This document shows, piece by piece, positions 1-64,000 of a DNA stretch of 64,000 bases. Under the pieces are notes generated by a model. The model did not search any database and was not told where the DNA came from. It saw only the letters and a list, made by a program, of their open reading frames with translations. A program made the position numbers and the translations under genes. The stretch lies in contig JBAZBD010000001.1 in assembly GCA_041671645.1 (NCBI GenBank), forward strand, positions 85,561 to 149,560, read 5' to 3'. This stretch comes from Patescibacteria group bacterium (GTDB lineage Bacteria > Patescibacteriota > UBA1384 > XYA2-FULL-43-10 > 1-14-0-10-43-13). Positions within the stretch are counted from its first letter, which is position 1; the number at the start of each line of letters is the position of its first letter.

Positions 1-729
1 ATTCCGATTACCGATGCGCGAGACAGATTCAATCAGATTATTGAAGAAGTCGAAGCCAGCGATGATATGTACGTGGTGACCAAGAACGGCAAACCGTCAG
101 CAATCATCGTCGGTGTCCACCACCTTGAAAAATTGACAGGTAACAAGCTGCCGACAGAGTCATTTTCTGAAGAAAAAACAGATGAACCGGTTGCTAGCGC
201 AACTCCGTCTGCTGATAATATTGACGCAGTTGCACCAATTGATGAACCGATGGAAGAAAAGCCCGTTGACGTAGATTCTTCGGCCTCGGCAGCGACGCCA
301 GTGACCGCCCCAACATCCGATTCTGCAGATATTGATTCGTACAATCCCAAGACAACAGAGGCCCAGGATAATCAAACTGATGACCTTTTCGAAACACCAA
401 AAGACGAAATACTCGCCGCCCCAACCACTTCTACTCCTCCAGTTACCCCAACTGCGCCAGTCGTGCCAGCTCCGGCCGAACCTGTCGCAGCGGCTATAGC
501 CCCAACCGCAGAACCTGCCCCCGTGGCGAAAGAGACCCCAATGACAGCCCCAGCAGAATCAGCTACTTCACCAATTGATGAGCCTCTTCCCGAGGAAAAT
601 CCTGCTTCGACATCAATGCCTTCGACTCCTTTCCCAAATTCTTTCCCCTCGACCATGCCAGCGCCAACACCTCCTGCCACACCAGTCACTCCTCCGACAC
701 CGCCAACCCCACCTGTAACTTCAATTTAA
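1..729 (+). CDS. Phd/YefM-type antitoxin-like domain protein with long Pro/Thr/Ala-rich disordered C-terminal tail (5' end outside window)
   Basis: In-frame translation from base 1 reads IPITDARDRFNQIIEEVEASDDMYVVTKNGKPSAIIVGVHHLEKL, which matches the Phd/YefM fold signature. The remaining roughly 180 aa are a PT/PA-rich low-complexity region (PVTPTAPVVPAPAEP...PPTPPTPPVTSI). Confidence 0.6.
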   Translation: MPITDARDRFNQIIEEVEASDDMYVVTKNGKPSAIIVGVHHLEKLTGNKLPTESFSEEKTDEPVASATPSADNIDAVAPIDEPMEEKPVDVDSSASAATPVTAPTSDSADIDSYNPKTTEAQDNQTDDLFETPKDEILAAPTTSTPPVTPTAPVVPAPAEPVAAAIAPTAEPAPVAKETPMTAPAESATSPIDEPLPEENPASTSMPSTPFPNSFPSTMPAPTPPATPVTPPTPPTPPVTSI

Positions 730-737
730 TATTCAAC

Positions 738-769
738 TAAAAAATCCTTCGGCTCTCGAAGGATTTTTT
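738..769. terminator. Bidirectional rho-independent terminator hairpin between convergent genes
   Basis: aaaaaatccttcg-gctct-cgaaggatttttt is a perfect 13-bp stem with A/T runs on both sides. Confidence 0.7.
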
Positions 770-794
770 GTATAGATACATTTGACTTTCGACT

Positions 795-1421
795 TTAGAC
801 TTTCGACTTTCGACTTAATTTGAGATGTCTCCAGACGTAGAGAACGATCAGAAGTATTACTATCACGAGCATCGCCATATCGAAATTGTGCAATTTGGTC
901 CTGATCGCTTCCCAATTCGCACCCATTTTGACACCGAGCCAGGCGAAAAGCGCCGTCCAGGGCAAAGCGCCCAGGAAGGTATAGATTGAGAAACGCTTAA
1001 AGTTCATCTTGGCGATTCCGGCAGGAAATGAGATATAAGTGCGAATCACTGGTAGGAGTCGGCCAAAGAAAACCGTGGCGTCGCCATATTTCGTGAACCA
1101 CTTGTCGGCTAAATTGAGATCGTGTTTGGAGATCAGGATATATTTGCCGTACTTCTCTATCAGCGGTCTTCCGCCACGATGGCCTATCCAGTAGGCCAGC
1201 CAAGAACCGACCAAATTGCCGAAGGCGCCGAGAAAGGTAATAGCCCAAAAATTCATCTTCCCTTCGGCGACCAGGAATCCGGAGAAAGGCATGATCACTT
1301 CTGATGGCATCGGGATACCGCAAGATTCGACCGTCATGAGCAGGAAGACACCAGAATATCCCATGACATCAATAATATTGATAACTGCTTGGGCCAACGC
1401 ATCGATAATGTTTGTAATCAT
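795..1421 (-). CDS. dedA: DedA/TVP38 family membrane protein
   Basis: VFLLMTVESCGIPMPSEVIMPFSGFLV and GRLLPVIRTYISFPAG are typical DedA motifs in a multi-TM protein. The C-terminus KLSRKSKV is encoded by the GACTTTC tandem repeat. Confidence 0.75.
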   Translation of the reverse strand: MITNIIDALAQAVINIIDVMGYSGVFLLMTVESCGIPMPSEVIMPFSGFLVAEGKMNFWAITFLGAFGNLVGSWLAYWIGHRGGRPLIEKYGKYILISKHDLNLADKWFTKYGDATVFFGRLLPVIRTYISFPAGIAKMNFKRFSIYTFLGALPWTALFAWLGVKMGANWEAIRTKLHNFDMAMLVIVILLIVLYVWRHLKLSRKSKV

Positions 1422-1528
1422 AAGTAGTGTTTCGTATTACGTATTAAGTATTAGGGGGAAATGAAAATTCACTCTTCTAATTCTACTCGATTTGGTTCAT
1501 TTTTTGAAGATGATAACTTACTTACCGT

Positions 1529-2740
1529 TTAGGTTAGTTCCCAGTTTGAATCCACATCAATCTCATCCCAATTCGAAATTTTGCCCTGTTTGATATGATG
1601 ATAAGCCGCCAACCCGATCATAGCCGCATTATCCCCAGTCATGTCTCGAGGCGGAGTCAAAAATTGAATAGTTTTATCTTTCGACTTTATACTTTCAACT
1701 TTCAACTGGATTTGGCTTGCCAGATACTGATTGGCCGAAACTCCTCCAGCGAAAACAACGGTCTTGGGCTGGAACTCCTTGACCGCTCTAGCGGTTTTCG
1801 TCGCCAGTACCTCGGCCACTGCCTCCTCGAAGGCGTACGCAATTTCCTGCTTGATTTCATCTGGAATTTCGGTTGGAGAATTCAAATTCAGTTCTAGGAC
1901 GATATCTTTTGTCTTCTGCAAAACCGAGGTCTTGAGTCCAGAAAAAGAGAAATTATAAGTTCCATCATTCATTACCGGACGCGGGAACACAATAGAGTTT
2001 GGCGTTTGGAGTTTAAAGTTTGGAGTTTCTTCTCCTGACTCCCGGCTCCCGGCTCCCAACCTTCTAAACTCGCAGGCGAGTTTAGAAATCGCTGGTCCCC
2101 CCGGGTAGCCCAGCCCCAGAAGCTTGGCGACCTTGTCATAAGCTTCGCCAACGGCGTCATCGAGTGTCTGACCAAGCGTCTCGTAAATCCCATGATCTTT
2201 CATTAATGTAAGGGACGTATGCCCACCAGAAACAGTCAGGGCAAGAATCGGGAATTGATCATCTGCACTTGATAATTCTCGGCTGAAGGCCGAGTAAATG
2301 TGTCCTTCGATATGATTGATTGGAATTATTGGCAACCCTCTGGCGTAGGCCATAGTTTTCGCTGCATTGAAGCCTACGAGCAGAGAACCGATCAAGCCTG
2401 GCCCAGCGGTGACAGCAATATGAGTAATCCCAGAAAGCTCTTCTATCGCTTCCTGATAATCGGCAGGGCCAACTTCTCGGCCCAATAATAGCGCTTGCGA
2501 GATGACTGGTATAATTGCTTCCATATGAGCGCGACTAGCCACCTCTGGGACGACCCCTCCGGTTTGGGCATGAAGATCAATTTGGGAGGAAATAATATTC
2601 GACAAAATGACAGGTCTAAGGCCTGTCATCCCGGACTTGATCCGGGATCCATCTAATTGCTCTTCAATTACTGCCGCCGCCGTCTCATCACAACTAGTTT
2701 CAATAGCCAGTATGCGAATTTTAGTATTTTTATTATTCAT
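1529..2740 (-). CDS. tsaD: tRNA N6-adenosine threonylcarbamoyltransferase TsaD (Kae1/YgjD family), with low-complexity inserts
   Basis: N-terminus ILAIETSCDETAAAV, plus HIEGHIYSA and GGVSANQYL motifs. It is about 60 aa longer than usual because of repeat-encoded inserts. Confidence 0.9.
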   Translation of the reverse strand: MNNKNTKIRILAIETSCDETAAAVIEEQLDGSRIKSGMTGLRPVILSNIISSQIDLHAQTGGVVPEVASRAHMEAIIPVISQALLLGREVGPADYQEAIEELSGITHIAVTAGPGLIGSLLVGFNAAKTMAYARGLPIIPINHIEGHIYSAFSRELSSADDQFPILALTVSGGHTSLTLMKDHGIYETLGQTLDDAVGEAYDKVAKLLGLGYPGGPAISKLACEFRRLGAGSRESGEETPNFKLQTPNSIVFPRPVMNDGTYNFSFSGLKTSVLQKTKDIVLELNLNSPTEIPDEIKQEIAYAFEEAVAEVLATKTARAVKEFQPKTVVFAGGVSANQYLASQIQLKVESIKSKDKTIQFLTPPRDMTGDNAAMIGLAAYHHIKQGKISNWDEIDVDSNWELT

Positions 2741-2898
2741 ATTTTTTCGCGCCTCGTCTCGTCCTCCGTAGCTTTAGCGAAGGATGGATCACAGCCCCAA
2801 AGGGGCCCCTTCGGGGCTAGTTTCAATGGCTAATATTCTGATTTTGCTCTTTTCCATTCCATTGTTTTACCATTTTTGAGCCTCTGATTCAATCAGAG

Positions 2899-3885
2899 AT
2901 GTTTCCACCTACCCGCTCTACCTGTTATAATTGTGACATGAACAATATCTTCCAATCCAAAGAGTGGGAGCAGTTTAAACTTGCTACCGGTTACCAGAAG
3001 AGCTACTGGGTTGGTGATATTTTGGTCCTGCAGAAAAATCTGCCCCTAGGCTATTCAATGCTGTACGCGCCGATGGCGAATAGCGAATCTGGAATCTGGA
3101 ATCTAGAATCTGGAATAAAAGAATTTTCGAAACAGATAAGAGAAATAGCGAGGCAAAATAATAGCATTTTCTTTCGCTTGGAGTTTAATGTCCCTGTGGC
3201 TGGACCAAATTCAAAATTCAAAATTCTAGATTCCCGCTTTGGTTTTGCCAAAGCGTTCGAGGAAATGCAGCCAGAGCACACTCTCTTGCTTGATCTCTCC
3301 AAAACAGAAGAGGAATTGCTCTCCGAGATGAAGCAAAAGGGACGCTATAATATCAAAGTGGCAAGCAAAAACGAGGTTAAAATTCATTTTGGGACTAGCC
3401 CTAATGACATCGATAGCTTTTACAATCTTTACGAACAAACAGCCAAACGACACGGCATCACCCATCGAGCCAAAAAATATTTCATCCAGCTAGTTGAAAT
3501 CCTCTCGCAAAAAGGTTACTGTCGTGTTTATACGGCCAAGAAAACGATTGGGGGCAAGGAAACGGATCTGGCCGCTATGATTATGGTTTATTCTGGAGAG
3601 ACCGCGATCTACATGTTTGGCGCCTCAAACGATGACTTCAAGAACACGATGGCGCCGTACCTGATGCAATGGACCGCAATCAGGGATGCGAAAGAAGAGA
3701 AATACAAGAAATATGATTTCTTCGGCATCGCACCAGATGATAATCCAAAGCATCCATGGGCCGGCGTGACCAGGTTCAAACAACAGTTCGGCGGACAAGC
3801 AGCCCAAATTGCCGGTAGCTATGACTTGATCATACAGCCTACGGCCTATCAATTATTTAAAATTGCAGAGAAAATCAGACGATGA
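2899..3885 (+). CDS. FemAB-family peptidoglycan interpeptide-bridge aminoacyltransferase
   Basis: GRYNIKVASKN, AAMIMVYSGETAIYMFGAS and YLMQWTAIRDAKEEKYKKYDFFGI match the FemABX family. Confidence 0.7.
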   Translation: MFPPTRSTCYNCDMNNIFQSKEWEQFKLATGYQKSYWVGDILVLQKNLPLGYSMLYAPMANSESGIWNLESGIKEFSKQIREIARQNNSIFFRLEFNVPVAGPNSKFKILDSRFGFAKAFEEMQPEHTLLLDLSKTEEELLSEMKQKGRYNIKVASKNEVKIHFGTSPNDIDSFYNLYEQTAKRHGITHRAKKYFIQLVEILSQKGYCRVYTAKKTIGGKETDLAAMIMVYSGETAIYMFGASNDDFKNTMAPYLMQWTAIRDAKEEKYKKYDFFGIAPDDNPKHPWAGVTRFKQQFGGQAAQIAGSYDLIIQPTAYQLFKIAEKIRR

Positions 3886-3948
3886 TTAATAGAATGATCA
3901 AGGGTCAAGTATCAATGATCAAGTAAGTTATAAAATAATTTAAGAAAA

Positions 3949-5286
3949 ATGCGAAAAATTATATCAAAACTTTTGGGTCAGAACGCCAAGAACCATCTTC
4001 ACAAGCTGGAGGCGTCTTGGTCTGTGATTAAGAATGGCAATCCAGCCAAGAAAATTAAGGTGATCGGTGTGACCGGAACCAAAGGCAAAACGACGATTGT
4101 CAGCATGATTTCTTCGATATTGGACGCCGCAGGGATCAAAAACGCCATGGAGACGACCATCAGCACCAAGATTGGCGACAAAAGAATTGCCCATCAGAGC
4201 AAAGTCCGCTGGGTGACCACTCCTCCCGCCTCCGTCATCCAATCGTTCCTGAAGAAGGCTGTCGACGCTGGTTGTGAATATGCAATATTGGAAGTGACTT
4301 CACAGGCAATCGATCAAAACCGTATCCACGGCATCAAATTCGACACTGTCGTCTACAGCAATCTGTCCCAGGATCACCTCGATTACCACAAGACTCGGGA
4401 GAATTATCTCAACGCAAAGTTAAAATTGTTCAAGGACAATCCAGAGGCCAAATCGGTCGTCAATATGGATGACCAATACTCCGAGAAATTCAATTCCCTG
4501 CCCGCAACCGAAAAATTCCTATATTCGGTCAAAAAACCGATTGAGCATGGCGCGGTCGCCCGAAAAATATTGACCAATCCAAGCGGCGTCACTTTCACAG
4601 CCGCCCACAACGAGGGACAAAATATTGTGAATTTGAAGTTGCCCGGGATTTTCAATGTTTCAAACGCCATGGCCGCCTTTTGCGTCGGATTGGCTCTGAA
4701 AATTGACCCGGCCAAGATTGTAAAGGGGCTAGAAGATATCGAGCTAGTTCCTGGTCGGATGGAACCGATCAAAGTTTCTCCCGACCAAGATTTCACTGTC
4801 ATTGTTGACTACGCTCACAATCCAGACTCGCTCAAGAATGTTTATGAAACTGTCCGTGACGGCATGAGCAATACTGGCGGACGGCTTATTTCGGTGCTCG
4901 GTGCTACTGGCCGACGCGACAAGACGAAGAGGCCAATCATGGGCGCGCTGGCTGGACGCTATGCCGACCTTGTAATATTTACCGACGAAGATCCTTATGA
5001 TGAAGACCCTGCTACTATTATGAATGAGGTGGCCGATGGAATCTTCCGAGGTGGCAAGAAGAATCAGTGGCGGATCAATAGAAATTATTGGAAAGTACTC
5101 GACCGATCTCAGGCGATTCACAAGGCAATCAAAGAAGCTAGGAAGAATGATGTCGTTCTGATTACCGGCAAGGGAGCCGAGGAAGTGATGGCTGTCGGTC
5201 CAATTGGTGAAGATAAATTCATCCCCTTTTCTGATCGTGAAATTAGCCGATCTGAATTGGAAGCAAGATTCAAAGTACGTAAATAG
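3949..5286 (+). CDS. murE: Mur ligase family protein, MurE-like (UDP-MurNAc-L-Ala-D-Glu:diamino acid ligase)
   Basis: P-loop VIGVTGTKGKTT, the Mur ligase central domain, and C-terminal ADLVIFTDEDPYDEDP resembling the MurE DNPR-type motif. The N-terminal domain is shortened. Confidence 0.7.
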   Translation: MRKIISKLLGQNAKNHLHKLEASWSVIKNGNPAKKIKVIGVTGTKGKTTIVSMISSILDAAGIKNAMETTISTKIGDKRIAHQSKVRWVTTPPASVIQSFLKKAVDAGCEYAILEVTSQAIDQNRIHGIKFDTVVYSNLSQDHLDYHKTRENYLNAKLKLFKDNPEAKSVVNMDDQYSEKFNSLPATEKFLYSVKKPIEHGAVARKILTNPSGVTFTAAHNEGQNIVNLKLPGIFNVSNAMAAFCVGLALKIDPAKIVKGLEDIELVPGRMEPIKVSPDQDFTVIVDYAHNPDSLKNVYETVRDGMSNTGGRLISVLGATGRRDKTKRPIMGALAGRYADLVIFTDEDPYDEDPATIMNEVADGIFRGGKKNQWRINRNYWKVLDRSQAIHKAIKEARKNDVVLITGKGAEEVMAVGPIGEDKFIPFSDREISRSELEARFKVRK

Positions 5287-5296
5287 AAAGATATAT

Positions 5297-5482
5297 ATGC
5301 CAGATGAAGAAGAGATAAAAGTTGAAGTGAAACAAATTGTCGATAATAAAACAGGAGTTTCGATCAATTCTGGCCCCCACCTGATCAAAGAGATTCAAAA
5401 AGAAATTGCTGTCATCGAGGAGTCTACAACTCCAGCCAAACAAGCTTTGGCCGAAAACGAAGAGTTCTGGGAAGAAAAATAG
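5297..5482 (+). CDS. Small acidic hypothetical protein (61 aa)
   Basis: ATG at 5297 just after the murE stop. The longer ORF-track form overlaps murE. Confidence 0.3.
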   Translation: MPDEEEIKVEVKQIVDNKTGVSINSGPHLIKEIQKEIAVIEESTTPAKQALAENEEFWEEK

Positions 5483-5485
5483 GAA

Positions 5486-6445
5486 CTATTTTTTGCCATG
5501 AAACTTCTGGTGCACTTCTCGCAGGTGCTGGTCGGTCACATGAGTATAAATTTGGGTCGTGGTGATTGATGAGTGGCCAAGCATAGATTGGACACTTCGA
5601 ATATCGGCACCATTGATTAATAGATCGGTTGCAAAAGAATGACGCAGAGTATGAGGCGTGCATTTTTTGGTTATGCCGGCCAATCCAGCGTACTTCTTTA
5701 CAATTCGCTCTATCGAACGAACGGTCAATCTCTCTCCCTTGGGCGATAATAGTAAAGGGTCGAGTGTCGGAGTGTCGGAGTGTCGGAGTGTCGGAGCTTC
5801 TGGCCTCTCTGCCTCTCCGCCTCTGTGCCCTTTGTTTTTATCATACTGATCTATCCAATACACCGCTGAGTCAGAGAGGAAGACAACTCTGATTTTTTTA
5901 CCCTTGCCCAGGACCGATATTTCACCCCGATCGAAATTGATGTCAGAAGTATCGAGCGCCGCCAGCTCAGAGACGCGCATACCAGTCGAGAATAGAACTT
6001 CTAATATTGCTCTGTCACGAAGACCAGTCACTTTGGTCGTATCAGGCTTCTCTAATATTCCAGAGACTTCTTCGCCTCCCAGGAAGCTGATTTCGCGATC
6101 CCCAGTCTTGGCGACGGGCACTTTCTCTGGCGCTAATGTCTCGATCCCGCGCCAGGAAAGATAGCGCAAGAACGCCCGCAGGGCCAAAATGTGATAATTT
6201 TGAGTAATCAATTTTAGTTCTAATCCCTCTTGGTCGGTCAGACGATTGACATGCAGGCGATATTTGCGCACGATTTCCTGAGTAATATTTGCTGGAGTCA
6301 GCTCCGCCCCAGAATTATTTTCCGCAAGATAGTCCAAGAATCGGGAAATATATCGATCATAATTTTCAATTGTCAGAACAGCCCGACCCTTTTCGAGCTC
6401 ACAATGTTCTAGAAATTGTCTTTTGAGTTCTTGCAGCGAAGCCAT
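5486..6445 (-). CDS. xerD: Tyrosine recombinase XerC/XerD family
   Basis: HTLRHSFATDLLINGADIRSVQSMLGHSSITTTQIYTHV catalytic region with an N-terminal core-binding domain. The likely start is MASLQEL at 6445. It contains a tandem-repeat-encoded insert. Confidence 0.85.
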   Translation of the reverse strand: MASLQELKRQFLEHCELEKGRAVLTIENYDRYISRFLDYLAENNSGAELTPANITQEIVRKYRLHVNRLTDQEGLELKLITQNYHILALRAFLRYLSWRGIETLAPEKVPVAKTGDREISFLGGEEVSGILEKPDTTKVTGLRDRAILEVLFSTGMRVSELAALDTSDINFDRGEISVLGKGKKIRVVFLSDSAVYWIDQYDKNKGHRGGEAERPEAPTLRHSDTPTLDPLLLSPKGERLTVRSIERIVKKYAGLAGITKKCTPHTLRHSFATDLLINGADIRSVQSMLGHSSITTTQIYTHVTDQHLREVHQKFHGKK

Positions 6446-6483
6446 GATTGATAACTTTATACTTTTAACTTTATAGCTAGTTT

Positions 6484-7095
6484 CTAATCCACGTCCCATT
6501 TGTGTTCGTTGTTGTGAACAAGCCAGTAAGCCACGATGCCGGAGGAGATGCCAAGGAAGGCACCGGCCAGGACGTCAGATGGATAGTGTAGCCCTGCCCC
6601 CACACGTCCGGCCCCAACCAGAATTGCCAGGAGAAACAATACCATCCCAAGTCTTTTGTGCCCATAGAGAAATATGCTGGTGGCGATGGCAAAAGCAACA
6701 TAAGTGTGAACTGAGGGAAATGAGACGCTATAGACCCGAAGCCCCTCAATAATTGGCGTCATTACTTCGCTGCTATGGCTGATGAATGGTCTCGGCCGGC
6801 GCCAAAAAAGCGCTATTGCAAGATCGACAAATCCGGCGATTGCCATAGCGGCAAATGTACAGTAAAACGCATTTACTTTGCCCCGCAGGATCAGATAGAT
6901 ATAGGAGAGAAAGAAAAATATGATGCCATATTTGGCACAGAAAAGATAAATCTCGTTTAGCCATGGCCGTCCGTGGATAGCACCATGGAAGAAGAGATAG
7001 GTCTGGTAGTCATAGAATCTGGCTGTATCAAATAAATGTTCCATGACATTATTATACAGGACTGGCTTTCGTCTACCAACTTTTGATAAAATCAC
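6484..7095 (-). CDS. PAP2-family phosphatase (undecaprenyl-diphosphatase/phosphatidic acid phosphatase type 2-like)
   Basis: PAP2 motifs: K...RP (FWRRPRP), PSVH (FPSVHT) and SR...H...D-like (GRVGAGLHYPSDVLAG). The true start may be internal (MEHLFD). Confidence 0.7.
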   Translation of the reverse strand: MILSKVGRRKPVLYNNVMEHLFDTARFYDYQTYLFFHGAIHGRPWLNEIYLFCAKYGIIFFFLSYIYLILRGKVNAFYCTFAAMAIAGFVDLAIALFWRRPRPFISHSSEVMTPIIEGLRVYSVSFPSVHTYVAFAIATSIFLYGHKRLGMVLFLLAILVGAGRVGAGLHYPSDVLAGAFLGISSGIVAYWLVHNNEHKWDVD

Positions 7096-7098
7096 TCT

Positions 7099-7665
7099 AT
7101 GAACGCAGATGAAATTAAGAAAATCCGTACCGAAAGAAATCCCGAGGAAGAGACACTCTGGCGCAAGATTGCTAAATGGGTCCTGATCGTGGCGATTATT
7201 TTGGTCTTCATCGAATTAATTACCAAGCCGCTTCGCCATCACTGGGCAGATGATTACTTGGAGCGGGGCGACCAATATCTAATACAGAAGAAATATCTTT
7301 CAGCCGAGCTTGAATATCAGAAGTCGGCCATATTTTACAAAACAAGTTTGGCAGAAGATCGTCAAGAATTGGCAAATCAAGCCCAGACGGATGTGCTCAA
7401 ACTCAAGCCATTTCTTCAATCCAAAAATATTAGCAAAGCAATCGAGGATTTTGAGACAGCAACTGCCAAATACACTCATTACGACGCCCTGAGGGTGAGC
7501 AAAGAGCTTTATGAGAAGGGCGAGCTCCAACTGGCCCTTGTCGCTCTCGATAATGACCCAGACAAAGCCAACGACGAACACATAAGCTTCGACAAGATTA
7601 TAAACAAAGCGATTTTGGCCAGACTCGAACTTTCCAGCAACGCAAAGCAAAAGTACAGGGAGTAA
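7099..7665 (+). CDS. Hypothetical membrane-anchored protein (single N-terminal TM, helical C-terminal domain)
   Basis: Hydrophobic segment WVLIVAIILVFIELI with no recognisable domain. Confidence 0.4.
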   Translation: MNADEIKKIRTERNPEEETLWRKIAKWVLIVAIILVFIELITKPLRHHWADDYLERGDQYLIQKKYLSAELEYQKSAIFYKTSLAEDRQELANQAQTDVLKLKPFLQSKNISKAIEDFETATAKYTHYDALRVSKELYEKGELQLALVALDNDPDKANDEHISFDKIINKAILARLELSSNAKQKYRE

Positions 7666-7727
7666 ATAGGCACTTTATCGGTTGCAAAATAAACGGTATA
7701 ATAATTGTAACTAATAGCGGAGGGGTT

Positions 7728-9686
7728 TTGGCGAGAGGGTTTAAGCGAACGCTAACATATATTTTGATGATTGCCGTACTGGCAAAGGTTTTTGGTATTG
7801 ATGTTGTGGAAGTTAAGGCAGTCACACCGCCACCACCCACTGGCACCAGTTGGGCGTATGTCAATCAAACGGGGGCTTCAAGCGGTAATGAAATCGCGAA
7901 TCTTCGTCTCAATTACAGCTCTACTCACTGGGATTTCCATAATAGATATGCAGGAAAGACCCTTAATGTTTACGATAATCCTTGGGGCCCAGCTGATAGC
8001 TGGGATCTTTGGCAGGCGGATGGCATGATGAATAACCCATCTATTCCGAATATGTATATTCTTTCCAACAATTCTGTGACTCCGAATTCTCTTGAAAATG
8101 TTTGTTGGGATCAAAAGGACCCAAACCTTGGCCAAGTAGCTGGCGCTAAGGACTTCTTTACTGGCGTGTTTGGCGACTGGAATGCAATATCAATACCAAG
8201 TGTCGGAGTGAAGCTTTGGTGCTACAAGGCTTACGAAGTCGGCTCAATCAACCAAACCCCTGGTGCCCTTTTCTCCACCCGCTCTACATTTACAAACACA
8301 CAGCCAACGGTTGCAGCATGGCAGACGGCTGCTGTCGACTACAATATTGTTTTGCAGAAAGCCAGAGAAAGCATTTCCAAGCCCATAATGCCAACTATTT
8401 TACCGGTGCAAAGGATAGGGCCCATCTCGGCAAACGATCAAGCCTGCAAATCGTGGTATACAACCAGAAGGATTGCCTCGGACGCGGATGCCCAAAAGTG
8501 GATTGACGCTCAGCTCAAGGAGATTAAAACCGTTGTACCAGATGGACAAAACGACGCAGCAGCTCAATATCTCAAGGATTATCTTTCAAACTCAGCCTCA
8601 GCCTCGGCACTGAAAAGCTTCTTGATCAACACAGATGCTGCTTCCTTCCAAAGATATTATGGCACCGCGTCAAAGCAGTATCCCACCGTTGCCCTATCGA
8701 CAAGAGAAGCTAATTCTCTCGTATCCGACTGGGATAAATTAAACGCTGGCATCCCATATGTAATTAACGGTCAGAGTGGTGCAGTCACAGCTTCGAATTG
8801 GTTTCTCGGCGTCGGAGCCGTCGCTCTTATAGCTGCAGGTGTAGTAACCGCTATGGGAGTTGGCGGTACGGTATTATTTGGCTCGGCCGGCGTCACTGCT
8901 CCCGCAGTAGCTGTTACTCAAGCGGCAAGCGGAGCAGCCGTGACTGCCTCAGGCATTGAAATATCCGGAGCATATGGTACTGCCTTGCTTCATGCAGCTA
9001 CTGCCGCCGGGACTGGGACAGTCGTGGATGGCGGTATATTATTGACTACTGGAGCAGTAATACCTGCGACTGCTACTGAAATAGCGGCTGGGAGCGTAGT
9101 CGCAACAACGGCCGCGAAGATAGCCATTGGGGCTGTAGTTACCCTTACGGCTGTATGGCTCCATGAATATATACTGAGAGCTGCCGCCCTAGCAGTCGGA
9201 GTCATAATAGGTGTTTACAATACATTCAAAACTTGGATGGACGCGGCGGCGAAAGCTGGAACATGGAACCCAATAGTTGCGTGGCTCAATAATTCTGAAT
9301 ACAAGGCTGCGAGAGAGGCTTATCTTTACAATATTTCGAAATTCTCCTTGGACATGTACTACGCCAACCAGAATAACCAATACAACAACTGCTTGAAAGG
9401 CAAGGGGGATCCCGCTGCCGTCTTTAATAGCACTGTCGATTCCCAATACCAAAAACTTTTGCCCCAGGGGTATGCGCTCGCTGGAACTTTCAATAATGCT
9501 CCAGGAGCCAGTGATTCTCCTTCGCTCTGCGCCGGATTTGATATGTGGAAGGAACCAATTTCATGGGCTTTTTGTGGTATTATCAGCATTTTCTATGATT
9601 TTGCGACTTGGCTGCAAGGACTTGGGGACAAATGGATGGCAGCCACTATTGGCGTGACCTACGACTCATGCTCAGCGGGCCCATGA
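7728..9686 (+). CDS. Secreted/surface protein with signal peptide and roughly 190-aa Gly/Ala/Val/Thr-rich hydrophobic region (T4SS locus component)
   Basis: TTG start after GGAGGGG, signal-like N-terminus, a PPPPTGTS linker and a GA-rich hydrophobic block (GVGAVALIAAGVVTAMGVGG...). The C-terminal domain is Cys-containing. Confidence 0.5.
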   Translation: MARGFKRTLTYILMIAVLAKVFGIDVVEVKAVTPPPPTGTSWAYVNQTGASSGNEIANLRLNYSSTHWDFHNRYAGKTLNVYDNPWGPADSWDLWQADGMMNNPSIPNMYILSNNSVTPNSLENVCWDQKDPNLGQVAGAKDFFTGVFGDWNAISIPSVGVKLWCYKAYEVGSINQTPGALFSTRSTFTNTQPTVAAWQTAAVDYNIVLQKARESISKPIMPTILPVQRIGPISANDQACKSWYTTRRIASDADAQKWIDAQLKEIKTVVPDGQNDAAAQYLKDYLSNSASASALKSFLINTDAASFQRYYGTASKQYPTVALSTREANSLVSDWDKLNAGIPYVINGQSGAVTASNWFLGVGAVALIAAGVVTAMGVGGTVLFGSAGVTAPAVAVTQAASGAAVTASGIEISGAYGTALLHAATAAGTGTVVDGGILLTTGAVIPATATEIAAGSVVATTAAKIAIGAVVTLTAVWLHEYILRAAALAVGVIIGVYNTFKTWMDAAAKAGTWNPIVAWLNNSEYKAAREAYLYNISKFSLDMYYANQNNQYNNCLKGKGDPAAVFNSTVDSQYQKLLPQGYALAGTFNNAPGASDSPSLCAGFDMWKEPISWAFCGIISIFYDFATWLQGLGDKWMAATIGVTYDSCSAGP

Positions 9687-9690
9687 TATT

Positions 9691-12501
9691 ATGATGAATA
9701 TTCTCGAAAAATTGAACTTATCAAAACAGAGCAGAATAATAGCCTTCTGCATTTTTGGATTTTTCCTTGTCGTTCTAGCTTTCTTGGTCCACCCTACCTT
9801 AACACTGGCCGGTACTGGGACTACCAGTAATCCAGCCACTTCATTTAATCCTCCGACAAGTTTAGCCAAAATCTATGAAGTTCTGGGCACCAACAACGGC
9901 GGTGTAGGTCACGAGATCCGATCTCTTTGGATCACCATGATGGGTATCGTGAATTCGCTGATAGTCTTAGTTCTCCTTTTTGTCGCTTTTGCGGAAATAC
10001 TACGCTTGAATGTCAGTACTTACGGAATCAAGAAGATATTGCCTACCCTAGTCCTGGCCGTACTAGCCGCCAACTTTAGCTACATTCTCTGTCGTTTCAT
10101 AGTCGATGTTGCCAACGTAATGCTGACTCTCTTTTTGAGTGATACCAATACCAAATGTATTACAGAAGGCATCAAAGTCTCAAAGTTCTTTCATGCCGAC
10201 ATCGAATCAATCATCAAAGATTTGAATGCGAACAAGGCAGGAGGTACTTCCGGTGGCCTTTTGACGGCATTGGCCTTGGTAATTTTTTCGATTGTCGCGG
10301 CGGTAATCACCTTAGTCCTGGCTTTTCTCTTTACTATCAGGAATTACATTATATATCTACTTGTGATTGTAGCTCCGATTGGCTTCATGGCCATGGCTCT
10401 GCCCCAAACCAAAACTTACTTCGGCCAATGGTGGAGCATGATGGTGAAATGGACTTTCATGCCTACTGTATCGATTGCCATCATCTGGATGGGTGGGCAA
10501 TTGCTCAAACTATCAGGCATAGGAGACTCCCCGCTCATGGGTATGGTTCTCTCTGTTGCCTTCTTGGTCCTTGCGATCCAGGTCCCCTTCAAGCTCGGCG
10601 GCCCAATCATGCAAAAATGGGGTGACATGGGCAAGAAAGCCTGGGGATCAACAGGTGGAGCTGCCGCCAATAAATGGGGTAGCGGCATCAAGGACTACTG
10701 GACTAATCAGGGGAAAAGCGTGGCCATGCGCGGCTGGAACAACTGGCGCATGACTGGATTAAATATGGTCCGCAAAGGCAACGGTTTCCAACGTGCCTTG
10801 GGAAACAGCTTCCTCTTCGGCTCGGGCGGAGACAAGGCTAAAGCCAATGTCAAATTTGAAGAAGATTTTGCAAAGGGTCTGACTGAGGGTATCCAGGCTC
10901 GTCACTACTACAAAGAAGACAGCACAGGCAAAGCAAGCAAAGCAGGCAAAAACCTCCAAATGCGCCGAGAATATCGGGCGAACCGTGCAGGCGAGGAGAA
11001 AGAGTATGAGGCCTATGCCAAAGAAGATATTATGAAGGTAGGGGCGACCGATCCAGAAGACGAGATGTACACCACCCTCAAGGCATGGCGCGCTTCTTCT
11101 GGACATGCCAGACAGAGAATGGCTATAGCCGAACAGCATATGAACGATTTAGTTGGGCAAGGTACCTTCGCCTCGATCCAGGGATATTTGATGAAAAAAG
11201 AAGACCAGAGTGAGGAAGAGATCAGAGTAGACGCGATTAAGAACAATCCCACTATTACAGACGCTGAGCTTAACAAGATTGTTGAGGAGACCGTAAAGGC
11301 AAGAAAAGAAAGAGACCAGGCAGAATACAAGAAGGTACTGGGAATGAACCAAGATCAATTCAAGGAATGGAGCGAATTCCAGATATTTGTAAATACCGAG
11401 AAAGAAAGTACTAATCGATTGAAAGAAAAAGCCGAGAAAGACCAGCTCGTCAAGCCGACAATGGATCAGCTTGCTATCCATGAACAAGCCGAGCTTTCTC
11501 AAGAAACCAAGCTTACAACACAGAAATTCAAAGAACTCTCTGACGAATTGAAAAAATTCGCCAACGGTATACAGACGAGTGGCAGAAAATTAAGTGAAAT
11601 GACCCAAGAGGAAAGAAACCACTTGCAGTCCAGCGCTTTCAGCGATGACGAAAGAAAGAAGTTTTCTGCCTATCTTAACAACCAGGGTCGCGCCACCGTC
11701 CGCCTTCGAGAGATGGGCGTATTGAATGAGAACGAGGAGTTCCGAGGCAGCGGTGACGCTCACGACTCCGCAATTGCTAAGGCCGTTGAGACGAGAGAAG
11801 CAGAGTTTATCGAGAAATTTATCAAGGGCGAGATGAAAAACGGTAAGAGAGCCGGAAAGGTAAGAATCGACGAGACTACGGGCAGGATTTCTCATATTCC
11901 AGCTCACTTGAGAAACCTGGTCGAACAAGATGCAGACGGGAACATCAAGCTAAGGCGTATGGATAGGACCACCTATACCAGAGGATTGGCTGTTGCTAAC
12001 GATAAAACCAAGGGAAGAGTTGCGGACTATTCCGCTATGACTGTCGACACCCTAATAAATCTGCTTACTGCAGGGGACAAAAAAGACAGCATCACCGCCG
12101 AAGACATCCAGGCCTTTAGAGCTGGACATGCCACCTCAGATACCAATAAGCGTAGCCGTATGATGGCCATGATAGCTTCACTTGCCGCAAAACTCGACAA
12201 GGCAAACGAAGCCAATCCAGCCGCTGAATTCATTATCAGTGGGCTTAGCCGTGATGAGACTACTGGGACCGACGAGACTCAGGAATTATTATCGGAACTT
12301 GAAAAATCTGCGGCGACTGGAGCCGCTTGGTCGACAGGCAAAGGTATGGAGGAGGCGTTAAAAGCAGCGCGGGATGCGTCTGCCGGTGACATAACGGAGT
12401 TTCGTAGAACTTTGACTACTGTTTACGCGACAATCCCCCAAAATCAAAGAGGTACCGTCAACTCTATTATTAGAAAATTTGTCAGAACTGGATCGTATTA
12501 A
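9691..12501 (+). CDS. VirB6/TrbL-like polytopic membrane protein with roughly 600-aa charged coiled-coil C-terminal extension
   Basis: Five to six TM segments across the N-terminal 330 aa with VirB6-like architecture. It is followed by a K/E-rich helical tail and sits in an operon with VirB3/VirB4 homologues. Confidence 0.55.
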   Translation: MMNILEKLNLSKQSRIIAFCIFGFFLVVLAFLVHPTLTLAGTGTTSNPATSFNPPTSLAKIYEVLGTNNGGVGHEIRSLWITMMGIVNSLIVLVLLFVAFAEILRLNVSTYGIKKILPTLVLAVLAANFSYILCRFIVDVANVMLTLFLSDTNTKCITEGIKVSKFFHADIESIIKDLNANKAGGTSGGLLTALALVIFSIVAAVITLVLAFLFTIRNYIIYLLVIVAPIGFMAMALPQTKTYFGQWWSMMVKWTFMPTVSIAIIWMGGQLLKLSGIGDSPLMGMVLSVAFLVLAIQVPFKLGGPIMQKWGDMGKKAWGSTGGAAANKWGSGIKDYWTNQGKSVAMRGWNNWRMTGLNMVRKGNGFQRALGNSFLFGSGGDKAKANVKFEEDFAKGLTEGIQARHYYKEDSTGKASKAGKNLQMRREYRANRAGEEKEYEAYAKEDIMKVGATDPEDEMYTTLKAWRASSGHARQRMAIAEQHMNDLVGQGTFASIQGYLMKKEDQSEEEIRVDAIKNNPTITDAELNKIVEETVKARKERDQAEYKKVLGMNQDQFKEWSEFQIFVNTEKESTNRLKEKAEKDQLVKPTMDQLAIHEQAELSQETKLTTQKFKELSDELKKFANGIQTSGRKLSEMTQEERNHLQSSAFSDDERKKFSAYLNNQGRATVRLREMGVLNENEEFRGSGDAHDSAIAKAVETREAEFIEKFIKGEMKNGKRAGKVRIDETTGRISHIPAHLRNLVEQDADGNIKLRRMDRTTYTRGLAVANDKTKGRVADYSAMTVDTLINLLTAGDKKDSITAEDIQAFRAGHATSDTNKRSRMMAMIASLAAKLDKANEANPAAEFIISGLSRDETTGTDETQELLSELEKSAATGAAWSTGKGMEEALKAARDASAGDITEFRRTLTTVYATIPQNQRGTVNSIIRKFVRTGSY

Positions 12502-12509
12502 ATTTATTT

Positions 12510-13298
12510 ATGGACAAAGATTACACTAATTTGATTAGGCTACTAATTCAGGCAGATGACAGATCACTTGGTGACGAGTCAGTCACTTCTATTTTGTCGC
12601 GAGCTCAATCCGTCGACGCTTCTGTCAAGAGGACAGTGGCTGAAAATTATGATGATATCAAAATATTTGTCGCTTCAAGGAAAGCCGACATTTATCCTCG
12701 TCATCTCCTGTTGGAAAGGCTTCAGCTGAAATTACTCGACGCCGTGCTTCTCGATGTCAATGCGTCTCAAGTTTCATCCTGGAAACCCGAACAGATTATC
12801 GAAAAGATAAATCATGACATTGTTGAGGGCAAGGGAGACTTTAAGTTAAATAAAATAGACAATATCCTGGACATTATTCACAAGATCCAGACCGTGGAGA
12901 AAGTAAACCGCTCCATCGACCTGATCTATTATTATGATCTTGCCCAGAAGGCATATTTTCACATGCCATATTTTCGGAACCTAGAACAAAATGTTATTGA
13001 GAATATAATTCGCGATTTGGAAAACAATTTCCCTAGAGTTAGATACACCTTGTCCGATGAGACAGCCTCCAAGAAAATAGCCACTGCCTGCTTGCTGTCC
13101 AAGGGATTCACTCAAAGCCAGCTATCTCCGCTGACTGCACCATCACTTTTCGAGATCATGAAGGACATTTTCTTTTGCTGTGTGGCGACCCTAATATTGA
13201 GAAGCACAAACAAAAGTAATTCATATACCTCCGCTGAGGCAGTCGACACCCTCGACCTTCTCATGGTTGATGATCAAATCATGAGCAATTGGGATTAG
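12510..13298 (+). CDS. Hypothetical cytoplasmic protein of T4SS locus
   Basis: ORF in the operon with no recognised motifs. Confidence 0.4.
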   Translation: MDKDYTNLIRLLIQADDRSLGDESVTSILSRAQSVDASVKRTVAENYDDIKIFVASRKADIYPRHLLLERLQLKLLDAVLLDVNASQVSSWKPEQIIEKINHDIVEGKGDFKLNKIDNILDIIHKIQTVEKVNRSIDLIYYYDLAQKAYFHMPYFRNLEQNVIENIIRDLENNFPRVRYTLSDETASKKIATACLLSKGFTQSQLSPLTAPSLFEIMKDIFFCCVATLILRSTNKSNSYTSAEAVDTLDLLMVDDQIMSNWD

Positions 13299-13399
13299 TA
13301 CTTCGCCGAGCTGACCTTATAAATTTTGGCACGGCTGATCTGTTGCTGTACTTTGGTATCAATGTTATAATTTCCCTAGAGATTAATTTGGAGGGGATA

Positions 13400-13819
13400 T
13401 TGAGATTTAAGGTTCCGCAAAATATCGACATGCAGGATCGCATTTTGGGGCCACTGACCATGGTTCAATTTATCTATGCCGTGGTCGGATTTGGCATTTG
13501 CTACGCTATATTCTCGGCCATACCTGCGCCGCTCTCCTATCTGCTGGTCATACCAATCGGCCTTTTTGTCGTATGTCTCGATTTCGTCAAGGTCAACGAG
13601 AGGCCTTTCCTAAACTTTTTCATGTCAGCGATCCAATTCGCCGGTTCGCCCAAACAAAGGTTTTGGAGCCAGGGCAGCGATTCAGATATGGAAGTGGAGA
13701 TTTATCAAGCCCAAGTCCAACAAACAACCCATCCACACAAAGATATTAGCCACGCCGAGATCGAAGCCCTGGCTGGGAAAATAGACACTATTTCAGGCAA
13801 ACAGATGATTGAAAGATAG
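13400..13819 (+). CDS. VirB3/PrgI-like small two-TM membrane protein
   Basis: Two hydrophobic helices (FIYAVVGFGICYAIF and LLVIPIGLFVVCL), size, and position immediately upstream of VirB4. The likely start is TTG 13400 after GGAGGGG (or ATG 13430). Confidence 0.5.
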   Translation: MRFKVPQNIDMQDRILGPLTMVQFIYAVVGFGICYAIFSAIPAPLSYLLVIPIGLFVVCLDFVKVNERPFLNFFMSAIQFAGSPKQRFWSQGSDSDMEVEIYQAQVQQTTHPHKDISHAEIEALAGKIDTISGKQMIER

Positions 13820-13824
13820 TTTTT

Positions 13825-14811
13825 ATGGCATTTTCAACTCAACAACAAATTGAGATTGCGGGTATCAAGGACGGTATTATCATCATGAAAGATGGAACGT
13901 ACCGTGTCATTTTGGAGGTGACTGCTACCAACTTTGCGCTCAAAAGCGAGATGGAGCAAAACTCTCTAATCATGCAATATCAGAGCTTCCTAAATTCCCT
14001 ACATTTTACGATCGAGATCACCATACGCTCGAAAAGATTGGATTTAGCTCCTTATCTGACCAAGATGAAGGCACTGGGCGACAAACAGCCGAGTGAACTG
14101 ATCCGAGAGCTATCCGCTGATTACGTCGACTTTATCGGCAAGCTCGTCACCATCGCCAACATTATGAAGAAAAGCTTCTTTGTCACCATCGCTTACTCTC
14201 CTATTTCGGTCAAACAGGTCGGGCTTTTCAACATGCTATTCGGGCAAAAAACACAAAAATTTGATCATTTGAAAATCTCCGATGTTGATTTCAAGAACGC
14301 AACTGAGAAATTGCTTGAAAACGCCGGTATAGTCGCTTCTGGCCTAGGCTCGATGGGGCTCCACTGCTTTCAGCTTTCAACCGAACAGATCATTGAGCTC
14401 TTTTATCAAATTTACAATCCAGCTGAATCAACCAAGGAGCGATTGACCGACGCTGAGATGCTAGCTTCTCAGGTCGTCTCCACCAAGAAAGCTCCGGCGG
14501 ATGGCAAGGTGCCGGAGATCGATGGTATCACGCCGATGCTGATTGACAACACTCATATTGTGACGGCCCAGATGCAGCAGGAGGCGGAGCAGAGACGACA
14601 GGCCACTGAGATGGAAAATATGAATGCTCCTGCTGGAACGCAAGTACCACAGACCGCAGCCACAGAACAGGCTGGGGCCAGCAAAGCACCAGAGCTCAAT
14701 GAACTAGACGTTGCCACGGTAAACACCTCGGCATCAACCCCAACTACCAATTCTCCATTAGATAATTTGAGTAAAGACGATGACGGACCAGAACCCAAAC
14801 CCACAACCTAA
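13825..14811 (+). CDS. VirB4/TraE-family ATPase, N-terminal portion (first fragment of a split gene)
   Basis: IKDGIIIMKDGTYRVILEVTATNFALKSEMEQNSLIMQYQSFLNSLHFTIEI matches the N-terminal domain of Gram-positive VirB4 (PrgJ/TcpF type). It ends in a Q/A/T/P-rich low-complexity tail. Confidence 0.55.
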   Translation: MAFSTQQQIEIAGIKDGIIIMKDGTYRVILEVTATNFALKSEMEQNSLIMQYQSFLNSLHFTIEITIRSKRLDLAPYLTKMKALGDKQPSELIRELSADYVDFIGKLVTIANIMKKSFFVTIAYSPISVKQVGLFNMLFGQKTQKFDHLKISDVDFKNATEKLLENAGIVASGLGSMGLHCFQLSTEQIIELFYQIYNPAESTKERLTDAEMLASQVVSTKKAPADGKVPEIDGITPMLIDNTHIVTAQMQQEAEQRRQATEMENMNAPAGTQVPQTAATEQAGASKAPELNELDVATVNTSASTPTTNSPLDNLSKDDDGPEPKPTT

Positions 14812-16714
14812 TCCTGTCCAGCCGGACGCTCAAGCCCCAGCCCCAGTTCCACAGGCTCCTCCGGCCGATGCTAGAGCGATTGCAAACCAGAACCTGAAGT
14901 CCAGAGAGAAAAGCTCGATGACTCCAGACGAATTTTGGAACAAAAAGGCAGAAGCGTCCAAAATCAAGAGTGGGGCGACCTCAGTTCGAGATATTGTCGC
15001 ACCTGCCTCTTTCGCTGTTTCGTCCAATTTTATCCAAATCGACAATTATTTCGTCAAAACTCTCTTTGTCTTCACCTACCCCCGGTATATCGAGACGAAT
15101 TGGCTCTCGCCAATTATCAACTACGATATTTCGATGGATATCGCCATGTATATCCACCCGATGGAGACCAGAGACGTCATGACCGAGCTCAAGACTCAAG
15201 TTGGTAAGCTCGAGTCCACCCTTTCAATCGAGCGGGAAAAGGGCCAGCCCAGAGACCCAGAAGTCGAGACCGCGCTCGGTGACGTTGAGGCGCTTCGAGA
15301 TGTTCTCCAGCGTGGCGAGGTCAGATTATTTCAATTTGGGCTTTACTTCACTATCTACGCCGGCTCAGCCGAAGAACTTCGCACCGTCATGGATCAGCTC
15401 GAATCAACCTTGGGCGGACTCCTGATTTATACCAAAGAGACACTTTTCCAAATGGAGCAGGGCTTCACTGCCACTTTGCCTCTGATGCAGGACAAGATCA
15501 ACGTCCTTCGCAATTTGGACACCGCCTCTCTCTCCTCTACTTTCCCCTTCGTCTCGAGCGAATTGACCCAAGACGATGGAATTCTGTACGGAATCAATCG
15601 CCACAACAATTCCCTAATTATTTTCGATCGATTTTCTCTTGAAAACGCCAACTCTCTAGTCCTGGCCAAATCCGGCTCGGGTAAATCGTACTTGGTCAAA
15701 TTGGAGGCCTTGCGCTACTTGATGCTTGGCACCGACGTAATCGTGATCGACCCAGAAAACGAGTACAAAACTCTTTGCGATTCCGTCGGCGGTAGTTACT
15801 TGGATATTTCGTTAAACTCCGACAAACGAATTAATCCGTTCGACCTCCCAATCAACCCCTACGAAACAGGCGAAGACGTCCTCCGCTCTAATATCGCTTC
15901 CCTCCATGGCCTGATCAATATCATGGTCGGTGGCCTCACCCCAGAAGAAGACTCCACCGTAGACAAGGCTCTTTATGAGACTTACGCCATCAAGGATATT
16001 ACGACCGATCCAGAAAGCCAGACCAATCAGCCTCCTCTGCTTCAGGACTTCTTCAATATCCTCTCCAACATGCAGGGCACTGAATCGCTTCGGGCCAGAC
16101 TGGTCAAATACACCGAGGGCACCTACGCCAATCTTTACAACCAGCCGACCAATTTTGAGCTCAAAGAAGGTTTCGTTTGCTTCTCTGTCCGCGACTTGGA
16201 AGATCAGCTCCGCCCAATCGCTATCTATACTGTCCTTGATTATATCTGGACCAAAGTCAGAATGAACCGAAAACAGCGCATCATGATCGTGGATGAAGCC
16301 TGGTGGATGATGCAATATGAGGATTCTGCCAAGTTCCTTCACGGCCTGGCCAAGAGAGCAAGAAAATATAACCTTGGGCTTACAATCATCAGTCAGGACG
16401 TCGAGGATTTCTTGGGTAGCCGTTATGGCAAAGCCGTCTTGGCCAACTCCTCAATGCAAGTCCTGATGAAACAATCGACCGCTTCGATCAATTTGATCGC
16501 TGATGTTTTCAATTTGACTGAGGGCGAGAAATATTTGCTTCTCGAGTCTGATGTCGGAGAAGGTCTCTTCTTCGCGGGCTTGAATCACGTAGCTTTCAAA
16601 GCGATTGCTTCCTACACCGAAAATGAAATTATTACTGTCGAGCCAGAAGAGCTGGCAAAACAGGGGCCAGAAGATGCTGTAGCGGCAGCAGACCCTAACA
16701 CACCAACCCAATGA
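14780..16714 (+). CDS. virB4: VirB4/TraE-family T4SS ATPase, middle and C-terminal ATPase portion
   Basis: Walker A AKSGSGKSYLV and Walker B IMIVDEAWWMM. FVKTLFVFTYPRYIETNWLSPIINYDISMDI matches the VirB4 middle region. It starts with a P/Q-rich low-complexity stretch in a different frame from the upstream fragment. Confidence 0.85.
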   Translation: MTDQNPNPQPNPVQPDAQAPAPVPQAPPADARAIANQNLKSREKSSMTPDEFWNKKAEASKIKSGATSVRDIVAPASFAVSSNFIQIDNYFVKTLFVFTYPRYIETNWLSPIINYDISMDIAMYIHPMETRDVMTELKTQVGKLESTLSIEREKGQPRDPEVETALGDVEALRDVLQRGEVRLFQFGLYFTIYAGSAEELRTVMDQLESTLGGLLIYTKETLFQMEQGFTATLPLMQDKINVLRNLDTASLSSTFPFVSSELTQDDGILYGINRHNNSLIIFDRFSLENANSLVLAKSGSGKSYLVKLEALRYLMLGTDVIVIDPENEYKTLCDSVGGSYLDISLNSDKRINPFDLPINPYETGEDVLRSNIASLHGLINIMVGGLTPEEDSTVDKALYETYAIKDITTDPESQTNQPPLLQDFFNILSNMQGTESLRARLVKYTEGTYANLYNQPTNFELKEGFVCFSVRDLEDQLRPIAIYTVLDYIWTKVRMNRKQRIMIVDEAWWMMQYEDSAKFLHGLAKRARKYNLGLTIISQDVEDFLGSRYGKAVLANSSMQVLMKQSTASINLIADVFNLTEGEKYLLLESDVGEGLFFAGLNHVAFKAIASYTENEIITVEPEELAKQGPEDAVAAADPNTPTQ

Positions 16715-16715
16715 A

Positions 16716-18161
16716 ATGCCTGACCTCGATGTCTCAAAAGTTGCAGGCGGGTTCAAGATCCAAAAATATCTGATTCCGATCGGCGGATTTTTTGTCGTCA
16801 TGCTTTTCTCTGTGATCGGTTTTTCTTTTTTTGGGATAATGAGGGACAATCGAATTCCCGAAGTGACACCCATGACCTCAATTTCTGGCGCATCTGTCAC
16901 CTGTCAGGACTGGGGCGCAGGCACAAAGGGTGCCGTCAATTTCCAGGAAGATATTACATATGCTGCCAACAATTCCAAGATCCAGCCAGCTCTGCTAGGC
17001 GCGATTTTTTCGGCTGAGCATGGAGGCTGGCCAGTTTCAAATTGGGCTACTGACGACTATACGACACCAAACCAAACAAGCGGTGCGATGGGCCCGTTTC
17101 AATTCATGCCTGGTACATGGGCTGAACAGTGCAAAAAATACAATAACGATCAGGTTAAAAAATTAGGCTTAGCCCCAATCGCAGATTGCGGTCCGGATAC
17201 CGCCAAGGATTTCAAATCTGCGTCCAAAGTCTCAGCCTATTATCTGAAATATCTGGCCGGCCGGATTACGAAGAATAGTAAAACTGCTGAAAAAGCTGAT
17301 ATTCAAGGTATAGCCGTTTCTTATAACGGTGGCCCAGGAACTTACGATGATTGGAAAGACTCTGGATTTGCGACCCTAAATAGCGAATCCAGCGGATACA
17401 AAACGAAGGTTTGGGATCGCTTTCAGGTTCTATACAAAGGGTGCTCCTCCAATGACGCTACCAATCTACCGACAACTATCTCCTCCTTTGACACTTCATT
17501 TATGAACGCAGAGCCGCTGAAGAGTTGGCTGAAGAATCGACCCAAGATTAACACACAGAGTCAGACCGCCACAGGCATTACTCTCCACTGGACGGGAAGC
17601 TGGGACAAGAATGTGACAGCAGAGCAGGCAGTCAGTAAGTTGATAACCGGTTGGTACAATCGTGATACGGAGACAGACGGCACGAAGTCTTCGGTATTTA
17701 ACCATCTGGTGATTGATCCGGCTGGCAAGGTTTGGCAGCTTATCCCGCTAGATGTAAGACAAGCTGGTTCGGGCAAGGGAACAGTAAATAATATTAGCGC
17801 CAATGACTTCACTATCGGCATTGAGATAGCAGGCACGGGGCCGGCAGATGTGGGGCCCGACACTGCCGCCTACAACGCAGCCCTTACTACTGTCGAAAAA
17901 CTGTTATCCGAGATTCCAACCATCAAGAACGACAGAGGCAATGACCTTAATTTCAAGGCTAAGTCTGGAATATTCGGTCACTTCCAAACCGCAACTGCGA
18001 CAAGCACGAGCACAGTTGGCTGTTCAAGCGCCAAGGATGACCCTGGGCTGGCCTTCATGAAGGAACTTTGGGATGACCTCAAGATTTGGCAGGGGCTCCG
18101 GACAAATGGCAACGGTTGTTATTTCGAAAATGGAAAAAAGAAATATTACCCACCAAGATAA
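16716..18161 (+). CDS. Bifunctional peptidoglycan hydrolase: SLT lytic transglycosylase plus N-acetylmuramoyl-L-alanine amidase (amidase_2/PGRP) domains; VirB1 functional analogue
   Basis: SLT motif AIFSAEHGGW...GAMGPFQFMPGTW. The C-terminal amidase_2-like region is NHLVIDPAGKVWQLIP...FTIGIEIAG. An N-terminal TM anchor is present. Confidence 0.7.
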   Translation: MPDLDVSKVAGGFKIQKYLIPIGGFFVVMLFSVIGFSFFGIMRDNRIPEVTPMTSISGASVTCQDWGAGTKGAVNFQEDITYAANNSKIQPALLGAIFSAEHGGWPVSNWATDDYTTPNQTSGAMGPFQFMPGTWAEQCKKYNNDQVKKLGLAPIADCGPDTAKDFKSASKVSAYYLKYLAGRITKNSKTAEKADIQGIAVSYNGGPGTYDDWKDSGFATLNSESSGYKTKVWDRFQVLYKGCSSNDATNLPTTISSFDTSFMNAEPLKSWLKNRPKINTQSQTATGITLHWTGSWDKNVTAEQAVSKLITGWYNRDTETDGTKSSVFNHLVIDPAGKVWQLIPLDVRQAGSGKGTVNNISANDFTIGIEIAGTGPADVGPDTAAYNAALTTVEKLLSEIPTIKNDRGNDLNFKAKSGIFGHFQTATATSTSTVGCSSAKDDPGLAFMKELWDDLKIWQGLRTNGNGCYFENGKKKYYPPR

Positions 18162-18201
18162 GTTCATATTTCGATGATTTTAGGGTAAAATTATAGTAGA
18201 G

Positions 18202-18248
18202 AATTCTTAGTTAGTAGTTATTAATTTTTATTCAATTTTTAATTTATA
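18202..18248. repeat. AT-rich repeat family member flanking four-helix-bundle gene (left)
   Basis: aattcttagttagtagttattaatttttattcaatttttaatttata is about 85% similar to the 36782 repeat. Confidence 0.6.
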
Positions 18249-18611
18249 ATGTCAAACCCCGACATCTTAAATCTGGAAGAAAGAACCGCAAAATTTGGTG
18301 AGGCGATAATACATTTATGCCAAGAATCAAAGGTAACAATTATTACCGAGCCAATTATACGACAGATAATACGTTCAGCCACGAGTATCGGTGCAAATTA
18401 CATGGAGGCGAATGGGGCCTGCTCAAAGAGTGATTTTAGAAATAAAATCTTTATCTGCAAGAAAGAGACAATGGAGACAAAACACTGGCTGAGAATGCTA
18501 TCGTCAGCTTTACCAGACAAATCCGATGAATTGCGAGAGTTATGGAAAGAAGCGCAGGAGTTAACTTTGATATTTTCTAAAATTGCCGGGTCCTTAAAAT
18601 CTAAAAATTAA
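18249..18611 (+). CDS. Four-helix-bundle protein (23S rRNA intervening-sequence protein family, TIGR02436-like)
   Basis: QIIRSATSIGANYMEANGACSKSDFRNKIFICKKETMETKHWLRML matches the family core (SIGANxAEG...SKxDF...KE..ET..WL). Confidence 0.7.
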   Translation: MSNPDILNLEERTAKFGEAIIHLCQESKVTIITEPIIRQIIRSATSIGANYMEANGACSKSDFRNKIFICKKETMETKHWLRMLSSALPDKSDELRELWKEAQELTLIFSKIAGSLKSKN

Positions 18612-18655
18612 TAATTGATTAAAAAATAGAAATTAATAAATAAGAATTAATTTGA
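18605..18655. repeat. AT-rich repeat family member flanking four-helix-bundle gene (right, inverted and degenerate)
   Basis: Its reverse complement aligns to the left flank (aattctta...ttattaattt...caatt.ttaattt). Confidence 0.5.
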
Positions 18656-19923
18656 ATCTAGAACTGAAAAAAATTGCCTTGTCCCTCTATGTCACGATAT
18701 TTATTGTTGTTTTGGCCATTTTGGGTGCGATCTGGTATTTTACTCGCTCTTTCGCCACGATCAAGGTCTTCCCTGTGGTGGCGACCGTGCGGATAGACGG
18801 CAAAATCTACAAAACTCAAAACGGCACAATCAAGACAATCCTTGAGCCTGGCGTTCATGAAGTTGTAGTTGAGGCGCCCGACAGTATCGGCACCAGCCAA
18901 AAGGTAGATCTGGGCCGAGGATCGAACAAAGAAGTCAGCGTTGCACTGGCCGAGATGCCCAAACCGATCAAAATCGCCTCTGACGCCAAGATGACTTCTC
19001 GCGGTAATGACTTCAATAGCTTCTACTATCTTGGTGAGAATAGCCGAACACTTTTCCGAGTCAAACTCGGAATCGATGACAAGACAGGAGAGATCAAGAC
19101 GCTAGAACATCGCTCTATCACCGATCCGAAACTATCGAGCAACAAGGAGATTGCCTGGTCACCCTCGGGGCAGCTGGCTCTCTTTCGCAAGAACAACAAT
19201 GACATCAACCTCTTTGACTTTGCCAAATATGACTTTGTGAATCAGACCGAGAGGCTCTGGGGCAAGAATATCGGCAGCATGGCCTGGGCACCAGATGATT
19301 CCGAAATCGCTTACTACTACAATCCTGGCACAGGAGAAGAGTCGCTCATCCTTTCAAACCTCGGCAACACCGACATGACTCGGGTAGCCGATTTTGGAGC
19401 TTATAATATTAACAACCCGATATTACACTGGTCGCCAGATTCCGAGTGGCTCTTGGTCATTCCTCGCAACAGCGATTACGCTACCAACAAGATTTATCTC
19501 TTCAATGCCTACGCTCGATCGATCAAGGAGTTCACGGCCGAGGGAGATCAATTGGACGCCTCTTTCTCGCCAGACTCGAACAAAGTCCTTTTCTCGACCT
19601 ACCAGAAGGATCCCAGCAGCTCCATCCCGGGCACCCTCTCGATCATGGACAAAGACGGGCAGAATCTCAAGAATTTGAATTTGAGAGCAGACTTGTCCAA
19701 AATTGTTTGGGCTAATGACTCCAAACATATCGTTGTCTCTACTTACAATCCTGATCTCAAACACGATGAAATCTTCCGATTCAACACCGATACGGGCGAG
19801 AAAGCTGGTTTTATTCTCCGCAACCTTGGGGATATCACGATCAACAACCTTGTTTTGTCCGATGATGAGAAGATGGTAATATATGAGACAAAGGACGGGG
19901 TATACGCCGTCAAAGTGAATTAG
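18652..19923 (+). CDS. Membrane-anchored PEGA-like plus TolB/PD40 beta-propeller repeat protein
   Basis: N-terminal TM, PEGA-like VRIDGKIYKTQNGTIKTILEPGVHEVVV, and repeated PD40 motifs (AWSPSGQLALF, AWAPDDSEIAY, HWSPDSEWLLV, SFSPDSNKVLF). TTG start. Confidence 0.6.
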   Translation: MNLELKKIALSLYVTIFIVVLAILGAIWYFTRSFATIKVFPVVATVRIDGKIYKTQNGTIKTILEPGVHEVVVEAPDSIGTSQKVDLGRGSNKEVSVALAEMPKPIKIASDAKMTSRGNDFNSFYYLGENSRTLFRVKLGIDDKTGEIKTLEHRSITDPKLSSNKEIAWSPSGQLALFRKNNNDINLFDFAKYDFVNQTERLWGKNIGSMAWAPDDSEIAYYYNPGTGEESLILSNLGNTDMTRVADFGAYNINNPILHWSPDSEWLLVIPRNSDYATNKIYLFNAYARSIKEFTAEGDQLDASFSPDSNKVLFSTYQKDPSSSIPGTLSIMDKDGQNLKNLNLRADLSKIVWANDSKHIVVSTYNPDLKHDEIFRFNTDTGEKAGFILRNLGDITINNLVLSDDEKMVIYETKDGVYAVKVN

Positions 19924-19933
19924 CGGAGGGGTA

Positions 19934-21787
19934 TTGGCAGATACGGGACGCAAAAAATTTTTTGATGTTGTATTTAAGAGAAAAGTCAGTCAGCCTAAGC
20001 CGGCTGGCAGTTTTGCTGATGAAGTCGCACCTTACGGCAAATCTCTAACCGACGAGGAAATCGAGAAAGACGAGAAGAATATGGCCCCGCAGGGGGGATC
20101 CTTTGGGGCGAGTCCCGTTGGGGCGGGCACGATCGGCACGCCAAGACCAGGCAGGGCTAATAATCCAAGCGGCGGGGAAGCTTTTGGCAGAGATTTAAAC
20201 GCCCGGTCTTCTTCAGAAAATCCAAATGCGAATGGAGAGAAAGAGGAAAATGAGGATGAAGATGAAGACCCAGAAGACGAGGGTGGAAATGATAGCGATC
20301 AGCCAAAGAAGAAAAATCCTGAGTCCGAAAATTTAGAAAATGAAGCCTTAGAGAAAGCCCAGCAAGAAGAAACTGATCGGGTTGCCAAGAAGGAGGGCCG
20401 TTCGGATCTCCAACAGCCAGATCCAATCCAATCGGGCCATATGAATGCGGAGCCCCAGAAACCAGGGGCTGAGGGACAGAAAAATGGAGACACTGGCGAC
20501 GATGAATCGAGCCAAAAAGCCAAACAAGCTGGGCAAGAAGGCACACCGAAGCCGGCAGCCGCTCAGGGGAACACTGCCGCCCAAAAGGTAGGCCAAGGAG
20601 CGAAGACGGCTGGTAAAGCCGTTAGTAAAGTGGCCGCTGGCGCAGGTCGAGCTATTATGGCCTTCTTCGCCACGCCTCCAGGCCAGATCGTCTTAATCGT
20701 TATCATCTCAATAATTCTAATTGCCATCTTGGTTGGCGTATCTATGAACGGAAGCAAGAAGCAAAACGCACTGAACGGTACAGGCGGGGCTCCGATTGAA
20801 ACTAGACCGATCTCAGACGACGACGCACTGACCAAGCTTCTGATGCTCTCGGGGGATGCCAAAGTCCAGACCGAAATCTCTGACGCACAGATCAACAAAC
20901 TAATCGCTGCTCTCGACGTCGCCATAGCCGATGAAAAAATTGGCGATTACACCGTCCCTGACGGTAATAATAAAATTCCGCTCAAGGATGCCCTGACTGC
21001 GGTCAGAGCGAAATTTACAGCTGCTTCCAAGCTCACCGACGCAAATCAAAAGAAGACTGATCTCCAAGCCGCAATCAAATCCCTACAAGCGCTAGCGGCC
21101 AAGCTTAACACTTCCTGCTTACAGCTTCGGTCTTCCACTTTCTCAAATGTTGCGAAAGCCAACGACAAGCTCGGTCTTCTGACTGGGTGGTTCGTCAGAA
21201 AAGATGGCGCAAAGATTCCAGCGGACAGCTCAATGTGTCAATTCTTTCTCTTCGTAGAAGAAAGCAAAGCCGACAGTCTGCTCAAGGAGAACGGCGTAAG
21301 TATCCTACAACTTTCCTCAATCGTTGGGGCGCACGATATTTATGTGACCAGCAGTATGAACAGCAAAAATGCGGCCATAAACGCTAGTCAAGACAACATC
21401 TGCGTGAAATGTGAGACCAGCTACACCCCAGCTTGCGACAAGAAGTATAATATTACATACAAAACCCAGGGCGGCCAATCGGCCACAGGTTCATGGGCTT
21501 GTATCATGTCTCAGCATGCGACCGGGCATGGCGTTGATATAAATAATCTGAATACAGAAACCGCTGAGGCGAAACAAAAATCAGAAGCCTTTGGCCGATG
21601 GGTGATACAACATTTGCCCGAGTTAAATACAAAGAAAATACTGATTCACCAGTTGATTATCGGCGACAGAGAGTGGGTGCGCGACAACGTAGACAAGACA
21701 GATGAACAAAAGACAGGCCCAATGACAAAAGTCGCGGGGCATACCAACCATACCCACATCGGTTTTGGCAAATACGTAACAAAATAA
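19934..21787 (+). CDS. Hypothetical protein: acidic disordered N-terminal region, single TM, C-terminal domain with M15/VanY-like metallopeptidase motif
   Basis: The E/D/K-rich first roughly 230 aa are followed by the TM segment IVLIVIISIILIAILVGV. The C-terminus contains SQHATGHGVDIN (M15 SxHxxGxAxD-type motif) and a His-rich GHTNHTHIGF. TTG start after GGAGGGG. Confidence 0.45.
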   Translation: MADTGRKKFFDVVFKRKVSQPKPAGSFADEVAPYGKSLTDEEIEKDEKNMAPQGGSFGASPVGAGTIGTPRPGRANNPSGGEAFGRDLNARSSSENPNANGEKEENEDEDEDPEDEGGNDSDQPKKKNPESENLENEALEKAQQEETDRVAKKEGRSDLQQPDPIQSGHMNAEPQKPGAEGQKNGDTGDDESSQKAKQAGQEGTPKPAAAQGNTAAQKVGQGAKTAGKAVSKVAAGAGRAIMAFFATPPGQIVLIVIISIILIAILVGVSMNGSKKQNALNGTGGAPIETRPISDDDALTKLLMLSGDAKVQTEISDAQINKLIAALDVAIADEKIGDYTVPDGNNKIPLKDALTAVRAKFTAASKLTDANQKKTDLQAAIKSLQALAAKLNTSCLQLRSSTFSNVAKANDKLGLLTGWFVRKDGAKIPADSSMCQFFLFVEESKADSLLKENGVSILQLSSIVGAHDIYVTSSMNSKNAAINASQDNICVKCETSYTPACDKKYNITYKTQGGQSATGSWACIMSQHATGHGVDINNLNTETAEAKQKSEAFGRWVIQHLPELNTKKILIHQLIIGDREWVRDNVDKTDEQKTGPMTKVAGHTNHTHIGFGKYVTK

Positions 21788-21790
21788 AAG

Positions 21791-24700
21791 TTGAGGGATG
21801 TGAAGAAATTTTTGCAAAAATTTGTGTTCACGCTGGTTGCGCTGATTTTGGTGTTGAACCCATATATCGAGCTCATCCCGACAGATTACTTCTCCAGCAA
21901 GGCCAAAGCGGCGATCAACGATATCCCTGATCCAGAGATCGCGTCAACCGATGAGAGCGATCATGATTATGAGGAGGAAGTAGATAGCGATTACACCCCA
22001 GAATACTCTCCGAATTTCATCCCCGACCCAGTCAAAGATGCCTTCTCCCTCGTGGTGACTGATACCACTGAGACCTTTACTGATCTTACCAGCACGAGCA
22101 GTCTGCTTGAAGATATTGGTGATGCCAAAATCATCCTGACCCAGAGTGATTTTGACGCGATCAAGGCCCTTCGTTGCATGAAGAATCTACTCCCGCCATT
22201 CGCCGAGAACATGTCAAAACTCTATGAGTTTACGATTCCCGAGGGTATCATTAATTCTAACGAACAATACAAAAACTTCCCAGCCAAAGAGGAAATTGAC
22301 GATGCAGTCTCTAGTGAGGGATCTCAAGCGACGCCAAGATTCGGCACACCCGAAGAATACCTCTCCTATCTCAAATACGGAGACTCTGGCGACCCGCTCC
22401 TCACCACAAACCAGAACAAGGAAAAATTTGTTAACTATGTTGATTCAGCCAAAGCATATTACGGCGACGATCGCTTAAGGGCAGACTGGCTTGCGCAAAT
22501 CGACAACCTTGCAGAGAACAAAACTCTCGATACCGATATAAATACTCTAGCTTGCGTCACTCGGATTACTGACGCAGAACAGCTGATGGCTCTGATTCGA
22601 GAAAGCAAAACTGATGAGACCAAGCGACAGTACTTGCTCGACAGAATCAATGAGAGTCTAGACGGACTCAAGATTGACATCCGCGCAGTCAAGGCCCTGA
22701 TTTATTTGGTTACGCCTAAGAACAAGGGAGGCGCTGGACACTGGAGAATCCGCGTCAAGAAATTCCTCCAAACTGGCCGCAAATCAGGTGAGTCTGATGC
22801 GTTGCTGACTGGAGCCGCCAAAACAGTGAACTGTGATCCGGCCAAATCCGCCGCTGAATGCGGCATGGCTCAGTACCAACCGGGCGAGGCGACGATAGAA
22901 GAGAAAGATGGTAGCGCCTACACTGCCTATCTAGAGTCTATGAACGACGGTGAGCAAAATGATTCAATGCACCAGCAGGGTCAGGCTATTGATATTTCTG
23001 AGATTGACGACATAAGATGCACGATACGGAAAGAGGTTAAGCAGTGGGGAAATGTTAAGGGCCAGAACACTCCTCAACCAACAAGACCAATTAAGTTGGC
23101 CTGGCAGACTACAGAAGGGTTCAACAAATCAGAGGGTGCCAATGACTTTGATATGATGTCTCTTATCAAATCGATGGCGACCTCCGAGGTGGTCGACTTC
23201 CTGGGCTCGATCAACGAGACTGATATGTCTGACTATGAGGGCGACCTGACCAGAGCCAGTTTTGGAGATCTAGTCAACGTAGTGGGCAAGTCCCTAATGA
23301 CTGAAATTCTCGCTTCGCCTGATCATAATTTGAAGGGCTATAGCACCGACAGCACTCTTAGAAACCTGGGTGGTATCTATATCGCTGACTATCTCGGGAT
23401 TAATCGAAAATTATTTACAGACAAACATATCAACACTCCGGGAGATCTCTTCTATGAAATCGGCCGCGGCGCGATCGAGACTCGGATGAAATTGCCTCTC
23501 AACTCACTCGACACGACCAATCCTGCCGTGCCCCTCTTCTCGACCTTGGCCCAGACAGGAACTAGGAAATTGGAGTATGAATTGGGGCTAGCCAACGGAG
23601 ATCTGGCGCGCCTAGACCCAAACTCGGTTGCCAGCATCTATATTGGCGCCCGTGTGATCGAAGGAACGCTTAATTTCAAGAAATTCGTTTGGCCAAGCCA
23701 GGACAAGCCATTTGCTGAGTTTGCCAGCACAGCAGAGGGTCTGAATTGGTTTGATCTGCTTCGGCTCAGCCCAGACACAATCGACATGATGCTTCACCTG
23801 AAGTCTGGTGTGACTGAAGCCTTGGTCAAGGGCAAGACCTTGACTCCGGCTCAGTATGACAAAATGATGAAGTTGCCCGAGGGCACGACGACAGAGTCAG
23901 TCAAGATGAACTCGGACCGATACGCTAGTATCGTTGGGCAAGTTAGATTGGATGAGACAACTTTTGGCTTTCAATACTTCGCCGCCAACGATGCCGCCTT
24001 CTCCTTGCCAACTGGGCTCTGGGCTGAGGTAATCAAATTTAGCCCAGATACTTTGCAACAGAGCCTCGCTGAAGTCGGAATTTATACGCTCTCTCGACTA
24101 TTCGGCGAAGATGATGCTTCTCCTTTGCCAAAGCTAGAAGTGGGAGAGCAGGTTGTCAGTATCCAGACCCATGAGTACGGCAAGGATGTAACTTTCCAGG
24201 CAAATGATGGTAACTTTGGTCGCTGGGTATTCCGAAGTTGGCTTCGAGACAACCTAACCAAATCAACCGAAGAGGCTTGTCAGGCGCCGGCCCGTCCGAT
24301 TGAGGTTGATGTTTCCTTTGATCAAGCTGGCGCTCAGCAGCCAAATCCAAACAGTCTGCTAGATGTTCAAGCAACTTTTGGAACCAATGTATTCAAACCG
24401 GTCAGTCTAGCTCTAGACTACCAAGTCACCTATAATCCAGCCGCCAATGGCATACCACAGCCTTCGAAAACGCTGACCAAAGACGTCTCTGAGATTAGAC
24501 CAATTTCCGAAGAAAAGGCAACGAAATATGGCTTTGTAAATCGAGACTTACAAAGAATCTTTGGCTGTGCATCAGCCAATGGGCGTGATGTCTACCAGCG
24601 GATAGGCTCTGAGCTCCTCTACACCGCCCTGATCAACCAGGCGCTGAGCGAGACTGACCGCGCCAAGATTGACATTATGGACACCGATCCTACAATTCAT

Positions 24701-27700
24701 GTTGCCAACGAAGAGATCAACTTCTACATCCAACGCATCTTCTATATTAAGAAATTGCTTGGACAGATCGACACCCAATACGGCTCAATCGTATCTGAGG
24801 GCAAAGACGACATTAAATCTTTTGTAGATCTTTCGAAACTATCTTATGACCAGCTCAAACAGGTATATGGAGACCTGACCAATCTCCAACTGTTCTCCAT
24901 CAGCAAAATAGCCGCTACCGCCTCACAGACTATGACCGATATCGACACGCTAAAACAGGTGGCCTCCGATTGGAAAGAGTACATGCGGACACGAAGGGCA
25001 GACTTGGTCGGAGATATAGCTGCCGTCAATCAGATTGTTTATCTCGTCAACGAGCTTTGGACCACTATTGCCGAGCTCGATCGTGGCAAGGCTATTAATG
25101 GTGTTGATCGTATTAAATTTCAGCAGATTGATTCTACTCCGCTACAGGAAGTCGTAAACCAGGACAGAAGACAGCAAGCACAAGAGAGATCAGACTCGGC
25201 CAAGAAAAAGGGCCTCTCTGCTTGGCAGGTTGCACAGATGATGTTCGACTGGATTGCCGGTACGATCACTTCCTCCGAGCTCTTTTATCGCCTGGGCGCC
25301 AACTCGATCGAAGCTAACATCGGCCTTCCGCCCAATAGCCTAGTCTACCTAGTCCGCAATTATGACCAAAATGGCATATCTGGCCTCGACGCCTTTTATC
25401 AATCGGTTGGCCAGGCCAGGATTGAGGAAAATTTTGGCATGCCCGCCTTCTATTTCCAGGGCAACTTTGATGCCCAGGCCAAGCCCAACTTCCAATCTGA
25501 CCTGAAGGCAGTCTACAACATGATTACGACGGATTCTGTGCTTAAGCACGATTATCCCGATCTGGCCGCACTATCCGAAGCAGACTTCCTGAAGTATATG
25601 GATAGCCTGCTCACGGCGCCGATGCTCGATTATGCCGCCGATCCCTGGATACAGCTTATCAGGACCCCCGGTAGTCCATATTCGATCAGTAGTGAGCCCA
25701 AGACCCCAGGTGATGATCTCAATGCCTACAAGGCCTTCTACAAGAAAATCGCCGATAGTCAAAAAGCTTATACCAAGAGCACGGCTCATTGGCAGGCAAT
25801 TGTTGACAATGTCGACAAACGTTGGAAAGCCAAGCGCGCCAGTGATGTCAAGGGATTGGGCAGTAGCAAGTACAGCGAATCAACAGTCCAAGACATCGTA
25901 GCAAATATCAAACAGCGCTGCTTCACTGGTGTAAACAAAGCTCAAGCGGATGGTACAGTGAAATGTCTCAATATGACTCGGTCCCCCGAGGATGATCTCC
26001 TTTTCCGTATGGGTCTCCCGCGTGGAAACTTTAACGCTATGACCGCAGAGAATTCAGTCAACAACACGTCCCTCTGGACTCGACTAGCAGGCACTACTCA
26101 GTCAATCGAGCAGGGATTCACAATCGATCAAAACGCGATCAAAGCCCTCTTTACCGGAGAAGATACTCGCTATATTAATCTTTCCCGAAAAGAGAAGCAG
26201 GTGGTCGAGGGTTCTGCTCTCAAAATCAATACCAACGTACTAAGTTTCTACGCTCAGATGCTTAATGGTGAGGTTCTGCCCAACGACACAGATCAGTATA
26301 ATTTGGACACTTGGACTCAGTACTACGTCAGCAACCCGTATGCACCGAAACAGCAAGCCAGTGAGACTTGCCCAGTTCTTTATTTGCCAAAAGGTGACGC
26401 AAGCGGCACCTTTATGGTCAATGAGACTACCCTTGAAAACAATTCATACTGCTATTATGACGCCAAGGGAAGACACTGCTTCAAGAGTTGGGATGAAGCC
26501 CAGCGCTATGCCATTGCCCACGAAGCCGACTCGATAAGACATCTGAAAGTCGTGATAGACGGCAAAGAGCAGGAAATTAGCAACAATATTCTGGGATATC
26601 TTGCCAATCAACTTGTTCTGGCCAACAATGCCGCTTTACCTGACCAAGCGACCACAGATGCCGCCGCAAATGCAAATGTCACCATCCATGGAACTATCGA
26701 ATTAAATCTGAGTGATGTCTACGCAGGACTGGTCAGATTTGTGAATGACAACTCGATGGTCGATATCTTTGGGGATAAGAACAAGAGTATAGCCATGATT
26801 TCGGCCATCGCTGGCTCGACGACTGTGCCGGCTAGTATACTAGAAAAGCTTTTTACTCGTGAACCGAGCGTAAATTCCGTCGCCACTTTCAAGAAGAAGG
26901 TTGGTGTCAAGGAAGCACAAAAAGTTGTCACTTACCAAATTTTTGGAGCTTTGCAACTTGGCCTCGCCGTTGGGCCGGACTACTTCGACGCAGGCGACCT
27001 CTATGATGTCTTGAACGGCGACTACACTGCGCTGACCAACATCGCGACCAATTATATTGATCTGAAGGCTGAGCTGAAGCCTGGCACAACACGTCTTCTC
27101 TACGAAGCTCGCAATCCAGAATCAATTACTTGCGCCCTCGCCCAAGCTGGTGGCTCAATGCTCGGTCGGATCTTTGGCCTCAACAATATTCCGCTCAATG
27201 GGATCCAAAACGTCTCATCATTTAAAGAAGCGGTCGGTCAAGCCAAGGTCGAGGAGACCCTCTCCCTGCCTCGAGGTACCTTCAGGGGCAACAATCTGTA
27301 TGAACTGCTCGACAATGTCGGACCGATCAACTTCATGATCGCCTTTAAGATACCGGTTGACCCATCAGTTGCGAATGGGATTTCTGACGATATCGACAAG
27401 ATACTCAACTCCAACACTAGCTACTCTCAGGGAGCCAATTTGGCCTATCGCTTGACTCGGGTAAGAGATGTTCTCTCGACTCGCAATATTCTTCAAAGTG
27501 ATATTGGCACAGCCATCGCCAATATCAACAGCGCTCTCAAAAATTATTTCATCAATGATCTGCTCAAACAATTTGAAAATGATCCGACCAAGATCCAAGT
27601 TGCCCTGTCGGCCCGTAATCAAAACAATAGAGATTGGTATTATGCGGTCCAGGATTTCTATCAGCAGACCAGTTCACTGGACAAAACTTTTGCGGTCAGC

Positions 27701-30700
27701 AACGGTAGCACTTATCAGCTTCTAACCAACTCGATCAAGCCAAAAACCTATATCAATCGAATTGGCGAGAATCTCATGGTCACTGCCGCCATTTCCAACG
27801 CCGCCACTCTGCTTGGGATTTCCGACGCGAAAGTTCAGGCAGCAGCCGGCGTCCTGGGTGCAATCAAGAACAATTTTGTCTGCGAGAAAAGCAAGATCAT
27901 CACCAGAGATAATTATCCATCAAACGGCGTTTCTGACGGACATTTTCTCTACGATGTGCAAGTAAACAATATCAAAAATGACTACTGGGAACAGTATCTC
28001 AGAACCGGCAAACATACTTATGACGATGTTGGCTTTCCCGTCTTGGTTTATGATGAGGTTGGCGCTGCAATCGGCTACTGTAGCGATGACACTTATGGCC
28101 AATTCGGCGAACTGTATACCAATCTTAATACCCTCTTCGGCTTCAATCTTGATGACAGGATGAATTTGCCGGAAGGCACGATCAGCAAAGTTCTATCTGA
28201 CCCCGACCACATCGTCGATAATATATTGAATATCGGACTCAGCAAACTTGACCAACAACTTGGACTTGACTATACCGTGGACGGTTCTTTCTCATTCAAT
28301 GGCTTCTGGAAAGCGACCTTTTACAAGGACGGCCAGAAGAAGGACGCAGAGAGAGAAAAAATCGACAGAAAGTGCTACAGCCAAAGTTATCCAGGGGGGA
28401 CAGACGTCGCCATCAAAACTCAGTATGACGCTGCCAACAACGATATTAAGCGATTGCTCGGAGAGTGGCCGGCCCGAGGAGCTTCACGGATCGAGGGCGA
28501 AAATTACCAGCAGTACTCGCAGAGAGTAACTTCTCAAGCCACTTTGGACGCCACTCACACTACTGAGATGCGGGACGCTTGGGTTAGCGATTGGGAAAAA
28601 TACAATCAGCAGGCTAACACTGCTAGCGGCAATATTACTATCCAAAACAATGCCTTTAATCAATGTAAGCTCGACAACAGGAAGCCAGTAAGTAACGCGG
28701 CGTTACGAGCAGATATTCTTGACTACGCCACCGGCCAACTTGTCACTTTGACTGGCAAACTACTGCGAGACGTTGTCGTTACGATTCCTGATTGCCAAAA
28801 CAATCGCGCCGCTTATCTTGACGGGGCAGGCAGCTATGACCCCGTTCTCTCCAACCAGCTTGATTATTTCGGCCAGCCTATTGGCTATGAAGAGTGCAAA
28901 GCCAAGGTCGGTGTTGTTGTTCCGAGAGAAGATTTGAAAGCACTTATCCAGGGCGACCTTCGCTATCTTTCCCCGATTGCCATGACAATCGCTTCAAACA
29001 TCGCCATGATACCGGTAGACATGTGGGGCACGGATAACTGCAATCCAGACGCCGATGGCCGATGTGAGAGTGCCGTTCCACCTCAATTCAAGCTCAGTTA
29101 CAACGACTACAAATATGCCATTTTTGGCAACGCTCAGTCCGACCAAGCGGCTCGGGACGTCGCCGCTTATAGTCACTTCAACTTAATTGAAAAAAACCCT
29201 GACGGCGTACGCATCAACTCAGGGCCGGAGTATCCTGTCTCTACTGATCCCTTCGACACGGGTCTTGGCATACTTTCAGATACCAGGGTGGCAAAAGTAG
29301 CGAATCAACCTGGCAGAGAGATTATCAACAACAAGACTGATATCTACACACAATACGGCTATACCCCAAGTAGTGCCGAGGCTGTCGATGCAATCAGCCA
29401 ACGAGCCGATTTGCAAAACAGCGTGGCCGACTTTGAAAACGCTTGCGGCATCAAGTATGGGCTTATCAGCAACAGCGCGGCGACTTGCCACAATGGGTCA
29501 CCAGAGTTTGCGGCCTATATTTCAGATAGAACTCAATTAACCGCACTAAGAGATAGGGAGACTGCGATTCTAGGCGAATCAAAGAACCTCTACCGAAACA
29601 ACTTGATGTACAAGGCGATAGACATAGCCGCCTGGAAACTTGATGGCAACGCCTATCCTGGATTTGCTCGCGCAATCGCAATCGGCACTCCCAAAATGAA
29701 GGCAGAGGCCCTTGTCACTTATCTCAAGATTGGTGCTCAGAGAGGCCATCTCTTCGGCATGGATTTCAGAGCAGTCAAAGATATCGAGCAGTGGGCCGGG
29801 GCCGCTCAATTTCTCTACGAGGCTGGGCAAAATATTCTTCGCGATACGGATACGTTTGACCCCCTAAGCACTCTTGCCAAGAATCCTAGCGCTCGATATT
29901 TCATCCAAGATTTTATCGTCTCTCGCTCAAAGGCCTGGTTTGGCTTCGAGATCCAACCAGACATGGCTGAGGGTATTATAGTCGGCATTGGTACTATGGG
30001 CTCAGCCGACCATCCTTGGGGCAATTGGGGGATCAAGGATGTCGGCATCGACAAAGTTTTTGAGGACCCGAACAACACGGGCGTCACTATTAATGTTGGA
30101 GGAGACAAGACAGTCCAGATGAAGACTCTGGGCGGAGCAACACAAGAGTATCTGGTCGACCGTCTTTTCTCCTGGGCCGACACCAAACTTGGTCTCGAGG
30201 CAGGCACTTCCTTCAAGCTCGCCAAGGGCATATATGACGCTTTCACTGCTTACGGCAAAGTATCTGCCGCCATCAAGGCCGCCAAGCTGGCTGGTTGGGT
30301 TGTGCCAAACTTGCCTCATACTGCCGCTGGCCTGGAAGCGATAGCCGACACTCTTTTCGATAAAGCAGACGCGTTAGCTTTGGATATAACAGACGCAGAA
30401 CTTTCGGCAAGCCTAACAGGGGCTGACGCTAACCAAATCGTTTATGAGAATACCGGATTTGATGGCGTAGACGCAGGAGAAAAAGCTGCCGAGGATGCCA
30501 AAGCTGCCTCTAAGACTATAAATACCGAGGGAACCAAATTCCAAGCTGCCAAAGACCTTGTTGCGGCCATAATCATTGAAATCTTAATTGGTAAAGCGCT
30601 TGGCAAAATCGTGGCCGGTTGGGAACAGGATCTTGGTATGATCCCTGGCACTCTGATGCCACTGGTTTCTGGTATTGTCACTTTCGTGTTTATCTTCGTC

Positions 30701-31282
30701 TGGAATACGGTGATGGCCACGATTGGAGCGGAGGTATTAATGCTATCCCAGGTGCCAGGACTTCAGTGGCTTGCTATAGCAATAGCCGTCATCGGTTTCA
30801 TTGGTGGGATGCTCTTTAGCACTAAATATTTCTACTGGTGTACTGCCGATGGATACTACCCAAGAGTTGGGTCTTTTGATTACAACAAGGACGTGGGTGG
30901 ATTTGGAGAAATAGGCGGACGAATCGATCGCGGCGCAGCCTTCTTGGGACCGCTCATGGCAACTTATGGCGTGAAAGTGGCACAATACAAAGCTCGCCAA
31001 TTGGTTGGCGACATGCTGGCTCTGCAAAACTCTCCTCGATTCAAAGATTCATATGGCGACGATATCGTACCAATCCAAATCATGACTGGTCGCAAAGTTG
31101 ATGTTGATTTCTGGAAAGAGAGCATTGATACCAATATGTGCAAGAAGATGCTTGATGAAGATTACATCGCCTGTGACGGCATGTGCGGCAAAGCGACTAG
31201 CGATGGCGGCTGTGTCAGTACTTCCCGTATGGGCGTCTGGGCCAATCCACAAACGATAGGCTGGACGCATATTGGATTTTAG
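21791..31282 (+). CDS. Giant (3163 aa) membrane-anchored surface protein
   Basis: Single uninterrupted ORF with an N-terminal hydrophobic signal/anchor and a C-terminal cluster of TM helices (GIVTFVFIFVWNTVMATIG, LQWLAIAIAVIGFIGGMLF). No recognisable catalytic motif; it is in an operon after the T4SS genes. Confidence 0.7.
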   Translation: MRDVKKFLQKFVFTLVALILVLNPYIELIPTDYFSSKAKAAINDIPDPEIASTDESDHDYEEEVDSDYTPEYSPNFIPDPVKDAFSLVVTDTTETFTDLTSTSSLLEDIGDAKIILTQSDFDAIKALRCMKNLLPPFAENMSKLYEFTIPEGIINSNEQYKNFPAKEEIDDAVSSEGSQATPRFGTPEEYLSYLKYGDSGDPLLTTNQNKEKFVNYVDSAKAYYGDDRLRADWLAQIDNLAENKTLDTDINTLACVTRITDAEQLMALIRESKTDETKRQYLLDRINESLDGLKIDIRAVKALIYLVTPKNKGGAGHWRIRVKKFLQTGRKSGESDALLTGAAKTVNCDPAKSAAECGMAQYQPGEATIEEKDGSAYTAYLESMNDGEQNDSMHQQGQAIDISEIDDIRCTIRKEVKQWGNVKGQNTPQPTRPIKLAWQTTEGFNKSEGANDFDMMSLIKSMATSEVVDFLGSINETDMSDYEGDLTRASFGDLVNVVGKSLMTEILASPDHNLKGYSTDSTLRNLGGIYIADYLGINRKLFTDKHINTPGDLFYEIGRGAIETRMKLPLNSLDTTNPAVPLFSTLAQTGTRKLEYELGLANGDLARLDPNSVASIYIGARVIEGTLNFKKFVWPSQDKPFAEFASTAEGLNWFDLLRLSPDTIDMMLHLKSGVTEALVKGKTLTPAQYDKMMKLPEGTTTESVKMNSDRYASIVGQVRLDETTFGFQYFAANDAAFSLPTGLWAEVIKFSPDTLQQSLAEVGIYTLSRLFGEDDASPLPKLEVGEQVVSIQTHEYGKDVTFQANDGNFGRWVFRSWLRDNLTKSTEEACQAPARPIEVDVSFDQAGAQQPNPNSLLDVQATFGTNVFKPVSLALDYQVTYNPAANGIPQPSKTLTKDVSEIRPISEEKATKYGFVNRDLQRIFGCASANGRDVYQRIGSELLYTALINQALSETDRAKIDIMDTDPTIHVANEEINFYIQRIFYIKKLLGQIDTQYGSIVSEGKDDIKSFVDLSKLSYDQLKQVYGDLTNLQLFSISKIAATASQTMTDIDTLKQVASDWKEYMRTRRADLVGDIAAVNQIVYLVNELWTTIAELDRGKAINGVDRIKFQQIDSTPLQEVVNQDRRQQAQERSDSAKKKGLSAWQVAQMMFDWIAGTITSSELFYRLGANSIEANIGLPPNSLVYLVRNYDQNGISGLDAFYQSVGQARIEENFGMPAFYFQGNFDAQAKPNFQSDLKAVYNMITTDSVLKHDYPDLAALSEADFLKYMDSLLTAPMLDYAADPWIQLIRTPGSPYSISSEPKTPGDDLNAYKAFYKKIADSQKAYTKSTAHWQAIVDNVDKRWKAKRASDVKGLGSSKYSESTVQDIVANIKQRCFTGVNKAQADGTVKCLNMTRSPEDDLLFRMGLPRGNFNAMTAENSVNNTSLWTRLAGTTQSIEQGFTIDQNAIKALFTGEDTRYINLSRKEKQVVEGSALKINTNVLSFYAQMLNGEVLPNDTDQYNLDTWTQYYVSNPYAPKQQASETCPVLYLPKGDASGTFMVNETTLENNSYCYYDAKGRHCFKSWDEAQRYAIAHEADSIRHLKVVIDGKEQEISNNILGYLANQLVLANNAALPDQATTDAAANANVTIHGTIELNLSDVYAGLVRFVNDNSMVDIFGDKNKSIAMISAIAGSTTVPASILEKLFTREPSVNSVATFKKKVGVKEAQKVVTYQIFGALQLGLAVGPDYFDAGDLYDVLNGDYTALTNIATNYIDLKAELKPGTTRLLYEARNPESITCALAQAGGSMLGRIFGLNNIPLNGIQNVSSFKEAVGQAKVEETLSLPRGTFRGNNLYELLDNVGPINFMIAFKIPVDPSVANGISDDIDKILNSNTSYSQGANLAYRLTRVRDVLSTRNILQSDIGTAIANINSALKNYFINDLLKQFENDPTKIQVALSARNQNNRDWYYAVQDFYQQTSSLDKTFAVSNGSTYQLLTNSIKPKTYINRIGENLMVTAAISNAATLLGISDAKVQAAAGVLGAIKNNFVCEKSKIITRDNYPSNGVSDGHFLYDVQVNNIKNDYWEQYLRTGKHTYDDVGFPVLVYDEVGAAIGYCSDDTYGQFGELYTNLNTLFGFNLDDRMNLPEGTISKVLSDPDHIVDNILNIGLSKLDQQLGLDYTVDGSFSFNGFWKATFYKDGQKKDAEREKIDRKCYSQSYPGGTDVAIKTQYDAANNDIKRLLGEWPARGASRIEGENYQQYSQRVTSQATLDATHTTEMRDAWVSDWEKYNQQANTASGNITIQNNAFNQCKLDNRKPVSNAALRADILDYATGQLVTLTGKLLRDVVVTIPDCQNNRAAYLDGAGSYDPVLSNQLDYFGQPIGYEECKAKVGVVVPREDLKALIQGDLRYLSPIAMTIASNIAMIPVDMWGTDNCNPDADGRCESAVPPQFKLSYNDYKYAIFGNAQSDQAARDVAAYSHFNLIEKNPDGVRINSGPEYPVSTDPFDTGLGILSDTRVAKVANQPGREIINNKTDIYTQYGYTPSSAEAVDAISQRADLQNSVADFENACGIKYGLISNSAATCHNGSPEFAAYISDRTQLTALRDRETAILGESKNLYRNNLMYKAIDIAAWKLDGNAYPGFARAIAIGTPKMKAEALVTYLKIGAQRGHLFGMDFRAVKDIEQWAGAAQFLYEAGQNILRDTDTFDPLSTLAKNPSARYFIQDFIVSRSKAWFGFEIQPDMAEGIIVGIGTMGSADHPWGNWGIKDVGIDKVFEDPNNTGVTINVGGDKTVQMKTLGGATQEYLVDRLFSWADTKLGLEAGTSFKLAKGIYDAFTAYGKVSAAIKAAKLAGWVVPNLPHTAAGLEAIADTLFDKADALALDITDAELSASLTGADANQIVYENTGFDGVDAGEKAAEDAKAASKTINTEGTKFQAAKDLVAAIIIEILIGKALGKIVAGWEQDLGMIPGTLMPLVSGIVTFVFIFVWNTVMATIGAEVLMLSQVPGLQWLAIAIAVIGFIGGMLFSTKYFYWCTADGYYPRVGSFDYNKDVGGFGEIGGRIDRGAAFLGPLMATYGVKVAQYKARQLVGDMLALQNSPRFKDSYGDDIVPIQIMTGRKVDVDFWKESIDTNMCKKMLDEDYIACDGMCGKATSDGGCVSTSRMGVWANPQTIGWTHIGF

Positions 31283-31287
31283 CGGTT

Positions 31288-31308
31288 CTTCCCCTTTTGA
31301 AGGGGAAG
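31288..31308. terminator. GC-stem hairpin terminator after giant gene
   Basis: cttcccctt-ttg-aaggggaag has a 9-bp stem. A near-identical copy is at 39521-39541. Confidence 0.55.
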
Positions 31309-31408
31309 TTAGATGGGGTTTATAATAAGCCTCACCTACCCTCTGCTTGCCGGCCGTAGCCTTGGCGAAGGCTGGCCACTCTGCCACTCGTTCTGTTACA
31401 ATCTATTC

Positions 31409-31690
31409 ATGGATAACCTGAAGAATATATTGAACCGTTCTCTTGCCAAAAGAGGCCTCAAGAAGACGCTAGAAGGCCCCTTGGTTTGCTTTTATTGCGC
31501 CGAATGGCCAGGACAGCCCTTCACTCCAGTTTCCTACGCCAACGGCGTTCTGAAGGTCTCAGTCGCTTCTTCCCCCGCCGCCGCTGAATTACAGATGGTC
31601 GAGTCAGAACTCAAAGAATTTTTGAACAAAAAAACCGCCAAGCAGACGGTCAGGCAGATTAGAATCGTAGTTTCGAATAGGTCTGATTAG
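31409..31690 (+). CDS. DUF721/DciA-like small protein (helicase-loader family usually near recF/dnaN)
   Basis: Roughly 94 aa with Cys pairs (CFYCAEW) and the conserved synteny position next to recF-dnaN-dnaA. Start taken at the internal ATG 31409. Confidence 0.45.
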   Translation: MDNLKNILNRSLAKRGLKKTLEGPLVCFYCAEWPGQPFTPVSYANGVLKVSVASSPAAAELQMVESELKEFLNKKTAKQTVRQIRIVVSNRSD

Positions 31691-31703
31691 CCCTGAACTG
31701 TGG

Positions 31704-32726
31704 TCAGAGCTCGACCACTTTGCACTCTTTGATATCAACTAGATATGAACTATCAGTCGTCGTCAGCACGGTCTGATAATTTTCAATTAGTTTCGAGAGG
31801 TGGCTTCTGCGATCAAGATCAAATTCGGAGAAAAGATCGTCCAAAAGTAGCATCGGTTTGTCGTTCTCGTCAGTCAAGAACTCCAGCTCAGCGATTTTGA
31901 GAGCCAATATAGCCGAACGACACTCTCCACGCGAAGCAAAGCTAGCCATCGGCTTATCGTTCAAATTGAACACGAGATCATCGCGATGCGGGCCGAAGAG
32001 CGAGCGCTTTGATCTAATCTCCCGCCAGATATTTTGCTTGATCGCTTCTTCTAACCCCTCGGGGGCAGAATTTTCGTATTCGATTTGTAATTTGTCCTTT
32101 GGATTGCCGGAGACAGAGCGGTAGAGGGAGCTTAGCCTTTTGTTTAGCTTTTTGATAGCGAGAAGACGCGCCTCGACAATAGACTGGCCGAGAGAGATAA
32201 ATTCTTTGTTCCAAAAATCTAGTTCGTCCGTCTGGGCGCGATGCTCGAAGATCTTCTGGAGGAGAGAATTTCTCTCAGCTCGGACTTTTTCGAAGGCCAT
32301 CACTTCTTTGAGATAATGCCTTTCAGATTGGCTGATCATAATGTCCAGGAAGCGGCGGCGCAACCGTGGAGAGCCGTTGATTAGCAGTATCATTTCTGGT
32401 GAGAAAATAACGCTTTTTTTGGTCCCGATGAAGTCGGATTGCTTGCGAAAAGCGCCGTTTTCCTTGGCTCGAAGCAAAAAGGTTGGTGCGTTCTGGATGA
32501 AGATTTCGAGCTCATCTGCTTTGATCCTGGCAAAATCATTGCCGATCATGACTAGGTTTCTCCTGTCATCTTCGCGAAAAGAACGGCAAGCAGAAACGAG
32601 ATAAATCGCCTCCAATATGTTGCTCTTCCCAACTCCGTTTTTGCCGATTATGGCAGTGACTGGGGAGAGCTCAAGCCGAAAATCTTTGTGATTACGGAAA
32701 TTTTCGAGTTCGATTGTTGTTAGCAT
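31704..32726 (-). CDS. recF: DNA replication and repair protein RecF
   Basis: N-terminal MLTTIELENFRNH, Walker A GKNGVGKSNILEAIYL, and the SMC-like signature. Confidence 0.9.
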   Translation of the reverse strand: MLTTIELENFRNHKDFRLELSPVTAIIGKNGVGKSNILEAIYLVSACRSFREDDRRNLVMIGNDFARIKADELEIFIQNAPTFLLRAKENGAFRKQSDFIGTKKSVIFSPEMILLINGSPRLRRRFLDIMISQSERHYLKEVMAFEKVRAERNSLLQKIFEHRAQTDELDFWNKEFISLGQSIVEARLLAIKKLNKRLSSLYRSVSGNPKDKLQIEYENSAPEGLEEAIKQNIWREIRSKRSLFGPHRDDLVFNLNDKPMASFASRGECRSAILALKIAELEFLTDENDKPMLLLDDLFSEFDLDRRSHLSKLIENYQTVLTTTDSSYLVDIKECKVVEL

Positions 32727-32751
32727 TATCGTTAGACTATGGCTTTCGGCC

Positions 32752-33861
32752 TTAGGATTCTAGCTTGAGCGGCATGATGATGTAGGTGTAATCCTCATCC
32801 TTTTTACCCTTGAAGACTCCAGCCGACGCATTGTCGTTGAATCCCAAGACGATTTGGTCATCCCCGGCTACAGCGAGGAAATCTAGAATATAGCGTGCGT
32901 TAAATGAGATCTCGAGAACGCCGCCGCTGACTTCAGCCTCAATCTCCGACCTGGCAGAGCCAGCCTGTGAGGCTGCCGACAGAATAGAAATTCCCTTCTC
33001 GCCGACTACAACCTTGATATTATTGTTGGCCGTATCCTTGGCAAAAAGAGAGGACATTTTCACGGCCGAAGCCAATTCGGCTAATTTGACAGTGGCCTTG
33101 ATCTTGGAACTATTGGGGATGATAGCCTGATAATTTGGATACGTACCCTCGATCAAACGTGAGGTGATGTGGGTATCACCGATTAGGAACGAGACTTGGC
33201 TGTCAGAAGATAATATCTTAACCTCTTCGGCGTGCTCGGTCGAAGCCAAAATTCTGAGAACTTCAGTCATGGTCCGGCCAGGGATAATCATGTGGTGCTG
33301 TGCAAACTTGGCGGCTAGTTTGATCTTCTTCTCGGCCAGTCGATAAGAATCAGTGGCGGCTAATATTAATTCATCTTCCTTGACGGAGAAATAAATACCG
33401 GCCAGGACTGGGCGCGTCTCGTCGGTAGCTGGGGCAACTGCTACTTTCTTCAGCGATTCGATAAAAAGGTTTTTGTTAATAACTACTGGTTCGGTCTTAG
33501 GAGCCTCAGGAATAGTTGGGAACTCTTCGGCGGCAATACCTTGGATCTTGGCCTCAAAATGGCTAGACTTGAGCTCTGCGGCCGTCCCGGTGGTGATAAT
33601 CTCAATGGATTCATCCTTATTATTCAAGACAAAGTCAGAGAGAAGCCTTGCGGGAAGAGTAATCTCCCCTTCCTCTTCAACCTTCCCAATAGTCTGGGTG
33701 GTGACGCCAACTTCCAAATCGGTCGCCGAGAATTTTATTTTTCCCTTTTCGGCTTTGATGTGGATATTGGACAAGACTGGCAATGTCGTCCTGGCGCCAA
33801 CTATCCGGCTGGTCGCTCCCAATACTTTAGCGATGTTTGATTGCAAAAGTATCACTTTCAT
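32752..33861 (-). CDS. dnaN: DNA polymerase III beta subunit (sliding clamp)
   Basis: 369 aa in three domains with a typical N-terminus (MKVILLQSNIAKVLGATSRIV) and the synteny dnaA-dnaN-recF. Confidence 0.9.
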   Translation of the reverse strand: MKVILLQSNIAKVLGATSRIVGARTTLPVLSNIHIKAEKGKIKFSATDLEVGVTTQTIGKVEEEGEITLPARLLSDFVLNNKDESIEIITTGTAAELKSSHFEAKIQGIAAEEFPTIPEAPKTEPVVINKNLFIESLKKVAVAPATDETRPVLAGIYFSVKEDELILAATDSYRLAEKKIKLAAKFAQHHMIIPGRTMTEVLRILASTEHAEEVKILSSDSQVSFLIGDTHITSRLIEGTYPNYQAIIPNSSKIKATVKLAELASAVKMSSLFAKDTANNNIKVVVGEKGISILSAASQAGSARSEIEAEVSGGVLEISFNARYILDFLAVAGDDQIVLGFNDNASAGVFKGKKDEDYTYIIMPLKLES

Positions 33862-34273
33862 TTGTTCTCCTATTCTTACTTATCCCCATTTTGGGGTAAA
33901 CCTGTGTCTAACTTAGTTATTTATATTGTTAAATTATCTTCTTCCAGACTATCTTATTTCGCTGAATCTTTTTGGTTGTGGAAAAGTGCAATTTATCACC
34001 AATTCGTTGTGAACAATCCCTCAAGTTATCAGCACTTTCTTTTGACTTTCAACTTTCAACTTTCAACTTTTGAGGTTCTCCCCATCTTTTCCCTAAGTTA
34101 TACCCCCGCTCTTTCCACAGCTTAGATAGGTAATAAGCTTCTCTAGCAATGGCTTATTTGACTTATCCCCTCTGTCCACACCCCTTATTACTACTACTAT
34201 TTATAAAGCATATTGTATATCTAACCCAAAAGGTTTGGATCCCAGTTCAAGCCTGGGATGACACCAAGGGGTG
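33862..34273. promoter_or_regulatory. Candidate oriC segment (dnaA-dnaN intergenic) with multiple DnaA-box-like 9-mers and embedded CAACTTT tandem repeat
   Basis: DnaA-box-like 9-mers are TGTGGAAAA (33977), TTATCACCA (33993), TGTGAACAA (34008), TTATCAGCA (34026), CTTTCCACA (34111) and TGTCCACA (34174). The region is AT-rich. Confidence 0.6.
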
Positions 34274-35662
34274 TCAACTGTAGGAAGTAAATATTCTATC
34301 TTTAATCACTGTCAGATCTTCTTTTAATCTTGGATCAGTAGCAATAGACTTTCCAATCTTCTGTTCTCCATGCATGATAGTGGAGTGATCTTTGCCACCC
34401 ATCTTCCTGCCTATTTCTGGATAGGAGAGGCCACACTCGCTTCGAAGCAGATACATGGTGATCTGTCTGGGGAATACTAATTCTTTTGTTCTTTTCTTGC
34501 CGAGCAAATCCTCGATCGGAATCCGGAAATACTTATGAACCTCACGGATAACTAACTCTGCGGTGACGTGTTGCTGTTTTTCTTCGATAATCGAATCTAA
34601 TATCTTAGCTGTCTGCTCCATATTCAATTCACAGTGCATAAGTTCGCAGGTGGCCAGCACTTTATTGAGAGCACCTTCGAGCTCGCGGACGGATGATTTA
34701 ACTCTCTCTGCGATGAAAGTAATAATCTTGTCGTCAACTTTGAGATTCATCCGCTCAGCTTTTTGTCTCAGAATCGCTTCTCTTGTTTCTAGATCTGGGT
34801 GGCCAATATCGCAAACCATACCGCCTTCAAAACGAGTCTTGAGTCTGATTTCTAGGCCCTTAATATCCTTTGGGACTCTATCCGAAGTCAAAACAACTTG
34901 TTTCTTGTTTTGGTGCAAATGATTGAAGGTGTGGAAGAATTCGTCCTGGGTTTGCTCTTTGGTGGAGAGAAACTGAATATCATCAATTAAAAGTAGGTCG
35001 ACGGTGCGGTATCTGTTTTTGAAATCCTTGGCTTTACCAAAACCTGATCCAACAGCTTGGATGAAGTCATTGGTGAAGGTCTCGGTCGAGACATAGAGGA
35101 CTTTCTTGTCGGGGAAGCGTTTCAGATAGGCGTGGCCGATTGCTTGCATCAGGTGGGTCTTGCCCAGGCCAGAGTCGCCGTAGATAAAGAGTGGATTGTA
35201 TTGCGTTCCTGGTTTTTCTGAGACGGCGTTGGCGGCGGCGAAAGCCAGTTGATTGGAAGGGCCAACTACAAAATTATTGAAGATATAATTATCATTCAGG
35301 GAAGAATTCTGCGGCAAAGGGACGGGGATTTCTCTATCCACAGTTAGGGTAGGTTTATCCACAGGCTTGTGGATAATTACCCCAGATTCGAGGTCTACCA
35401 CCTGGTCGGGGTCTGGGTTGGCGATCTTGAATTTGATCCCCAAAATGGCCTCATCAACCTGATTTTGAAGAGCTTTCTGGATTTCTTTGAGATGCTTCTT
35501 TTTTAGCCAATCTTCGACGAAGAAAGTAGGCACTCCGATCGTAAAAACACCTTTTTTGTAATCAAAAATGAAGGTTCTCTTGAACCAAGTTTCAAAGTTT
35601 GGCTTCGACAGAGTGACCTGAAGTTCGCCCAAAGTGTTTCGCCAGATTTCTGTTAGATCCAT
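34274..35662 (-). CDS. dnaA: Chromosomal replication initiator protein DnaA
   Basis: AAA+ Walker A GDSGLGKTHLMQAIG, box VII, and the C-terminal helix-turn-helix region (KRTKELVFPRQITMYLLRSECGLSYPEIGRKMGGKDHSTIMH). Confidence 0.95.
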   Translation of the reverse strand: MDLTEIWRNTLGELQVTLSKPNFETWFKRTFIFDYKKGVFTIGVPTFFVEDWLKKKHLKEIQKALQNQVDEAILGIKFKIANPDPDQVVDLESGVIIHKPVDKPTLTVDREIPVPLPQNSSLNDNYIFNNFVVGPSNQLAFAAANAVSEKPGTQYNPLFIYGDSGLGKTHLMQAIGHAYLKRFPDKKVLYVSTETFTNDFIQAVGSGFGKAKDFKNRYRTVDLLLIDDIQFLSTKEQTQDEFFHTFNHLHQNKKQVVLTSDRVPKDIKGLEIRLKTRFEGGMVCDIGHPDLETREAILRQKAERMNLKVDDKIITFIAERVKSSVRELEGALNKVLATCELMHCELNMEQTAKILDSIIEEKQQHVTAELVIREVHKYFRIPIEDLLGKKRTKELVFPRQITMYLLRSECGLSYPEIGRKMGGKDHSTIMHGEQKIGKSIATDPRLKEDLTVIKDRIFTSYS

Positions 35663-35928
35663 GATTATCCAATCGGTTATTTCCTAGTCGTAGAAAATAT
35701 AACAAGTTATCCACAAGGAGCGCAATGGTAGGGGCTTCGAGGCATTTATAATCAGCTTCCAGCCGATTGAATTGTTAATTTCTAATTACCCCCAAAGGGG
35801 AGCCTTCGGCTTAATTTCCAATCAATTTATATTTATTAATTAATAATTGAATAAAAATTAAGAACTAAAAAATAAGAATCACTGATTGGGTTGATTTTCT
35901 CTCATCTTTCTGTTATTATCCCTCTGTT
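35663..35928. promoter_or_regulatory. dnaA-rpmH divergent intergenic region with consensus DnaA boxes (dnaA promoter/second oriC module)
   Basis: A perfect TTATCCACA lies at 35707-35715 and TTATCCAAT at 35665-35673. The region also contains the mini-hairpin motif and the AT-rich repeat. Confidence 0.6.
35821..35868. repeat. AT-rich inverted repeat, left copy (flanks rpmH-rnpA-yidD)
   Basis: 35834-35868 is the exact reverse complement of 36782-36816 (35/35). The match extends with one or two mismatches to roughly 48 bp. Confidence 0.8.
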
Positions 35929-36069
35929 ATGGCAACATTTGGAACATATCAACCGAAGAAGAGACGCCGACAACGCGTCCATGGATTTTTGAAGAGGATG
36001 GCTACATTAAATGGCCGTCTCGTTTTGAGTCGCCGAAGAGCCAAAGGCCGCAAAGAACTCGCAGTATAA
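35929..36069 (+). CDS. rpmH: 50S ribosomal protein L34
   Basis: [46 protein letters not shown]. The ORF is under 60 aa and so absent from the ORF track. Confidence 0.9.
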
Positions 36070-36180
36070 GAAAATGAGCAGAAATAGCTCATTTTTTTGT
36101 TGGGAAAAATCCAAATATTGAACTCGCAGTAATAAGTTAATTTACTTGGCAACGAGCGTAATTCGTGCTATGTTCTCTTT

Positions 36181-36543
36181 ATGTTACCGAAGAAAAACAG
36201 AATAGTGGCCAAGGATTTCAAGAAGCTCAAGCTTTTCAAGAAGGGCACAGTTTCTGGTAAGCTTTCGTTCAAATTAAAGGAAAGCGGCCAGGTTAATCCT
36301 TCGAAATTTGGCTTTGTCGTCTCCAACAAGATTAGCAAAAGGGCGACGGACAGAAATGCTCTAAAGCGCAAACTCCGAGCGATGGCTTGGGATGTTCTGC
36401 CACAAATTGGCAACGGCAAAGAGATAATCGTCTTTGTAAAAAGTGCTTTCGCCAAGCCTTATAACTTTGCTGAAATCAAAAGTGAATTTGATCGCGGCTT
36501 GGCTAATATTGGTTTGATTTATGTTCAAAAAAATAATCGTTAG
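36181..36543 (+). CDS. rnpA: Ribonuclease P protein component
   Basis: 120-aa basic protein (KRATDRNALKRKLR) in the conserved rpmH-rnpA-yidD-yidC synteny. Confidence 0.8.
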   Translation: MLPKKNRIVAKDFKKLKLFKKGTVSGKLSFKLKESGQVNPSKFGFVVSNKISKRATDRNALKRKLRAMAWDVLPQIGNGKEIIVFVKSAFAKPYNFAEIKSEFDRGLANIGLIYVQKNNR

Positions 36544-36754
36544 AACAATTGAGTTGTATCAGCGGACACTGAGTCCTGATCACGGTTGGCGTAAAGGCCT
36601 TTATCCTGTAGGATATTGCAGGTATACTCCTTCTTGCTCTCAGTATTTCAAGGAGGCAGTGATCAAAAAGGGAGCGCTTCGTGGCTCCGTCCTCGGAATC
36701 TGGCGAATCATACGTTGCAATCCCTGGAGTAAGGGAGGACATGACCCCGTCTAA
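36521..36754 (+). CDS. yidD: Membrane protein insertion efficiency factor YidD
   Basis: YQRTLSPDHGWRKGLYPVGYCRYTPSCSQY with the conserved Cys motif. It overlaps the rnpA end. Confidence 0.85.
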   Translation: MFKKIIVRTIELYQRTLSPDHGWRKGLYPVGYCRYTPSCSQYFKEAVIKKGALRGSVLGIWRIIRCNPWSKGGHDPV

Positions 36755-36781
36755 AGACGAAAGTAGTAAGTTTTTAGTTTC

Positions 36782-36829
36782 TAGTTCTTAATTTTTATTC
36801 AATTATTAATTAATAATTATAAATTGATT
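36782..36829. repeat. AT-rich inverted repeat, right copy
   Basis: tagttcttaatttttattcaattattaattaataa. See the partner at 35821-35868. Confidence 0.8.
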
Positions 36830-36862
36830 AGAAATTAGAAACTAATAAATAGAAATTATTTT

Positions 36863-37747
36863 ATGAAACAATTCTTTTTCGTTCTTCTCTATCAACCGCT
36901 CTACAATTTACTTATCTTCTTGGCTTGGTTGGTGCCGGGACACTCTATCGGTTGGTCAATTATCGTCTTGACCATCCTGATCCGGCTTGCCCTTCTCCCC
37001 TCCTCGCTCAAAGCGGCTCATTTTCAGGCCAAAAACAACAAGCTTCAGCCTCATGTCAACAAAATTCGCAAGGAGATTACCGACAAACAGGAGCAGACCA
37101 AAGCGATCATGGAGCTTTACAAAACTGAGGGTCATTCCCCTCTCGGCTCCTGCCTACAATCGCTGATCCAACTGCCGGTCTTGATCGTGCTCTACAATGT
37201 ATTTCGTAGCGGGTTGAACGAAACAGGATTCAAAGACCTATACTCTTTCACCCCTCATCCTGACACGGTTAACACTATGTTCTTCGGTATGAATATAGTT
37301 CACCCAGATCTTTGGGCGCTACCAATTATCGCTGCTGTGCTCCAATTTGGTTTGTCATACCTCATGATGCCAAAGAAAATCGAAGGCGCACCAGATGATC
37401 CAGCCGCCGCTATGAGCAAACAGATGCTTTTCTTGGGCCCGATTATCACCCTATTCTTCGGCCGAAGCATGCCAGCCGCCTTGGTAATTTACTGGATTGT
37501 AACGACTCTATTTAGTTTGGTTCTCCAATATTTCGTCAACAAGCAGATACATGCAACTCCGCTAGTTCGAGATGGCGGCAAGGCTTTGCCAGCTCCAAAA
37601 GTGGAAAAAGCAGAGAAGATAGAGCCCGTCAGAATCGAAAAGCCAAGCAAGAAAGAAATGCTTTATAATATCATGAACAAACGCCTCGACAAAAAAGAGA
37701 AGAAGTCGGGTGTCAATGTGACTGTGCGCACCAAGAAGAAATGGTAA
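36863..37747 (+). CDS. yidC: Membrane protein insertase YidC (short form)
   Basis: IVLTILIRLALLP and LQPHVNKIRKE followed by QLPVLIVLYNVF are conserved YidC/Oxa1 motifs. Five TM segments and a basic C-terminal tail. Confidence 0.85.
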   Translation: MKQFFFVLLYQPLYNLLIFLAWLVPGHSIGWSIIVLTILIRLALLPSSLKAAHFQAKNNKLQPHVNKIRKEITDKQEQTKAIMELYKTEGHSPLGSCLQSLIQLPVLIVLYNVFRSGLNETGFKDLYSFTPHPDTVNTMFFGMNIVHPDLWALPIIAAVLQFGLSYLMMPKKIEGAPDDPAAAMSKQMLFLGPIITLFFGRSMPAALVIYWIVTTLFSLVLQYFVNKQIHATPLVRDGGKALPAPKVEKAEKIEPVRIEKPSKKEMLYNIMNKRLDKKEKKSGVNVTVRTKKKW

Positions 37748-37811
37748 GGATAGTCCAAAGTCTATAAAGTTTGTAAAGTCCATAAAGTCCATAAAGTCGA
37801 AAGCAAAGAAT

Positions 37812-37901
37812 GGAAGGTTGGCAGAGTGGTTTATCGCGCTGGTCTCGAACACCAGTTGGGCAGCAATGTCCTCAGAGGTTCAAATCCTCTACCTTCCGCC
37901 A
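37812..37901 (+). tRNA. tRNA-Ser (anticodon CGA)
   Basis: GGAAGGT acceptor stem, anticodon loop CTCGAAC, long variable arm, TTCAAAT T-loop and encoded CCA. Confidence 0.85.
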
Positions 37902-37920
37902 AACTTAATTAGAGATATAT

Positions 37921-38667
37921 ATGAAACATAGATCTCGTATATTACAGAAAGAACAAAAAACCCTCGAGGGTTTTTTTGGTAAGAAATTTGTCGATATTCC
38001 TGATTTGCCGTCCTGGGTGACGGACGAATTGATCGAGCACTGGGAGGAGAATCTATTCTTCGTCCACTATTTGCCGGATATCTCGCTCGAGCATCATCTC
38101 GAGTTGCCCGCTTGGAAAGACAGGCCAGCCAAAATCTTTTACCAAAAGATCAAAGAGGGCAAACTACATCCGAAGGCCAAGAGTTTGCCTGGCAAGTGGA
38201 TATTGCTCGATGGCCGCGACAAGCCCGAGCAGAAAGTTTTTTGGATCTCGGCGTTGGACGCCAAAGTAATTAAAAAGTTTGTGGCTGATCCCAGGGACCA
38301 TATCCGCAAATGGAGCAGCCAGAAGCACGGAAAAGAGTATTTGAAGGATGAGCTGGGGAAGCGGGGCTTTGGCTCTCGTTATTGTCTGACACCCTCTGAC
38401 ATTCATGAACTCAAGCCGTTTATTCTAAAGTTTCTTAAAATTGATCCGAAGCAAAAAATTCGCTTGCCATATTTCATCGAGTTCAATTACCTTGGCAACG
38501 CGGCATATCCGCAGTGGCGGAAGACCAAAACATGGGAGTGGTTTGAGGACAAAATGACCGATAATTGTCATCTGGCCAGCGGGAGCAAGAGCGTCGGTAT
38601 TATCGGCTGGGATCCGACTGATCACTGGAGCACAATCCTAGGCTTCAGGGTGGTGATCGAGCTATGA
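37921..38667 (+). CDS. Hypothetical protein
   Basis: 248-aa ORF with no recognised motifs. Confidence 0.4.
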   Translation: MKHRSRILQKEQKTLEGFFGKKFVDIPDLPSWVTDELIEHWEENLFFVHYLPDISLEHHLELPAWKDRPAKIFYQKIKEGKLHPKAKSLPGKWILLDGRDKPEQKVFWISALDAKVIKKFVADPRDHIRKWSSQKHGKEYLKDELGKRGFGSRYCLTPSDIHELKPFILKFLKIDPKQKIRLPYFIEFNYLGNAAYPQWRKTKTWEWFEDKMTDNCHLASGSKSVGIIGWDPTDHWSTILGFRVVIEL

Positions 38668-39497
38668 ACGAGAAAACTACCAAATCTCTTCCGGTCTGGT
38701 TTTTCACCAATGAGAAACTTGGCCAATTTTTTGCAAAAAATGAACACAATCAACCGATCGAAAGAGTTTACGCAATTGGTGGAGCTGGCGATTTCGCCTT
38801 CTCGCTTCTGGCACAAGACGTACGAAACAAGATTAAAGAAATTGATCTTTGTGATATTAGACCGATGGCAAATGTGACAATTGATCTCAAAATCGCGCTA
38901 TTTAAGAATTATGATTTATCACAAATTAAAAGTTTGTTTTGGGGTCGAAGCGAAGATACGCTCGGCTCTATTTACGCTAAATTGAAGTCAACGCTTCCGC
39001 CTGCGGTGCTAAGTGCGGTCAAAAAAAGCGGGGCGGGGAAGTTTTCCGAAAGTTTGAAAAAATCAGGTTTGTGGTACAGGGAAAGTTGGCGAAAAGCCAA
39101 GGATGTTGAGGGCTATCTCCCCTATCTCTCCTCGGAATCGAACTATCGCCTGATGCAGAAAAATCTAGATAAAATTGTGATTCACGAGGGTGATTTTAAT
39201 GATAATCTTAAGTCTGCCGGCGATGGATATTACGACCTGATTTATTGCTCAAATATCTTGGATAGTGAGACGTACTGCAAATTTCCCGACCAGTATCTGC
39301 AAAATATCCAGGCAAAGCTAAAGGACGGCGGCATTTTATTTGTCCTTACTCAAAATAATCCGAAAAAGATGATCAAACTGATTGAAAAGCAGGGCATTCA
39401 TTCACTAAGATCGGAACTGCACAAATTCTCCCCTCTATCTCTCTTGTCCAATCATTATTCGTACTCAATTCTACTTTTTCAAAAAGCGGAAAGGTGA
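38664..39497 (+). CDS. Hypothetical protein, possibly class I SAM-methyltransferase fold
   Basis: Weak motif-I-like VYAIGGAGDFAFSLL, DLIYCSNIL and GGILFVLT. Start overlaps the upstream gene's stop. Confidence 0.35.
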   Translation: MNEKTTKSLPVWFFTNEKLGQFFAKNEHNQPIERVYAIGGAGDFAFSLLAQDVRNKIKEIDLCDIRPMANVTIDLKIALFKNYDLSQIKSLFWGRSEDTLGSIYAKLKSTLPPAVLSAVKKSGAGKFSESLKKSGLWYRESWRKAKDVEGYLPYLSSESNYRLMQKNLDKIVIHEGDFNDNLKSAGDGYYDLIYCSNILDSETYCKFPDQYLQNIQAKLKDGGILFVLTQNNPKKMIKLIEKQGIHSLRSELHKFSPLSLLSNHYSYSILLFQKAER

Positions 39498-39520
39498 GGT
39501 TGGAGATAAACCCCTTCTAG

Positions 39521-39541
39521 CTTCCCCTTGAAAAGGGGAAG
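39521..39541. terminator. GC-stem hairpin (cttcccctt-gaaa-aggggaag)
   Basis: 9-bp stem downstream of the 38664-39497 gene. It is paralogous to the hairpin at 31288. Confidence 0.5.
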
Positions 39542-39555
39542 AACTACTCTGTCCC

Positions 39556-41235
39556 TTGGACACTTCGTTGTTGTATAATGAATTTATGGTTGATATCAAC
39601 AACACAATTAGCTTTCTGACGCGGGAGCAGGAGGAGAGGCACACCAAAGAAACCGCTGCTAAGCTCAAGCTTCCCTATATGAATCTGGTCAATTACCCGA
39701 TCGTCAAGGAGGTTTTGGAAGTCATCCCAGAGGAGGATGCGATTGCTTACCAAGTCGCGCCATTTCTGAAGGTGGGGCATCAGATTAGGATAGGGATGGT
39801 TGACCCAACAAATGAGAAATCTAAGGCATATTTGAGCAAAATCGCTGAGGAAAAGAATGTTTCTTTTGCCGTCAGTTTGGTCTCCAAGACCAGCTTCATC
39901 TTTGGTGTCTATGCTTACGAACAGATCAAAACCAAAGCGATCGAAACAAAAGCAGAAGAAGAAAAACGAAAAGAAGATAATTCTTTCTACAATATCAAAG
40001 ACATCAAGGGCGCGGCCGAGGCGGCCAAGACGGCTACGATCACTCGGCTCCTTGAGACGATCCTCTTTGGTGCGATCAATCTGGGCGCTTCTGATGTTCA
40101 CTTGGAGCCGGCTGAAAACAAGTTTTTAGTCAGACTCCGAATAGATGGTGTGCTTCAGGATCTAGTAGACTTACCCTTACAAAAATATAAGCAGCTGCTC
40201 CAACGTATTAAGTATGTGGCCAAGCTCCGAATGGATATTACGGACAAACCGCAGGATGGACACTTCTCACTGGCTAGCCCGGACAACAAAAGTCTTGATT
40301 TTCGTGTTTCTACTATGCCATCAGCTTCAGGCGAAGCAGTCGTGCTCCGTCTCCTTAACATGGAGGGAGATTTCTTGAAGCTCGAAAATATGGGCTTTCG
40401 CCCGGATGCGCTGGTGGCGATTCGAGAGGCAATAGGCCGCCCACATGGCATGGTCATCACTTCTGGCCCGACAGGATCGGGCAAGACCACAACTCTCTAC
40501 GCACTTCTTTTGGAGATCAAAAAGCCAGGGGTCAAAATAATTACATTGGAAGACCCAGTAGAGTTCAAGATGGAAGGGATCGAACAGAGCCAGATCAAGC
40601 CTGGACAGGGCTACGAATTTGCCGATGGCCTCAGGGGCTCGATGAGACAGGATCCAAACGTCTTGATGGTAGGAGAGATTCGAGACTTGGAAACGGCGGA
40701 AATCGCCATCCAGGCCGCTCTGACGGGGCATTTGATGCTCTCTACCATCCATGCCAACTCTGCGCCAGCCGTCTATGCCCGCTTCCTCGAGATGGGGGTC
40801 AAGCCTTTTCTTCTGACTGGCTCACTCAACATTATTATGGCTCAGCGCTTGGTTCGTCGAATTTGCAAAGATTGCGCCACTCAATATGAAGCTTCCGACA
40901 AAGACTGGAAAGCGATCGTGGATATCTTGTCTCCTATCGTCGAACGACTGGATCCCGCAATTGCGGTCAAACTTGAAAACGGCCAGAGGACACTTTTCCA
41001 GGCCAAAGGTTGCTCAGTTTGTAGTAGTACTGGCTATGTTGGGCGAGTGGCAGTAGTCGAATATATTGTGCCAAATGATACAATCGAAGGCCTTGTAACA
41101 TCAGGAGCTTCTATATCAATGTTCGACAAAGAAGCCCGCAAGGAGGGTATGATTACGATGGAGCAGGACGGCCTGATCAAAGCTCTTGCTGGTATTACAA
41201 CGCTAGATGAAGTCTGGCGCGTCACGCGCAGTTAA
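39556..41235 (+). CDS. pilB: Type II secretion/type IV pilus assembly ATPase (GspE/PilB family)
   Basis: N-terminal GspE_N-like domain, Walker A GPTGSGKTTTLYALL, Asp/His boxes (MVGEIRDLETAEIAIQAALTGHLMLSTIHAN) and a tetracysteine motif (CKDC...CSVC). Confidence 0.85.
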   Translation: MDTSLLYNEFMVDINNTISFLTREQEERHTKETAAKLKLPYMNLVNYPIVKEVLEVIPEEDAIAYQVAPFLKVGHQIRIGMVDPTNEKSKAYLSKIAEEKNVSFAVSLVSKTSFIFGVYAYEQIKTKAIETKAEEEKRKEDNSFYNIKDIKGAAEAAKTATITRLLETILFGAINLGASDVHLEPAENKFLVRLRIDGVLQDLVDLPLQKYKQLLQRIKYVAKLRMDITDKPQDGHFSLASPDNKSLDFRVSTMPSASGEAVVLRLLNMEGDFLKLENMGFRPDALVAIREAIGRPHGMVITSGPTGSGKTTTLYALLLEIKKPGVKIITLEDPVEFKMEGIEQSQIKPGQGYEFADGLRGSMRQDPNVLMVGEIRDLETAEIAIQAALTGHLMLSTIHANSAPAVYARFLEMGVKPFLLTGSLNIIMAQRLVRRICKDCATQYEASDKDWKAIVDILSPIVERLDPAIAVKLENGQRTLFQAKGCSVCSSTGYVGRVAVVEYIVPNDTIEGLVTSGASISMFDKEARKEGMITMEQDGLIKALAGITTLDEVWRVTRS

Positions 41236-41258
41236 CTCTAAACAATTATCATCAATCG

Positions 41259-41290
41259 AAAAAACCGTCTCAGTTATAAGACGGTTTTTG
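41259..41290. terminator. Bidirectional terminator hairpin
   Basis: aaaaaaccgtct-cagttata-agacggttttt lies between convergent pilB and the pilin-like operon. Confidence 0.75.
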
Positions 41291-41332
41291 TATACACGCA
41301 TCCCAGAAACCTGTGTCGAACTCAATGAGGTA

Positions 41333-41653
41333 TTAACTTATCAGATTAACGACTGCAATTATCATAACATAAGATAATGCAATGATGATCAAGCCAATAA
41401 CAGCGTTCAGTATACCCTGCATGCCTTTCTTGGCTGACTCTGCATTTCCGCCAGCGGTCAAGTAAAGAAAGCCGCCGATGATCAGAAAGACGAATGCGAT
41501 AATAGCACCTATTCCTGCTGACCAATTAAGAATATTCACTGCTATCGATTGGAACCCAGTATCACCCGCAACCGGTTGAACGAATTTTAGAACAGGAAAA
41601 GTGTTCGCTGGTGCTGTTGGATCCGCTGCTAAAACTTTCTCGATTAGATTCAT
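41333..41653 (-). CDS. Pilin-like two-TM hairpin protein, paralogue 1 (VirB2/TrbC-like candidate)
   Basis: Roughly 45-aa hydrophilic N-terminus, then TM1 (GIGAIIAFVFLIIGGFLYLTAGG), loop NAESAKKGMQG and TM2. It shares the motif F/Y-x-T-A-x-G-(N/D)...AKK...G-L with four neighbouring genes. Confidence 0.5.
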   Translation of the reverse strand: MNLIEKVLAADPTAPANTFPVLKFVQPVAGDTGFQSIAVNILNWSAGIGAIIAFVFLIIGGFLYLTAGGNAESAKKGMQGILNAVIGLIIIALSYVMIIAVVNLIS

Positions 41654-41717
41654 AAATCCTCCGTTAATTATTTTGTTTATTATATTTTAAAACTTTTGGG
41701 ACAACCTAGTCAATAGC

Positions 41718-42047
41718 CTATTTGCTCAGCAACCACAGAAGGGTAGTAAGAGTTATCCATGAAAGCGAAATCACAACCAGGCCAACTACAGAGTTGATGA
41801 TGCCCTTCACTGCCTTCTTGGCTGATTCTGCGTTTCCGGCGGCGGTCATGTATTGAAAGCCAGAGACAATGAATACCACGAATGCGATAAAAGCTGCTAC
41901 TTCGCAGGTTATAGTGAAGACCGTGTTTATTTGGGTCGTAATGATGCTCAAATAGCTACCCCCCACTTCCGCGTCAGACCTGACAGGGTTGTCCAGCTTT
42001 AGCGGGTTAAGATCGATAGCCAATACCTTTTCGATAATCGTATTCAT
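41718..42047 (-). CDS. Pilin-like two-TM hairpin protein, paralogue 2
   Basis: The QYMTAAGNAESAKKAVKGIINSVVGLVVISL motif is shared with the neighbours. Confidence 0.5.
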   Translation of the reverse strand: MNTIIEKVLAIDLNPLKLDNPVRSDAEVGGSYLSIITTQINTVFTITCEVAAFIAFVVFIVSGFQYMTAAGNAESAKKAVKGIINSVVGLVVISLSWITLTTLLWLLSK

Positions 42048-42049
42048 AG

Positions 42050-42388
42050 CTAAAACACTTTCTGCGCCAAGATTCGGATCAGACTAGCCAAGCCAACTAT
42101 CGCCAACCCTCCTATCGACCAGAGCAGGGTTTTCTTGGCCGTTTCGGCCTTGGCATCTTCTCCAAAGGACGTGACATATAGGAAACAGCCCCAAAGGAAC
42201 ATGGCGAACGCGACGATACCAGCAAAGGATATTGCCATCACTACGAACGAATTGGCTGCGCTATTGATAGTGTTGAGGTCTTTGTTTGTGTCAATCCCAT
42301 TGAAATCACAAAGGAAATCACTGAGGGTGGAAACACCATCTCCCTTTATTTCTGCACATTTTGTAGCGTCTATGATGGGGCTGGCCAT
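42050..42388 (-). CDS. Pilin-like two-TM hairpin protein, paralogue 3
   Basis: FLYVTSFGEDAKAETAKKTLLWSIGGLAIVGL. It is translationally coupled, starting 2 nt after the upstream stop. Confidence 0.5.
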   Translation of the reverse strand: MASPIIDATKCAEIKGDGVSTLSDFLCDFNGIDTNKDLNTINSAANSFVVMAISFAGIVAFAMFLWGCFLYVTSFGEDAKAETAKKTLLWSIGGLAIVGLASLIRILAQKVF

Positions 42389-44229
42389 TATTTAAATCTC
42401 TTTATTATATTTACTACAAACAATATTATCGTATACGACAGGGTTCCTGCAACAAGGCCAACAATTAGGTAGATCGCAGATTTCTTGGCTTGCTCTACCT
42501 TCTTGTCGTCCCCAGCGGCGGTCAAGAAGAGGAAGCCGGTAAAGAGGATACCGATCAGGGCGCCGGCGCCAATCAGTATCATCAGTATTCCTGGGTGGGT
42601 AGCGTCTTTGCCAAAGAGGCTGTTGTAAAGGTCGCCGATTTTGTGAATAGTGCCACCGACGAGTTTGCTGGAGTTGAGCACGATTTTCTTGCTGGTCCCG
42701 CCAGTAGTACCTCCAGTAGTACCTCCAGTTTCCTGCTTAACTGGCTGCTTGATCAAAGATTTTCCTGGTAGGCAATCATCTGGGCTTAAGTATACCCAAC
42801 CGACAGAGCGATCTGCGCTCCATGTTTCGCCGATTGTGGAACTGTTTGCTGTAACGGTTACTACCCCGTAGTGGGCTCCGTTGTTGGGATCAGCCTCGGC
42901 CTGGCTTATTCCTGTCTTTCGCTTGAGGAGTTTGACAGTAGCTTCGTGGTAATAAGGCTCAGAAGTGTTGGAAAAAGTGTGAGTGAACTCGGGATTGAAG
43001 GTGTAGGAGTTGTAATTATCAAGTGTTTGGAAATCGCAGATCCAGTTTTGGCCTTCCCCTGAGCATGCCGCTCCTGAGTCGTCGAGATGGCTCCTCAAAG
43101 TGGGATTGTCTCCAGGAGTGATGGAGTAGCCCTTGTAGCTGATGTACATCTTGACAATATATTCTGAAGGATCCTTCGGTTTTTCTGGTAGAGTGACGTT
43201 GACGTTGACGGTAAGATCCCTGTTGGTGGCACGAATCATACAGGCGTTGTAGACTTCTCTTCCGTTGAACCTGACGTCCAGTCTCGGCTGGCTTATGTTC
43301 GGAGCGTACTCTTCCCCCGCGTTTGTGAGAGTGTAATAGGCTGGCGGAGAGTCCCATCTAGTACCATTGCCATCTAGGAAATAACCCTTAATGGCGTATG
43401 CCCCCGTTGCCAATCCGCTGAGATCTGACCAGCTAGCGGTGCATGATCCCCTGATGGTGTCGCTGGTTGTGTCATCAACATTACGATTGGTATAGAGCCA
43501 GGAAAATTCTGAGTCATCGGCGTTGCCATCTGTTCCTGGCTCGTCTGATCTCATAATTACGCAATCTGTCAGAACGGGAACGATTGAAGTCGATGTGAGG
43601 GACAAGGGCATGTCGATATTTACTGATGATGTTGTTGCTATGTCGATTGTCTGGTTCGACGGTAGATAGGCAGAACCGAGCGCATCTTGCGAAATCGGAT
43701 CTTCTGGTGGAAAATCTGGGGTGTCGGCGACACAATAGTAGGTGTCATCGGGATAATTATCGCAATAATTAGCGTCATAGGGGTTTATTACTGTTACCCA
43801 GTTCGAATCTCGTGATACTGGTACAGGATTACCCTCCTGGTATAACTCGGCTGTAAACTGGTATTGGTTGTCGGGGGTAAATTCGTCTGTGGTCCATGAT
43901 CCAGAGCAATATTGGTTGCTGTCTGTGACATCCACGTATATCGACCACTCATCGGTGACGTCTAGACCAAACTGTGTCCCGTTTTCAACATAGATGTAGC
44001 ACTCGTAATTTGGATCAGATAGCTCACCATCGGGTAAATTAAAATCCGTCCAAAAATCCACAGTTTCTCCAGCGTATATCTCCTGCGGGTCGCCGTAGAC
44101 TAATATCGTCGGTTGATCCTCTGCTCTCGCTGGAGTCACGAAATAAGCTGATCCTAGGAATAGGAGACAGGTGATGAAAACAATTCTAATAATTTTTCGA
44201 GAAATTTTCATCAAGATTTGGCTGGACAA
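42388..44229 (-). CDS. Secreted 613-aa protein with large N-terminal extracellular domain fused to a C-terminal pilin-like two-TM domain
   Basis: Signal peptide (ITCLLFLGSAYFVTPARAED), a roughly 500-aa Cys/Asp/Asn-rich ectodomain and a GGTTGGTTGGTS linker. The C-terminus GILMILIGAGALIGILFTGFLFLTAAGDDKKVEQAKKSAIYLIVGLVAGTLSY matches the neighbouring small proteins. Confidence 0.6.
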   Translation of the reverse strand: MSSQILMKISRKIIRIVFITCLLFLGSAYFVTPARAEDQPTILVYGDPQEIYAGETVDFWTDFNLPDGELSDPNYECYIYVENGTQFGLDVTDEWSIYVDVTDSNQYCSGSWTTDEFTPDNQYQFTAELYQEGNPVPVSRDSNWVTVINPYDANYCDNYPDDTYYCVADTPDFPPEDPISQDALGSAYLPSNQTIDIATTSSVNIDMPLSLTSTSIVPVLTDCVIMRSDEPGTDGNADDSEFSWLYTNRNVDDTTSDTIRGSCTASWSDLSGLATGAYAIKGYFLDGNGTRWDSPPAYYTLTNAGEEYAPNISQPRLDVRFNGREVYNACMIRATNRDLTVNVNVTLPEKPKDPSEYIVKMYISYKGYSITPGDNPTLRSHLDDSGAACSGEGQNWICDFQTLDNYNSYTFNPEFTHTFSNTSEPYYHEATVKLLKRKTGISQAEADPNNGAHYGVVTVTANSSTIGETWSADRSVGWVYLSPDDCLPGKSLIKQPVKQETGGTTGGTTGGTSKKIVLNSSKLVGGTIHKIGDLYNSLFGKDATHPGILMILIGAGALIGILFTGFLFLTAAGDDKKVEQAKKSAIYLIVGLVAGTLSYTIILFVVNIIKRFK

Positions 44230-44240
44230 GCTATTATTTT

Positions 44241-44570
44241 TTACGAAATATTGAATGTGGGCATGCCTAGGAAATCGAGGATCATGCCAAGGGTCAAAAG
44301 CAGGACGTATCCAAGGAGCGTGCCCATGAAGACGTCTTTGGCGGTGTTGATCTTGGTATTATCTCCCTGGGAGGTCATATATACGAAGCCGGCGTAGATA
44401 ATCATGAGGACCGTGAGAGTGCCACCGAGCTTGAGGGCAAATTGATAAATAGCATGGACGTATTCGCCATAGTCAAAATTATCCTTCCCATCTATCTTGA
44501 GACCGACTTGCACTCCGGCTTGGGCAGCATTCACCAAATGAAAACCAATTTTTTCTATCACATTTACCAT
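44241..44570 (-). CDS. Pilin-like two-TM hairpin protein, paralogue 4
   Basis: VYMTSQGDNTKINTAKDVFMGTLLGYVLLLTLG. It overlaps the upstream lipoprotein gene end by a few nt. Confidence 0.5.
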   Translation of the reverse strand: MVNVIEKIGFHLVNAAQAGVQVGLKIDGKDNFDYGEYVHAIYQFALKLGGTLTVLMIIYAGFVYMTSQGDNTKINTAKDVFMGTLLGYVLLLTLGMILDFLGMPTFNIS

Positions 44571-45934
44571 GTTTCTTTCCTGAGTAAGACAGTGATATTG
44601 TCAGCGGCTTGGTTGAGAGCGGCCTGGGCTGTTAGTGTTCCCTTGTTCACCGCCCTGATGGCGTTGCGCATATTGGCGTCGAAATCCCCAGGGTAGCGAC
44701 CCTTTTGAAATGCTTTGGCTGTCGCGAGCTCTAATTTCTCAGGATTATTCCCAGTTCTGTTCTCTATGCCTATTTCGTATGAATCGTACTTGTAGGAGCC
44801 ATAAAGTCTTGAGGCGGATGTAATATTACTAGAATATGTCGTAGCTAGGCCATGTACTACATTCCAAGCTATGGCTGAGTTGGGGGTGATAGCGCTGACA
44901 CCAAATGCGTTGAATCTAGCATAGTCAATAATCTTATCTGGTTCAGTGTTAACCTGTGGCACATAGGTAGTAGCATAATCTTTAAAGGTAGGATATTTCT
45001 GGGCGAACACATTGAGTAGTCGATCATAACCGAAGAGGATGGCAACTTTGCCGTTAACGAAGGCTTCGACATCATTGCCCATCGATTCATTCCAGGTATA
45101 GTTGGCACCCTTGGGATTGGCAAATGAAGTGTAGAATTCGAGTGCCCTCTTGCCAGGGACTTCTTCGGTGCCGACTGGAGTACTGCTCGGTAGGCTGAAC
45201 ATGGCCAATTTGAGATCGTCAGAGAGGATCTTGGTCTCGTTTTGGAGCATGAGAAGATAGAGAATATCCTGTGGATAGGAAACATTGTCAGAGCCAATGG
45301 CCGCTCCCGCTATGCTAATATTGTCGCCATCTCGCTTGGTCAAGTATGGCATTGCTTCGGCAAAATTTGTCCAGGTATTGGGGACGGGGTCGAACATCTT
45401 CGAGATTCTCTCATATGTGACACCACTGACAGTGCTTTTCTCAAGATCAGACAGTGCTTGTCGGATCAGGCTGGGATTGTAGTACACAATCATCGGCTCT
45501 GCTGAAGCAGATAGGGCGTAAATATTATTATCAATCTGGACACTTTGTTTGATCGATTGAACATAGCCCTCATCCATATTGACCTTGCTGGTGATAGCGG
45601 TAGGAGCAGGGACCAGTTTATCCTTGTGGCGGTAGACCCAATCATTCGGCATAGACCAGACATCGGGGCCGGTACCGGAAAGCTGAGAGTTTAGGACCTT
45701 GTTCTCATAGGCGGCGTCGAGGGTCTGTTGGACGTACTCCATAGTGTAGCCCTTGTTGGTCGACTCGAAGTCCTTGACGATTGGTTTCCAGACGTCGGGA
45801 TCCTCAAAGCTCCAGACTATGACCTTGGTGGCTCGTGCGTCTGTGGTGCTGGTTTTCTTGGTACAGCCCGACAGCGCCACAGTAAAAAAGGCCATCATCA
45901 CTGCATAGCTGGCGAATTTAAGAAATCGTTTCAT
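44564..45934 (-). CDS. Lipoprotein, extracellular solute-binding protein family 1 (sugar-type ABC substrate-binding fold)
   Basis: Lipobox ALSGC after an N-terminal signal (start MKRFLKF at 45934). VWSFEDPDVWKPIVKDFE and PDVWSMPNDWV are typical of SBP_bac_1. No permease or ATPase genes are adjacent. Confidence 0.6.
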   Translation of the reverse strand: MKRFLKFASYAVMMAFFTVALSGCTKKTSTTDARATKVIVWSFEDPDVWKPIVKDFESTNKGYTMEYVQQTLDAAYENKVLNSQLSGTGPDVWSMPNDWVYRHKDKLVPAPTAITSKVNMDEGYVQSIKQSVQIDNNIYALSASAEPMIVYYNPSLIRQALSDLEKSTVSGVTYERISKMFDPVPNTWTNFAEAMPYLTKRDGDNISIAGAAIGSDNVSYPQDILYLLMLQNETKILSDDLKLAMFSLPSSTPVGTEEVPGKRALEFYTSFANPKGANYTWNESMGNDVEAFVNGKVAILFGYDRLLNVFAQKYPTFKDYATTYVPQVNTEPDKIIDYARFNAFGVSAITPNSAIAWNVVHGLATTYSSNITSASRLYGSYKYDSYEIGIENRTGNNPEKLELATAKAFQKGRYPGDFDANMRNAIRAVNKGTLTAQAALNQAADNITVLLRKETW

Positions 45935-46082
45935 ATATACCCTCCACTTCGTCGGAGACGAAGCAATTATCAATTATCAAATATCAATAATCAAATATTA
46001 ATTGTTCACTTGTAAACCTGAAAAATTAAATGCCCTGAAAGGGTCCCTTTGGGAATCATTGACCATTGATACTTGATATTTT

Positions 46083-46970
46083 TTACAGTTTTCCGGCGAT
46101 CTCTTTGATAAACTGCGAAAAATCACCGTTTATGTCCGGCCTCTTCAGCGCCATCTCAACATTTGTTTTCAGATATTGAGTGACATTACCACAATCATAA
46201 TATTTTCCACCCTTTATTTCAACAGAGTAGGCATCGTTCCCCCGCTCTCTCAACTTGTTGACGCCGTCGATGTAGACCAATTCCCCACCCGGTTTGACTT
46301 CACGGCCCGCTTCTTCGAGAGCGTCAAAAATTTCTGGTGGGAAGACATAGCCGCCAAGGCTGGCATAGTCGGATGGTTTGTTGTCGTCGCCTGGTTTCTC
46401 AATCAACTCTTCGATCTTCATAATCCCGTCTTCTACCGTATGACCCTTGGTGAAGCCGTATTTCTTACCATCTCCTGGGCTGTTCATGATGAGTGAGGCA
46501 ATAATGGTGCTTTGGTATTTGTTGTAAGCCTCGACAAGCTGCTTGGTCTTGAGTGGGTCAGAGACGAGGAGCTCGTCACCCCAACAGACGACAAAAGGTT
46601 CGTCGCCAACAACATTCTTGGCGGTCAAAATGGCGTCGCCATTCCCCTTTTGCTCCTTTTGTCTGACAAAGACAAACTCTGCCATCTTGGAAAGATTTTT
46701 GATCTGCTCAAGTTGCTCCATCTTGCCCGATTCGGCAAGCTTGTTCTCAAGCTCTAGGTGGCGATCGAAATGGTCCTCTATCGCCCGTTTGTGCCAGCCG
46801 GTGACTAAGATAATTTGTTCAATTCCAGAAGCGACCAATTCCTCAACCACATATTGGATCACTGGCTTGTCTACAATCGGTAACATCTCTTTGGGCATCG
46901 CCTTGGTCCATGGCAAAAATCTTGTGCCATAGCCAGCGGCAGGAATAACAGCTTTTCTGACAGGTTTCAT
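46083..46970 (-). CDS. galU: UTP--glucose-1-phosphate uridylyltransferase
   Basis: KAVIPAAGYGTRFLPWTKAMPKEMLPIVDKPVIQYVVEE is the canonical GalU N-terminus. Confidence 0.9.
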   Translation of the reverse strand: MKPVRKAVIPAAGYGTRFLPWTKAMPKEMLPIVDKPVIQYVVEELVASGIEQIILVTGWHKRAIEDHFDRHLELENKLAESGKMEQLEQIKNLSKMAEFVFVRQKEQKGNGDAILTAKNVVGDEPFVVCWGDELLVSDPLKTKQLVEAYNKYQSTIIASLIMNSPGDGKKYGFTKGHTVEDGIMKIEELIEKPGDDNKPSDYASLGGYVFPPEIFDALEEAGREVKPGGELVYIDGVNKLRERGNDAYSVEIKGGKYYDCGNVTQYLKTNVEMALKRPDINGDFSQFIKEIAGKL

Positions 46971-47080
46971 AACGCTCCTTAAAATTACTAATCCCCCGCT
47001 CTCATATTAACACTGATTATATCAAACAAAAAAGCACTTAGAAAGTGCTCAACTGCAAACCGTGTCGATATCGGTAAACC

Positions 47081-47464
47081 CTATTTGCTCTCTTTTCCAT
47101 CATTAATCTTGATGAATTTGGTCTTGGCTTTTTCGTCCTTGGAGATTTCAATGCGAAGAAGGCCGTCTTTCAAAGTAGCCTTGGCACTCTCAGAATTGAT
47201 GGCGATTGGCATGACGTAGGAGCGTGAAAAAGGCCCCCAATAGCACTCTTGGGTGAAATGTTTGTCGCTTGGCAAATCATGTCCGGCCTGGCGGGTACCC
47301 TTGATGGTGATAACTTCGTCAGTGATGGAGATATCCACATCAGAAGCTTTCACCCCGGCGATTGGGGCCAAGATGTAAACATTGTGGTCATCATGAAAAA
47401 CATCGACAGCAAGCTGGCCTTCTGTTTCTTCGGCTAACCAATCATTGTTATGATTTTCGACCAC
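47081..47464 (-). CDS. Hsp20/alpha-crystallin family small heat-shock protein
   Basis: Alpha-crystallin domain (AVDVFHDDHNVYILAPIAGVKASDVDISITDEVITIKG ... LKDGLLRIEISK). Confidence 0.8.
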   Translation of the reverse strand: MVENHNNDWLAEETEGQLAVDVFHDDHNVYILAPIAGVKASDVDISITDEVITIKGTRQAGHDLPSDKHFTQECYWGPFSRSYVMPIAINSESAKATLKDGLLRIEISKDEKAKTKFIKINDGKESK

Positions 47465-47540
47465 GACCCTCCTTTAGGTTCTGGACTAGTTCAAATCAAG
47501 CGATATACTAGATATAAATATTATATACTTATAGAGACCC

Positions 47541-48284
47541 ATGTCAACAACTTTTGAAAAATCAAAATATGGCAAAATGCTCTCTTTTCCAAAGCTAATC
47601 CTGGCATCACTATTTGACATTCTTTATCCCAATAGATGTATCAATTGCGGGCATTATGGACAACTCTTATGTCTTGAGTGTGCCAGCGATCTCGAGATTC
47701 TCAAAAGCTATACCTGCTATGGATGTGGGAAACTGAGCCAATTTGGAAAATTGTGCAACAATTGCAAGAAACAGCTTGGTGGTAACATCGATAGCATCAT
47801 TTATGCAGTTGATTATAGTAGTAAGATAGCCAAAACGTTGATATCGGCCTTCAAATACTCTGGAATTACGGAGTTATCCACAACTTTGTCCGCCCTGTTG
47901 ATAACTCGAATCCCGAGCTTGGAGCCTGGAATTATAATGCCTGTACCACTACATCCATCAAAGAAATTGCGGCGAGGATTTAACCAATCAGAATTACTGG
48001 CCAAGGAGATATCGAAAAAGCTAGGATTTCCCCTGAATAACTATTTAGTTCGGGTCAAGAATACCCAGTCGCAGGTCGGCTTGTCGCGAGCGAAAAGACT
48101 TCAAAATTTGGAACAAGCATTTGTCTGCCGAAATAGCTGGCGGATCAAGGGGAAAGTGGTCTATTTGGTTGATGATGTAGTGACGACGGGGAGTACTTTT
48201 GCTGCCTGTGCGAGCGTTTTGAAAGAGGCAGGGGCCAAAAAGGTAGTCTGCCTGGCAATCGCCCGCAATCTCCACATGAAATAA
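47541..48284 (+). CDS. comFC: ComF/GntX family phosphoribosyltransferase-domain competence protein
   Basis: N-terminal double zinc ribbon (CINCGHY...CLEC ... CYGCGK...CNNC) and a C-terminal PRTase motif VVYLVDDVVTTGST. Confidence 0.8.
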   Translation: MSTTFEKSKYGKMLSFPKLILASLFDILYPNRCINCGHYGQLLCLECASDLEILKSYTCYGCGKLSQFGKLCNNCKKQLGGNIDSIIYAVDYSSKIAKTLISAFKYSGITELSTTLSALLITRIPSLEPGIIMPVPLHPSKKLRRGFNQSELLAKEISKKLGFPLNNYLVRVKNTQSQVGLSRAKRLQNLEQAFVCRNSWRIKGKVVYLVDDVVTTGSTFAACASVLKEAGAKKVVCLAIARNLHMK

Positions 48285-48355
48285 CGACCAAGCAATTAAT
48301 TTTTCGTAATTCAGCTTGAATATTTGCCCAAAAAATGTTATTGTTTGAGCTGCCT

Positions 48356-48443
48356 GGAGAGGTCGCATAGTGGTCGAGTGCAACTGTCTTGAAAACAGTC
48401 AGGCCGCAAGGTCTCGTGGGTTCGAATCCCACCCTCTCCGCCA
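48356..48443 (+). tRNA. tRNA-Ser (anticodon UGA)
   Basis: GGAGAGG acceptor stem, anticodon loop CTTGAAA, long variable arm, TTCGAAT T-loop and encoded CCA. Confidence 0.85.
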
Positions 48444-48521
48444 ATGAAAATGTCGCTAGTAATAGCGGCTTTTTTGTTGCATTATCATGGTACAATTAAA
48501 GTAATTAAATAGAGGAGTATC

Positions 48522-48902
48522 ATGACAAAGAACCTGGAGATTTATCACTGTCCTGTCTGCGGTAATACTGTCGAGATTGTCGGTGAAGGCGCGGGAAAAT
48601 TGGTTTGCTGCGGCCAGCCAATGGAGAAAATGACGGAGAATACAAGTGATGGGGCAAAGGAAAAACATGTCCCGGTAATTGAAAAAGATACGGAAAACAA
48701 GAAGCTAATCGTTAGGATAGGGGAGGCGCCTCACCCAATGACTGATGAGCATTATATACAATGGGTCGAGGTAACAACAGATGGATCTACGCGAAGGAAG
48801 TTTCTGAACGCCGGGGACGACCCAAAGGTCGAATTCTGCTTACCAAAGGGCGATATAACGGTACGAATCTACTGTAATCTGCATGGACTCTGGAGCAAAT
48901 AG
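48522..48902 (+). CDS. dfx: Desulfoferrodoxin (superoxide reductase, 2Fe type)
   Basis: N-terminal desulforedoxin Cys cluster (CPVCGN...CCGQPM) plus the His/Cys centre II ligands (HVP...H...H...C..H). Confidence 0.8.
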   Translation: MTKNLEIYHCPVCGNTVEIVGEGAGKLVCCGQPMEKMTENTSDGAKEKHVPVIEKDTENKKLIVRIGEAPHPMTDEHYIQWVEVTTDGSTRRKFLNAGDDPKVEFCLPKGDITVRIYCNLHGLWSK

Positions 48903-48918
48903 AGCGACAGTTTATAAC

Positions 48919-48953
48919 AAATAAACACCTCAGATATCTGAGGTGTTTATTTT
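48919..48953. terminator. Bidirectional rho-independent terminator
   Basis: aaataaacacctcag-atat-ctgaggtgtttattt is a perfect 15-bp stem with flanking A/T runs. Confidence 0.8.
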
Positions 48954-48971
48954 ATGGTAGCAGTTTGAAGA

Positions 48972-49496
48972 TTACTCGATGCAACAGTCGATTGCTTTTT
49001 TGACCAAGGTACCTAGTTTGCCGAAGACGCCCTTCTTGGTCTCATCTTTCTTGTCTAGCGCTCCGTCATCAATCTTTTTTACTTCATCCAATTTGATCGC
49101 TTTTAAGTTGATGCCCCAGAAGAGGGAATAAAGATTATAGGCCTTTTCGAACATGTCCTTGGCTTCGTCGTCTTTGCCACGGCCTAGTGCCTTGGTCCCC
49201 ACTTCCATCAGTCTCATAGATGCTGACAAGAGGTGTTTGGAGATACACCAGACTTCGCCTTCGTAATCAGGCACAATCTTCTTGAGTAGCTCTTTGCGCA
49301 TCTCTCTGGTCTCTTTGAGCAAATCGAAATACTTATCATCACCCGTTTTCTTGGCGGTAAAGAAAAAGTGCTCTTCGATTGAAATCAAGTTCATAATTGC
49401 AATCGAAAGATCCTCATCGGCGGAAAGGTCAAACTTGTTGTCCTTTTTCGAGTCGTTTATCTTCTGAATGAACTTATCTACATTATCTATTGGCAT
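48972..49496 (-). CDS. Hypothetical protein
   Basis: 174-aa K/E-rich helical ORF with no recognised motifs. Confidence 0.4.
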   Translation of the reverse strand: MPIDNVDKFIQKINDSKKDNKFDLSADEDLSIAIMNLISIEEHFFFTAKKTGDDKYFDLLKETREMRKELLKKIVPDYEGEVWCISKHLLSASMRLMEVGTKALGRGKDDEAKDMFEKAYNLYSLFWGINLKAIKLDEVKKIDDGALDKKDETKKGVFGKLGTLVKKAIDCCIE

Positions 49497-49512
49497 TACG
49501 ATCCTCCACTAT

Positions 49513-50109
49513 TTAAAACATGGCTGAATGGTCGGCGCGGACATAATCAGGGTAAATTTCCTCTTCGGAAAACCAGTGCGCGATTTCATTCTCGGCTTCT
49601 TCGGCGGTCTCTGAGGCGTGAACGAGGTTCTTGACAGCTCGCTGATTGAGGTTGGCGGCGGCAGGGGAGTCTACAGAATAATCTCCTCTGATCGTACCGA
49701 TTTCAGCCTTGTTCGGCAGGGTAGAGCCGGTAATTTTGCGAATCATGTCTCTTGCGTGGATGCCTTCGATGACCATAGCGACGACTGGAGCCTCAGTCAT
49801 AAAATCGATCAACCATTGGCGGACCTGTTTGCCAGCTTCTAGATTGTTGTCGGTCCCCATAACTTCTTTAGGATCAAGACCATACTCCTTGAAAACGTTG
49901 AATCCCTTGTCCCCGAGACGGGCGATCCAAGTTTCGTCTTTGGGGTAGTGATCGTTGATATGCTCGAGGGTTGGCTTGACCATCTTGAGGGCGATAACCT
50001 TGAGCCCACGTTTTTCGAAACGGCTGACTATTTCTCCAATCAATCCTCTCTCTACACCGTCAGGTTTGACCATAACGAATGTTCTCTCAATCGCTGTACG
50101 ATTTTCCAT
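49513..50109 (-). CDS. ndk: Nucleoside diphosphate kinase (with roughly 40-aa internal insertion)
   Basis: ERTFVMVKPDGVERGLIGEIVSRFEKRGLKVIALKM N-terminus and active-site region NLVHAS(E). An insertion follows the HY motif. Confidence 0.8.
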   Translation of the reverse strand: MENRTAIERTFVMVKPDGVERGLIGEIVSRFEKRGLKVIALKMVKPTLEHINDHYPKDETWIARLGDKGFNVFKEYGLDPKEVMGTDNNLEAGKQVRQWLIDFMTEAPVVAMVIEGIHARDMIRKITGSTLPNKAEIGTIRGDYSVDSPAAANLNQRAVKNLVHASETAEEAENEIAHWFSEEEIYPDYVRADHSAMF

Positions 50110-50117
50110 TTTATTCC

Positions 50118-51398
50118 TTAAAACCTTAATATTTCTTCTGCTTTTTCTTTGCTAAAATTCTGGCCGACAAAACCCAAGGCAAGATTCGACTCAATCAGAT
50201 ATTTCCTGCCAATGTTGATTATATCATCTCGGGTAATTTTTTCTAATATAATAGAAATTTCCTTTACGCTCAATATTTCCTTGCCCATGACTGATTGCAG
50301 GGCGAAGTGTGTGGCGACTTCACTGGTGTCTTCTTCGCTGATGAGCATTCGCCCGTAAACGATCTCCTTAGCCCGTCTGACTTCTGCCTCGGTAAGATCT
50401 TCAAAGACGCGGTGATATTCACGCAGAATCGCTTCTATCGCCTCGGAGACACGTTCATGTGGTACGCCGGCGTATGTTTCGATGACACCGATGTCTTGGT
50501 AGCTAGAGGAGGAGGTTCTGACCGCATAGGCCAAGCCCTTTTTCTCGCGAATTTCAGTAAACATTCTGGAGCTCATGGAGCCGCCAAGAATCATCGCCAG
50601 AAGCTTCAAGGCATATTTATCTTTATTATTGTACCCAGCGCCTCGAAACCCGATGATGACGTTGGATTGCTCAGTTTGCTTCTCTACAAGTTTGATTGCT
50701 TTGCTAGTGTTTAGATTTGTATCGGGGCAAAGGGTTTCCTCACCCTCGGGAAGGGTAAAATATCTTTGAACCAAGGCTTTGGCCTCATCGAGAGTAATAT
50801 CGCCAATGTTTCCAGCCAAGACGACAATGCCGTTGGCAGCAGTATAATTATCGTGATGGTAATTGACCAAGTCCTCACGTGTGAGAGAGACGATGCTTTT
50901 CTCGTATCCGATCACGTCTCGGCCTAGATTGTTACTGCCAAGCAGAGCTTCTTCAAATTTACTCGAAGCGACCTCCATAGGGAGATCTTCGTACATTTTT
51001 AATTCCTGCAAAATAACCTGCTTTTCCTGCTCAAACTCTTCCTCGGGGAAGAGCGGATTGAGGACAAGGTCAGAAACAAAATCGATCGATCTTTCCAAAT
51101 ATTTAGAGGCAACTTTGGCGTAATAACCAGTGTATTCTTTGCTGGTGAAAGCGTTGTGCTCTCCGCCGATATCCTCGATAAACTCTGAGATCAAAGTCGA
51201 GGTTGGTCTTTGTGTCGTCCCCTTGTAGAGCATGTGCTCAAGAACATGGGAAATGCCAGCAATCCGGTCCTCTTCATAACGACTGCCAACACCAAATACT
51301 GCCATCGTTGTTACGACTTCACGTGAGCTGTCTGGAATTATGACCAGCCGCAATCCGTTGTCCAAAGTGAATTTTGTGTATTTTTCTATGTTTTTCAT
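50118..51398 (-). CDS. M16-family zinc peptidase (insulinase/pitrilysin-like)
   Basis: Inverted zinc motif HVLEHMLYKGT (HxxEH). Start chosen at MKNIEKY (51398) because a longer extension would overlap tRNA-Arg. Confidence 0.8.
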   Translation of the reverse strand: MKNIEKYTKFTLDNGLRLVIIPDSSREVVTTMAVFGVGSRYEEDRIAGISHVLEHMLYKGTTQRPTSTLISEFIEDIGGEHNAFTSKEYTGYYAKVASKYLERSIDFVSDLVLNPLFPEEEFEQEKQVILQELKMYEDLPMEVASSKFEEALLGSNNLGRDVIGYEKSIVSLTREDLVNYHHDNYTAANGIVVLAGNIGDITLDEAKALVQRYFTLPEGEETLCPDTNLNTSKAIKLVEKQTEQSNVIIGFRGAGYNNKDKYALKLLAMILGGSMSSRMFTEIREKKGLAYAVRTSSSSYQDIGVIETYAGVPHERVSEAIEAILREYHRVFEDLTEAEVRRAKEIVYGRMLISEEDTSEVATHFALQSVMGKEILSVKEISIILEKITRDDIINIGRKYLIESNLALGFVGQNFSKEKAEEILRF

Positions 51399-51479
51399 GA
51401 CTTTCAATATAGCTTTTTTGTGTTGCCAAAGCAACGCCAACGAAAAAAGCGGCCTAAGCCGCAATTTATCAAATGAAAA

Positions 51480-51555
51480 TGGTACCCGCGAAGGGAATCG
51501 GACCCCCGACCTCTCGGACCGCAACCGAGCGCTCTATCCACTGAGCTACGCGGGC
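51480..51555 (-). tRNA. tRNA-Arg (anticodon read as GCG; atypical T-loop)
   Basis: The reverse complement gives GCCCGCGTAGCTCAGTGGATAGAGCGCTCGGTTGCGGTCCGAG...CGCGGGTACCA. It has a canonical D-arm, 7-bp acceptor and encoded CCA, but the T-loop TCCGATT is non-canonical. Confidence 0.7.
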
Positions 51556-51563
51556 ACAAATAA

Positions 51564-52097
51564 CTAAAATTTAATCCAGCGGTTAATTCTATCGGTCAAA
51601 CCCTCGCCATGACTTTCCTCGGGCAGATGATTGGCCAGGAATTCTCTGATCTTCTCAACGTCGGCGTTTTTGGCTGGCATCATGATCTGATTGGCAACTT
51701 TACCTGACAGGGTGAAGTAAAACTTTGGCACCAGTCCGTCAATCAGCCAGAAGTCCTTCATCTCTTGAAAATCGACAACCCGATTGTCTACAACGATGCC
51801 TTTTTCGTACACGGCACACTCAAGTATCCGTGGCTTTAATCCTGTCAAAAAAAGATAAAGATAAGCGACCAGAACCAAAACCATACCAGTCCACATGGTC
51901 TGAAAATAAAGCAGGGCGCCAAGGGCTATAGCAATAATTGTCGTAACCAGATACCAGAGCGGACTTCGCTCCTGACTTGCAAAATCGGCTGATTTCCAGT
52001 TGAAAACGGGCTTATCAACTTTGGTGTCCAGGCTCGGTTTGGCTGGAGCCGGCGCTTTTTTCTCGGCCTTTTCTTTCTTGCTATCTTCTTTTGCCAT
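51564..52097 (-). CDS. Hypothetical membrane protein (two TM helices, Lys-rich N-terminus)
   Basis: ORF with LWYLVTTIIAIALGALLYF and MVLVLVAYLYLFL hydrophobic segments. Confidence 0.45.
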   Translation of the reverse strand: MAKEDSKKEKAEKKAPAPAKPSLDTKVDKPVFNWKSADFASQERSPLWYLVTTIIAIALGALLYFQTMWTGMVLVLVAYLYLFLTGLKPRILECAVYEKGIVVDNRVVDFQEMKDFWLIDGLVPKFYFTLSGKVANQIMMPAKNADVEKIREFLANHLPEESHGEGLTDRINRWIKF

Positions 52098-52158
52098 ATT
52101 CCCCTCTTTCTTAACAAATTTGGCGGAACGCTAAGCGTTCCATTTGCCACGCTAAGCG

Positions 52159-52251
52159 TGGCGGAAGGTGAGGGATTCGAACCCTCGTGGCGGCTTTTAG
52201 ACCACCGGCGGTTTAGCAAACCGCTCCCTTAAGCCACTTGGGTAACCTTCC
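52159..52251 (-). tRNA. tRNA-Ser (anticodon GCU)
   Basis: The reverse complement gives GGAAGGTTACCCAAGTGGCTTAAGGGAGCGGTTTGCTAAACCGC...GAGGGTTCGAATCCCTCACCTTCCGCCA. Long variable arm. Confidence 0.85.
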
Positions 52252-52391
52252 TTATGCAAATGGTACCTTCCGGACTTCGTTTAGATTACCATAATTCTCT
52301 AGGGAAATCCACCCACCCCAGTTGAAATAAGTCTGATAACAAGAGATAATGCTTTTAGTTTATAGCCTTTAGTTCTTAGAATTTTGTTATT

Positions 52392-52916
52392 ATGCACAAA
52401 AAGCAGTCAGCTTTTATTTTCAGCTCGTTTGCGATGGTTTCTGCCGGTATCTTGCTGGTTCCGGCCAAGGCTTTTGCTATCTGCCAGGTAGTTTGTCCGA
52501 TTGTGGTGGCTAGCACGTTGACTCTTCTAGAGAAATATGGCATCGATAACACAATTTCCGGTCTCTGGATTGGGGGAGCGCTACTGCTCTCGTCTATTAT
52601 CACGATTGACTGGATCAAGAAGTGGAAAAGTCATTGGTCAATCAACTTGGCTGTGTTTACTTTATTTTACGCGGGGACATTTCTACCTCTCTATTTCAAG
52701 CATATCATCGGTGACCCGACCAAGGTGCTCTGGGGCATGGACAAAACTCTTCTCGGCGTCGTGGTTGGAAGCATATTTTTCTACCTTGGTGATTGGGCAT
52801 ACCGAATTATCAAGGCGAAAAATGGTGGCAAGGCCTGGTTTCCTTTTCAGAAGGCGGTCATGCCCCTGATCCCGATCGCAATTTTTAGCTGGATATTTTA
52901 TCTCATCACCAAGTAA
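52392..52916 (+). CDS. Hypothetical integral membrane protein (4-5 TM)
   Basis: Hydrophobic ORF with no motif. Confidence 0.4.
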   Translation: MHKKQSAFIFSSFAMVSAGILLVPAKAFAICQVVCPIVVASTLTLLEKYGIDNTISGLWIGGALLLSSIITIDWIKKWKSHWSINLAVFTLFYAGTFLPLYFKHIIGDPTKVLWGMDKTLLGVVVGSIFFYLGDWAYRIIKAKNGGKAWFPFQKAVMPLIPIAIFSWIFYLITK

Positions 52917-52930
52917 ACCATAAAGCATTT

Positions 52931-54019
52931 ATGCAATATTTAATTGGTTTCTCAATAGCCCTTGTCCTCTCACTCTTTTTGACTGGAATCGCTCGCAAAA
53001 TCGGCATCAAATACAACATAATGTCCAAGCCGAGGAAGCGGGACGTCCATTTGCGCCCGATGCCTAGAATCGGTGGCCCGGCTATTTTTGTTGCTTTTGC
53101 TGTCGCTCTTTTCCTCGTCTTTCTACGTTTTAATATAGATCCGAGCGCCGATAACACCACGCATATATTTAATCTACGTATCTGGGGGATTGTGCTGGGC
53201 GGTCTGGCAGTAGTTGGTCTTAATTTATTTGATGATCTTAAAGGTCTTTCTCCTCTCAAAAAGCTAATGATTCAGGTTTTTGCCGCTCTGGTCGTGATTG
53301 CTTCTGGCGTTGGGATAGACCATCTGACTAATCCATTCGGCCCAGAGATTAATCTAAACTCTGTCTATGTCCCGATATTCTCGCTGGACGGGGTAGTCTA
53401 CCACTTCTCTCTTTGGTCCGATCTGCTGACTCTGATCTGGCTCGTCGGGATGATGAATATCATGAACTTCGTCGACGGTGTTGATGGCTTGGCGGGTGGG
53501 CTTGCCACTATCGCCGCATTTATCCTCTTCCTGCTCTCGATTTCAACGGTTGTCAATCAACCTTCTACTGCCATGATCGCAATAGTCTTCGCTGGGGCGG
53601 TCTCGGGCTTTCTTTATTGGAATTTCCCGCCAGCCAAGATCTTCATGGGTGATTCCGGTAGTATGTTCTTGGGCTTTATGCTTGGTGTCCTTCCGCTCAT
53701 TTCTGGAGGCAAATTGGCAACTGCCTTCCTGGTCCTGGGCTTTCCAATTATCGATGGCTTTGTTGTAGCAATCGGGAGAATTGTGAGAGGGAAGAATCCG
53801 ATCAATACTCCCGACAAAACGCACATTCATCACCGTTTCTTGGGCGCAGGATTTTCAACACGCCAGTCAATATTGGCAATGTATTTTATTGCCGCCGCCT
53901 TTGGTTGGGTCGCCCTTCGCTCCACAACAGCAGAAAAATTCACCGCCGCCGGTGTTTTGTTCCTGTTAGTATTACTTACGATATATTTGCTCACTCGTTT
54001 TCGTCGAAAACGCTCTTAG
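52931..54019 (+). CDS. Glycosyltransferase family 4 polyprenyl-phosphate sugar-1-phosphate transferase (MraY/WecA family)
   Basis: DDLKGLSPLKKL and NFVDGVDGLAGG are conserved MraY/WecA motifs. 10-11 TM segments. Confidence 0.75.
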   Translation: MQYLIGFSIALVLSLFLTGIARKIGIKYNIMSKPRKRDVHLRPMPRIGGPAIFVAFAVALFLVFLRFNIDPSADNTTHIFNLRIWGIVLGGLAVVGLNLFDDLKGLSPLKKLMIQVFAALVVIASGVGIDHLTNPFGPEINLNSVYVPIFSLDGVVYHFSLWSDLLTLIWLVGMMNIMNFVDGVDGLAGGLATIAAFILFLLSISTVVNQPSTAMIAIVFAGAVSGFLYWNFPPAKIFMGDSGSMFLGFMLGVLPLISGGKLATAFLVLGFPIIDGFVVAIGRIVRGKNPINTPDKTHIHHRFLGAGFSTRQSILAMYFIAAAFGWVALRSTTAEKFTAAGVLFLLVLLTIYLLTRFRRKRS

Positions 54020-54555
54020 ATTGCTTCGGCCGAAATGCTCTCTGCCGCTTGTTCTATGGCTAGAATAGGGCTTTTCCCTTTGACGATGATCTTGCGGCCG
54101 TCAAAATCGATCACATCTTTCGAGGGGATGACGGTCTCTTTGAGAAGACTTTGAATATAAAACTTTGAGAGGGCGAGAGTTTTGCTATCGATCAAATAAT
54201 CATAAACTTTGCCGATATAAGCGCCTGATTCAAAAAAAGCTTTTTGATTTAGGCCATAATATCTTTTCTTAAATAAATCCTTGGCCGTCTGTGCCTCTTC
54301 GAGCTGGATGACGGCATCTTCGTCTTTGACGATGACTGCCTCCTTTAATACTTCAATCACGTCAACTGCTAGCACGACACGAGGCGCCCCAAACGAAAAA
54401 ATAGAATTCAGAAGTATGAATCCTATTATTTTTTGGCCGCTTGGATCTACAAGAATATCGGCGACTTTACCAAGTCTGCTCTGATCGCGGAGGTCAAATA
54501 TCGGCAATCCAATAAGTTTGGTATAACGCAAAATCATAGCTAGATCATAGTTCAA
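54016..54555 (-). CDS. PRC-barrel domain protein
   Basis: LIGLPIFDLRDQSRLGKVADILVDPSGQKIIGFIL and a second IGKVYDYLIDSKT repeat resemble PRC-barrel modules. Confidence 0.4.
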   Translation of the reverse strand: MNYDLAMILRYTKLIGLPIFDLRDQSRLGKVADILVDPSGQKIIGFILLNSIFSFGAPRVVLAVDVIEVLKEAVIVKDEDAVIQLEEAQTAKDLFKKRYYGLNQKAFFESGAYIGKVYDYLIDSKTLALSKFYIQSLLKETVIPSKDVIDFDGRKIIVKGKSPILAIEQAAESISAEAI

Positions 54556-54583
54556 AAATGCAAATTGTTCAAACTATTTTCGC

Positions 54584-55147
54584 CTAATTGGCGCGTTCGA
54601 CGTAAGATCCGTCGCGAGTGTCGACCACGATTTTGTCACCTTCTTTGATAAAGATTGGGGTGTCGATAATGGCATCAGTCTCGATGGTGACTCTCTTGGT
54701 CACGGCTGAAGCGGTGTTGCCTTTGACGGCTGGAGGAGCGGAAGTAACCTTGAAAATCATTTTGATTGGCAACTCAATGTCCAAGGCCTCATTGTTGAAA
54801 TAAAGAATATCGACGTTTGAATTTTCAATCAGATATTGTTTCTGGCTTCCGATCTTGGAGGCAGGGATAGTGAATTGGTCGAAGGACTGATTGTCCATGA
54901 AGTAAGCCTCATCTTCATCGGAATAGAGGTAGAGGGCAGTTTTCTTGGAGAGATCGGCTTCATCAACTTTGTCAGCTCCCTGAAAGGTCTTGTCGACGGT
55001 GGCGCCAGTGCGAAGATTCTTGATCTTAGTCTTGACGACTGCGCCGCCTCGTCCCTGCTTGGAATGGTAATAGGAAATAACGACGAAAGGATCACCTTCC
55101 ATCGTAAATTTGGTTCCTGTTTTGAGATCGGTAATTGAAAGCATCAC
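54584..55147 (-). CDS. efp: Elongation factor P
   Basis: MLSITDLKTGTKFTMEGDPFVVISYYHSKQGRGGAVVKTKIKNLRTG is the canonical EF-P N-terminus with the KQGRGG loop. Confidence 0.9.
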   Translation of the reverse strand: MMLSITDLKTGTKFTMEGDPFVVISYYHSKQGRGGAVVKTKIKNLRTGATVDKTFQGADKVDEADLSKKTALYLYSDEDEAYFMDNQSFDQFTIPASKIGSQKQYLIENSNVDILYFNNEALDIELPIKMIFKVTSAPPAVKGNTASAVTKRVTIETDAIIDTPIFIKEGDKIVVDTRDGSYVERAN

Positions 55148-55149
55148 AA

Positions 55150-55230
55150 AAAATTTCTAATTAATAATTATTAATTTCTAATCAAATTCTAATTCTCAAT
55201 TATTAAAAATTAGAAAATGAAAATTAATAA
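55150..55230. repeat. Related AT-rich repeat (ctaattaataattattaatttctaat...) between efp and rpsR
   Basis: It shares the ATTAGAAATTAATAAT-type core with the 36806-36856 extension. Confidence 0.45.
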
Positions 55231-55231
55231 T

Positions 55232-55438
55232 TTATCTGACTGTGTAAGGCAAAAGAGCAAGGAATCTAGCTTTCTTGACTGCGTTTTCGACAGCGCGCTG
55301 GTGGCCGGCACAGTTGTTGGTGCGGCTAGCAGGCTGGATCTTGTTCCAGCGATCAAGATAGCGTGAAAGAGCGGCTACGTCTTTGTAGTCAATCTCCATA
55401 TTCTTTGTTTTGCAAACTAAACATCTTCGTTTTGGCAT
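55232..55438 (-). CDS. rpsR: 30S ribosomal protein S18
   Basis: IDYKDVAALSRYL...RTNNCAGHQRAV...KKARFLALLPY. Confidence 0.9.
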   Translation of the reverse strand: MPKRRCLVCKTKNMEIDYKDVAALSRYLDRWNKIQPASRTNNCAGHQRAVENAVKKARFLALLPYTVR

Positions 55439-55449
55439 GGTATTTCCTA

Positions 55450-55902
55450 TTAAAATGGTATTTCTTCTATGTCGATTTCTTCATCGTTCTTTGGTGCGCT
55501 AACAGGAGCAACTTTCTCTGCTGGAGCGTGTTCGGCTGAACTCTTTGGCTCGTAGCTTCCGCCGCCTGTGCGGCTACCGAGAACGATAATATTGTCAGCG
55601 ATAATTTCTGTTTTGTATCTTTTGACGCTGTCCTGGCCTTCCCAGTTGCGTGTCTCGATTCGTCCTTCGATGAAGACTGGCCCGCCCTTTTTCAGCATTG
55701 GCACTACTGCCTCAGCTTGTTTGCCCCAGACCACAATGTCGTGGTATTGGGTATCTTCTCCGTCAGCGGCGCCATCTCGGCCTTTCCATTTGCGGTTGGT
55801 GGCAACTGCGAAGTTGGCAACAGCTTGGCCGTTTGGGGTGAATCTCATCTCGGGGTCACGGGTCAAATTTCCTATCAGTTGAGCACGGTTTAGATTAAGC
55901 AT
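55450..55902 (-). CDS. ssb: Single-stranded DNA-binding protein
   Basis: MLNLNRAQLIGNLTRDPEMRFTPNGQAVANFAVATN OB-fold and an acidic C-terminal tip DIEEIPF. Confidence 0.9.
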   Translation of the reverse strand: MLNLNRAQLIGNLTRDPEMRFTPNGQAVANFAVATNRKWKGRDGAADGEDTQYHDIVVWGKQAEAVVPMLKKGGPVFIEGRIETRNWEGQDSVKRYKTEIIADNIIVLGSRTGGGSYEPKSSAEHAPAEKVAPVSAPKNDEEIDIEEIPF

Positions 55903-55944
55903 ACGTTCCTTTCAACTATGTTAAATATCAAATTCCTATTTGGA

Positions 55945-56640
55945 TTATAACTCGTCTTTGAGGATGTCGTCGAGCTCTTCGTTGAGCTTAGATAGACGCT
56001 CAGCTTCGTCAGCTGGCTCTTTCTTCTTCGCAACTTTGCGAACTGGCTTAACTTCTTCTTTTACTTCTACAACTGGTTTCTCTTTGACAACTTTTTCTTT
56101 TTTGACTGGTTTGATTTCAGCCTCAACCTTTTCAACCTTAACTTCAGGCTCCTCTGTCTCTTCTTCAGGACTTTCAACTTTCGACTTTGGACTTTCAACT
56201 TCCGTGGCTTCTTCTTTTTCTTCTCTTACGGCCATGAGATCACGACTCTGCTCTGTCTCACCTTCGATTGCCTCAAATGATTTGTGGCCAATCAGGGCTT
56301 CGATCTCTTCGGTTCCTGCAATTTCGTCCTGTGTCAATGTGATTGTCTGGTCTCCGTAATCTTTGACCATCATCAATTGGCGAATGACAGTAGTTTCAAG
56401 TCTAATCTCTCTCTCGAGCTCGCGAGCCTTGTCGGCTGGAAGTGAAAAATAGATAGTAACGTAAGTTGCAAAGTCCTGCTTTTTGATCGTATAGCAGAGT
56501 TTGCGCCGTCCCCAAATGTCCTCTTTGCTGATTTTGCCGCCGAGACCATTAATAAGACCTGCAATTTTGCCGGTCACTTTGTTCAAATCTGTCTCGCGTA
56601 CTTCATCAGAAATCATGTACGTAAGTTCGTACTGTCTCAT
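55945..56640 (-). CDS. rpsF: 30S ribosomal protein S6 with long acidic/lysine-rich C-terminal extension
   Basis: MRQYELTYMISDEV...GKISKEDIWGRRKLCYTIKK is the bS6 core. It is followed by a roughly 120-aa E/K-rich tail that contains a GACTTTC-type tandem repeat. Confidence 0.85.
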   Translation of the reverse strand: MRQYELTYMISDEVRETDLNKVTGKIAGLINGLGGKISKEDIWGRRKLCYTIKKQDFATYVTIYFSLPADKARELEREIRLETTVIRQLMMVKDYGDQTITLTQDEIAGTEEIEALIGHKSFEAIEGETEQSRDLMAVREEKEEATEVESPKSKVESPEEETEEPEVKVEKVEAEIKPVKKEKVVKEKPVVEVKEEVKPVRKVAKKKEPADEAERLSKLNEELDDILKDEL

Positions 56641-56784
56641 GTAATCCTTTCGGCGCTAGCTGGCCCTTTCGGGAGTCCAATTGAGATCGGACGCTAGCTT
56701 CCTTGTCATCAAAGCCAAGGAAAAGTTAATTAATTTAAGCCAATAATAGCACGAAAATCGCTGGTCGTCAATCGTTTGGCACTC

Positions 56785-58143
56785 TCAATTGAGAGGGTCT
56801 AGATTCATCGGCCTGCGAGTGTCGTAGAAGGACTGATTGACCCACTCTGGCACGGGCTCATTTTGGTAGAGATCGAAGAATTCCGAGAGAAAAGTAGTGG
56901 CGTAGGAACCCTTGTCGAGATCAAAATAGAAAACATAGCCCATTGGCGCTTTGTAGGCGTTGTAAATCTTGGGCATGATTCTGGTCTTGATCATGATCGG
57001 AGTGTTGCCGAAAAGTTCACCGAAGAACGGCTGATCAAACTGAAGGGTAGAGAGCTCTGATTCTGGAATTATTGGGCGATAAAGAGCTAGTACTTCGGCC
57101 GAACCATTCAATACTGGTAATTCGTCCGGGAGCTGGAGATTGTTCTTGATGTAATGTGAAACTAGGCGGTTAAACCAGAAGCTTCGGTAAGCGTGAACGA
57201 ATAGTTTGGTTGATTTGAATATCTGCTTCAGCGCCAAGACTGGCTTGCCCGTGCTTTGCAATTCGCGAAGGAGCTCTAGGTCATAACGGAAGAAATAGGG
57301 GAATTGAGCGAACGATTCAGTCATCTTGGCCCAATCTCCATAAAAGGCCGCGGCCTTGGCTCGAATGTCAGCCAAAACTTTGATCTCTTGGGTTGAAGGC
57401 TCTGCCAATATCAATCTGATCGCTTCGTCATAATTGCCCTTAAATATGGCTTGGCCGACGAAGTGATTATTGAGTCTGACTGAGCCGAAGCGTTGGAGGG
57501 AATAGAAGTTCAAGAATCCCGCCTTATTTACCTCTGTGACCCGCTCTCGCAGGATTTCTTCGTTCAATTGAGGATTTGTCCGGACCAGGATGGTGAAGCG
57601 GTTGCCGGTGAGGTCTCCGACTCCGACAACTCCTTTGCGCAAGCGGATATTCTTGAGAGTTAGGTTTGGCAAATCGACGCTTCGAAGCTGTTCCTTGGAT
57701 ACTCCGTTGAAGGTCATCTTCTGAGAAGTAATGGCGTTTTCGTCTTTGAGTCCCGCATAGCCGATTTCTGAGAGAGAAATACGAAGGGCGTTGGCTAATC
57801 GGTCGGCCGCTTCGAGCGTGCCAATTCCGTTTTTGACCACCTCTGCTTCGGTGATCGGTCGGTTGCTCAATTCAACTTCGTCTGGAAGCACGTCCTTTTC
57901 TTTGTTGATCGTGCTCACCTGCCCGTCCAGACCGATCTCTTCGACGATAAAGTCGGAGGGCAAAAATTTGATCATGCCAAGGCCTGCGATTTTGCGATCA
58001 TAATCGATGCCGATATAGCGGAGGAAGGGAGTGGTAAATTGAGGCGAATGAGGCGCGACAACAGAGGCGGGGTCCAGGCGTTTGATCTCACTAAGCTTGG
58101 CCTCGTCAATCTCCTTGAGGGCTAATTCTTCTTTTTCTTGCAT
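56785..58143 (-). CDS. truD: tRNA pseudouridine(13) synthase TruD
   Basis: FLPSDFIVEEI and GYAGLKDENAITSQ are TruD signature motifs. Confidence 0.7.
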   Translation of the reverse strand: MQEKEELALKEIDEAKLSEIKRLDPASVVAPHSPQFTTPFLRYIGIDYDRKIAGLGMIKFLPSDFIVEEIGLDGQVSTINKEKDVLPDEVELSNRPITEAEVVKNGIGTLEAADRLANALRISLSEIGYAGLKDENAITSQKMTFNGVSKEQLRSVDLPNLTLKNIRLRKGVVGVGDLTGNRFTILVRTNPQLNEEILRERVTEVNKAGFLNFYSLQRFGSVRLNNHFVGQAIFKGNYDEAIRLILAEPSTQEIKVLADIRAKAAAFYGDWAKMTESFAQFPYFFRYDLELLRELQSTGKPVLALKQIFKSTKLFVHAYRSFWFNRLVSHYIKNNLQLPDELPVLNGSAEVLALYRPIIPESELSTLQFDQPFFGELFGNTPIMIKTRIMPKIYNAYKAPMGYVFYFDLDKGSYATTFLSEFFDLYQNEPVPEWVNQSFYDTRRPMNLDPLN

Positions 58144-58250
58144 GGGATTATTATACTATTTGTTTATAATTTAGGCCAATTTGGCAAAATTGGGCATAGA
58201 AATGGCTCGTACCGAATGATATTTCGTGGTACGAGCCTGATTTCCTCCTT

Positions 58251-58913
58251 TTATTTGTGCGGGATCCCCACAACGTTTACAAAGGCTTGGCCGCCCCTGC
58301 AGACAAAAGCCACATCGGTCTCTTTTACGTATAGGGAGTGGCCTTCGCTCGGGACGTAGAGAAGAATGTTCGCCGAATCGGCGGATTGGCCGCTGGACAG
58401 ATCTGGCGGGTTGCGCCAAACATTCGGGAAATTTAACCGTACGCCGGTTGGGCTACCTTCTGGCCCAGCCAGCCTCCGCAAGATTGCGGCGAACTGGGCG
58501 CCACTCAGAGCGCCAGAGCCTTCGGCCGATGGGCCTTGGCGAATTTCGAGGCGTGTGTCTTTTGCCATCCCTGAGGAGTCAACTGTGCAGACCCACCGGG
58601 CGTGCCAGAGGATCTGCGGACGGGTCAAGAAGTCCGCCAAGAGAGCACCATCGAAGGTCCCCTTGGTTTGGAGTTGAATTCCCAAATCGATGGTCCCTCG
58701 ATCATTGGTTGAGATCGTTTCGGGGTCGATTCCGAGAGCGGTGGCAAGAGTCTCCCACTTGGTCGACTGACCGGTCTGATCCCTCTCAACCGGTTTTATT
58801 TGGTCGAGAAAGGGACAGAGTCGCTCAATACCCCGGAGGGTAATGAGACTTATAAACACGAACGGGTCTAAGCCCGCGGCAATCTTCTGTTGCCAGTATT
58901 CTTGTACGTTCAT
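58251..58913 (-). CDS. Hypothetical protein in a locally GC-rich segment
   Basis: 220-aa ORF with GC content visibly higher than its surroundings and no motif recognised. Confidence 0.4.
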   Translation of the reverse strand: MNVQEYWQQKIAAGLDPFVFISLITLRGIERLCPFLDQIKPVERDQTGQSTKWETLATALGIDPETISTNDRGTIDLGIQLQTKGTFDGALLADFLTRPQILWHARWVCTVDSSGMAKDTRLEIRQGPSAEGSGALSGAQFAAILRRLAGPEGSPTGVRLNFPNVWRNPPDLSSGQSADSANILLYVPSEGHSLYVKETDVAFVCRGGQAFVNVVGIPHK

Positions 58914-58934
58914 GGCGTACCTCCAGTTCAGAAT

Positions 58935-58968
58935 TTTGGTATTTCAGTAATGGAATATAATACCAAAA
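58935..58968. terminator. Terminator hairpin downstream of ychF
   Basis: ttttggtatt-(loop)-aataccaaaa with flanking A/T runs. Confidence 0.55.
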
Positions 58969-59009
58969 AAGAGCCAATTTGTCAACAGGCTTTTGTGTTT
59001 GGGGAGAGT

Positions 59010-60134
59010 TTAGACGTTGAAACGGAAGAGTACGACGTCGCCGTCACGCATGATATAGCTCTTGCCTTCAGTGCGAATGAGGCCCTTCGATTTGGCATTT
59101 GCCCACGAATTAGAGTTCAAAAGATCTTTGTAATTGACGATTTCAGCGGCGATGAAGCCTCTTTCAAAGTCGCCATGTATGACGCCAGCCGCTTGAGGAG
59201 CAGTGTCTCCCTGATGAATAGTCCAAGCCCGAGTTTCGTCCTCGCCGGTAGTCAGATATGTCTGTAGACCGAGTATCCGATAAGCTTCCTTGATTAGTCG
59301 GTCTAGTCCGGAATCCTCGAGTCCTAACTCGGCCAAATATTCTGCTTTTTCCCCTTCGTCGAGCTCATTTAGCTCCGATTCAAGCTTTGCGGAAATAGGG
59401 ATAAAATCATTTGTCATCCCAGACTTGATCTGGGATCCAGAAATATTAGCCTGGATTCCAGTCTTCACTGGAATGACACGATCAAAATTGGCAATTTTAT
59501 CTTCGGCGACGTTGGCGATATAAATGACTGGTTTCTGAGTCATCAAGCCCAAGTTCTTGATCTGTAGTTTTTCGTCGTCATTTAAGTCTGTTTCACGAGC
59601 ATTTTTGCCGGCATTTAGTACAGTTTGAACCTTTTTCAATCCTGATTGTAAACTCTTGGCTTCCTTGTTCCCACTTTTGAGCTCTTTTTCGACGGAAGAA
59701 AGGCGTTTTTCGACAGTATTTAAGTCAGCCAATTGGAGCTCTGTTTCGATCGTATTGATGTCGTCTGCAGGGTCAATTTTGCCTTCGACGTGGACGACAT
59801 TTTCGTCTTCGAAGAAGCGGACGACCATGCCGATAGCGTCGCATTCGCGGATAGCGGCCAGGAATTTGTTGCCTAGTCCTTCACCTTTGGAAGCGCCGCG
59901 AACAAGGCCGGCAATATCGACGAATTCGACTACAGCAGGCACGATTTTCTTGGATTTTGACATTTCGGCTAGCGGTGCGAGCCTTTCGTCGGGAACTTCA
60001 ACAATACCCACATTGGGCTCGATGGTGCAGAAGGGATAATTGGCCGCTTCCGCATGAGAGCCTTTGACAAGGGTGTTGAACAAAGTTGATTTGCCGACAT
60101 TTGGCAGGCCGACGATGCCGATTTTTAAACTCAT
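59010..60134 (-). CDS. ychF: Ribosome-binding ATPase YchF (Obg-like)
   Basis: MSLKIGIVGLPNVGKSTLFNTL G1 motif, DIAGLVRGASKGEGLGNKFL, and a C-terminal TGS domain. Confidence 0.9.
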   Translation of the reverse strand: MSLKIGIVGLPNVGKSTLFNTLVKGSHAEAANYPFCTIEPNVGIVEVPDERLAPLAEMSKSKKIVPAVVEFVDIAGLVRGASKGEGLGNKFLAAIRECDAIGMVVRFFEDENVVHVEGKIDPADDINTIETELQLADLNTVEKRLSSVEKELKSGNKEAKSLQSGLKKVQTVLNAGKNARETDLNDDEKLQIKNLGLMTQKPVIYIANVAEDKIANFDRVIPVKTGIQANISGSQIKSGMTNDFIPISAKLESELNELDEGEKAEYLAELGLEDSGLDRLIKEAYRILGLQTYLTTGEDETRAWTIHQGDTAPQAAGVIHGDFERGFIAAEIVNYKDLLNSNSWANAKSKGLIRTEGKSYIMRDGDVVLFRFNV

Positions 60135-60204
60135 AATGGGCTGATTCTAGCAGAAAAGGGCTCAAATTGAAACATGAATTAAAAAAGCAGGCAAATGATG
60201 CCTG

Positions 60205-60867
60205 CTAACCGATAAGTTTGAAGGGGAAGCTGTCACGCTCCTCACTATGAATGTTCTGTCCGATGATGACTTTGGCGCGAAGCCAGAAGAGTATTCGTTT
60301 CAGATAAGTACTGCCCATAATCTGATCATTTGTCGAGTCAAGGGCTTCTACCAAGTTTGATCTGTTTGGGATCAGATAGGGCACCGCATCTTCGGTGAAT
60401 CGATTGGTAAAAGGTTCCTTGATCTGATCCAACATATGACGCAGAACTTTTTCAGCAAATGAGATTTCGTCCTCGATTGGCTGTTTTATCTCTGGTCCGA
60501 CGAATTGCCTATACTCGCGAATGAGTGAATCATGACGCAGATCATTGTCGTACCAGGCCGAGAGGCCATTTCTGTTCATGTCCGTCCACCCTTCCGGTGG
60601 TTCAATCGGATTGACTACTGGCCATCGCTCTTTGTATTGAGCAAGAGCATAGAGGGAATAGGTCAGAACCTTTTTCCCGCTGTCACAGTCTAAGGTGAAG
60701 ACAACTGAGACACAGAAGGCAGTCTTGGGTATGCAAGCGAGCATGACACTTGTCTGTATGCTCGTCGTCTCAGGCATAGGCGGGTTGAATAGCTCTTTGT
60801 AATAAAGCTTCAGCCCGAAGGATTCAAAGATTCCGCCAAATTGGCGTGCAATATTCTGAATATCCAT
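60205..60867 (-). CDS. Hypothetical protein
   Basis: 220-aa ORF with no motif. Confidence 0.4.
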   Translation of the reverse strand: MDIQNIARQFGGIFESFGLKLYYKELFNPPMPETTSIQTSVMLACIPKTAFCVSVVFTLDCDSGKKVLTYSLYALAQYKERWPVVNPIEPPEGWTDMNRNGLSAWYDNDLRHDSLIREYRQFVGPEIKQPIEDEISFAEKVLRHMLDQIKEPFTNRFTEDAVPYLIPNRSNLVEALDSTNDQIMGSTYLKRILFWLRAKVIIGQNIHSEERDSFPFKLIG

Positions 60868-60932
60868 TGTAAATACCTCTTGCCTGTCTTATAACACTTT
60901 TCATCTTTTTTGGCAAATAAAAATCTCCATTA

Positions 60933-61484
60933 TCATGGTAATGGAGACTGGCTTTGCTTTTTCATCTTAGAACGTGGGATGCCCTCAGCGCCGAGGACGA
61001 TGGCGTTTGTTATGTATTCTTTAATTAAGCTTTTCGGCTGAAAAGGTTCATGTTGAGCCATCACATATGGTCTTGTTACATAACTTGATGCAAAGATCGT
61101 GATTTTCTCTGGCACATCTGTCCAGAATTCTTCATTTATGATTACTCGATAAGCGTAGAAGACGACGTCCTCATCGTTCATTTCTCGGAGTGTTACAGGA
61201 TACTTTCCTTCTGGCAAATACGCCATCATAGCGTAGACTCTCCCAAGCAACTCCCTGAGTGCTGAGCCACAAGTCGTGAGCGCTTGCTTACCTGTGAAAT
61301 ATCTAGCGATAAAGTAAGCCAGAACGCCGATGCCAGCGATTGCTAAATCGATCAATACTCCGAACCAACCCTTTGTTGCGTAATCGTTCATTAACGAACG
61401 AACTGAATCTATAACTATGTACACTAACACTATGCCCGCGACAACAAAGAAAATAATCCTTGTCGTGTTCATTCTTTTGTTCAT
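60933..61484 (-). CDS. Hypothetical membrane protein
   Basis: Start taken at MNKRMNTTR with GGGGGG upstream. Two TM helices. Confidence 0.4.
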   Translation of the reverse strand: MNKRMNTTRIIFFVVAGIVLVYIVIDSVRSLMNDYATKGWFGVLIDLAIAGIGVLAYFIARYFTGKQALTTCGSALRELLGRVYAMMAYLPEGKYPVTLREMNDEDVVFYAYRVIINEEFWTDVPEKITIFASSYVTRPYVMAQHEPFQPKSLIKEYITNAIVLGAEGIPRSKMKKQSQSPLP

Positions 61485-62204
61485 TTCTAGTCCCCCCTGA
61501 AATGCATTCACAAACAAGTTGTGTGGATTTTTTATAACACGCTTTATTCTTTTTGGCAAATAGAAAAGCCCCGATAGTTCGGGGCTTGGGTAATTAGTTA
61601 TGCTTTTTGGCATTGGATGCCATGTAAGCATGTCGGCGCCATCTCTGTACGGAGTGGGCGCATGTCGGCGCGACGTGGTAATGCACCATCAACATCCTTA
61701 TGGCGATGCGGCGAAACGGTCGTGGCGACTTGAGCGTTTGGATCATCGGTTCGACGACCCACAGTCCCCATTCTTTCCTCGAAAGGATGCGAACGATTGG
61801 GGAAAAAAATAATGTCGGGATCAACATGATGGCCCAGAAGGCCAAGGAAGCGTTAAGCTTCGCTCGTCTCAAGGCCCACATCACGTGTGGACTGATCCTC
61901 ATTGTTACGGGATCTGAGAGATCCCAAGTTCTGGAGCTTGAACCGACCATTGGTCGATTCATAGTGTTTTCTGCTGTAACCATTGCTACTACATCCTTTG
62001 GGGAAGTTGGCCGAAAAATAAAACACTCCTTCGATGAAGGGGTGTAAATATTACTTTTAGACCTAAAGTCATATTAACATGTTATCTCTATGTAGTCAAG
62101 GGTTTTCGACCTTTATTTTTCACTCAGGCCCCGAAGGGGAGCCTTCGGCTTTGGCGAGTGAGTAGGTTCTTTAATTCTAAATCAAGATACGTTATCATCA
62201 GTGC

Positions 62205-63203
62205 ATGGAAAAGAAAACACTAGTATTGATAGATTCGAACGCGATAATTCATCGCGCTTATCATGCTTTGCCCAAGACGATGTCGACGCGCAAAGGCGAG
62301 CTGACCAATGTTGTCTACGGTTATACCACGACTTTAATCAAAGTTTTGGAGGATTTGAAGCCTGACTACATTGCTGCTTCGTTTGATGTCTCAAAAAACA
62401 CCTTTCGACTGGCAGAATATGCCGAGTACAAAGCCCATCGGGTCAAAGCCGATCAGGAGCTATATGATCAAATCCCTCGAGTCAAGCAATTATTGAACGT
62501 CTTGAGCGTTCCGATATATGAGTTGGAAGGATTTGAGGCTGATGACGTCATCGGCACGATTGCACATATTTGTCAGGAGTCAGGAGTCGGGGGTCAGGAG
62601 AATGGCTCCAAACTCCAAACTCCAAACTCCCTGCATATTTACATCGTGACGGGGGACAAGGACGCATTTCAATTAGTCGACGGTAACATTGAAGTTTATG
62701 ATTTGAAACACGGTCTATCTGACGCACAGATTGTCAATTCGACGGTGATCAAGACGCTCTGGAATTTGGATCCTTACGACTTCATCGATCTCAAGGCTCT
62801 GGCCGGCGATCCCTCTGACAACATCCCGGGCGTGCCAGGGATTGGGCCCAAGACTGCAACTCTTCTTTTGCAAAAATATGACACGTTAGTAGATATATAC
62901 AAGAGAATCGACGAGGGCCTGGAGCTCGACGTTAAACCCAGAATTCTTGGCTTGCTCAAGGAGTACAAAGAGCAAGCATTTCTCTCCCAGCGACTCGCCA
63001 CCATCCGCAAGGACGTACCGCTTGATTTCAAACTGGAAGATTGCCAATGGGGGGACTATGATAAGGATAGCGTCAGGGACTTTTTCGAAGAAATGCAGTT
63101 TAACTCACTGCTTCGACGATTCGGAGCGATCAAAGGCGACATGCCCAAGACCGAGCAATCAAAAGAACAAAAGAAGCAAGATGATCAATTAAAATTGTTA
63201 TAG
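62205..63203 (+). CDS. 5'-3' exonuclease (Pol I N-terminal/FEN-like, stand-alone)
   Basis: LVLIDSNAIIHRAYHALP, GFEADDVIGT, and the H3TH region GDPSDNIPGVPGIGPKTA. It contains a tandem-repeat-encoded insert. Confidence 0.85.
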   Translation: MEKKTLVLIDSNAIIHRAYHALPKTMSTRKGELTNVVYGYTTTLIKVLEDLKPDYIAASFDVSKNTFRLAEYAEYKAHRVKADQELYDQIPRVKQLLNVLSVPIYELEGFEADDVIGTIAHICQESGVGGQENGSKLQTPNSLHIYIVTGDKDAFQLVDGNIEVYDLKHGLSDAQIVNSTVIKTLWNLDPYDFIDLKALAGDPSDNIPGVPGIGPKTATLLLQKYDTLVDIYKRIDEGLELDVKPRILGLLKEYKEQAFLSQRLATIRKDVPLDFKLEDCQWGDYDKDSVRDFFEEMQFNSLLRRFGAIKGDMPKTEQSKEQKKQDDQLKLL

Positions 63204-63222
63204 TAAACAATGGAGTAAAATA

Positions 63223-63903
63223 ATGGATTCGGCAGAACACAATACGATTAAATACTCGATTTCTTACCAAGACACCCAAATGGATTTTCGAAATATCAAA
63301 AGATTGCAGAAAATCATCAGGCTCATCGATCCTTGCGATGATTTTCTTGATATAGGTTGCTGGGACGGCTACTTGATGAAGCAGTTTGTGAAAAGTGGCA
63401 AAGTCAAGAAAGCTGTCGGTGTTGATAATTCAAAGTCAGCTATTGAAATGGCGAAAAAGGATGGTCTTGAGGTTGTATTGGTTGAATCAGTTGATAAAAA
63501 GATTCCTTTTGGCGATGAAAGTTTTGATTGTGTATTCGCTGGAGAAATTATTGAGCATATTTATGATGTGAACAATTTTACTCTCGAAATAGAAAGAGTT
63601 TTAAAGAAAAATGGTCAACTCATAATTACAACGCCAAATCTGGCTTCATTTGGATCGCGGATGAGATTGTTGTTTGGCAAGACGCCTTGGATGATTGAAA
63701 ATATTCTGGAGAAAGATTCGGCTGGCCATATCCGATATTTTACCTTTGACTCCTTGGAAAAAGTGCTGGAGGACCGTGGGTTTACAGTCGAACAATGCGC
63801 AACAAATGTTATTCAGCTCAACAAATATAATTTGACTGGTTCCCTCGCCGATTTATTTTATAAGTTAGGCTCAAATATTATTATCAAGTGTAGAAAGAAT
63901 TGA
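63223..63903 (+). CDS. Class I SAM-dependent methyltransferase
   Basis: Motif I LDIGCWDGYL and Methyltransf_11-like FDCVFAGEIIEHIYD. Confidence 0.7.
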   Translation: MDSAEHNTIKYSISYQDTQMDFRNIKRLQKIIRLIDPCDDFLDIGCWDGYLMKQFVKSGKVKKAVGVDNSKSAIEMAKKDGLEVVLVESVDKKIPFGDESFDCVFAGEIIEHIYDVNNFTLEIERVLKKNGQLIITTPNLASFGSRMRLLFGKTPWMIENILEKDSAGHIRYFTFDSLEKVLEDRGFTVEQCATNVIQLNKYNLTGSLADLFYKLGSNIIIKCRKN

Positions 63904-63907
63904 TCAG

Positions 63908-64000
63908 ATGAATGATTCAGCTATGAAAGTATTACTCACAACCAAAGACCAAGACATTTATCCCGACGAAACTTTTGACCCAGACAACGATTGGAAAAAA
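63908..64000 (+). CDS. Hypothetical protein (5' fragment, continues beyond window)
   Basis: ATG at 63908 (MNDSAMKVLLTTKDQ...) running off the end. Confidence 0.3.
   Translation, partial: MNDSAMKVLLTTKDQDIYPDETFDPDNDWKK

Follow-up and report, generated by a model that had tools for sequence, protein, structure and literature searches.

A long inverted repeat around rpmH, rnpA and yidD in a Patescibacteria genome, probably formed by two copies of a dispersed palindromic element

In a stretch of 64 kb from a Patescibacteria group bacterium (hereafter the window, with positions counted from its first letter), the genes rpmH, rnpA and yidD lie between two long sequences that are reverse complements of each other. 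This arrangement raises the question of whether the repeat belongs to the operon, to the chromosome or to neither of the two. The initial annotation had proposed a long stem in a read-through transcript, analogous to the RNase III processing stalks of rRNA operons, and named a MITE-like insertion pair or a recombination site at the origin as alternatives. Among these, the insertion pair turned out to be the best fit, each arm being one copy of a palindromic repeat that recurs many times in intergenic DNA. We consider it likely that they are two opposite copies of a dispersed MITE-like or IVS-like repeat in Patescibacteria and not a structure specific to this operon.

The inverted repeat and its locus

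The locus comprises the following gene calls, with an ORF without Pfam match and a methyltransferase gene as further neighbours.

32752-33861, minus strand, dnaN
34274-35662, minus strand, dnaA
35929-36069, plus strand, rpmH
36181-36543, plus strand, rnpA
36521-36754, plus strand, yidD
36863-37747, plus strand, yidC (short)
37812-37898, tRNA (Rfam/gene call)

The initial observation of a long inverted repeat flanking rpmH-rnpA-yidD is confirmed, and the repeat exceeds the length first noted. Its arms span 67 nt each, arm 1 at 35812-35878 and arm 2 at 36771-36837, and are complementary at 62/67 positions (93%). The perfect run within them has the described length of 35 nt and the described position in arm 2 (36782-36816), while in arm 1 it lies at 35833-35867 and not, as annotated, one nucleotide further on at 35834-35868. 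Complementarity resumes at 35772-35787 and 36833-36848 once a 24-nt GC-rich insert of arm 1 is skipped. According to the gene coordinates, the arms indeed enclose exactly rpmH, rnpA and yidD and set them apart from yidC. When the window was searched for the 35-mer with up to three mismatches, we found 3 matches against 0.00 expected from 100 dinucleotide-preserving shuffles, so the inverted repeat is not due to chance. Two observations absent from the initial annotation make a purpose-built bracket doubtful: each arm is a palindrome in itself, and the same search returned a diverged third copy of the 35-mer at 18215-18249.

Relatives of the locus were retrieved via RnpA and DnaA homologues (L002, L004, L081, L082, L083 and L085/L086). 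All six share gene order and orientation with the window; a long inverted repeat bracketing rpmH-rnpA-yidD was found in 0/6, as was complementarity between the dnaA-rpmH and yidD-yidC spacers. The closest relative, L081, has a DnaA protein 97% identical to that of the window at a DNA identity of ~78%, and across the stretch occupied by arm 1 (35757-35888) its alignment to the window is interrupted. It carries an unrelated, GC-richer insert in the dnaA-rpmH spacer, and its yidD-yidC spacer is short. Weak, diverged heptad hairpins were recognized in the dnaA-rpmH spacer of L082 and L004 and in the yidD-yidC spacer of L002 and L085, which points to patchy occupancy; the two spacers may be old or favoured sites, leaving room for a local function. 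As the relatives are at most ~78% identical in DNA, a recent gain is not separable from a loss, and at this divergence (<=78% nucleotide identity) they do not define empty sites for a filled/empty-site comparison.

It is worth mentioning that both ends of the Logan contig L001 fall within the arms, which leaves its assembly silent on the orientation of the enclosed segment. Repeats of this kind thus interrupt short-read assemblies, and mis-joins in assembled genomes are possible.

A dispersed family of palindromic intergenic elements

For the detection of copies we used a sequence-only model (R1) built from 22 copies from other genomes and containing no window sequence. It detects four loci in the 64-kb window, listed here together with the insert nested in arm 1.

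18201-18647, plus strand, long form of the element, a split copy: left arm and core at 18201-18269, PF05635 ORF at 18249-18611, right arm at 18563-18647
35770-35881, minus strand, element copy of arm 1 in the dnaA-rpmH spacer (33 bits, E=2.8e-9)
35788-35811, plus strand, 24-nt GC-rich double mini-hairpin ACCCCCAAAGGGGAGCCTTCGGCT nested in arm 1, with TAATT on each side
36768-36857, plus strand, element copy of arm 2, filling the yidD-yidC spacer (37.6 bits, E=1.1e-10)
55152-55233, minus strand, more diverged element copy (34 bits, E=1.4e-9)

The copy at 55152-55233, likewise missing from the initial annotation, lies directly upstream of an efp-like ORF (54584-55147, minus strand), whose start adjoins the right arm of the element. 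On the long form, the ORF separates two R1 alignments, one covering model positions 5-69 and the other 27-111. All window copies are situated between protein-coding genes. Extrapolation from 4 copies per 64 kb would give about 50 copies in the source genome, which is a guess.

The element is intergenic, ~90-113 nt long, AT-rich and near-palindromic, and its short form has no ORF. It consists of a left arm (AATTTnT)n, a core TTAATTTTTATTCAATT(T/A)TTAAT, a variable centre and a right arm TTGATT(AGAAATT)n, the AGAAATT heptamers of the right arm being complementary to the AATTTnT heptamers of the left. The consensus from alignment A2 reads (T)AATTTnAAATTTTTAATTC - TTAATTTTTATTCAATTTTTAAT - variable centre - TTTGATTAGAAATTAnAAATTAnAAATT. 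Copies in alignment A1 identify arm 1 and arm 2 as mutually closest relatives with a common central deletion against the family consensus, which argues for a recent duplication or gene conversion, and either is enough for the 35-bp perfect repeat. The 24-nt insert of arm 1 was seen in no other member of alignment A1, arm 2 included; its mini-hairpin unit also occurs at 62127-62151 and 2794-2819 of the window. A TAATT/TAATT duplication was seen only around this nested insert. No target-site duplication was found for the element itself, whose ends are blurred by a varying number of heptamers.

The distribution of the family was assessed with the 21-base core common to three window copies (TTAATTTTTATTCAATTNTTAA) as query in species-representative genomes (one genome per species, source genome not included). 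The core was found at 76 loci, 61 of which have common flanks of ~100 nt; the other 15, from Bacteroidota, archaea, a phytoplasma and others, are alike in nothing beyond the pattern. Named Patescibacteria lineages account for 48 of the 61 flank-bearing loci, several genomes having multiple matches: Levy-, Blackburn-, Curtiss-, Davies-, Shapiro- and Roizman-bacteria, Saccharibacteria, and Berkel-, Gribaldo-, Campbell-, Falkow- and Andersen-bacteria. A further 8/61 come from MAGs labelled Gammaproteobacteria (label as given). Altogether, the element was found in at least a dozen candidate phyla. Application of R1 to the retrieved loci (568 kb; ~630 kb in all) gave 119 matches, corresponding to ~80 unique copies. 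Density can be high: in the Shapirobacteria MAG L031, the element occupies successive spacers of a ribosomal-protein operon (secY-adk-infA-rpmJ-rpsM region), where 8 kb contain 6 unique copies according to nhmmer, or ~8 when partial matches of a covariance-model search are counted, and the MAG CSMAG_1580 holds 7 exact-core matches. Relative to the flanking genes, 23 copies are antisense and 11 sense; convergent spacers hold 1 copy and divergent ones 5-6, these being small numbers from heuristic ORF calls. The idea of a one-way promoter, with the arm always directed toward the downstream gene, was rejected, since both orientations occur.

A 25-mer specific to the window had no match in our metagenome scan, the source contig not being part of that collection. 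The literature on the motif and on MITEs or palindromic repeats in CPR genomes contained no description of the family within an incomplete coverage, which is weak evidence of novelty; the family thus appears undescribed so far. Genomes of Patescibacteria are known as streamlined, and here a conserved element of ~100 nt occupies their spacers, even in ribosomal-protein operons.

We therefore favour the following scenario for the locus, in which the element acts as a MITE or REP-type selfish repeat. Two young, near-identical copies would have come to lie in opposite orientations in the neighbouring spacers dnaA-rpmH and yidD-yidC. Near-identical copies in opposite orientation produce a 67-nt, 93% inverted repeat by themselves, and the bracketing of rpmH-rnpA-yidD would be a by-product and no functional unit. 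That the element is mobile we infer from its copy number, its patchy occupancy and the similarity of copies within a genome.

Folding, transcription signals and competing readings

Single copies of the element are predicted to fold at -18 to -23 kcal/mol with z about -4, forming a hairpin of ~30-31 interrupted base pairs; arm 2 (-20.4 kcal/mol, z=-4.06) and the L026 element (-22.4 kcal/mol, z -4.1) are examples. RNAalifold returned no consensus structure for alignment A1, the centre of which is gap-rich. The 'sense' strand of the element folds better than its complement (-18.2 vs -13.7 kcal/mol; 65 vs 31 wobble-type mismatches), a comparison among copies that are related to each other and whose core was fixed by the search. 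This asymmetry tracks the orientation of the element and not the direction of transcription: the better-folding strand and the transcribed strand coincide no more often than not (18 vs 16, p=0.41), and on the ORF strand of the long forms, G.U pairs are no more frequent than A.C (76 vs 79). Selection for an mRNA hairpin, as judged by this G.U wobble test, was dropped as an explanation on both counts, and there is no evidence of an RNA-specific selection signal in the element. A permissive Rfam search of 35700-36900 gave a chance-level SraG match only (E=0.88), and reading of the consensus alignment revealed no conserved sigma-70-like hexamers within the element.

Whether the two arms could share a transcript depends on the signals around them.

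35707-35715, plus strand, perfect DnaA box TTATCCACA, invariant in the window, L002, L004, L081 and L082
35891-35919, plus strand, rpmH promoter-like site TTGATT-17 nt-TATTAT (consensus scan), conserved in L002, L004, L081 and L082
36073-36097, plus strand, terminator-like hairpin after rpmH, ATGAGC/GCTCAT followed by T7 (read from the sequence)
36146-36174, plus strand, rnpA promoter-like site TTGGCA-17 nt-TATGTT, conserved in L002 (rnpA ATG at 36181)

Arm 1 ends 12 nt upstream of the rpmH -35/-10 pair, and the sequence upstream of this promoter-like block is not conserved in the four relatives that retain it. The rpmH ATG (35929), likewise conserved, follows the site by 10 nt, so the leader would be very short or absent. 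The terminator-like hairpin is kept in L002, while L004 has GTAAGT/ACTTAC, a compensatory change, together with a T run; the automated terminator scan passed over it for having fewer than three G-C pairs. On the other side of arm 1, the DnaA box belongs to a conserved dnaA-proximal block in the element-free part of the spacer. Judging from these signals, arm 1 probably lies between two divergent promoter regions and is untranscribed, and arm 2 probably lies within an rnpA-yidD-yidC transcript. In such a transcript, arm 2 would form its own hairpin of ~30 interrupted base pairs, a plausible substrate for RNase III.

Against this background, an operon-wide stalk appears highly improbable. It would require a transcript running from upstream of arm 1 to yidC, in which RNase III cleaves a 67-bp stem and frees rpmH-rnpA-yidD. 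The repeat does bracket exactly these three genes, and for a hypothetical RNA 35765-36870 both the minimum-free-energy and the centroid structure pair the two arms, so that the stem initially proposed holds as far as folding is concerned; the transcript it needs is unlikely by the sequence signals. Both the promoter-like site downstream of arm 1 and the terminator-like hairpin after rpmH make it unlikely that one transcript contains both arms or that a processing stem spans the operon, rnpA has a promoter-like site of its own, and the nearest upstream plus-strand gene is more than 3 kb away. Each arm would moreover fold on itself first, and the arm sequence recurs in many unrelated spacers. 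Complementarity is absent in all six relatives, an outcome named beforehand as speaking against a processing stem. The same relatives bear on the proposed recombination site at the origin, where RecA or a site-specific recombinase would flip the 0.9-kb rpmH-rnpA-yidD cassette. A repeat of 35 bp perfect and 67 bp at 93% identity is long enough for occasional homologous recombination, and the assembly of L001 is compatible with either orientation; nevertheless we regard an invertible segment as very unlikely, with one orientation in six out of six relatives and no recombinase gene among the neighbours (dnaA, dnaN, yidC, the tRNA, the Pfam-less ORF and the methyltransferase gene). A flip would also part rpmH from its conserved promoter context, and the repeat is already accounted for by the dispersed family.

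A role in expression deserves more weight and is nonetheless rather unlikely. Here, the element would act as AT-rich upstream DNA (UP-element-like or curved) or as an (AGAAAUU)n leader before start codons, arm 1 serving dnaA and/or rpmH and arm 2 serving yidC. Most copies end within 0-12 nt of a start codon, a Shine-Dalgarno sequence is missing from many of the genes downstream, copies occupy the spacers of an essential ribosomal-protein operon, and some relatives have related heptad hairpins in the dnaA-rpmH or the yidD-yidC spacer. The scarcity in convergent spacers points the same way, although this contrast consists of small numbers and noisy ORF calls. The occurrence of both orientations and the lack of conserved sigma-70-like hexamers in the element speak against such a role, as does L081, which as closest relative expresses the same genes without the element. 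Hardly any credence is left for a replication origin in the dnaA-rpmH spacer for which arm 1 would be the AT-rich unwinding element and arm 2 a further site. Gene orientation does switch in this spacer and the perfect, conserved DnaA box is 100 nt from arm 1, but members of the family are scattered and for the most part distant from dnaA, L081, L083 and L085 have no element in their dnaA-rpmH spacer, and DnaA boxes are few and the GC-skew signal is weak; placement of oriC in the window by DnaA-box clustering and GC skew met with signals too weak for the purpose. Hence, the 35-bp repeat at this locus should be taken neither for an RNA structure at operon level nor for a feature of the origin or a switch in the DNA, and the insertion pair remains our preferred reading.

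The long form and the relation to known elements

What kind of element this is can be approached through the long form. Its ORF in the window (18249-18611) matches Pfam PF05635 (23S_rRNA_IVP, 23S rRNA-intervening sequence protein) with E=7.9e-13, and the same layout of left arm and core, an ORF of 112-120 aa and right arm is found in L013, L019 and L056, the ORF beginning 0-25 nt past the core. Going by this architecture, the short copies most likely derive from the PF05635 long form, whose ORF they lack. Using an alignment of the four long-form proteins as query, we detected at least 504 relatives in metagenomes. Among the best 80 of these loci, nearly every ORF has heptamer arrays upstream and complementary heptamers downstream when inspected by eye, the heptamer type varying by subfamily (AATTTTC/GAAAATT, AATTTTG/CAAAATT and others). 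Of 37 informative loci, 25 have one and the same dominant heptamer variant in both arms (permutation expectation 11.4 +/- 2.5), and the two large heptamer classes never mix, a covariation that may rest on few independent events. This permutation test was used in place of a comparison of arm complementarity within and across loci (19.6 vs 17.5), in which most loci are of one heptamer type.

The element was found inside an rRNA gene at 0/18 sampled loci; at the gathering score, Rfam reported only tRNAs in the window and no rRNA in either the window or the 18 loci, and no Rfam family matches the element. No transposase or RAYT gene was found linked to the element, and we know of no transposase activity of PF05635 proteins. 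The window contains no ORF with an RNase III signature, which is uninformative for so small a sample.

Intervening sequences (IVSs) in rRNA provide the closest precedent for the long form. The IVS of Coxiella has been described as selfish; its terminal inverted repeats form a stem of 28 bp that is cut by RNase III, its loop holds an ORF for the S23p four-helix bundle, and its tandem heptamers are of strain-dependent number; IVSs are considered selfish and horizontally spread (PMC4990558). ORFs of the 23S_rRNA_IVP type have been described in insertions of CPR 16S and 23S rRNA (PMC11270868) and also wedged between genes of cas operons (PMC3936711). A more far-reaching reading, which we put forward as tentative, is that the arms belong to a hitherto undescribed, Patescibacteria-wide IVS-type family, with rRNA IVSs as only the rRNA-resident part of a far larger set of operon-spacer hairpins, the PF05635 protein as a mobility or maintenance factor and the abundant ORF-less copies as RNase III-cleavable cistron joints of minimal genomes.

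Compared with known systems, the repeat shares with the RNase III stalks of 16S/23S rRNA the long complementary sequences around a set of genes. In the rRNA case, the two sides are co-transcribed and covariation accompanies their conservation, whereas here arm 1 lies upstream of a promoter-like site and the complementarity is not conserved. The likeness to MITEs and to Correia or ERIC elements goes further: the element is small and non-coding, with complementary arms as terminal inverted repeats and dispersed intergenic copies (4 loci in the 64-kb window), it shows nested insertion, and a longer relative that carries an ORF shares its ends. Unlike in these classes, that relative encodes PF05635 and no known transposase, a target-site duplication was not detected, and the ends are heptamer arrays instead of a unique terminal inverted repeat. 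Correia elements are transcribed into hairpins that are cleaved by RNase III. With REP/BIME sequences and their RAYT genes, the element has in common that extragenic palindromes occupy operon spacers in either orientation. REP/BIME units measure 20-40 nt, whereas the element is ~100 nt long and AT-rich with no RAYT gene seen nearby, and REPs prefer 3' ends and convergent spacers, whereas the element is rare between convergent genes.

Finally, the 23S rRNA IVSs of Coxiella, Leptospira and Salmonella, which are excised by RNase III, resemble the element in their terminal-inverted-repeat stem of ~28-31 bp made of tandem heptamers in variable number and in the optional PF05635/S23p four-helix-bundle ORF in the loop. 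They reside in helix 25/45 of 23S rRNA, whereas the element described here lies between protein-coding genes, is multi-copy and is mostly ORF-less. The long form thereby links the element to PF05635/S23p and to rRNA IVSs, whose origin and function have been puzzling for decades, and offers a concrete and abundant system for questions of IVS-type spread and RNase III processing.

Surroundings of the rpmH-rnpA-yidD segment

The start codons of rpmH and rnpA were found only 7-10 nt 3' of predicted -10 hexamers (window 35914-35931 and 36169-36183), a short arrangement that is kept in relatives. As we found no Shine-Dalgarno sequence ahead of either gene, this spacing suggests that both mRNAs are leaderless or near-leaderless. 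Within its 5' portion, the coding sequence of dnaA holds three DnaA boxes (window 35334-35376), of which two are perfect, and the dnaA-rpmH spacer carries a single perfect and invariant one (window 35707-35715); the box pair is also present in the related locus L004. A single ORF of 3163 aa occupies window 21791-31282 (+), and ORFs of about 2800 aa lie near dnaN in the relatives L083 and L085 as well.

Both ends of L001, a 970-bp Logan contig from sample SRR18595301, fall inside the two opposite element copies bracketing the segment (arm 1 and arm 2), so the repeat evidently breaks short-read assembly. The contig is uninformative on the orientation of the segment between the arms.

Hairpins in spacers and at gene ends

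The palindrome in the yidD-yidC spacer differs in every relative, and this spacer seems to attract or retain hairpins:

L002, 1140-1222: (GAATCAG)x3...(TTAATTC)x4
L004, 2937-2984: 24+24-nt palindrome
L085, 3912-3970: 21-nt hairpin with AATTAAG heptamers
L081, about 2000-2080: palindrome

Two further motifs recur in the window and beyond:

window 35788-35811, 62127-62151 and 2794-2819, also L037 (Berkelbacteria): intergenic GC-rich double mini-hairpin, ~24 nt
window 31281-31349 (-) and 39476-39566 (+), L004 3925-3993: two-hairpin motif at gene 3' ends, ~69 nt

The mini-hairpin, laid out as stem-RAA-stem followed by stem-TTCG/TTTG-stem, had no matches in shuffled controls. Its copy at 35788-35811 is nested in arm 1, with TAATT duplications on either side. 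In L054, L073, L077 and L093, which belong to other phyla, comparable GC-rich hairpins break into copies of the element.

The two-hairpin motif (AGGTGAGGyTTATTATAAACCCCATCTAACTTCCCCTTCAAAAGGGGAAGAACCGC) is 93% identical between L004 and a window copy, compared to only ~75% for the surrounding DNA. It found no Rfam match at gathering score and may represent a conserved small RNA or terminator module.

The element in other genomes

In a Shapirobacteria MAG (L031, 1-8000), the element fills one spacer after another in the secY-adk-infA-rpmJ-rpsM ribosomal-protein operon and so inserts ~110 nt between genes that usually lie close together. The typical Patescibacteria element is likewise present in MAGs labelled 'uncultured Gammaproteobacteria' (L017, L019, L024, L025, L033, L052, L054 and L060), in L019 also as the long form with a PF05635 ORF between its arms. 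These MAGs could be mislabelled; alternatively, the element could move between phyla.

Follow-up and report, generated by a model that had tools for sequence, protein, structure and literature searches.

A VirB2-like pilin array led by a solute-binding lipoprotein gene in a Berkelbacteria-like Patescibacterium

What does a tandem series of small pilin-like proteins build in a Patescibacterium, and why does a gene for a solute-binding protein (SBP) stand at its head? The question is raised by six co-directional, closely packed genes on the minus strand (41333-45934) of a Patescibacteria chromosome, within the 64,000-nt stretch of DNA analyzed here (the window). They encode an SBP_bac_1 lipoprotein and five pilin-like proteins. 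The locus is probably the pilin operon of a chromosomal, conjugation-derived (MPF-FATA-like) T4SS in a Berkelbacteria-like Patescibacterium. Without the T4SS and its pilin series, Patescibacteria cannot live as epibionts, and this clade is a useful model for asking what the system moves.

Gene layout and family of the pilin modules

An ORF check confirmed the gene positions and the common minus strand given by the initial annotation. The SBP gene is first in the operon (44564..45934 from ATG; 456 aa), and the frame is open from an upstream TTG at 45973 as well. It is followed by pilin E (44241..44570; 109 aa), pilin D (42388..44229; 613 aa, TTG start), pilin C (42050..42388; 112 aa), pilin B (41718..42047; 109 aa), and pilin A (41333..41653; 106 aa). 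From the SBP gene to gene A, the intergenic spacing is -7, 11, -1, 2, and 64 nt. The 64-nt gap upstream of pilin A contains a promoter-like site on the minus strand (41684..41713; TTGACT, an 18-nt spacer, and TAAAAT), which is putative as a consensus match alone, fitting 10 of the 12 positions in a consensus scan. Pilin A also has a GGAGG ribosome-binding site. On the plus strand, a PilB/GspE-family ATPase (39556..41235; T2SSE, 382 bits) is convergent with the operon, and its NCBIfam matches to PilB and GspE are under the equivalog cut-offs. A bidirectional terminator shared by the two had been proposed. An intrinsic-terminator-like hairpin is indeed visible between the stops of gene A and PilB (41259..41289; AAAAAACCGTCTC-agttata-AGACGGTTTTT) and folds on either strand, but the automatic terminator pattern scan did not flag it, so that it rests on direct reading and folding.

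The C-terminal module said to be common to the five genes was borne out far beyond chance by the Pfam scores and the alignment. All five proteins exceed the gathering score of PF18895 (T4SS_pilin; 26.6 bits), with 41.2 bits for A, 39.6 for B, 33.7 for C, 27.9 for D, and 27.5 for E (E values of 1.7e-10 to 3.4e-6); D and E are barely over the threshold. The matches span HMM positions 3-67, 5-66, 4-67, 16-67, and 11-71 out of 71 in the five genes. In the module alignment, F, T, G, G, and L are invariant, the motif reads (F/Y)xT(A/S)xG(N/D/E), and the loop is basic. Hydropathy analysis finds two hydrophobic segments in every module. The loop reads GGNAESAKKG, and the loop signature of pilin C is FGEDAKAETAKKTLLW. 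The N-termini of A, B, C, and E are short and weakly hydrophobic (MNLIEKVLAA and similar; MNTIIEKVLA in the short leader of B) and end in AxA-like sites. The weakly hydrophobic leader of pilin E, for example, ends in AAQA|G and precedes two TM helices. A classical hydrophobic signal peptide is absent in these four proteins, whose N-tails are 35-45 residues long.

The modules had been likened to VirB2/TrbC-type rather than type IV pilins, and this reading stands on the PF18895 scores, the lack of a class III signal, and the fold. The prepilin peptidase motif (G|F/M-T-L-x-E) is absent from A-E in a regular expression search, and a Pfam search of the five proteins gave no pilin or N_methyl matches. 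In an AlphaFold2 model of A built from 79 sequences, residues 1-34 are disordered and helices 35-65 and 71-105 have pLDDT above 90. The predicted fold is a bare two-helix hairpin without beta structure or a globular head. Type IV pilin or pseudopilin identity was rejected for the missing class III signal and the missing alpha/beta head. Structure searches were uninformative because the helical hairpin matches many unrelated proteins, and the five-module profile against PDB sequences returned spurious matches to designed 'Pizza' repeats alone, with no significant stretches.

None of the five proteins matches the other pilin model named in the initial annotation, PF04956 (TrbC/VirB2), at E <= 1. 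The link to that family is seen among relatives. A profile built from the five modules found 699 homologues, nearly all of which are PF18895 members and many of which also match PF04956; the relatives P0133, P0158, and P0160 and the pilin of locus L012 do so. Like the VirB2/TrbC/TraA pilins of PF04956, the window proteins have two hydrophobic helices, a short basic loop, and presumably both ends outside. They differ from those of diderms in the missing PF04956 match and in that most lack a long classical signal peptide. The host is also a monoderm, and VirB5, VirB7, VirB9, and VirB10 of diderm T4SSs are absent. The best NCBIfam match for A-D (E 3e-8 to 3e-4) is the Mycoplasma ICE family Mbov_0395 / MMCAP2_0565 (NF045849), from a wall-less monoderm MPF-FATA-type system. 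The scores of 27.3 (A), 33.1 (B), 20.5 (C), and 21.4 bits (D) are below its cut-off of 40 bits, and E gives no match.

The T4SS cluster of the window and published arrays

Beyond dnaA, at 7-31 kb, lies a Gram-positive-type T4SS cluster with genes for VirB6-like, PrgI/VirB3, and VirB4 proteins and a cell-wall hydrolase. Its core (9691..18161, plus strand) is the presumed assembly machinery of the pilins. It comprises a VirB6-like protein with five TM segments (9691-12501; the TrbL match is faint, E 0.13), PrgI/VirB3 (13289-13819; Pfam PrgI), a 328-aa protein (13825-14811) encoded between the PrgI/VirB3 and VirB4-like genes, a VirB4-like ATPase (14780-16714; Pfam P-loop_TraG/AAA_10), and a hydrolase with SLT and amidase domains (16716-18161; Pfam SLT, Amidase_2). 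The same gene order is found in three other loci (L012, L046, and L047), where arrays of the same pilin family lie directly beside VirB4/TraC-like/PrgI/TrbL_3 clusters and are flanked by HSP20 and ComF-like genes, as in the window. In the window, the cluster and the array are about 25 kb apart, with dnaA, dnaN, and yidC between them, a layout that PMC12102498 reports; by our count, virB4 is about 15 genes away from the array. That the array in this lineage is not adjacent to virB4 but beside PilB counts against the T4SS reading. An integrase gene at 5486-6499 adjoins the cluster. An integrative conjugative element was considered and rejected: there is no relaxase or coupling protein among the ORFs scanned, and the cluster is at the origin as in other Patescibacteria.

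The combination of genes had been called "not a described system", and for the core this fails, since VirB2-like arrays near virB4 and dnaA have been published since 2018. A VirB2-like pilin array was described in the Patescibacterium TM7x (McLean 2018, bioRxiv 10.1101/258137). In Southlakia epibionticum (Se ML1), the pilin series in the SEML1_0006-0019 region is essential (Wang et al. 2023, PMC10633639), and among the unknown genes of Patescibacteria, those for T4SS pilins rank with the most highly expressed (PMC10936435). Quinonero-Coronel et al. (2025, PMC12102498) listed 441 Patescibacteria arrays of 2-11 genes, often near dnaA, and related Patescibacteria VirB4 to the MPF-FATA class. Their definition of an array calls for at least two pilin genes (i-Evalue < 0.001, HMM coverage >50%), in tandem or with one non-pilin gene between them, and for a genome that also encodes a VirB4-containing T4SS, the pilins being within 20 CDS of virB4. 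The window has five consecutive pilin genes and a VirB4 T4SS within that distance, and is an array in this sense.

The published arrays share with the window PF18895 membership, tandem divergent two-helix proteins near dnaA/dnaN, and a Gram-positive-type VirB4/PrgI/VirB6 cluster within about 15 genes. The window differs in that the origin region lies between the array and the T4SS cluster and PilB adjoins the array, and in its SBP leader, its ectodomain of about 500 aa, and its four positional classes of pilins. None of these features was found in the texts on published arrays that were searched. What goes beyond the published findings located is the SBP-led array, the class order, and the ectodomain pilin.

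The solute-binding lipoprotein

The SBP matches PF01547 (SBP_bac_1) with 32.7 bits against a gathering cut-off of 26. Its lipobox, LSGC in MKRFLKFASYAVMMAFFTVALSGC, was read from the translation with the pattern [LVI][ASTVI][GAS]C. The nearest solved structures are sugar-binding SBPs, with weak similarity (4qrz, E 3e-5). Full-length homologues (n = 191), 45-76% identical, are found in Berkelbacteria-like MAGs, and many aromatic residues are invariant, as is typical of sugar binders. The initial annotation had described an operon headed by an SBP lipoprotein without a nearby permease. This was upheld: the window ORFs scanned include neither an ABC permease nor an ABC ATPase gene, and neither do the called genes of eight further loci (L002-L009).

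The gene order GalU, SBP, and pilins is found in five further genomes. A pilin array follows the SBP gene in all 29 testable species-level loci, those in which the sequence continues for 400 nt or more past the SBP gene. A distant locus from Andersenbacteria, with other flanks, also has an SBP_bac_1 gene, which encodes a 27% identical lipoprotein (lipobox LLGFGC) and overlaps the first of seven pilin genes. In the literature searched, neither the SBP leader gene nor the ectodomain fusion was found, and the part of the supplements of PMC12102498 that was covered contains no SBP_bac_1, PF01547, or Berkelbacteria.

How, then, is the SBP related to the pilins? It is possible, though not probable, that the SBP is an ordinary binding protein of an ABC importer whose permease is encoded elsewhere, and that it precedes the pilins by inherited order only. 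A well-conserved SBP_bac_1 protein with invariant aromatics fits such a role, and orphan SBP genes are common. The ComF-like, HSP20, and GalU neighborhood also keeps its order in Berkelbacteria-like genomes; because the order of these flanking housekeeping genes is just as well conserved, synteny alone overstates a functional link between the SBP and the pilins. Against inheritance alone speak the overlap of the SBP and pilin genes (7 nt in the window; called genes also overlap in L007, L008, and L009) and the Andersenbacteria SBP gene, which overlaps its array in a wholly different neighborhood. Andersenbacteria is the sole independent support for the link, with one locus. The three arrays that abut VirB4 clusters (L012, L046, and L047) have no SBP gene, and the link is therefore lineage-dependent and not universal. 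If the SBP is a mere hitch-hiker, the locus is an ordinary further case of the catalogued arrays.

We consider it unlikely, but worth stating, that the SBP and a VirB2-like pilus are working partners in an import-directed or contact-feeding device, in which a pilus bearing the host-specific adhesin-pilin D at its tip or along its surface would dock on the host and the co-expressed SBP would capture a host-derived sugar-like metabolite there. A review has speculated that the Patescibacteria T4SS may be a conduit for the uptake of host molecules (PMC12857230). If the partner reading is true, the SBP-pilin operon would for the first time tie a T4SS pilus genetically to solute capture. The translational coupling of the SBP to the pilin genes, seen in each genome of the clade that could be tested and again in another lineage, is a concrete and testable lead.

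Two known systems combine SBPs with related machinery. In Enterococcus, the conjugative Gram-positive T4SS of pCF10 is encoded together with PrgZ, an SBP lipoprotein. PrgZ is an OppA-type peptide binder (SBP_bac_5), whereas the window SBP belongs to SBP_bac_1. In the archaeal bindosome (Bas system), SBPs with class III signals are assembled by a PilB-like ATPase. The window SBP has a lipobox in place of the class III signal, and a bindosome was rejected on this ground. The match of the window PilB to the bindosome ATPase BasE scores 40 bits against a cut-off of 1000.

Pilin classes, ectodomain, and assembly

The pilins fall into four position-specific orthogroups: P1 (E), P2 (D), P3 (C), and P4 (A and B). 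The order P1-P4 is kept across nine genomes, including loci whose SBP is only 32-39% identical to that of the window. P1 joins E with the first pilin from eight other genomes, and it always comes directly after the SBP. This four-class conservation goes beyond the published descriptions found. Four fixed classes suggest a heteromeric structure and argue against a pure antigenic-variation array.

Pilin D was described as carrying a secreted N-terminal domain of about 500 aa, and it does: a Sec signal peptide (aa 1-36; ARA|ED) is followed by a beta-rich ectodomain (about 37-500), a Gly/Thr linker (GGTTGGTTGGT), and the pilin module (about 514-613; nt 42388-42690), within which the PF18895 match covers residues 549-601. 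A word-index homology search with full-length D gave no matches, and an exhaustive HMMER search gave matches almost solely via residues of about 500-613. Apart from a handful of highly diverged ectodomain-pilin fusions, no confident homologues of the ectodomain were found. Where the SBP of another genome is 60% identical, identity between the ectodomains amounts to only 22-28%. An AlphaFold2 model of D from a 6-sequence alignment was poor (pLDDT 41) and unusable for a fold search; it suggests beta-rich domains and a terminal helical hairpin. Across related loci, the second pilin usually bears an ectodomain of 300-1200 aa. Such a fast-evolving ectodomain-pilin fusion is a candidate determinant of host range. 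Since bAvd-like genes recur near the array loci, a diversity-generating retroelement (DGR) was sought for the hypervariable ectodomain and rejected; the window contains neither a reverse transcriptase nor a template/variable repeat.

On these features a working model of the T4SS pilin operon can be proposed. In the membrane, the two ends of each pilin would face outward and its basic loop inward, a topology that the D ectodomain, placed after a Sec signal peptide, would fix. The leaders would be removed, and the VirB4/VirB6 machinery may pull the pilins out of the membrane and polymerize them into a short pilus or channel extension in contact with the host cell. The candidate bulk subunit is class P4 (A and B), which is the best conserved class, is duplicated, and has the strongest ribosome-binding site and perhaps a promoter of its own. 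Within it, A, with the highest PF18895 score, is the candidate major subunit. The minor subunits would be E, D, and C, with D displaying its fast-diverging ectodomain, predicted to be rich in beta-sandwiches, as a host-specific adhesin. The lipid-anchored SBP would be made with the pilins and would most likely bind a host-derived carbohydrate-like ligand at the contact site, serving either uptake via a permease encoded elsewhere or adhesion. The convergent PilB would belong to a separate type IV pilus system.

Polymerization is the step that we infer, since a T4SS pilus has been seen in no Patescibacterium and is discussed only as a possibility (PMC12857230). It is somewhat unlikely that the two-helix modules are membrane anchors or channel components that form no pilus, with D as a hairpin-anchored surface protein and the small proteins as integral membrane parts of the T4SS. 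Pili are normally absent from Gram-positive T4SSs (PMC12102498), and some members of the pilin family string 6-8 modules together in one polypeptide (P0241, P0249, and P0270), a form hard to picture as the subunit of a helical pilus. Ectodomains are also fused to differing pilin classes in different genomes, as would be expected for a generic anchor. However, the fixed order of four classes and the conserved loop motif point to specific packing, the family overlaps with PF04956, whose members polymerize, and the pilin series is essential and highly expressed where this has been studied.

It is quite improbable that the paralogues of the proposed pilus operon are a variation cassette of recent, interchangeable pilins for antigenic or host-range variation. 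Such variation has been put forward for Bartonella and Anaplasma, and PMC12102498 suggests it for Patescibacteria. The window paralogues are mutually 15-47% identical, similar to the published arrays (average 25%, PMC12102498), genes A and B have a 131-nt DNA repeat in common (72% identity), and the ectodomain of D evolves very fast. Each position is nevertheless its own orthogroup across the nine genomes, and only P4 is recently duplicated. Because the orthogroups are conserved even in the loci with divergent SBPs, the duplications are old and the copies are not interchangeable. DGR-type repeats, as noted, are absent from the window.

Highly improbable is a bindosome-like system in which PilB assembles the pilins into a new filament together with the SBP: PilB is convergent with the array at a common terminator, is found there in all Berkelbacteria-like loci whose downstream sequence is long enough, and weakly matches BasE (E 1.6e-10, far under the cut-off), but the pilins and the SBP lack class III signals, PilC, PilD, PilM, and PilT genes were not found in the window, and arrays in L011, L012, L046, and L047 have no PilB nearby. 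The emphasis that the initial annotation placed on PilB is probably misplaced, as arrays of other lineages adjoin VirB4 or stand without PilB. The convergent PilB probably reflects inherited gene order and is not a functional partner of the T4SS pilins. Its position looks like lineage-wide synteny because yidC, rnpA, and dnaA are equally position-conserved beside PilB.

The pilin operon and its two-helix modules

Five pilin-like genes, designated A to E, lie on the minus strand behind a gene encoding an SBP_bac_1 lipoprotein (SBP). The SBP gene (44564-45934, counted from ATG; 456 aa) is followed by E (44241-44570, 109 aa), D (42388-44229, 613 aa), C (42050-42388, 112 aa), B (41718-42047, 109 aa), and A (41333-41653, 106 aa). 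All six open reading frames were found where the initial annotation had placed them. The spacings from SBP through A are -7, 11, -1, 2, and 64 nt, and because they are so short or overlapping, the six genes look like one operon. A promoter-like site is located within the 64-nt gap ahead of A, and A is the only gene of the operon with a clear GGAGG ribosome-binding site. A is convergent with a gene for a PilB/GspE-family ATPase (PilB, 39556-41235). A hairpin, AAAAAACCGTCTC-agttata-AGACGGTTTTT (41259-41289), separates the two stop codons and, judging from its sequence, can be a candidate terminator on both strands. This hairpin was not flagged by the automatic terminator scan.

Two hydrophobic segments with a short basic loop between them are present in A, B, C, E, and the C-terminus of D. 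Alignment of these five modules revealed invariant F, T, G, G, and L residues and bore out the previously described common motif, (F/Y)xT(A/S)xG(N/D/E). Two Pfam pilin families had been proposed for comparison. PF18895 (T4SS_pilin) matches all five proteins above its curated threshold (41.2, 39.6, 33.7, 27.9, and 27.5 bits for A to E in turn; cut-off, 26.6 bits), and PF04956 (TrbC/VirB2) is reached by none of them. The best NCBIfam match of the modules, the Mycoplasma ICE pilin-like protein NF045849, is under its cut-off. A profile built from the five modules recovered 699 database proteins, nearly all of which belong to PF18895 and many to PF04956 as well. One NCBI record among them is named "pilin [Candidatus Berkelbacteria]". 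No class III prepilin signal was found in A-E. In the AlphaFold2 model of A (79 sequences), residues 1-34 are disordered and are followed by a two-helix hairpin with pLDDT above 90; the model contains no beta-sheet head. Since fold searches with the hairpin returned non-specific matches, the fold agrees with VirB2 and is no proof of it. With PF18895 above threshold in all five proteins and the class III signal absent, the original assignment to VirB2-like pilins was right. The locus is very probably a PF18895 pilin array of the Patescibacteria type IV secretion system (T4SS).

The SBP carries an LSGC lipobox, and D carries a Sec-type signal peptide (ARA|ED). The N-termini of A (41624-41653), B (42018-42047), and E (44541-44570) were compared with the homologues P0121-P0226. 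Roughly one in two of the small pilins has no classical signal peptide and begins with the conserved M-x-[LIF]-I-E-K-[VA]-x-A-A, such as MNLIEKVLAA. The N-terminus of first-position pilins is MVNxIDKxGxxLxxTAHA. The short N-terminal motif of the small pilins may be an unusually short leader, with cleavage at a site of the AxA type.

Pilin classes and the ectodomain of D

Clustering of the C-terminal modules from nine genomes produced four groups that track array position: P1 (E), P2 (D), P3 (C), and P4 (A and B). Because the groups follow position, the paralogues are old and specialised, not interchangeable recent copies. Recent duplication is seen in class P4 only, where A and B have in common a 131-nt stretch with 72% DNA identity.

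The pilin at position 2 is a long fusion of approximately 330-1200 aa (ORF estimates) in most genomes and is short in two. When 1.84 billion representatives were searched exhaustively with HMMER, D was matched almost only via residues ~500-613. The seeming absence of D homologues is to be read with care, since the failure to retrieve D is likely an indexing or low-complexity effect. D was missed by the word-index search and was not its own top match in the representatives, though it was called on contig L001 (607 aa). The ectodomain, which is the large secreted part ahead of the pilin module, has 22-28% identity with the corresponding domains of genomes in which the SBP identity is 60%. The AlphaFold2 model of D is poor (pLDDT 41) and all-beta ahead of the terminal hairpin. 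Other ectodomain-pilin fusions in the family are P0386, P0358, P0320, and P0297.

The T4SS cluster and known pilin arrays

A protein encoded on an 868-kb contig of a "Patescibacteria group bacterium" MAG matches the SBP at 100% identity, and the SBP orthologues are found in Candidatus Berkelbacteria. A Gram-positive-type T4SS cluster is present in cis on the plus strand, at 7-31 kb of the window. The cluster includes a 936-aa five-TM protein with a faint TrbL/VirB6 match, PrgI (VirB3-like), a VirB4-like ATPase (P-loop_TraG, AAA_10), an SLT and amidase hydrolase, and, at its end, a 3163-aa protein (21791-31282, plus strand). DciA, recF, dnaN, dnaA, rnpA, yidC, two small genes, PilB, and the pilin operon follow in this order. 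Among the window ORFs scanned, there were no type IV pilus genes apart from PilB, no ABC permease or ATPase genes, and no detectable relaxase or coupling protein.

As a kind, the system is already known. In Saccharibacteria, 4-6 small VirB2-related proteins are encoded in arrays next to VirB4/VirB6 (McLean et al., 10.1101/258137). In Southlakia epibionticum, a predicted pilin series within the T4SS cluster is essential, and Gram-positive T4SSs are normally without pili (Wang et al., PMC10633639). A search of 3,035 genomes by Quinonero-Coronel et al., who used PF18895 and PF04956, yielded VirB2-like genes in 1,948 VirB4-positive assemblies and 441 arrays of 2-11 genes each with a mean identity of 25%; the T4SS was frequently near dnaA and dnaN (PMC12102498). 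A 2025 review regarded the possible existence of a Gram-positive pilus as an open and exciting question (PMC12857230). In Patescibacteria enrichments, T4SS pilins rank with the unknown genes of highest expression (PMC10936435). Since the pilin-array layout is in the literature (10.1101/258137, PMC10633639, PMC12102498), the claim of the initial annotation that no such system has been described fails where the core of the finding is concerned. A limited search of the Patescibacteria T4SS literature and supplements found no mention of SBP or ectodomain-pilin fusions, which leaves their novelty unproven. The variant features of the locus are an operon led by SBP, a fixed set of four pilin classes, and a hypervariable ectodomain fused to a pilin; they bear on the open question of the role of the essential Patescibacteria T4SS.

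The 3163-aa protein gave no match in a Pfam search; its N-terminal part holds a signal or anchor segment, and three hydrophobic segments lie close to its C-terminus. It is possibly a giant surface protein or a T4SS effector. A tyrosine recombinase (Phage_integrase with a SAM-like N-domain; 5486-6499, minus strand) just upstream of the cluster could represent either XerC/D or the remains of an integrative element. The arms of a 65-nt inverted repeat with 80% identity (31285-31349 and 39480-39544), which contains the hairpin CTTCCCCTTTTGAAGGGGAAG, bracket the 8.1-kb origin segment from DciA through a methyltransferase gene. This segment lies between the T4SS cluster on one side and PilB with the pilin operon on the other; the repeat could be a repeated terminator element or the trace of a rearrangement. 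An AT-rich intergenic repeat (TTATTAATTAATAATT...) has direct and inverted copies at 18195-18250, 18594-18672, 35812-35879, 36762-36870, and 55122-55206. One pair of 67 nt with 93% identity lies on either side of the dnaA-rnpA intergenic region, and these repeats may be origin or promoter elements. Small genes for 23S_rRNA_IVP/bAvd-like four-helix bundles recur inside or beside T4SS and pilin loci of several genomes (window 18249-18611, plus strand; L004 13293-13655; L007 7579-7938; L010 461-871). In L002 and L003, a reverse-transcriptase gene is located ~7 kb upstream; neither a reverse transcriptase nor a DGR-type repeat was found in the window.

SBP linkage and the proposed apparatus

The order ComF-like, HSP20, GalU, SBP, pilin array, convergent PilB, and yidC is seen in five further genomes (SBP identity 47-60%). 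When one genome per GTDB species was scanned (33 loci), a pilin gene directly followed SBP in all 29 loci with at least 400 nt beyond SBP. PilB was convergent at every locus with enough sequence, and VirB4 was not found within 10 kb at these loci. Because the whole neighbourhood keeps its order in the clade, SBP-array synteny on its own is weak evidence. One independent recurrence of the pairing comes from an Andersenbacteria contig. Its SBP_bac_1 lipoprotein gene, whose product is 27% identical to the window SBP, overlaps the first gene of a seven-pilin array; the flanks are entirely different, and neither PilB nor VirB4 is nearby. It is somewhat doubtful that the SBP is a mere neighbour of the pilins and not their partner. 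Three arrays of other lineages are without SBP and lie divergent beside VirB4/TraC-like/PrgI/TrbL_3 clusters. HSP20 and a ComF-like gene follow these arrays, as on the same flank in the window. This common flank points to an original state in which the array adjoined the T4SS cluster, with the PilB neighbourhood arising later in the window lineage.

In the mechanism that we propose, the pilins would enter the membrane such that both termini face outwards and the basic loop faces the cytoplasm, a topology fixed by the large domain of D behind its Sec signal peptide. After removal of the leaders, VirB4 and the VirB6-like protein would extract and polymerise the pilins. A and B would form the bulk subunit, E, D, and C would be minor subunits, and D would present a host-specific adhesin. 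The SBP, co-produced with the pilins and placed in the outer leaflet, would bind a carbohydrate-like ligand at the contact site; in support of this, its closest matches among solved structures are SBPs that bind sugars, and many of its aromatic residues are invariant.

We lean slightly towards an actual pilus being formed by the array. A role of the modules only as a membrane anchor or channel has some support in single proteins with 6-8 tandem pilin modules, the "poly-pilins" P0241 (501 aa), P0249 (606 aa), and P0270 (820 aa), in which every repeat carries the motif YAGFxYxTSxGD. Assembly driven by the convergent PilB, or a bindosome-like system, is unlikely, as class III signals are absent, PilC and PilD did not turn up among the window ORFs scanned, and arrays occur elsewhere without PilB. 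The positional orthogroups contradict the idea of a cassette for antigenic variation alone.

A GalU-like nucleotidyltransferase gene (46083-46970, minus strand) is located directly upstream of SBP on the same strand. It is present upstream of SBP in 30 of the 33 Berkelbacteria-like loci (L013-L045), the exceptions being two loci cut off at the SBP end and L040, where the search found none, and it is missing from this position at the Andersenbacteria locus. The GalU-like gene is possibly linked to glycosylation of the surface apparatus.

Follow-up and report, generated by a model that had tools for sequence, protein, structure and literature searches.

A putative hybrid pilin joining a large surface domain to a VirB2-like module in a Patescibacteria pilin array

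Introduction

One long reverse-strand gene in the genome of an ultrasmall Patescibacteria bacterium encodes a protein that carries a large secreted domain and ends in a pilin-like hairpin, and it lies among genes for small pilins. The question raised by this locus is what a protein of this kind does next to small pilins. In other type IV secretion systems (T4SSs), the host-contact role falls to VirB5 or to separate adhesins. A survey of Patescibacteria T4SS loci by Quinonero-Coronel et al. (2025) detected no adhesin, and the published pilin arrays of this group comprise 2–11 genes that are on average 25% identical (PMC12102498). In Southlakia epibionticum, all six pilins of the array SEML1_0014–0019 are essential and are required for epibiotic growth (Wang et al. 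2023, PMC10633639). The second pilin of that array, SEML1_0015, is N-extended, with 185 amino acids and the pilin at residues 115–180 (PMC10633639). We analysed the gene, its neighbours and its relatives within and beyond a stretch of 64,000 nucleotides, here called the window.

Results

A translationally coupled pilin operon in the origin region

The window is the origin region of a metagenome-assembled genome, probably Berkelbacteria-like, with dnaA (34274–35662), dnaN, recF, rnpA and yidC all inside it. The core cluster of a monoderm-type T4SS, which presumably serves as the assembly machine, occupies 7728–18161 on the forward strand. It includes a PrgI/VirB3-like gene (13289–13819), a VirB4-like ATPase (14780–16714), a cell-wall hydrolase with SLT and amidase domains (16716–18161) and genes for large membrane proteins with no Pfam match. 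The presence of T4SS core and origin genes in one window agrees with what has been published for Patescibacteria (PMC12102498). Among the window ORFs scanned, neither a relaxase nor a coupling-protein family was found. A bAvd-like gene lies at 18249–18611.

The genes of interest are all encoded on the reverse strand. The first operon gene (44564–45973) encodes an SBP_bac_1-like lipoprotein of 456 amino acids from its likely start, with an LSGC lipobox; this lipoprotein also accompanies pilin arrays in other Patescibacteria as a conserved partner. It is followed by small VirB2-like pilin 1 (44241–44570, 109 aa), whose start overlaps the SBP-like stop (ATGGTAA), and then by the large gene (42388–44229). 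Pilin 2 (42050–42388, 112 aa) starts with a 1-nt overlap with the large-gene stop, pilin 3 (109 aa) is located at 41718–42047, and pilin 4 (41333–41653, 106 aa) comes after a 64-nt gap with a promoter-like site. With start and stop codons overlapping at both junctions in the large gene's neighbourhood, the array genes form a translationally coupled operon. The five tandem pilin genes (41333–44570) are divergent members of Pfam family PF18895, at 20–28% identity. As the small pilins of the window have no Sec signal peptides, their predicted topology rests on the positive-inside rule and homology.

Read from a TTG, the large gene has 613 codons and matches the original prediction of a 613-aa secreted protein with a pilin-like C-terminal hairpin. 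Read from the ATG at residue 7 (coordinate 44211), it encodes 607 amino acids. The gene call made independently on a Logan contig of identical sequence also placed the start at ATG 44211, which is more likely than the TTG to be the start codon. The order of parts was likewise foreseen correctly: a signal peptide, a large ectodomain, a flexible linker and the two-helix pilin module of the neighbours.

A C-terminal module of the VirB2/TrbC type

The pilin module spans residues 521–613 (42391–42669, reverse strand) and consists of an amphipathic alpha1, a hydrophobic alpha2, the loop AAGDDKKVEQAKK and a hydrophobic alpha3; the two hydrophobic segments lie at about 543–575 and 584–611. The full protein scored 27.9 bits against PF18895 (T4SS_pilin, VirB2/TrbC-like), barely over the cutoff of 26.6. 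The score rose to 31.7 bits for the C-terminal 101 residues alone, and the protein reached 62 bits against a profile of 52 members of the family. The C-terminus aligns with the four small neighbours at the same 20–28% identity, with F, T, G, G and L conserved; a failure of this alignment would have counted against the original prediction. An HMM built on the hairpins matched exactly five of the window ORFs, namely the large gene and the four small pilins. No pilin module was found in the 617-aa and 3,163-aa ORFs of the window, which were checked because similar gene pairs elsewhere have one.

The wider family points to the conjugation-type pilins. PF04956 (TrbC/VirB2) is also matched by 16 of the 52 PF18895 members (best E 1.9e-7), and hhalign of the family against five genuine plasmid VirB2/TrbC sequences gave a probability of 71% (E 3.7e-5, 39 columns). 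AlphaFold2 with the 52-sequence alignment predicted a three-helix pilin (helices 521–538, 547–570 and 575–612) with pLDDT above 90 on the hairpin. A Foldseek search of the PDB with the hairpin model gave no significant match, the second-ranked being the Aeropyrum conjugation pilus at E 7. A PF18895-family profile retrieved from PDB sequences only designed "Pizza" repeat proteins, which we regard as spurious. NCBIfam matches of the large protein are confined to or beside the hairpin; one is to a pilin-like family, and another, to NADH-quinone oxidoreductase subunit J (E 0.062), is spurious. A class III prepilin motif (G↓F/M-T/S-L-x-E) is absent from the large protein, and its one match across the window is incidental, in an unrelated short ORF. 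The word "pilin" in the original prediction is thus apt in the VirB2/TrbC sense of PF18895 and not in the sense of type IV pili (T4P). The protein contains a PF18895 domain but is an atypical family member, far larger than the 82–156 residues of the 120 best family matches.

A signal peptide, an acidic beta-rich ectodomain and a linker

From the ATG, the N-terminus reads MKISRKIIR-IVFITCLLFLGSAYFV-TPARA↓EDQ and shows the n/h/c regions typical of a Sec signal peptide, as predicted. The signal peptide, MKISRKIIRIVFITCLLFLGSAYFVTPARA, is encoded at 44122–44211 (reverse strand), with cleavage predicted at ARA↓EDQ by the −3/−1 rule. A lipoprotein identity was rejected on the same reading of the sequence, which contains no lipobox.

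The ectodomain (residues 37–500, about 460 aa) has a pI of 4.05 and 10 cysteines. The Asp/Asn/Tyr/Cys richness first noticed by eye is genuine when set against 27 other large window ORFs: Cys is enriched 3.0-fold, Tyr 2.0-fold, Asp 1.7-fold and Asn 1.4-fold, together with Trp (2.05-fold), Pro (1.6-fold) and Thr (1.56-fold), while Lys is reduced to 0.33-fold. In absolute numbers the commonest residues are Thr and Ser.

Two copies of a lineage-specific Cys-pair beta module can be recognized, visible only with a profile built on orthologues. The module HMM was trained on relatives only, with window sequences left out. Module 1 (residues 40–149; 43783–44112, reverse strand) has the pattern Y-x-C-x-I-Y-V ... 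C-x3-W ... G/x-Y, was matched at i-E 5e-9 and shares 28% identity with the first domain of the L084 and L085 orthologues described below. An Asp/Pro/Tyr/Cys-rich spacer (residues 150–190; 43660–43782, reverse strand) holds C156 and C166 and leads to module 2 (residues 191–303; 43321–43659, reverse strand), matched at i-E 9e-7. The third region (residues 304–496; 42742–43320, reverse strand), predicted to be all-beta and containing 4 Cys, gave no significant match to the Cys-pair module or to any known family. Self-BLAST of the ectodomain found no internal repeat, and BLAST against all window ORFs found no paralogue.

Searched whole or as its first two thirds, the ectodomain drew nothing from Pfam even at E ≤ 10; the sole weak Pfam match, Ntox30 (E 0.16), falls in the last third. 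A PDB sequence search gave no match, and neither this search nor Pfam at E ≤ 10 indicated any likeness to the VirB5 family. Exhaustive HMMER against 1.84 billion representative proteins returned only three matches, all to unrelated repeat proteins and driven by the repeats, which were treated as spurious. A common enzyme such as a hydrolase, which the original prediction named as the outcome that would undo it, did not appear in the Pfam, PDB or HMMER searches. For the full large protein, a word-indexed homology search gave no match at E ≤ 0.01 among the matches listed. AlphaFold2 run on the ectodomain without an alignment reached a pLDDT of 43, a low confidence at which neither binding site nor fold can be assigned. 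Foldseek matches of this model to generic tandem Ig-like proteins (TM about 0.15) were set aside, and the Cys-pair module profile gave only weak Ig-fold matches in the PDB (E 0.026 and 0.43).

A low-complexity linker (residues 497–520; 42670–42741, reverse strand) separates the ectodomain from the hairpin. It holds the GGTTGGTTGGT stretch at residues 502–512 (42694–42726) where a flexible linker had been proposed. The coding DNA of this stretch is a 12-nt tandem repeat of 2.4 copies (42701–42729). Orthologue linkers at the same position are also rich in Gly, Thr, Ser and Pro.

A conserved slot with a variable occupant

The slot of the large gene recurs in relatives. Metagenome contigs L084, L085, L086 and L088 have the order GalU, SBP, pilin, large gene and pilins, and the slot genes (556, 561, 548 and 615 aa, respectively) all have the signal peptide, ectodomain and pilin arrangement. 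On L087 the same slot holds an N-extended pilin of 175 amino acids. Contigs L053 and L056, from more distant lineages, have the same layout.

Identity to the window is 72% for GalU, 58% for PilB and 53–60% for the SBP-like lipoprotein; within the large gene it is 30–40% for the hairpin and about 21% for the ectodomain. Judged from these comparisons, the ectodomain evolves much faster than its surroundings, as would be expected for a part that contacts a host or is under surface selection. A diversity-generating retroelement was considered as the source of this variability and, the bAvd-like gene notwithstanding, rejected, as no reverse transcriptase appeared in the scanned ORFs and no template/variable repeat pair was found.

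Fusions of the hairpin in metagenomes

Metagenomes commonly encode large ectodomains fused to a PF18895-type hairpin. Among the best 80 metagenome genes, 33 carry the same hairpin subtype fused to ectodomains of 254–3,485 amino acids, and no description of such fusions was found in the literature searched. Other fusions bear adhesin-type domains, including Big_5, TIG, Big_7, VWA and PG_binding. The giant proteins that begin with the pilin (L058, 3,161 aa; L001, 579 aa) share the hairpin subtype of the window protein at 44–50% identity over about 56 residues, as well as a Gly-rich linker and a large ectodomain predicted to lie outside the cell. They differ in running signal peptide, pilin, linker and ectodomain, whereas the window protein has its ectodomain first. 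Their ectodomains carry Big_5, TIG, Big_7, DUF4215 and VWA domains, whereas the modules of the window protein are unannotated.

Discussion

Proposed role of the large protein

We propose that the large gene encodes a hybrid pilin, in which a variable surface domain serving recognition or adhesion is joined to a conserved pilin module held in the membrane or in a pilus. We put the probability of this reading at roughly 55%. The Sec signal peptide would export the acidic, Cys-containing, all-beta ectodomain of some 460 residues. The two C-terminal hydrophobic helices would enter the membrane as a hairpin whose lysine-rich loop faces the cytoplasm, giving the N-out/C-out topology of VirB2/TraA pilins and leaving the ectodomain outside on its flexible GGTT tether. 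The pilin module might then be the conserved carrier that docks a variable domain onto the T4SS pilin system. Its bulk rules the large protein out as the major subunit; it may be a rare subunit, or the first subunit, at the tip, of a filament made of the small paralogues. Alternatively, it may stay membrane-anchored beside that filament. With either placement, the cell would use the ectodomain to recognize the host bacterium or adhere to it. The predicted topology favours an ectodomain exposed on the outside, from which incorporation into a pilus would be a further step. The original prediction of a big globular domain on a pilus-like polymer, or anchored beside one, therefore holds for the architecture and the predicted outside display, and the choice between pilus and membrane cannot be made from sequence.

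Comparison with known systems

The pairing of a binding domain with a pilin domain in one protein is known from FimH and PapG of chaperone-usher pili and from the T4P minor pilins CofB and TcpB. There, one copy is carried by a filament of small subunits, a design that the window protein would share. The folds and assembly machines are unrelated to those of the window protein, FimH having an Ig fold with donor-strand exchange and T4P pilins an N-terminal helix.

The VirB2/TraA/TrbC pilins resemble the window module in their three helices, hydrophobic alpha2–alpha3 hairpin and basic loop. Membrane insertion precedes their assembly, and in the filament both termini are on the outside. In the F pilus, the alpha2–alpha3 loop faces the lumen and both termini are outside (PMC5018250), so that terminal fusions would be displayed. 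Canonical pilins of this type differ in having 70–120 amino acids and no extra domain, and they belong to diderm hosts that use VirB5, VirB7, VirB9 and VirB10, all four of which are absent from the window system.

The closest known array is that of Southlakia and other Patescibacteria, with tandem divergent PF18895 genes, a chromosomal position near dnaA, and a monoderm-type T4SS for which no relaxase was detected. The Southlakia array also shares the Hsp20, ComF and tRNA-Ser neighbourhood and an N-extended second array gene. In the window, by contrast, the pilin is extended by a multi-module ectodomain of 460 residues that brings its own Sec signal peptide, and the array starts with the SBP-like lipoprotein and is separated from the T4SS core by about 23 kb.

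The proposed role is that of the VirB5/TraC tip adhesin and of the variable VirB2/VirB5 copies of Bartonella Trw (PMC12857230), likened here by function only. In those systems, a host-contact protein at or on the T4SS pilus has diversified for host specificity beside multiple variant pilins (PMC12857230). VirB5/TraC is a separate protein with no similarity in sequence or domains, whereas the contact domain of the window protein would be covalently fused to a VirB2-type module.

Alternative explanations

The hairpin might be a membrane anchor only. In that case the protein would never leave the cytoplasmic membrane, and its array position would reflect shared ancestry of the anchor rather than co-assembly. 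We consider this unlikely, though it must be taken seriously. The same hairpin type occurs on proteins of up to about 3,500 amino acids, and the ectodomains found in metagenomes are too large for repeating pilus subunits, which counts against a pilus and favours an anchor. The array is also about 23 kb from virB4, in the same window and not adjacent, and any filament of these systems is putative. However, one transmembrane helix would suffice as an anchor, whereas the whole three-helix module and the conserved loop motif are kept at 30–50% identity against about 21% for the ectodomain. The gene is, moreover, translationally coupled to bona fide small pilins in an array slot that is fixed across lineages, and the array genes are essential together in Southlakia.

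It is improbable that the protein is a released exoprotein, for which the pilin module would be a temporary carrier. A protease would cut the GGTT linker, and the soluble ectodomain would act on a host cell or aid the SBP-like lipoprotein in nutrient capture. Canonical VirB2/TrbC precursors do undergo proteolytic processing. The low-complexity linker sits exactly at the junction, with Gly/Thr/Ser/Pro-rich counterparts in orthologues, and a gene for the SBP-like lipoprotein is conserved at the head of the operon. Yet the operon has no protease gene, the ectodomain searches revealed neither an enzyme nor a toxin domain, and a secreted protein needs no pilin module conserved over 90 residues.

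Far less probable still is an artefact or decay, with a pilin gene and an unrelated secreted protein brought together through a chance gene fusion, misassembly or pseudogene formation. In its favour, no homologue of the ectodomain was detectable in the set of 1.84 billion representative proteins, and neither the exact 607-aa nor the exact 613-aa product is present in the protein collection. Against this, the gene has an identical sequence in an independent assembly (the Logan contig) and no internal stop codon, an intact gene of the same architecture occupies the same slot on four related contigs, and the relatives-only module profile matches the window protein twice. The orthologues have effectively refuted this reading already.

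Least credible is a T4P pilin or minor pilin working with the PilB/GspE ATPase (T2SSE; 39556–41235), since, although that gene is convergent to the array end in an arrangement kept in relatives, the reading is rejected by the missing prepilin motif, by a C-terminal hairpin in place of the single N-terminal helix of T4P pilins, and by membership of T4SS_pilin and of no T4P pilin family.

Implications

The hybrid pilin reading can be extended, tentatively, to the group as a whole. Patescibacteria might covalently attach host-recognition proteins to VirB2-type pilin modules, both as ectodomain-first hybrids and as the commoner pilin-first proteins of up to about 3,500 amino acids, which the T4SS would load onto or beside the pilus, with the ectodomain setting which host can be used. 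This generalization is possible rather than probable. If true, this way of displaying proteins would be new among described T4SSs and would take over the function of the VirB5 or PrgB adhesins that are missing.

Apart from type IV pili, no envelope machine other than the T4SS with its pilin array is known to be essential to the epibiotic life of cultivated Patescibacteria. The large gene places a pilin with a large and apparently fast-evolving outer domain in a slot that is conserved. Its product is a tangible candidate for the component of the T4SS that touches the host, and it could be tested through Saccharibacteria genetics, where the second array gene is also N-extended. The scope of the VirB2 family would be widened, as its module would carry other domains and go beyond a bare filament subunit. 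The metagenome fusions indicate that uncultivated bacteria have many giant surface proteins anchored by a pilin module, so far undescribed.

Architecture of the large gene and its operon

The large gene (42388-44229, minus strand) is an open reading frame of 613 codons when counted from TTG. An alternative ATG lies six codons into the frame, at 44211, and would yield a protein of 607 aa; a separate gene call, made on a Logan contig with the same sequence as the window, starts there. From this ATG the N-terminus reads MKISRKIIR, IVFITCLLFLGSAYFV, TPARA and then EDQ, a predicted standard Sec signal peptide cleaved between TPARA and EDQ, and no lipobox could be read in it. The ectodomain (residues 37-500) is acidic, with a pI of 4.05 and ten cysteines. 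Taking 27 other large window ORFs as reference, Cys is over-represented 3.0x, Trp 2.05x, Tyr 2.0x, Asp 1.7x, Pro 1.6x and Thr 1.56x, whereas Lys falls to 0.33x. Residues 502-512 form the linker GGTTGGTTGGT, whose coding sequence is a 12-nt tandem repeat; two hydrophobic segments come next. The original prediction of a signal peptide, a Cys/Tyr/Asp-rich ectodomain and a flexible linker before two hydrophobic segments is therefore borne out.

The gene is the third of six in a minus-strand operon. It is preceded by genes for an SBP_bac_1-like lipoprotein (44564-45973) and a small pilin (44241-44570), which overlap in ATGGTAA, and followed by three further small pilin genes (42050-42388, 41718-42047 and 41333-41653), the first of which shares one base of its start with the large-gene stop. 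Weak promoter candidates lie 5' of the gene for the SBP-like protein and in the 64 nt that separate the last pilin gene from the one before. No ABC permease adjoins the SBP-like gene, whose product has its nearest named relatives in Candidatus Berkelbacteria.

The small pilins of the window are identical to proteins with the locus tags WC227_00585 to WC227_00605 of a Patescibacteria MAG. No Sec signal peptide is present in them. Three of the four (41333-41653, 41718-42047 and 44241-44570) start with a common M(N)x(I)IEK[VI] motif, separated from the first hydrophobic helix by a tail of about 45 residues, which suggests signal-peptide-independent insertion or an unrecognised leader. The last two pilin genes are 72% identical over 131 nt (41381-41511 versus 41769-41899), indicating a relatively recent tandem duplication inside the array.

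The window is chromosomal and carries the origin-region genes dnaA, dnaN, recF, rnpA and yidC together with a T4SS cluster of monoderm type, which spans 7.7-18.2 kb and includes genes for PrgI/VirB3-like, VirB4-like and SLT+amidase proteins. An 8-nt unit (GACTTTCG / AACTTTCA) is repeated in runs at four or five sites (776-822, 1668-1714, 34036-34082, 56161-56207), one of them in the dnaN-dnaA interval, a plausible place for an origin-related element. Intergenic AT-rich repeats, each about 55 nt long and 61-84% identical (18195-18250, 36762-36817, 55145-55200; 18594-18647, 35826-35879, 36803-36856), stand 5' of several genes, including yidC and a bAvd-like gene, and may be a common promoter or regulatory element. 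The latter gene (18249-18611, plus strand), of the bAvd/23S-rRNA-IVP four-helix-bundle type, lies within the T4SS cluster; a homologue sits beside the pilin operon, between Hsp20 and GalU, in relatives (L083, L087, L088). The window ORFs scanned included no reverse transcriptase, and a search for a template/variable repeat pair was negative.

The C-terminal module is a T4SS-type pilin

The C-terminus of the large protein and all four small neighbours match Pfam PF18895 (T4SS_pilin). The five hairpins align, as had been anticipated; they share 20-28% identity and conserve F, T, G, G and L, and hairpin profiles searched against the 64 kb pick up exactly these five ORFs. AlphaFold2 with a 52-sequence alignment gave an amphipathic helix followed by a helix hairpin, the latter with pLDDT above 90; a Foldseek search of the hairpin model against the PDB returned no significant match. 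PF04956 (TrbC/VirB2) is also matched by 16 of the 52 family members, and profile-profile comparison of the family with five genuine plasmid VirB2/TrbC proteins gave a probability of 71% (E 3.7e-5). By these comparisons, the family is related to canonical conjugative pilins. The pilin-like character proposed originally thus stands as T4SS pilin, but not as type IV pilus pilin, since the window lacks the class III prepilin motif except for one incidental match in an unrelated short ORF.

The ectodomain evolves fastest in a conserved locus

Orthologues were recovered by synteny on four metagenome contigs (L084, L085, L086, L088), which share the order ComF, Hsp20, (bAvd), GalU, SBP, pilin, large gene, pilins and then convergent PilB. 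Their large genes encode 556, 561, 548 and 615 aa, respectively, each with a signal peptide, an ectodomain, a Gly/Thr/Ser/Pro-rich linker and a C-terminal PF18895 hairpin; at L087 the same slot holds an N-extended pilin of 175 aa. Identity to the window is 72% for GalU, 58% for PilB, 53-60% for the SBP-like protein, 24-52% for the small pilins and 30-40% for the hairpin of the large gene. At about 21%, the ectodomain evolves far faster than any other part of the locus. In L086 (6531-7958) and L088 (7925-10886), the stretch between array and PilB holds one or two additional genes of about 480-500 aa that match no Pfam family and have no counterpart in the window.

No ectodomain homologue was detectable by sequence: a word-indexed search gave zero matches, HMMER run exhaustively over 1.84 billion representatives gave three, all repeat-driven, and Pfam and PDB sequence searches gave nothing. 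No enzyme domain was found, and nothing in these searches points to a common enzyme. The first ectodomain domain is recognisable pairwise in the relatives (28% identity), and a two-Cys module recurs (Y-x-C-x-I-Y-V ... C-x3-W ... G-x-Y). A profile of this module built from the relatives, leaving out the window protein, gives two matches to the latter, one at about residues 43-148 with i-E 5e-9 and one at about residues 198-286 with i-E 9e-7; a third region gave no significant match. Weak, sub-threshold Ig_3 and PKD matches in orthologues and weak PDB profile matches to Ig-fold proteins are hints only. AlphaFold2 without an alignment gave an all-beta ectodomain at a pLDDT of only 43, and its fold matches were not used as evidence. 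The first array pilin of L088 (4350-4952) carries a C-terminal extension of about 95 aa with the same Cys-pair module (weak PKD match, E 0.025), so the module can occupy either pilin end.

Pilin arrays and fusions in metagenomes

Scanning metagenomes with the hairpin motif as seed gave 80 loci. The SBP_bac_1-like lipoprotein gene recurs as a conserved lead gene of VirB2-like pilin arrays: a homologue lies directly 5' of an array of 3-12 genes in 13 of the 80 loci, mostly following a GalU-sized ORF (L010, L012, L018, L021, L036, L049, L050, L053, L056, L063, L066, L072, L081), and in five close relatives (L084-L088), usually after a GalU-like gene. L053 repeats the window order exactly (SBP, small pilin, 551-aa ectodomain-first pilin, four small pilins), and at L056 a 648-aa hybrid stands first.

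The 80 genes with the most similar hairpins, a sample biased by the seed pattern, comprise 42 small pilins, 33 pilin-first fusions, 2 ectodomain-first genes and 3 truncated ones. The hairpin of the large gene is 44-50% identical over about 56 residues to pilin-first fusions, closer than to its own small neighbours. C-terminal ectodomains of the 33 fusions span 254-3,485 aa; pilin-first proteins contain Big_5, TIG, Big_7, DUF4215 and VWA domains, and one hybrid has PG_binding. Many Patescibacteria-like contigs (L001, L003, L007, L015, L017, L027-L029, L052, L058, L076, L080 and others) encode proteins in which a signal peptide, an N-terminal VirB2-like pilin and a Gly-rich linker precede a giant ectodomain that reaches about 3,500 aa and carries domains of these types; they often come as pairs of about 600 and 3,000 aa. 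Directly 3' of the window T4SS cluster, a 617-aa acidic low-complexity protein (19934-21787, plus strand) and a protein of 3,163 aa whose N-terminus carries a TM segment (21791-31282, plus strand) resemble such pairs in size, with no Pfam match and no pilin module.

The pilin-first giants are not described in the literature searched. That limited literature, including two key papers, likewise reports neither VirB2-like modules joined to large ectodomains, which domain-architecture databases may list, nor the SBP-like partner gene or the conserved N-extended slot.

Proposed role and relation to known systems

Sec would export the ectodomain, while the hairpin would insert in the membrane with its Lys-rich loop on the inside, displaying the ectodomain on a flexible tether for a putative binding or recognition role. 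The F pilus has its inter-helix loop on the lumen side and both pilin termini on the outside (PMC5018250), so ectodomain-first and pilin-first fusions both fit VirB2 topology. More speculatively, the T4SS might build the hybrid into a filament of small paralogues, either as a rare subunit or at the tip, in a role comparable to the initiation and capping of Gram-negative T4SS pili by VirB5 (PMC12857230). In the main rival reading, which the giant hairpin fusions favour, the hairpin serves only as a membrane anchor. Release of the ectodomain through cleavage at the linker is possible. An artefact is rejected given the identical Logan contig and the intact slot genes of the four syntenic relatives.

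Patescibacteria pilin arrays and T4SS are already known. These T4SS are related to monoderm conjugation systems, lie near dnaA, usually lack a relaxase and have arrays of 2-11 divergent VirB2-like genes, a pattern that the window fits; the same 2025 survey detected no adhesin (PMC12102498). The pilin array of Southlakia epibionticum is essential, and all six of its genes, SEML1_0014 to SEML1_0019, encode PF18895 proteins and are essential (PMC10633639). It adjoins Hsp20, ComFC and tRNA-Ser, and the window has the same three at 47081-48443, although here the array has the opposite orientation to them and the genes for GalU and the SBP-like protein lie between it and Hsp20. The second Southlakia pilin, SEML1_0015, is N-extended, as its pilin occupies only residues 115-180 of 185. 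Since both arrays have such a gene, N-extension of an early array pilin appears to be old and conserved, and the large gene of the window takes it to an extreme.

Follow-up and report, generated by a model that had tools for sequence, protein, structure and literature searches.

REP and BIME sequences are short imperfect palindromes which are extragenic, occur in many copies and are mobilised by RAYT transposases, with the RAYT gene linked to them. Rickettsia palindromic elements (RPEs; Ogata et al. 2000, reviewed in PMC10969869) are ~150 bp in size and are located in frame in housekeeping genes. Bacterial heptanucleotide simple sequence repeats (SSRs; Mrazek et al. 2007, cited in PMC4692102 and PMC4679880) include the STRR of cyanobacteria, the GGGAATC repeat of Xanthomonas and Nostoc and the TAACTGA repeat of the Beggiatoaceae. 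Among the long simple repeats of bacteria, it is the heptamers that show the strongest over-representation, an excess attributed to slippage of the polymerase (PMC4692102, PMC4679880). In the template-switch mutagenesis of quasi-palindromes (Ripley; Lovett; PMC7202029, PMC8794818, PMC13100816), inverted repeats that are imperfect have their arms made complementary, and extended, by a polymerase copying the opposite arm, and template switching both creates and maintains hairpins via multi-base compensatory changes (PMC8794818, PMC13100816). Borg tandem repeats, as described in PMC9879509, are recent direct nucleotide repeats in open reading frames (ORFs) of archaeal extrachromosomal elements, where they add intrinsically disordered segments to the encoded proteins.

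The window analysed here, a 64-kb (64,000 nucleotides) stretch of an 868-kb contig from an ultra-small, Berkelbacteria-like Patescibacteria group bacterium of the Candidate Phyla Radiation, contains two inserts of 57-63 bases, each in frame and within the ORF of a conserved enzyme. The first host gene (62205..63203, forward strand) encodes a stand-alone 5′-3′ exonuclease of 332 amino acids, corresponding to the flap-endonuclease domain of Pol I (Pfam 5_3_exonuc_N, e-value: 9.6e-47; 5_3_exonuc, e-value: 1.2e-30). It is a curious circumstance that one of the host genes encodes a flap exonuclease, the counterpart of yeast Rad27/FEN1, the loss of which has been linked to template-switching mutations (PMC5677150). 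The composite in this gene (62572-62630, forward strand) begins with a left heptad array at 62572..62600, comprising GTCAGGA, GTCAGGA, GTCGGGG, GTCAGGA and a final G (GGAGTCA phase, with GTCGGGG as the deviating third unit; TRF: period 7, 4.1 copies). The sequence AATGG (62601..62605) separates the two arrays and forms the hairpin loop in both the RNA and the DNA minimum-free-energy folds. It is followed at 62606..62630 by the right heptad array, in which three CTCCAAA units and a terminal CTCC (x3.6) encode SKLQTPNS. This right block is still a perfect repeat (TRF: 100% matches), and its unit is the reverse complement of the left unit except for two bases that would spell TGA. The composite as a whole is translated into CQESGVGGQENGSKLQTPNSL. 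Alignment against the 5′-nuclease domains of Pol I in the structures 6vde and 1taq places 15 extra amino acids exactly at the composite. In the AlphaFold model of the exonuclease (mean pLDDT 84), the low-confidence residues 128-140 coincide with the insert, preceded by a helix (112-125) and followed by a strand (143-149). The composite is also found in an independent Logan assembly (run SRR18595301; L001), indicating that it is not an assembly artefact, a cross-check which covers the exonuclease copy alone.

The second host gene (1529..2740, reverse strand) is tsaD, encoding a tRNA N6-adenosine threonylcarbamoyltransferase of 403 amino acids (Pfam TsaD, e-value: 2.9e-78). Its composite (1994-2056, reverse strand) reads, on the coding strand, as a left heptad array of GGAGCCG, GGAGCCG, GGAGTCA and GGAG (2032..2056; TRF at 2039-2057: period 7, 2.7 copies), with an exact copy of GGAGTCAGGAG at 2032-2042. 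The loop AAGAA (2027..2031), identified from the sequence and the fold, is followed by a right heptad array at 1994..2026 with the units ACTCCAA, ACTTTAA, ACTCCAA, ACGCCAA and ACTCT, encoding TPNFKLQTPNS (TRF at 1995-2028: 4.9 copies, 77% matches). The tsaD copy, translated into LGAGSRESGEETPNFKLQTPNS, is thus more degenerate than the exonuclease copy, as judged from the TRF matches of the right array (77% vs 100%). Compared by alignment with solved TsaD structures, approximately 20 extra amino acids are present at the insert, and the low-confidence residues 233-243 of the AlphaFold TsaD model (mean pLDDT 85) coincide with it. The nearest named homologues of both the exonuclease and TsaD of the window are found in Berkelbacteria and Patescibacteria MAGs.

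On their coding strands, the two genes share the same order of approximately four GGAGYCR heptads, a 5-base loop and four or five AAACTCC-type heptads. The initial annotation had recognised the AAACTCC unit in both genes, which was confirmed by direct reading of the sequence and by TRF; in addition, tsaD carries a GGAG-type left array, so that the whole two-block architecture is common to both. The peptide KLQTPNS is indeed encoded in both genes, by DNA which is identical at 19/21 bases, with both differences being synonymous. The use of this shared peptide as additional evidence of a common inserted element is, however, not supported, as (ACTCCAA)n, whichever of the three frames is read, gives the cyclic peptide TPNSKLQ. 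Since 7 and 3 are coprime, two ORFs crossing (ACTCCAA)n on the same strand are bound to have KLQTPNS in common. The reverse orientation is largely closed to an ORF, (TGACTCC)n containing TGA in every frame, but each window copy leaves a single reverse frame out of three open, so that the proposal of an orientation strictly forced by stop codons had to be softened. As evidence, the identity of the peptides and the common orientation add nothing to the identity of the DNA.

Two matches to the pattern GGAGTCAGGAG-N(3-22)-CTCCAAACT are present in the window, compared with 0/100 dinucleotide-preserving shuffles, and the exact 11-mer GGAGTCAGGAG, and ACTCCAAACTCC with at most one mismatch, are confined to these two loci within the 64 kb. 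Exact copies of GGAGTCAGGAG and of ACTCCAAACTCC, each present twice in the window, were both absent (0 and 0) from 1.30 Mb of DNA from 80 related Patescibacteria genomes. A unit type that is found twice here and is absent from 80 related genomes indicates that the window copies are related and not independent draws, and thus favours a common origin within this genome. Across all loci, identical units make up 4.1% of array pairs within a locus, as opposed to 1.3% between loci, a modest overall enrichment of within-genome sharing, and one further locus (L028) also carries two composites of the same type in different genes. The two window copies differ from one another in loop, unit number and unit sequence.

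The history of the exonuclease site can be read from its relatives. The nearest of these (P0002, represented by L002/L003), the protein product of which shares 91% amino acid identity, lacks the insert, as does the second-nearest (L004; 76%), and the exonuclease copy is therefore a recent gain. The empty site of L003 reads GGCAGTCAGGACATGCAT / TTTGAAGGCAGTCAGGACATGCATG, with one GTCAGGA where the window has four, and contains nothing like the CTCCAAA block, leaving the right array without a precursor there. In the alignment of the filled and the empty (L003) site, the left flank is the one seed heptamer and the right flank is C(A/C)TGCAT, and neither a target-site duplication nor terminal repeats were observed. 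Flanking direct repeats had been put forward as the signature by which an insertion would be recognised, and at the exonuclease site there are none. The presence of one GTCAGGA at the empty site points to local seeding or microhomology rather than to a cut-and-paste insertion. The initial claim of a common inserted element, as opposed to independent slippage, is consequently upheld in one part, the non-independence of the two copies, which is supported by the shared two-block architecture, by the absence of the unit from 80 relatives and by the recurrence of the composite elsewhere. It is not supported in the other, in that insertion signatures were not found and slippage is probably a part of the mechanism and not an alternative to it. 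While the exonuclease site is seen both with the insert (window) and without it (L003), no unit-number variants were seen at any one site.

As in RPEs, short palindromic DNA lies in frame in unrelated housekeeping genes of a bacterium with a reduced genome, and contributes extra peptide at positions compatible with the fold. RPEs, however, measure ~150 bp, form families with conserved sequence and peptide and have no tandem heptamers, whereas the inserts described here span 57-63 bases, are built of two heptad arrays and have a unit that varies by genome and site. As they differ in size and build, and apparently in sequence, the window inserts would not be members of an RPE family. The short imperfect palindromes are reminiscent of REP/BIME sequences, but both window copies lie inside ORFs and consist of heptad arrays. 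Borg repeats are likewise recently formed tandem repeats in ORFs that add disordered segments, but are described as direct, unlike the two inverted blocks found here, in which the unit is 7 bases long and the frame is held by total length only (PMC9879509).

The individual blocks belong to the class of heptanucleotide simple repeats, both composites consisting of tandem 7-base units in a setting where period 7 is over-represented. Exact arrays of period 7 number nine in the window compared with 0.1 in shuffles, while other periods are represented by 0-3 arrays, and in 1.37 Mb of Patescibacteria loci (~80 genomes) there are 203 arrays of period 7, 85 of period 6, 38 of period 8 and 16 of period 9. 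The heptanucleotide SSRs of other bacteria likewise comprise tandem 7-base units, usually in 2-6 copies, strongly favoured over other periods and occasionally in inverted pairs, and stop codons have been noted to limit the orientation of the Beggiatoaceae TAACTGA repeat in coding DNA, as they do here. Unlike the described SSRs, which are mainly intergenic single arrays, those considered here are paired in two blocks, are in frame in essential genes and occur in Patescibacteria and Omnitrophota. A paper on repeats in Gracilibacteria was considered as a precedent but is unrelated, concerning a 9-mer PTD repeat. In the literature searched, of which the coverage is incomplete, no description was found of heptanucleotide repeats in the Candidate Phyla Radiation or of in-frame heptad hairpins, and the paired, in-frame, hairpin-forming heptad architecture of Patescibacteria and Omnitrophota is seemingly undescribed yet widespread.

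In many orthologues, paired heptad arrays, as a rule of 4+4 units, are located at the site occupied in the window exonuclease, a loop flanked by the EADD and GDKD motifs. Examples are (AATCCGA)x4 + (AAATTCA)x4 in L008 and (CAAGATA)x4 + (AATACGT)x4 in L009, and paired arrays are also present in L081, L022, L028, L016, L011, L030 and L015; in a few orthologues an unrelated palindromic repeat is found in this loop instead. The corresponding TsaD loop is similarly occupied in syntenic orthologues, with (TTTCTAA)x4 - ACAATCCC - (CAAATTC)x4 in L083 and (AATTTTC)x4 - AAACAATTCC - (CAAAATT)x4 in L084, and compensatory arm changes among the window, L083 and L084 copies can be seen by inspection. In a FemAB-like gene, paired GAAT/ATTC arrays have been conserved in three genomes. 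In a set of 43 adjacent array pairs, partners related directly and partners related by inversion are each enriched about twofold relative to random pairs. The supposition that all paired arrays are inverted was therefore rejected, the direct type being both enriched and non-folding, and there are at least two sub-types of paired arrays, direct and inverted.

The composite extends beyond the Patescibacteria. A scan of metagenomes with the two-block pattern returned 40 hits, 19 of which have at least 3+3 in-phase units beyond the pattern's own requirement; these 19 most often comprise 4+4 units, have A-rich loops and are located on contigs of 39-67% G+C. Ten metagenome composites are found in frame and in the same orientation inside conserved enzymes, namely PheS (two orthologues), HisF, a class II ribonucleotide reductase, LpxB, a molybdopterin oxidoreductase, a GltD-like protein, a tetrapyrrole methylase, a 2-oxoacid:ferredoxin oxidoreductase subunit and DUF1015. 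Among 2.9 million viral contigs the composite gave 0 hits, and a phage origin was rejected on this basis; these contigs do contain single arrays, with 18 loci of (CTCCAAA)n, many of which adjoin boxes similar to TTATCCACA, together with 78 arrays of (GGAGTCA)n, nearly all of which lack a partner.

The HisF composite is hosted by Candidatus Omnitrophota, where an insert-free allele (P0244; AIDAKKHDGNW; 93% identical outside the gap) is found beside many alleles with 20 additional amino acids. The length of the insert is strictly conserved at exactly 20 extra residues among HisF orthologues that are 75-87% identical. Four HisF inserts are co-linear in their DNA, and their arms vary together (GGAGT/ACTCC, TAGT/ACTA and AGCT/AGCT). 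In the resulting five-rung ladder, 81% of cells are paired, a share that drops to 30-44% after sliding the partners by 1-3 columns; both sides have changed in six pairs, and 0/500 shuffles reach the observed pairing or co-variation score. The arms of the HisF insert thus co-vary, an observation that is supportive rather than conclusive as it derives from four sequences in which the units within one array are non-independent.

The window composites belong to the inverted sub-type, which folds into a ladder of 4-6-bp helices with internal loops of 1-2 bases between them. The direct sub-type, as exemplified by the (AAATCCG)n-AAACAAAT-(AAATTCA)n composite common in Patescibacteria, does not fold. 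For the exonuclease composite, the ladder hairpin has a predicted energy of -29.9 kcal/mol as RNA (z -4.27), with 0/200 shuffles folding as well, and a z of -3.22 as DNA; L084 (z -6.75) and L113 (z -4.40) also fold, while the fold of the tsaD composite is weak (z -1.6 as RNA, -1.9 as DNA). Comparison against Rfam yielded no match for the composites, only four tRNAs reaching the gathering score in the window. The imperfection of the ladder can be partly attributed to the reading frame. In 8/12 coding composites, a right unit fully complementary to the left one would bring in TGA or TAG (stop-bearing when repeated: TGACTCC, TTAGAAA, GAAAATT, GAACTAT and GAGCTGT), and in these eight the observed right unit differs exactly at the stop positions. 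The observed right units are stop-free in all 12, while stop-free heptamers make up 69% of all heptamers. Stop avoidance does not account for all arm mismatches, as mismatches are present in the other 4/12 composites where no stop would arise, and it is only part of the explanation for the imperfect ladder.

The composites share with the substrates of quasi-palindrome template-switch mutagenesis their imperfect inverted repeats and, as in HisF, multi-base compensatory changes. A hairpin-capable imperfect inverted repeat is present in the exonuclease, and compensatory arm changes are present in the HisF inserts (four sequences). Template-switch mutagenesis as described concerns point mutation and the maintenance of hairpins, unlike the ladders of tandem heptads and recurrent 20-codon protein inserts observed here. 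The reading that we prefer, and to which we would give an even chance, is that these are quasi-palindromic heptad inserts which arose through slippage combined with template switching, and not a classical transposon. Both window segments would then be one kind of small quasi-palindromic heptad insert, consisting of about four GGAGYCR units, a short A-rich loop and about four AAACTCC units. The left block would have grown by replication slippage, the right block would owe both its origin and its continued complementarity to intramolecular template switching (quasi-palindrome correction), and selection would retain the stop-free, in-frame versions in tolerant loops. Template switching, primed where a site shares a short microhomology with a copy already present, would probably be the route to new sites, without the need for a transposase. 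We infer the order of these events, since neither a switch point nor an intermediate, such as a left array without its right partner, was observed. The inserts would be passengers without a cellular job, adding 15-20 low-confidence, presumably disordered residues to surface loops of essential enzymes. They may persist as the loops are tolerant, the units are stop-free and the length is locked to the frame, changing in multiples of three bases (for example, three units or 21 bases).

Slippage with template switching is the simplest account of the seed heptamer, the equal unit numbers, the co-variation between the arms and the missing target-site duplication. Certain findings run counter to it, including the weak fold of tsaD and the arm mismatches without a stop in 4/12 composites, while the regular 4+4 build, the similar A-rich loops and the occurrence of one sequence type across phyla have the appearance of a discrete element. 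Furthermore, many Patescibacteria composites are direct and do not fold, so that template switching is insufficient to explain the class as a whole.

The main rival, which we consider unlikely, is a genuine mobile mini-element of the MITE or RPE kind, in which a preformed unit of ~60 bases is moved by an enzyme encoded elsewhere and the window copies represent two insertions of one family. It is favoured by the regular 4+4 size and similar A-rich loops in unrelated genes and phyla, by the presence of the composite in two genes of one genome and its absence from 80 relatives, and by the two same-type composites in different genes of L028. Permissive loops have also been hit repeatedly and independently in orthologues, with in-frame placement in unrelated ORFs, and the in-frame palindromic elements of Rickettsia provide a precedent (PMC10969869). 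It is disfavoured by the structure of the empty exonuclease site, where the first heptamer is already present, and by the heterogeneity of the copies, which differ in unit number and sequence, with the unit sequence at a single site differing from genome to genome. There is, moreover, no target-site duplication and there are no conserved termini beyond the repeat units, and the composite is absent from the 2.9 million viral contigs. A broader proposition, which we regard as doubtful, is that heptad ladders are a distinct class of mini-elements which propagate themselves without a transposase in permissive loops of essential genes of ultra-small bacteria (Patescibacteria and Omnitrophota among them), paralleling RPEs on a wider scale, and that the ladder with its 5-bp rungs is actively kept because a factor of replication or repair, or one that binds RNA, recognises it with a 7-base periodicity.

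Independent slippage in situ at each locus, with the shared unit reached by convergence or by chance, given that stop-free heptamers prone to slippage form a limited set, appears distinctly unlikely for the window copies. In its favour, this lineage has heptad arrays that are frequent and varied, stop-free sequences make up only 69% of heptamers and a seed heptamer is present at the empty exonuclease site. Identical units are observed in ~1.3% of array pairs from unrelated loci, by which ~0.7 chance matches would be expected among the ~55 pairs in the window. Nevertheless, the two genes have both blocks in common and arranged alike, neither the exact 11-mer core nor the exact 12-mer core occurs in the 1.30 Mb of related DNA and the combined pattern is found in 0/100 shuffles, while the right array has no precursor at the empty site and an inverted partner array is beyond the reach of simple slippage. 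Very unlikely is a selected functional module, in which the ladder hairpin (as a translational pause, a 7-base-periodic protein-binding site or a recombination or replication signal) or the flexible peptide benefits the cell, since the co-varying arms and strictly conserved length in HisF orthologues of 75-87% identity, the strong and significant hairpins of the exonuclease and L084 and the FemAB-like GAAT/ATTC arrays conserved in three genomes have to be set against close relatives lacking the insert, unit sequences that are not conserved between orthologues, peptides in low-confidence (presumably disordered) loops of unrelated enzymes, a decaying tsaD copy (77% matches, weak fold) and the absence of an Rfam family match. 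The frame constraint accounts for the conserved length, and template switching would by itself be expected to make the arms co-vary (PMC8794818).

If slippage combined with template switching is the correct reading, translated repeat DNA, and not adaptation, would lie behind many extra loops that are so far unexplained in Patescibacteria and Omnitrophota proteins, with consequences for annotation, alignment and structure prediction in both groups. The inserts would also constitute a natural record of heptamer slippage and template switching acting jointly under a reading-frame filter, in which the mismatches of the hairpins would partly mark the positions from which stop codons had to be kept out. 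Public metagenomes allow the proposed rules to be checked directly, namely a build of 4+4 units, co-variation of the arms, and a right arm matching the reverse complement of the left one minus stop codons.

The tsaD gene (1529-2740, minus strand) carries a second in-frame insert at positions 2600-2665 on the minus strand, which spans approximately codons 27-42 and encodes LDGSRIKSGMTGLRPV. This insert consists of a pair of perfect hairpins lying side by side, GGATCCCGGA..TCCGGGATG and ATGACAGG..CCTGTCAT (RNA z: -2.98), and a GSRIKSGMTG-type peptide occupies the matching position in the TsaD orthologues P0122, P0127, P0138 and P0140. The region is modelled with low confidence in the structure prediction (pLDDT: 54). 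Paired arrays are furthermore found in the FemAB-like gene (2899-3885), where (GAATCTG)x4.6 (3085-3116, plus strand) and (AAATTCA)x3 followed by TAGATTC (3207-3239, plus strand) form an inverted pair with 83% complementarity, spaced 99 bases apart and separated by ordinary coding sequence. Both of these GAAT/ATTC-core arrays are retained in the syntenic gene of locus L083, and more loosely in that of L084.

A period-8 two-block composite is located at 5762-5829 (minus strand), within a gene for an XerD-like tyrosine recombinase (5486-6499), with the layout CAGAGGCG GAGAGGCA GAGAGGCC - AGAAG - (CTCCGACA)x4. The encoded peptide, HRGGEAERPEAPTLRHSDTPTL, represents approximately 13 residues more than are present in E. 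coli XerD. The two-block layout is common to this composite and the heptad composites of the exonuclease and tsaD genes, but the recombinase unit is 8 bases in length; the fold of the recombinase composite is not significant (z: -0.94).

The ACTTTCR heptad is a second unit family recurring in the window, with four arrays on the plus strand. The first (784-816) is situated at the DedA/VTT gene's C-terminal end, the second (1678-1707) within the tsaD C-terminal region and the third (34045-34070) in an intergenic spacer. The fourth (56170-56201) belongs to a gene (55945-56640) which, judged by eye from its own sequence, is ribosomal protein S6-like, and there it occupies the acidic C-terminal tail. 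Two further plus-strand ORFs can be observed: one of 3163 residues (21791-31282), and another (67-729) in which a long low-complexity tail rich in Pro/Thr/Ala comes after a short globular N-terminus, and whose syntenic counterparts in L083 and L084 carry the annotation PhdYeFM_antitox.

On the viral contigs L087, L089, L093, L094 and L099-L101, (AAACTCC)x2.6 arrays are flanked by a conserved hairpin and clusters of DnaA-box-like TTATCCACA / TTGTCCACA boxes, a setting that resembles a replication origin and seems to have no connection with the composites in coding sequence. Three other viral contigs (L153, L173 and L198) harbor GGAGTCA/GGAGACA heptads in long runs and many separate arrays, each unit including an AGGAG Shine-Dalgarno-like core.

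The exonuclease orthologues share a second hypervariable insertion site (alignment columns 313-400; window ~62900-62910), with the H3TH region on one side and the C-terminal helices on the other; it is empty in the window and holds 10-70 residues in many orthologues. The peptides there include HSERSEES, VISTDLSF and SLDYARDD, which look like translated palindromic repeats. At the exonuclease loop that carries the composite (62572-62630) in the window, the heptad arrays are replaced in L014, L037 and L049 by a different palindromic repeat, GTCATTCCCGCGAAGG...CCCGCTTTCGCGGGAATGAC, encoding CHSREGGNL...DSRFRGNDG; repeat DNA of more than one kind is evidently tolerated in this loop.
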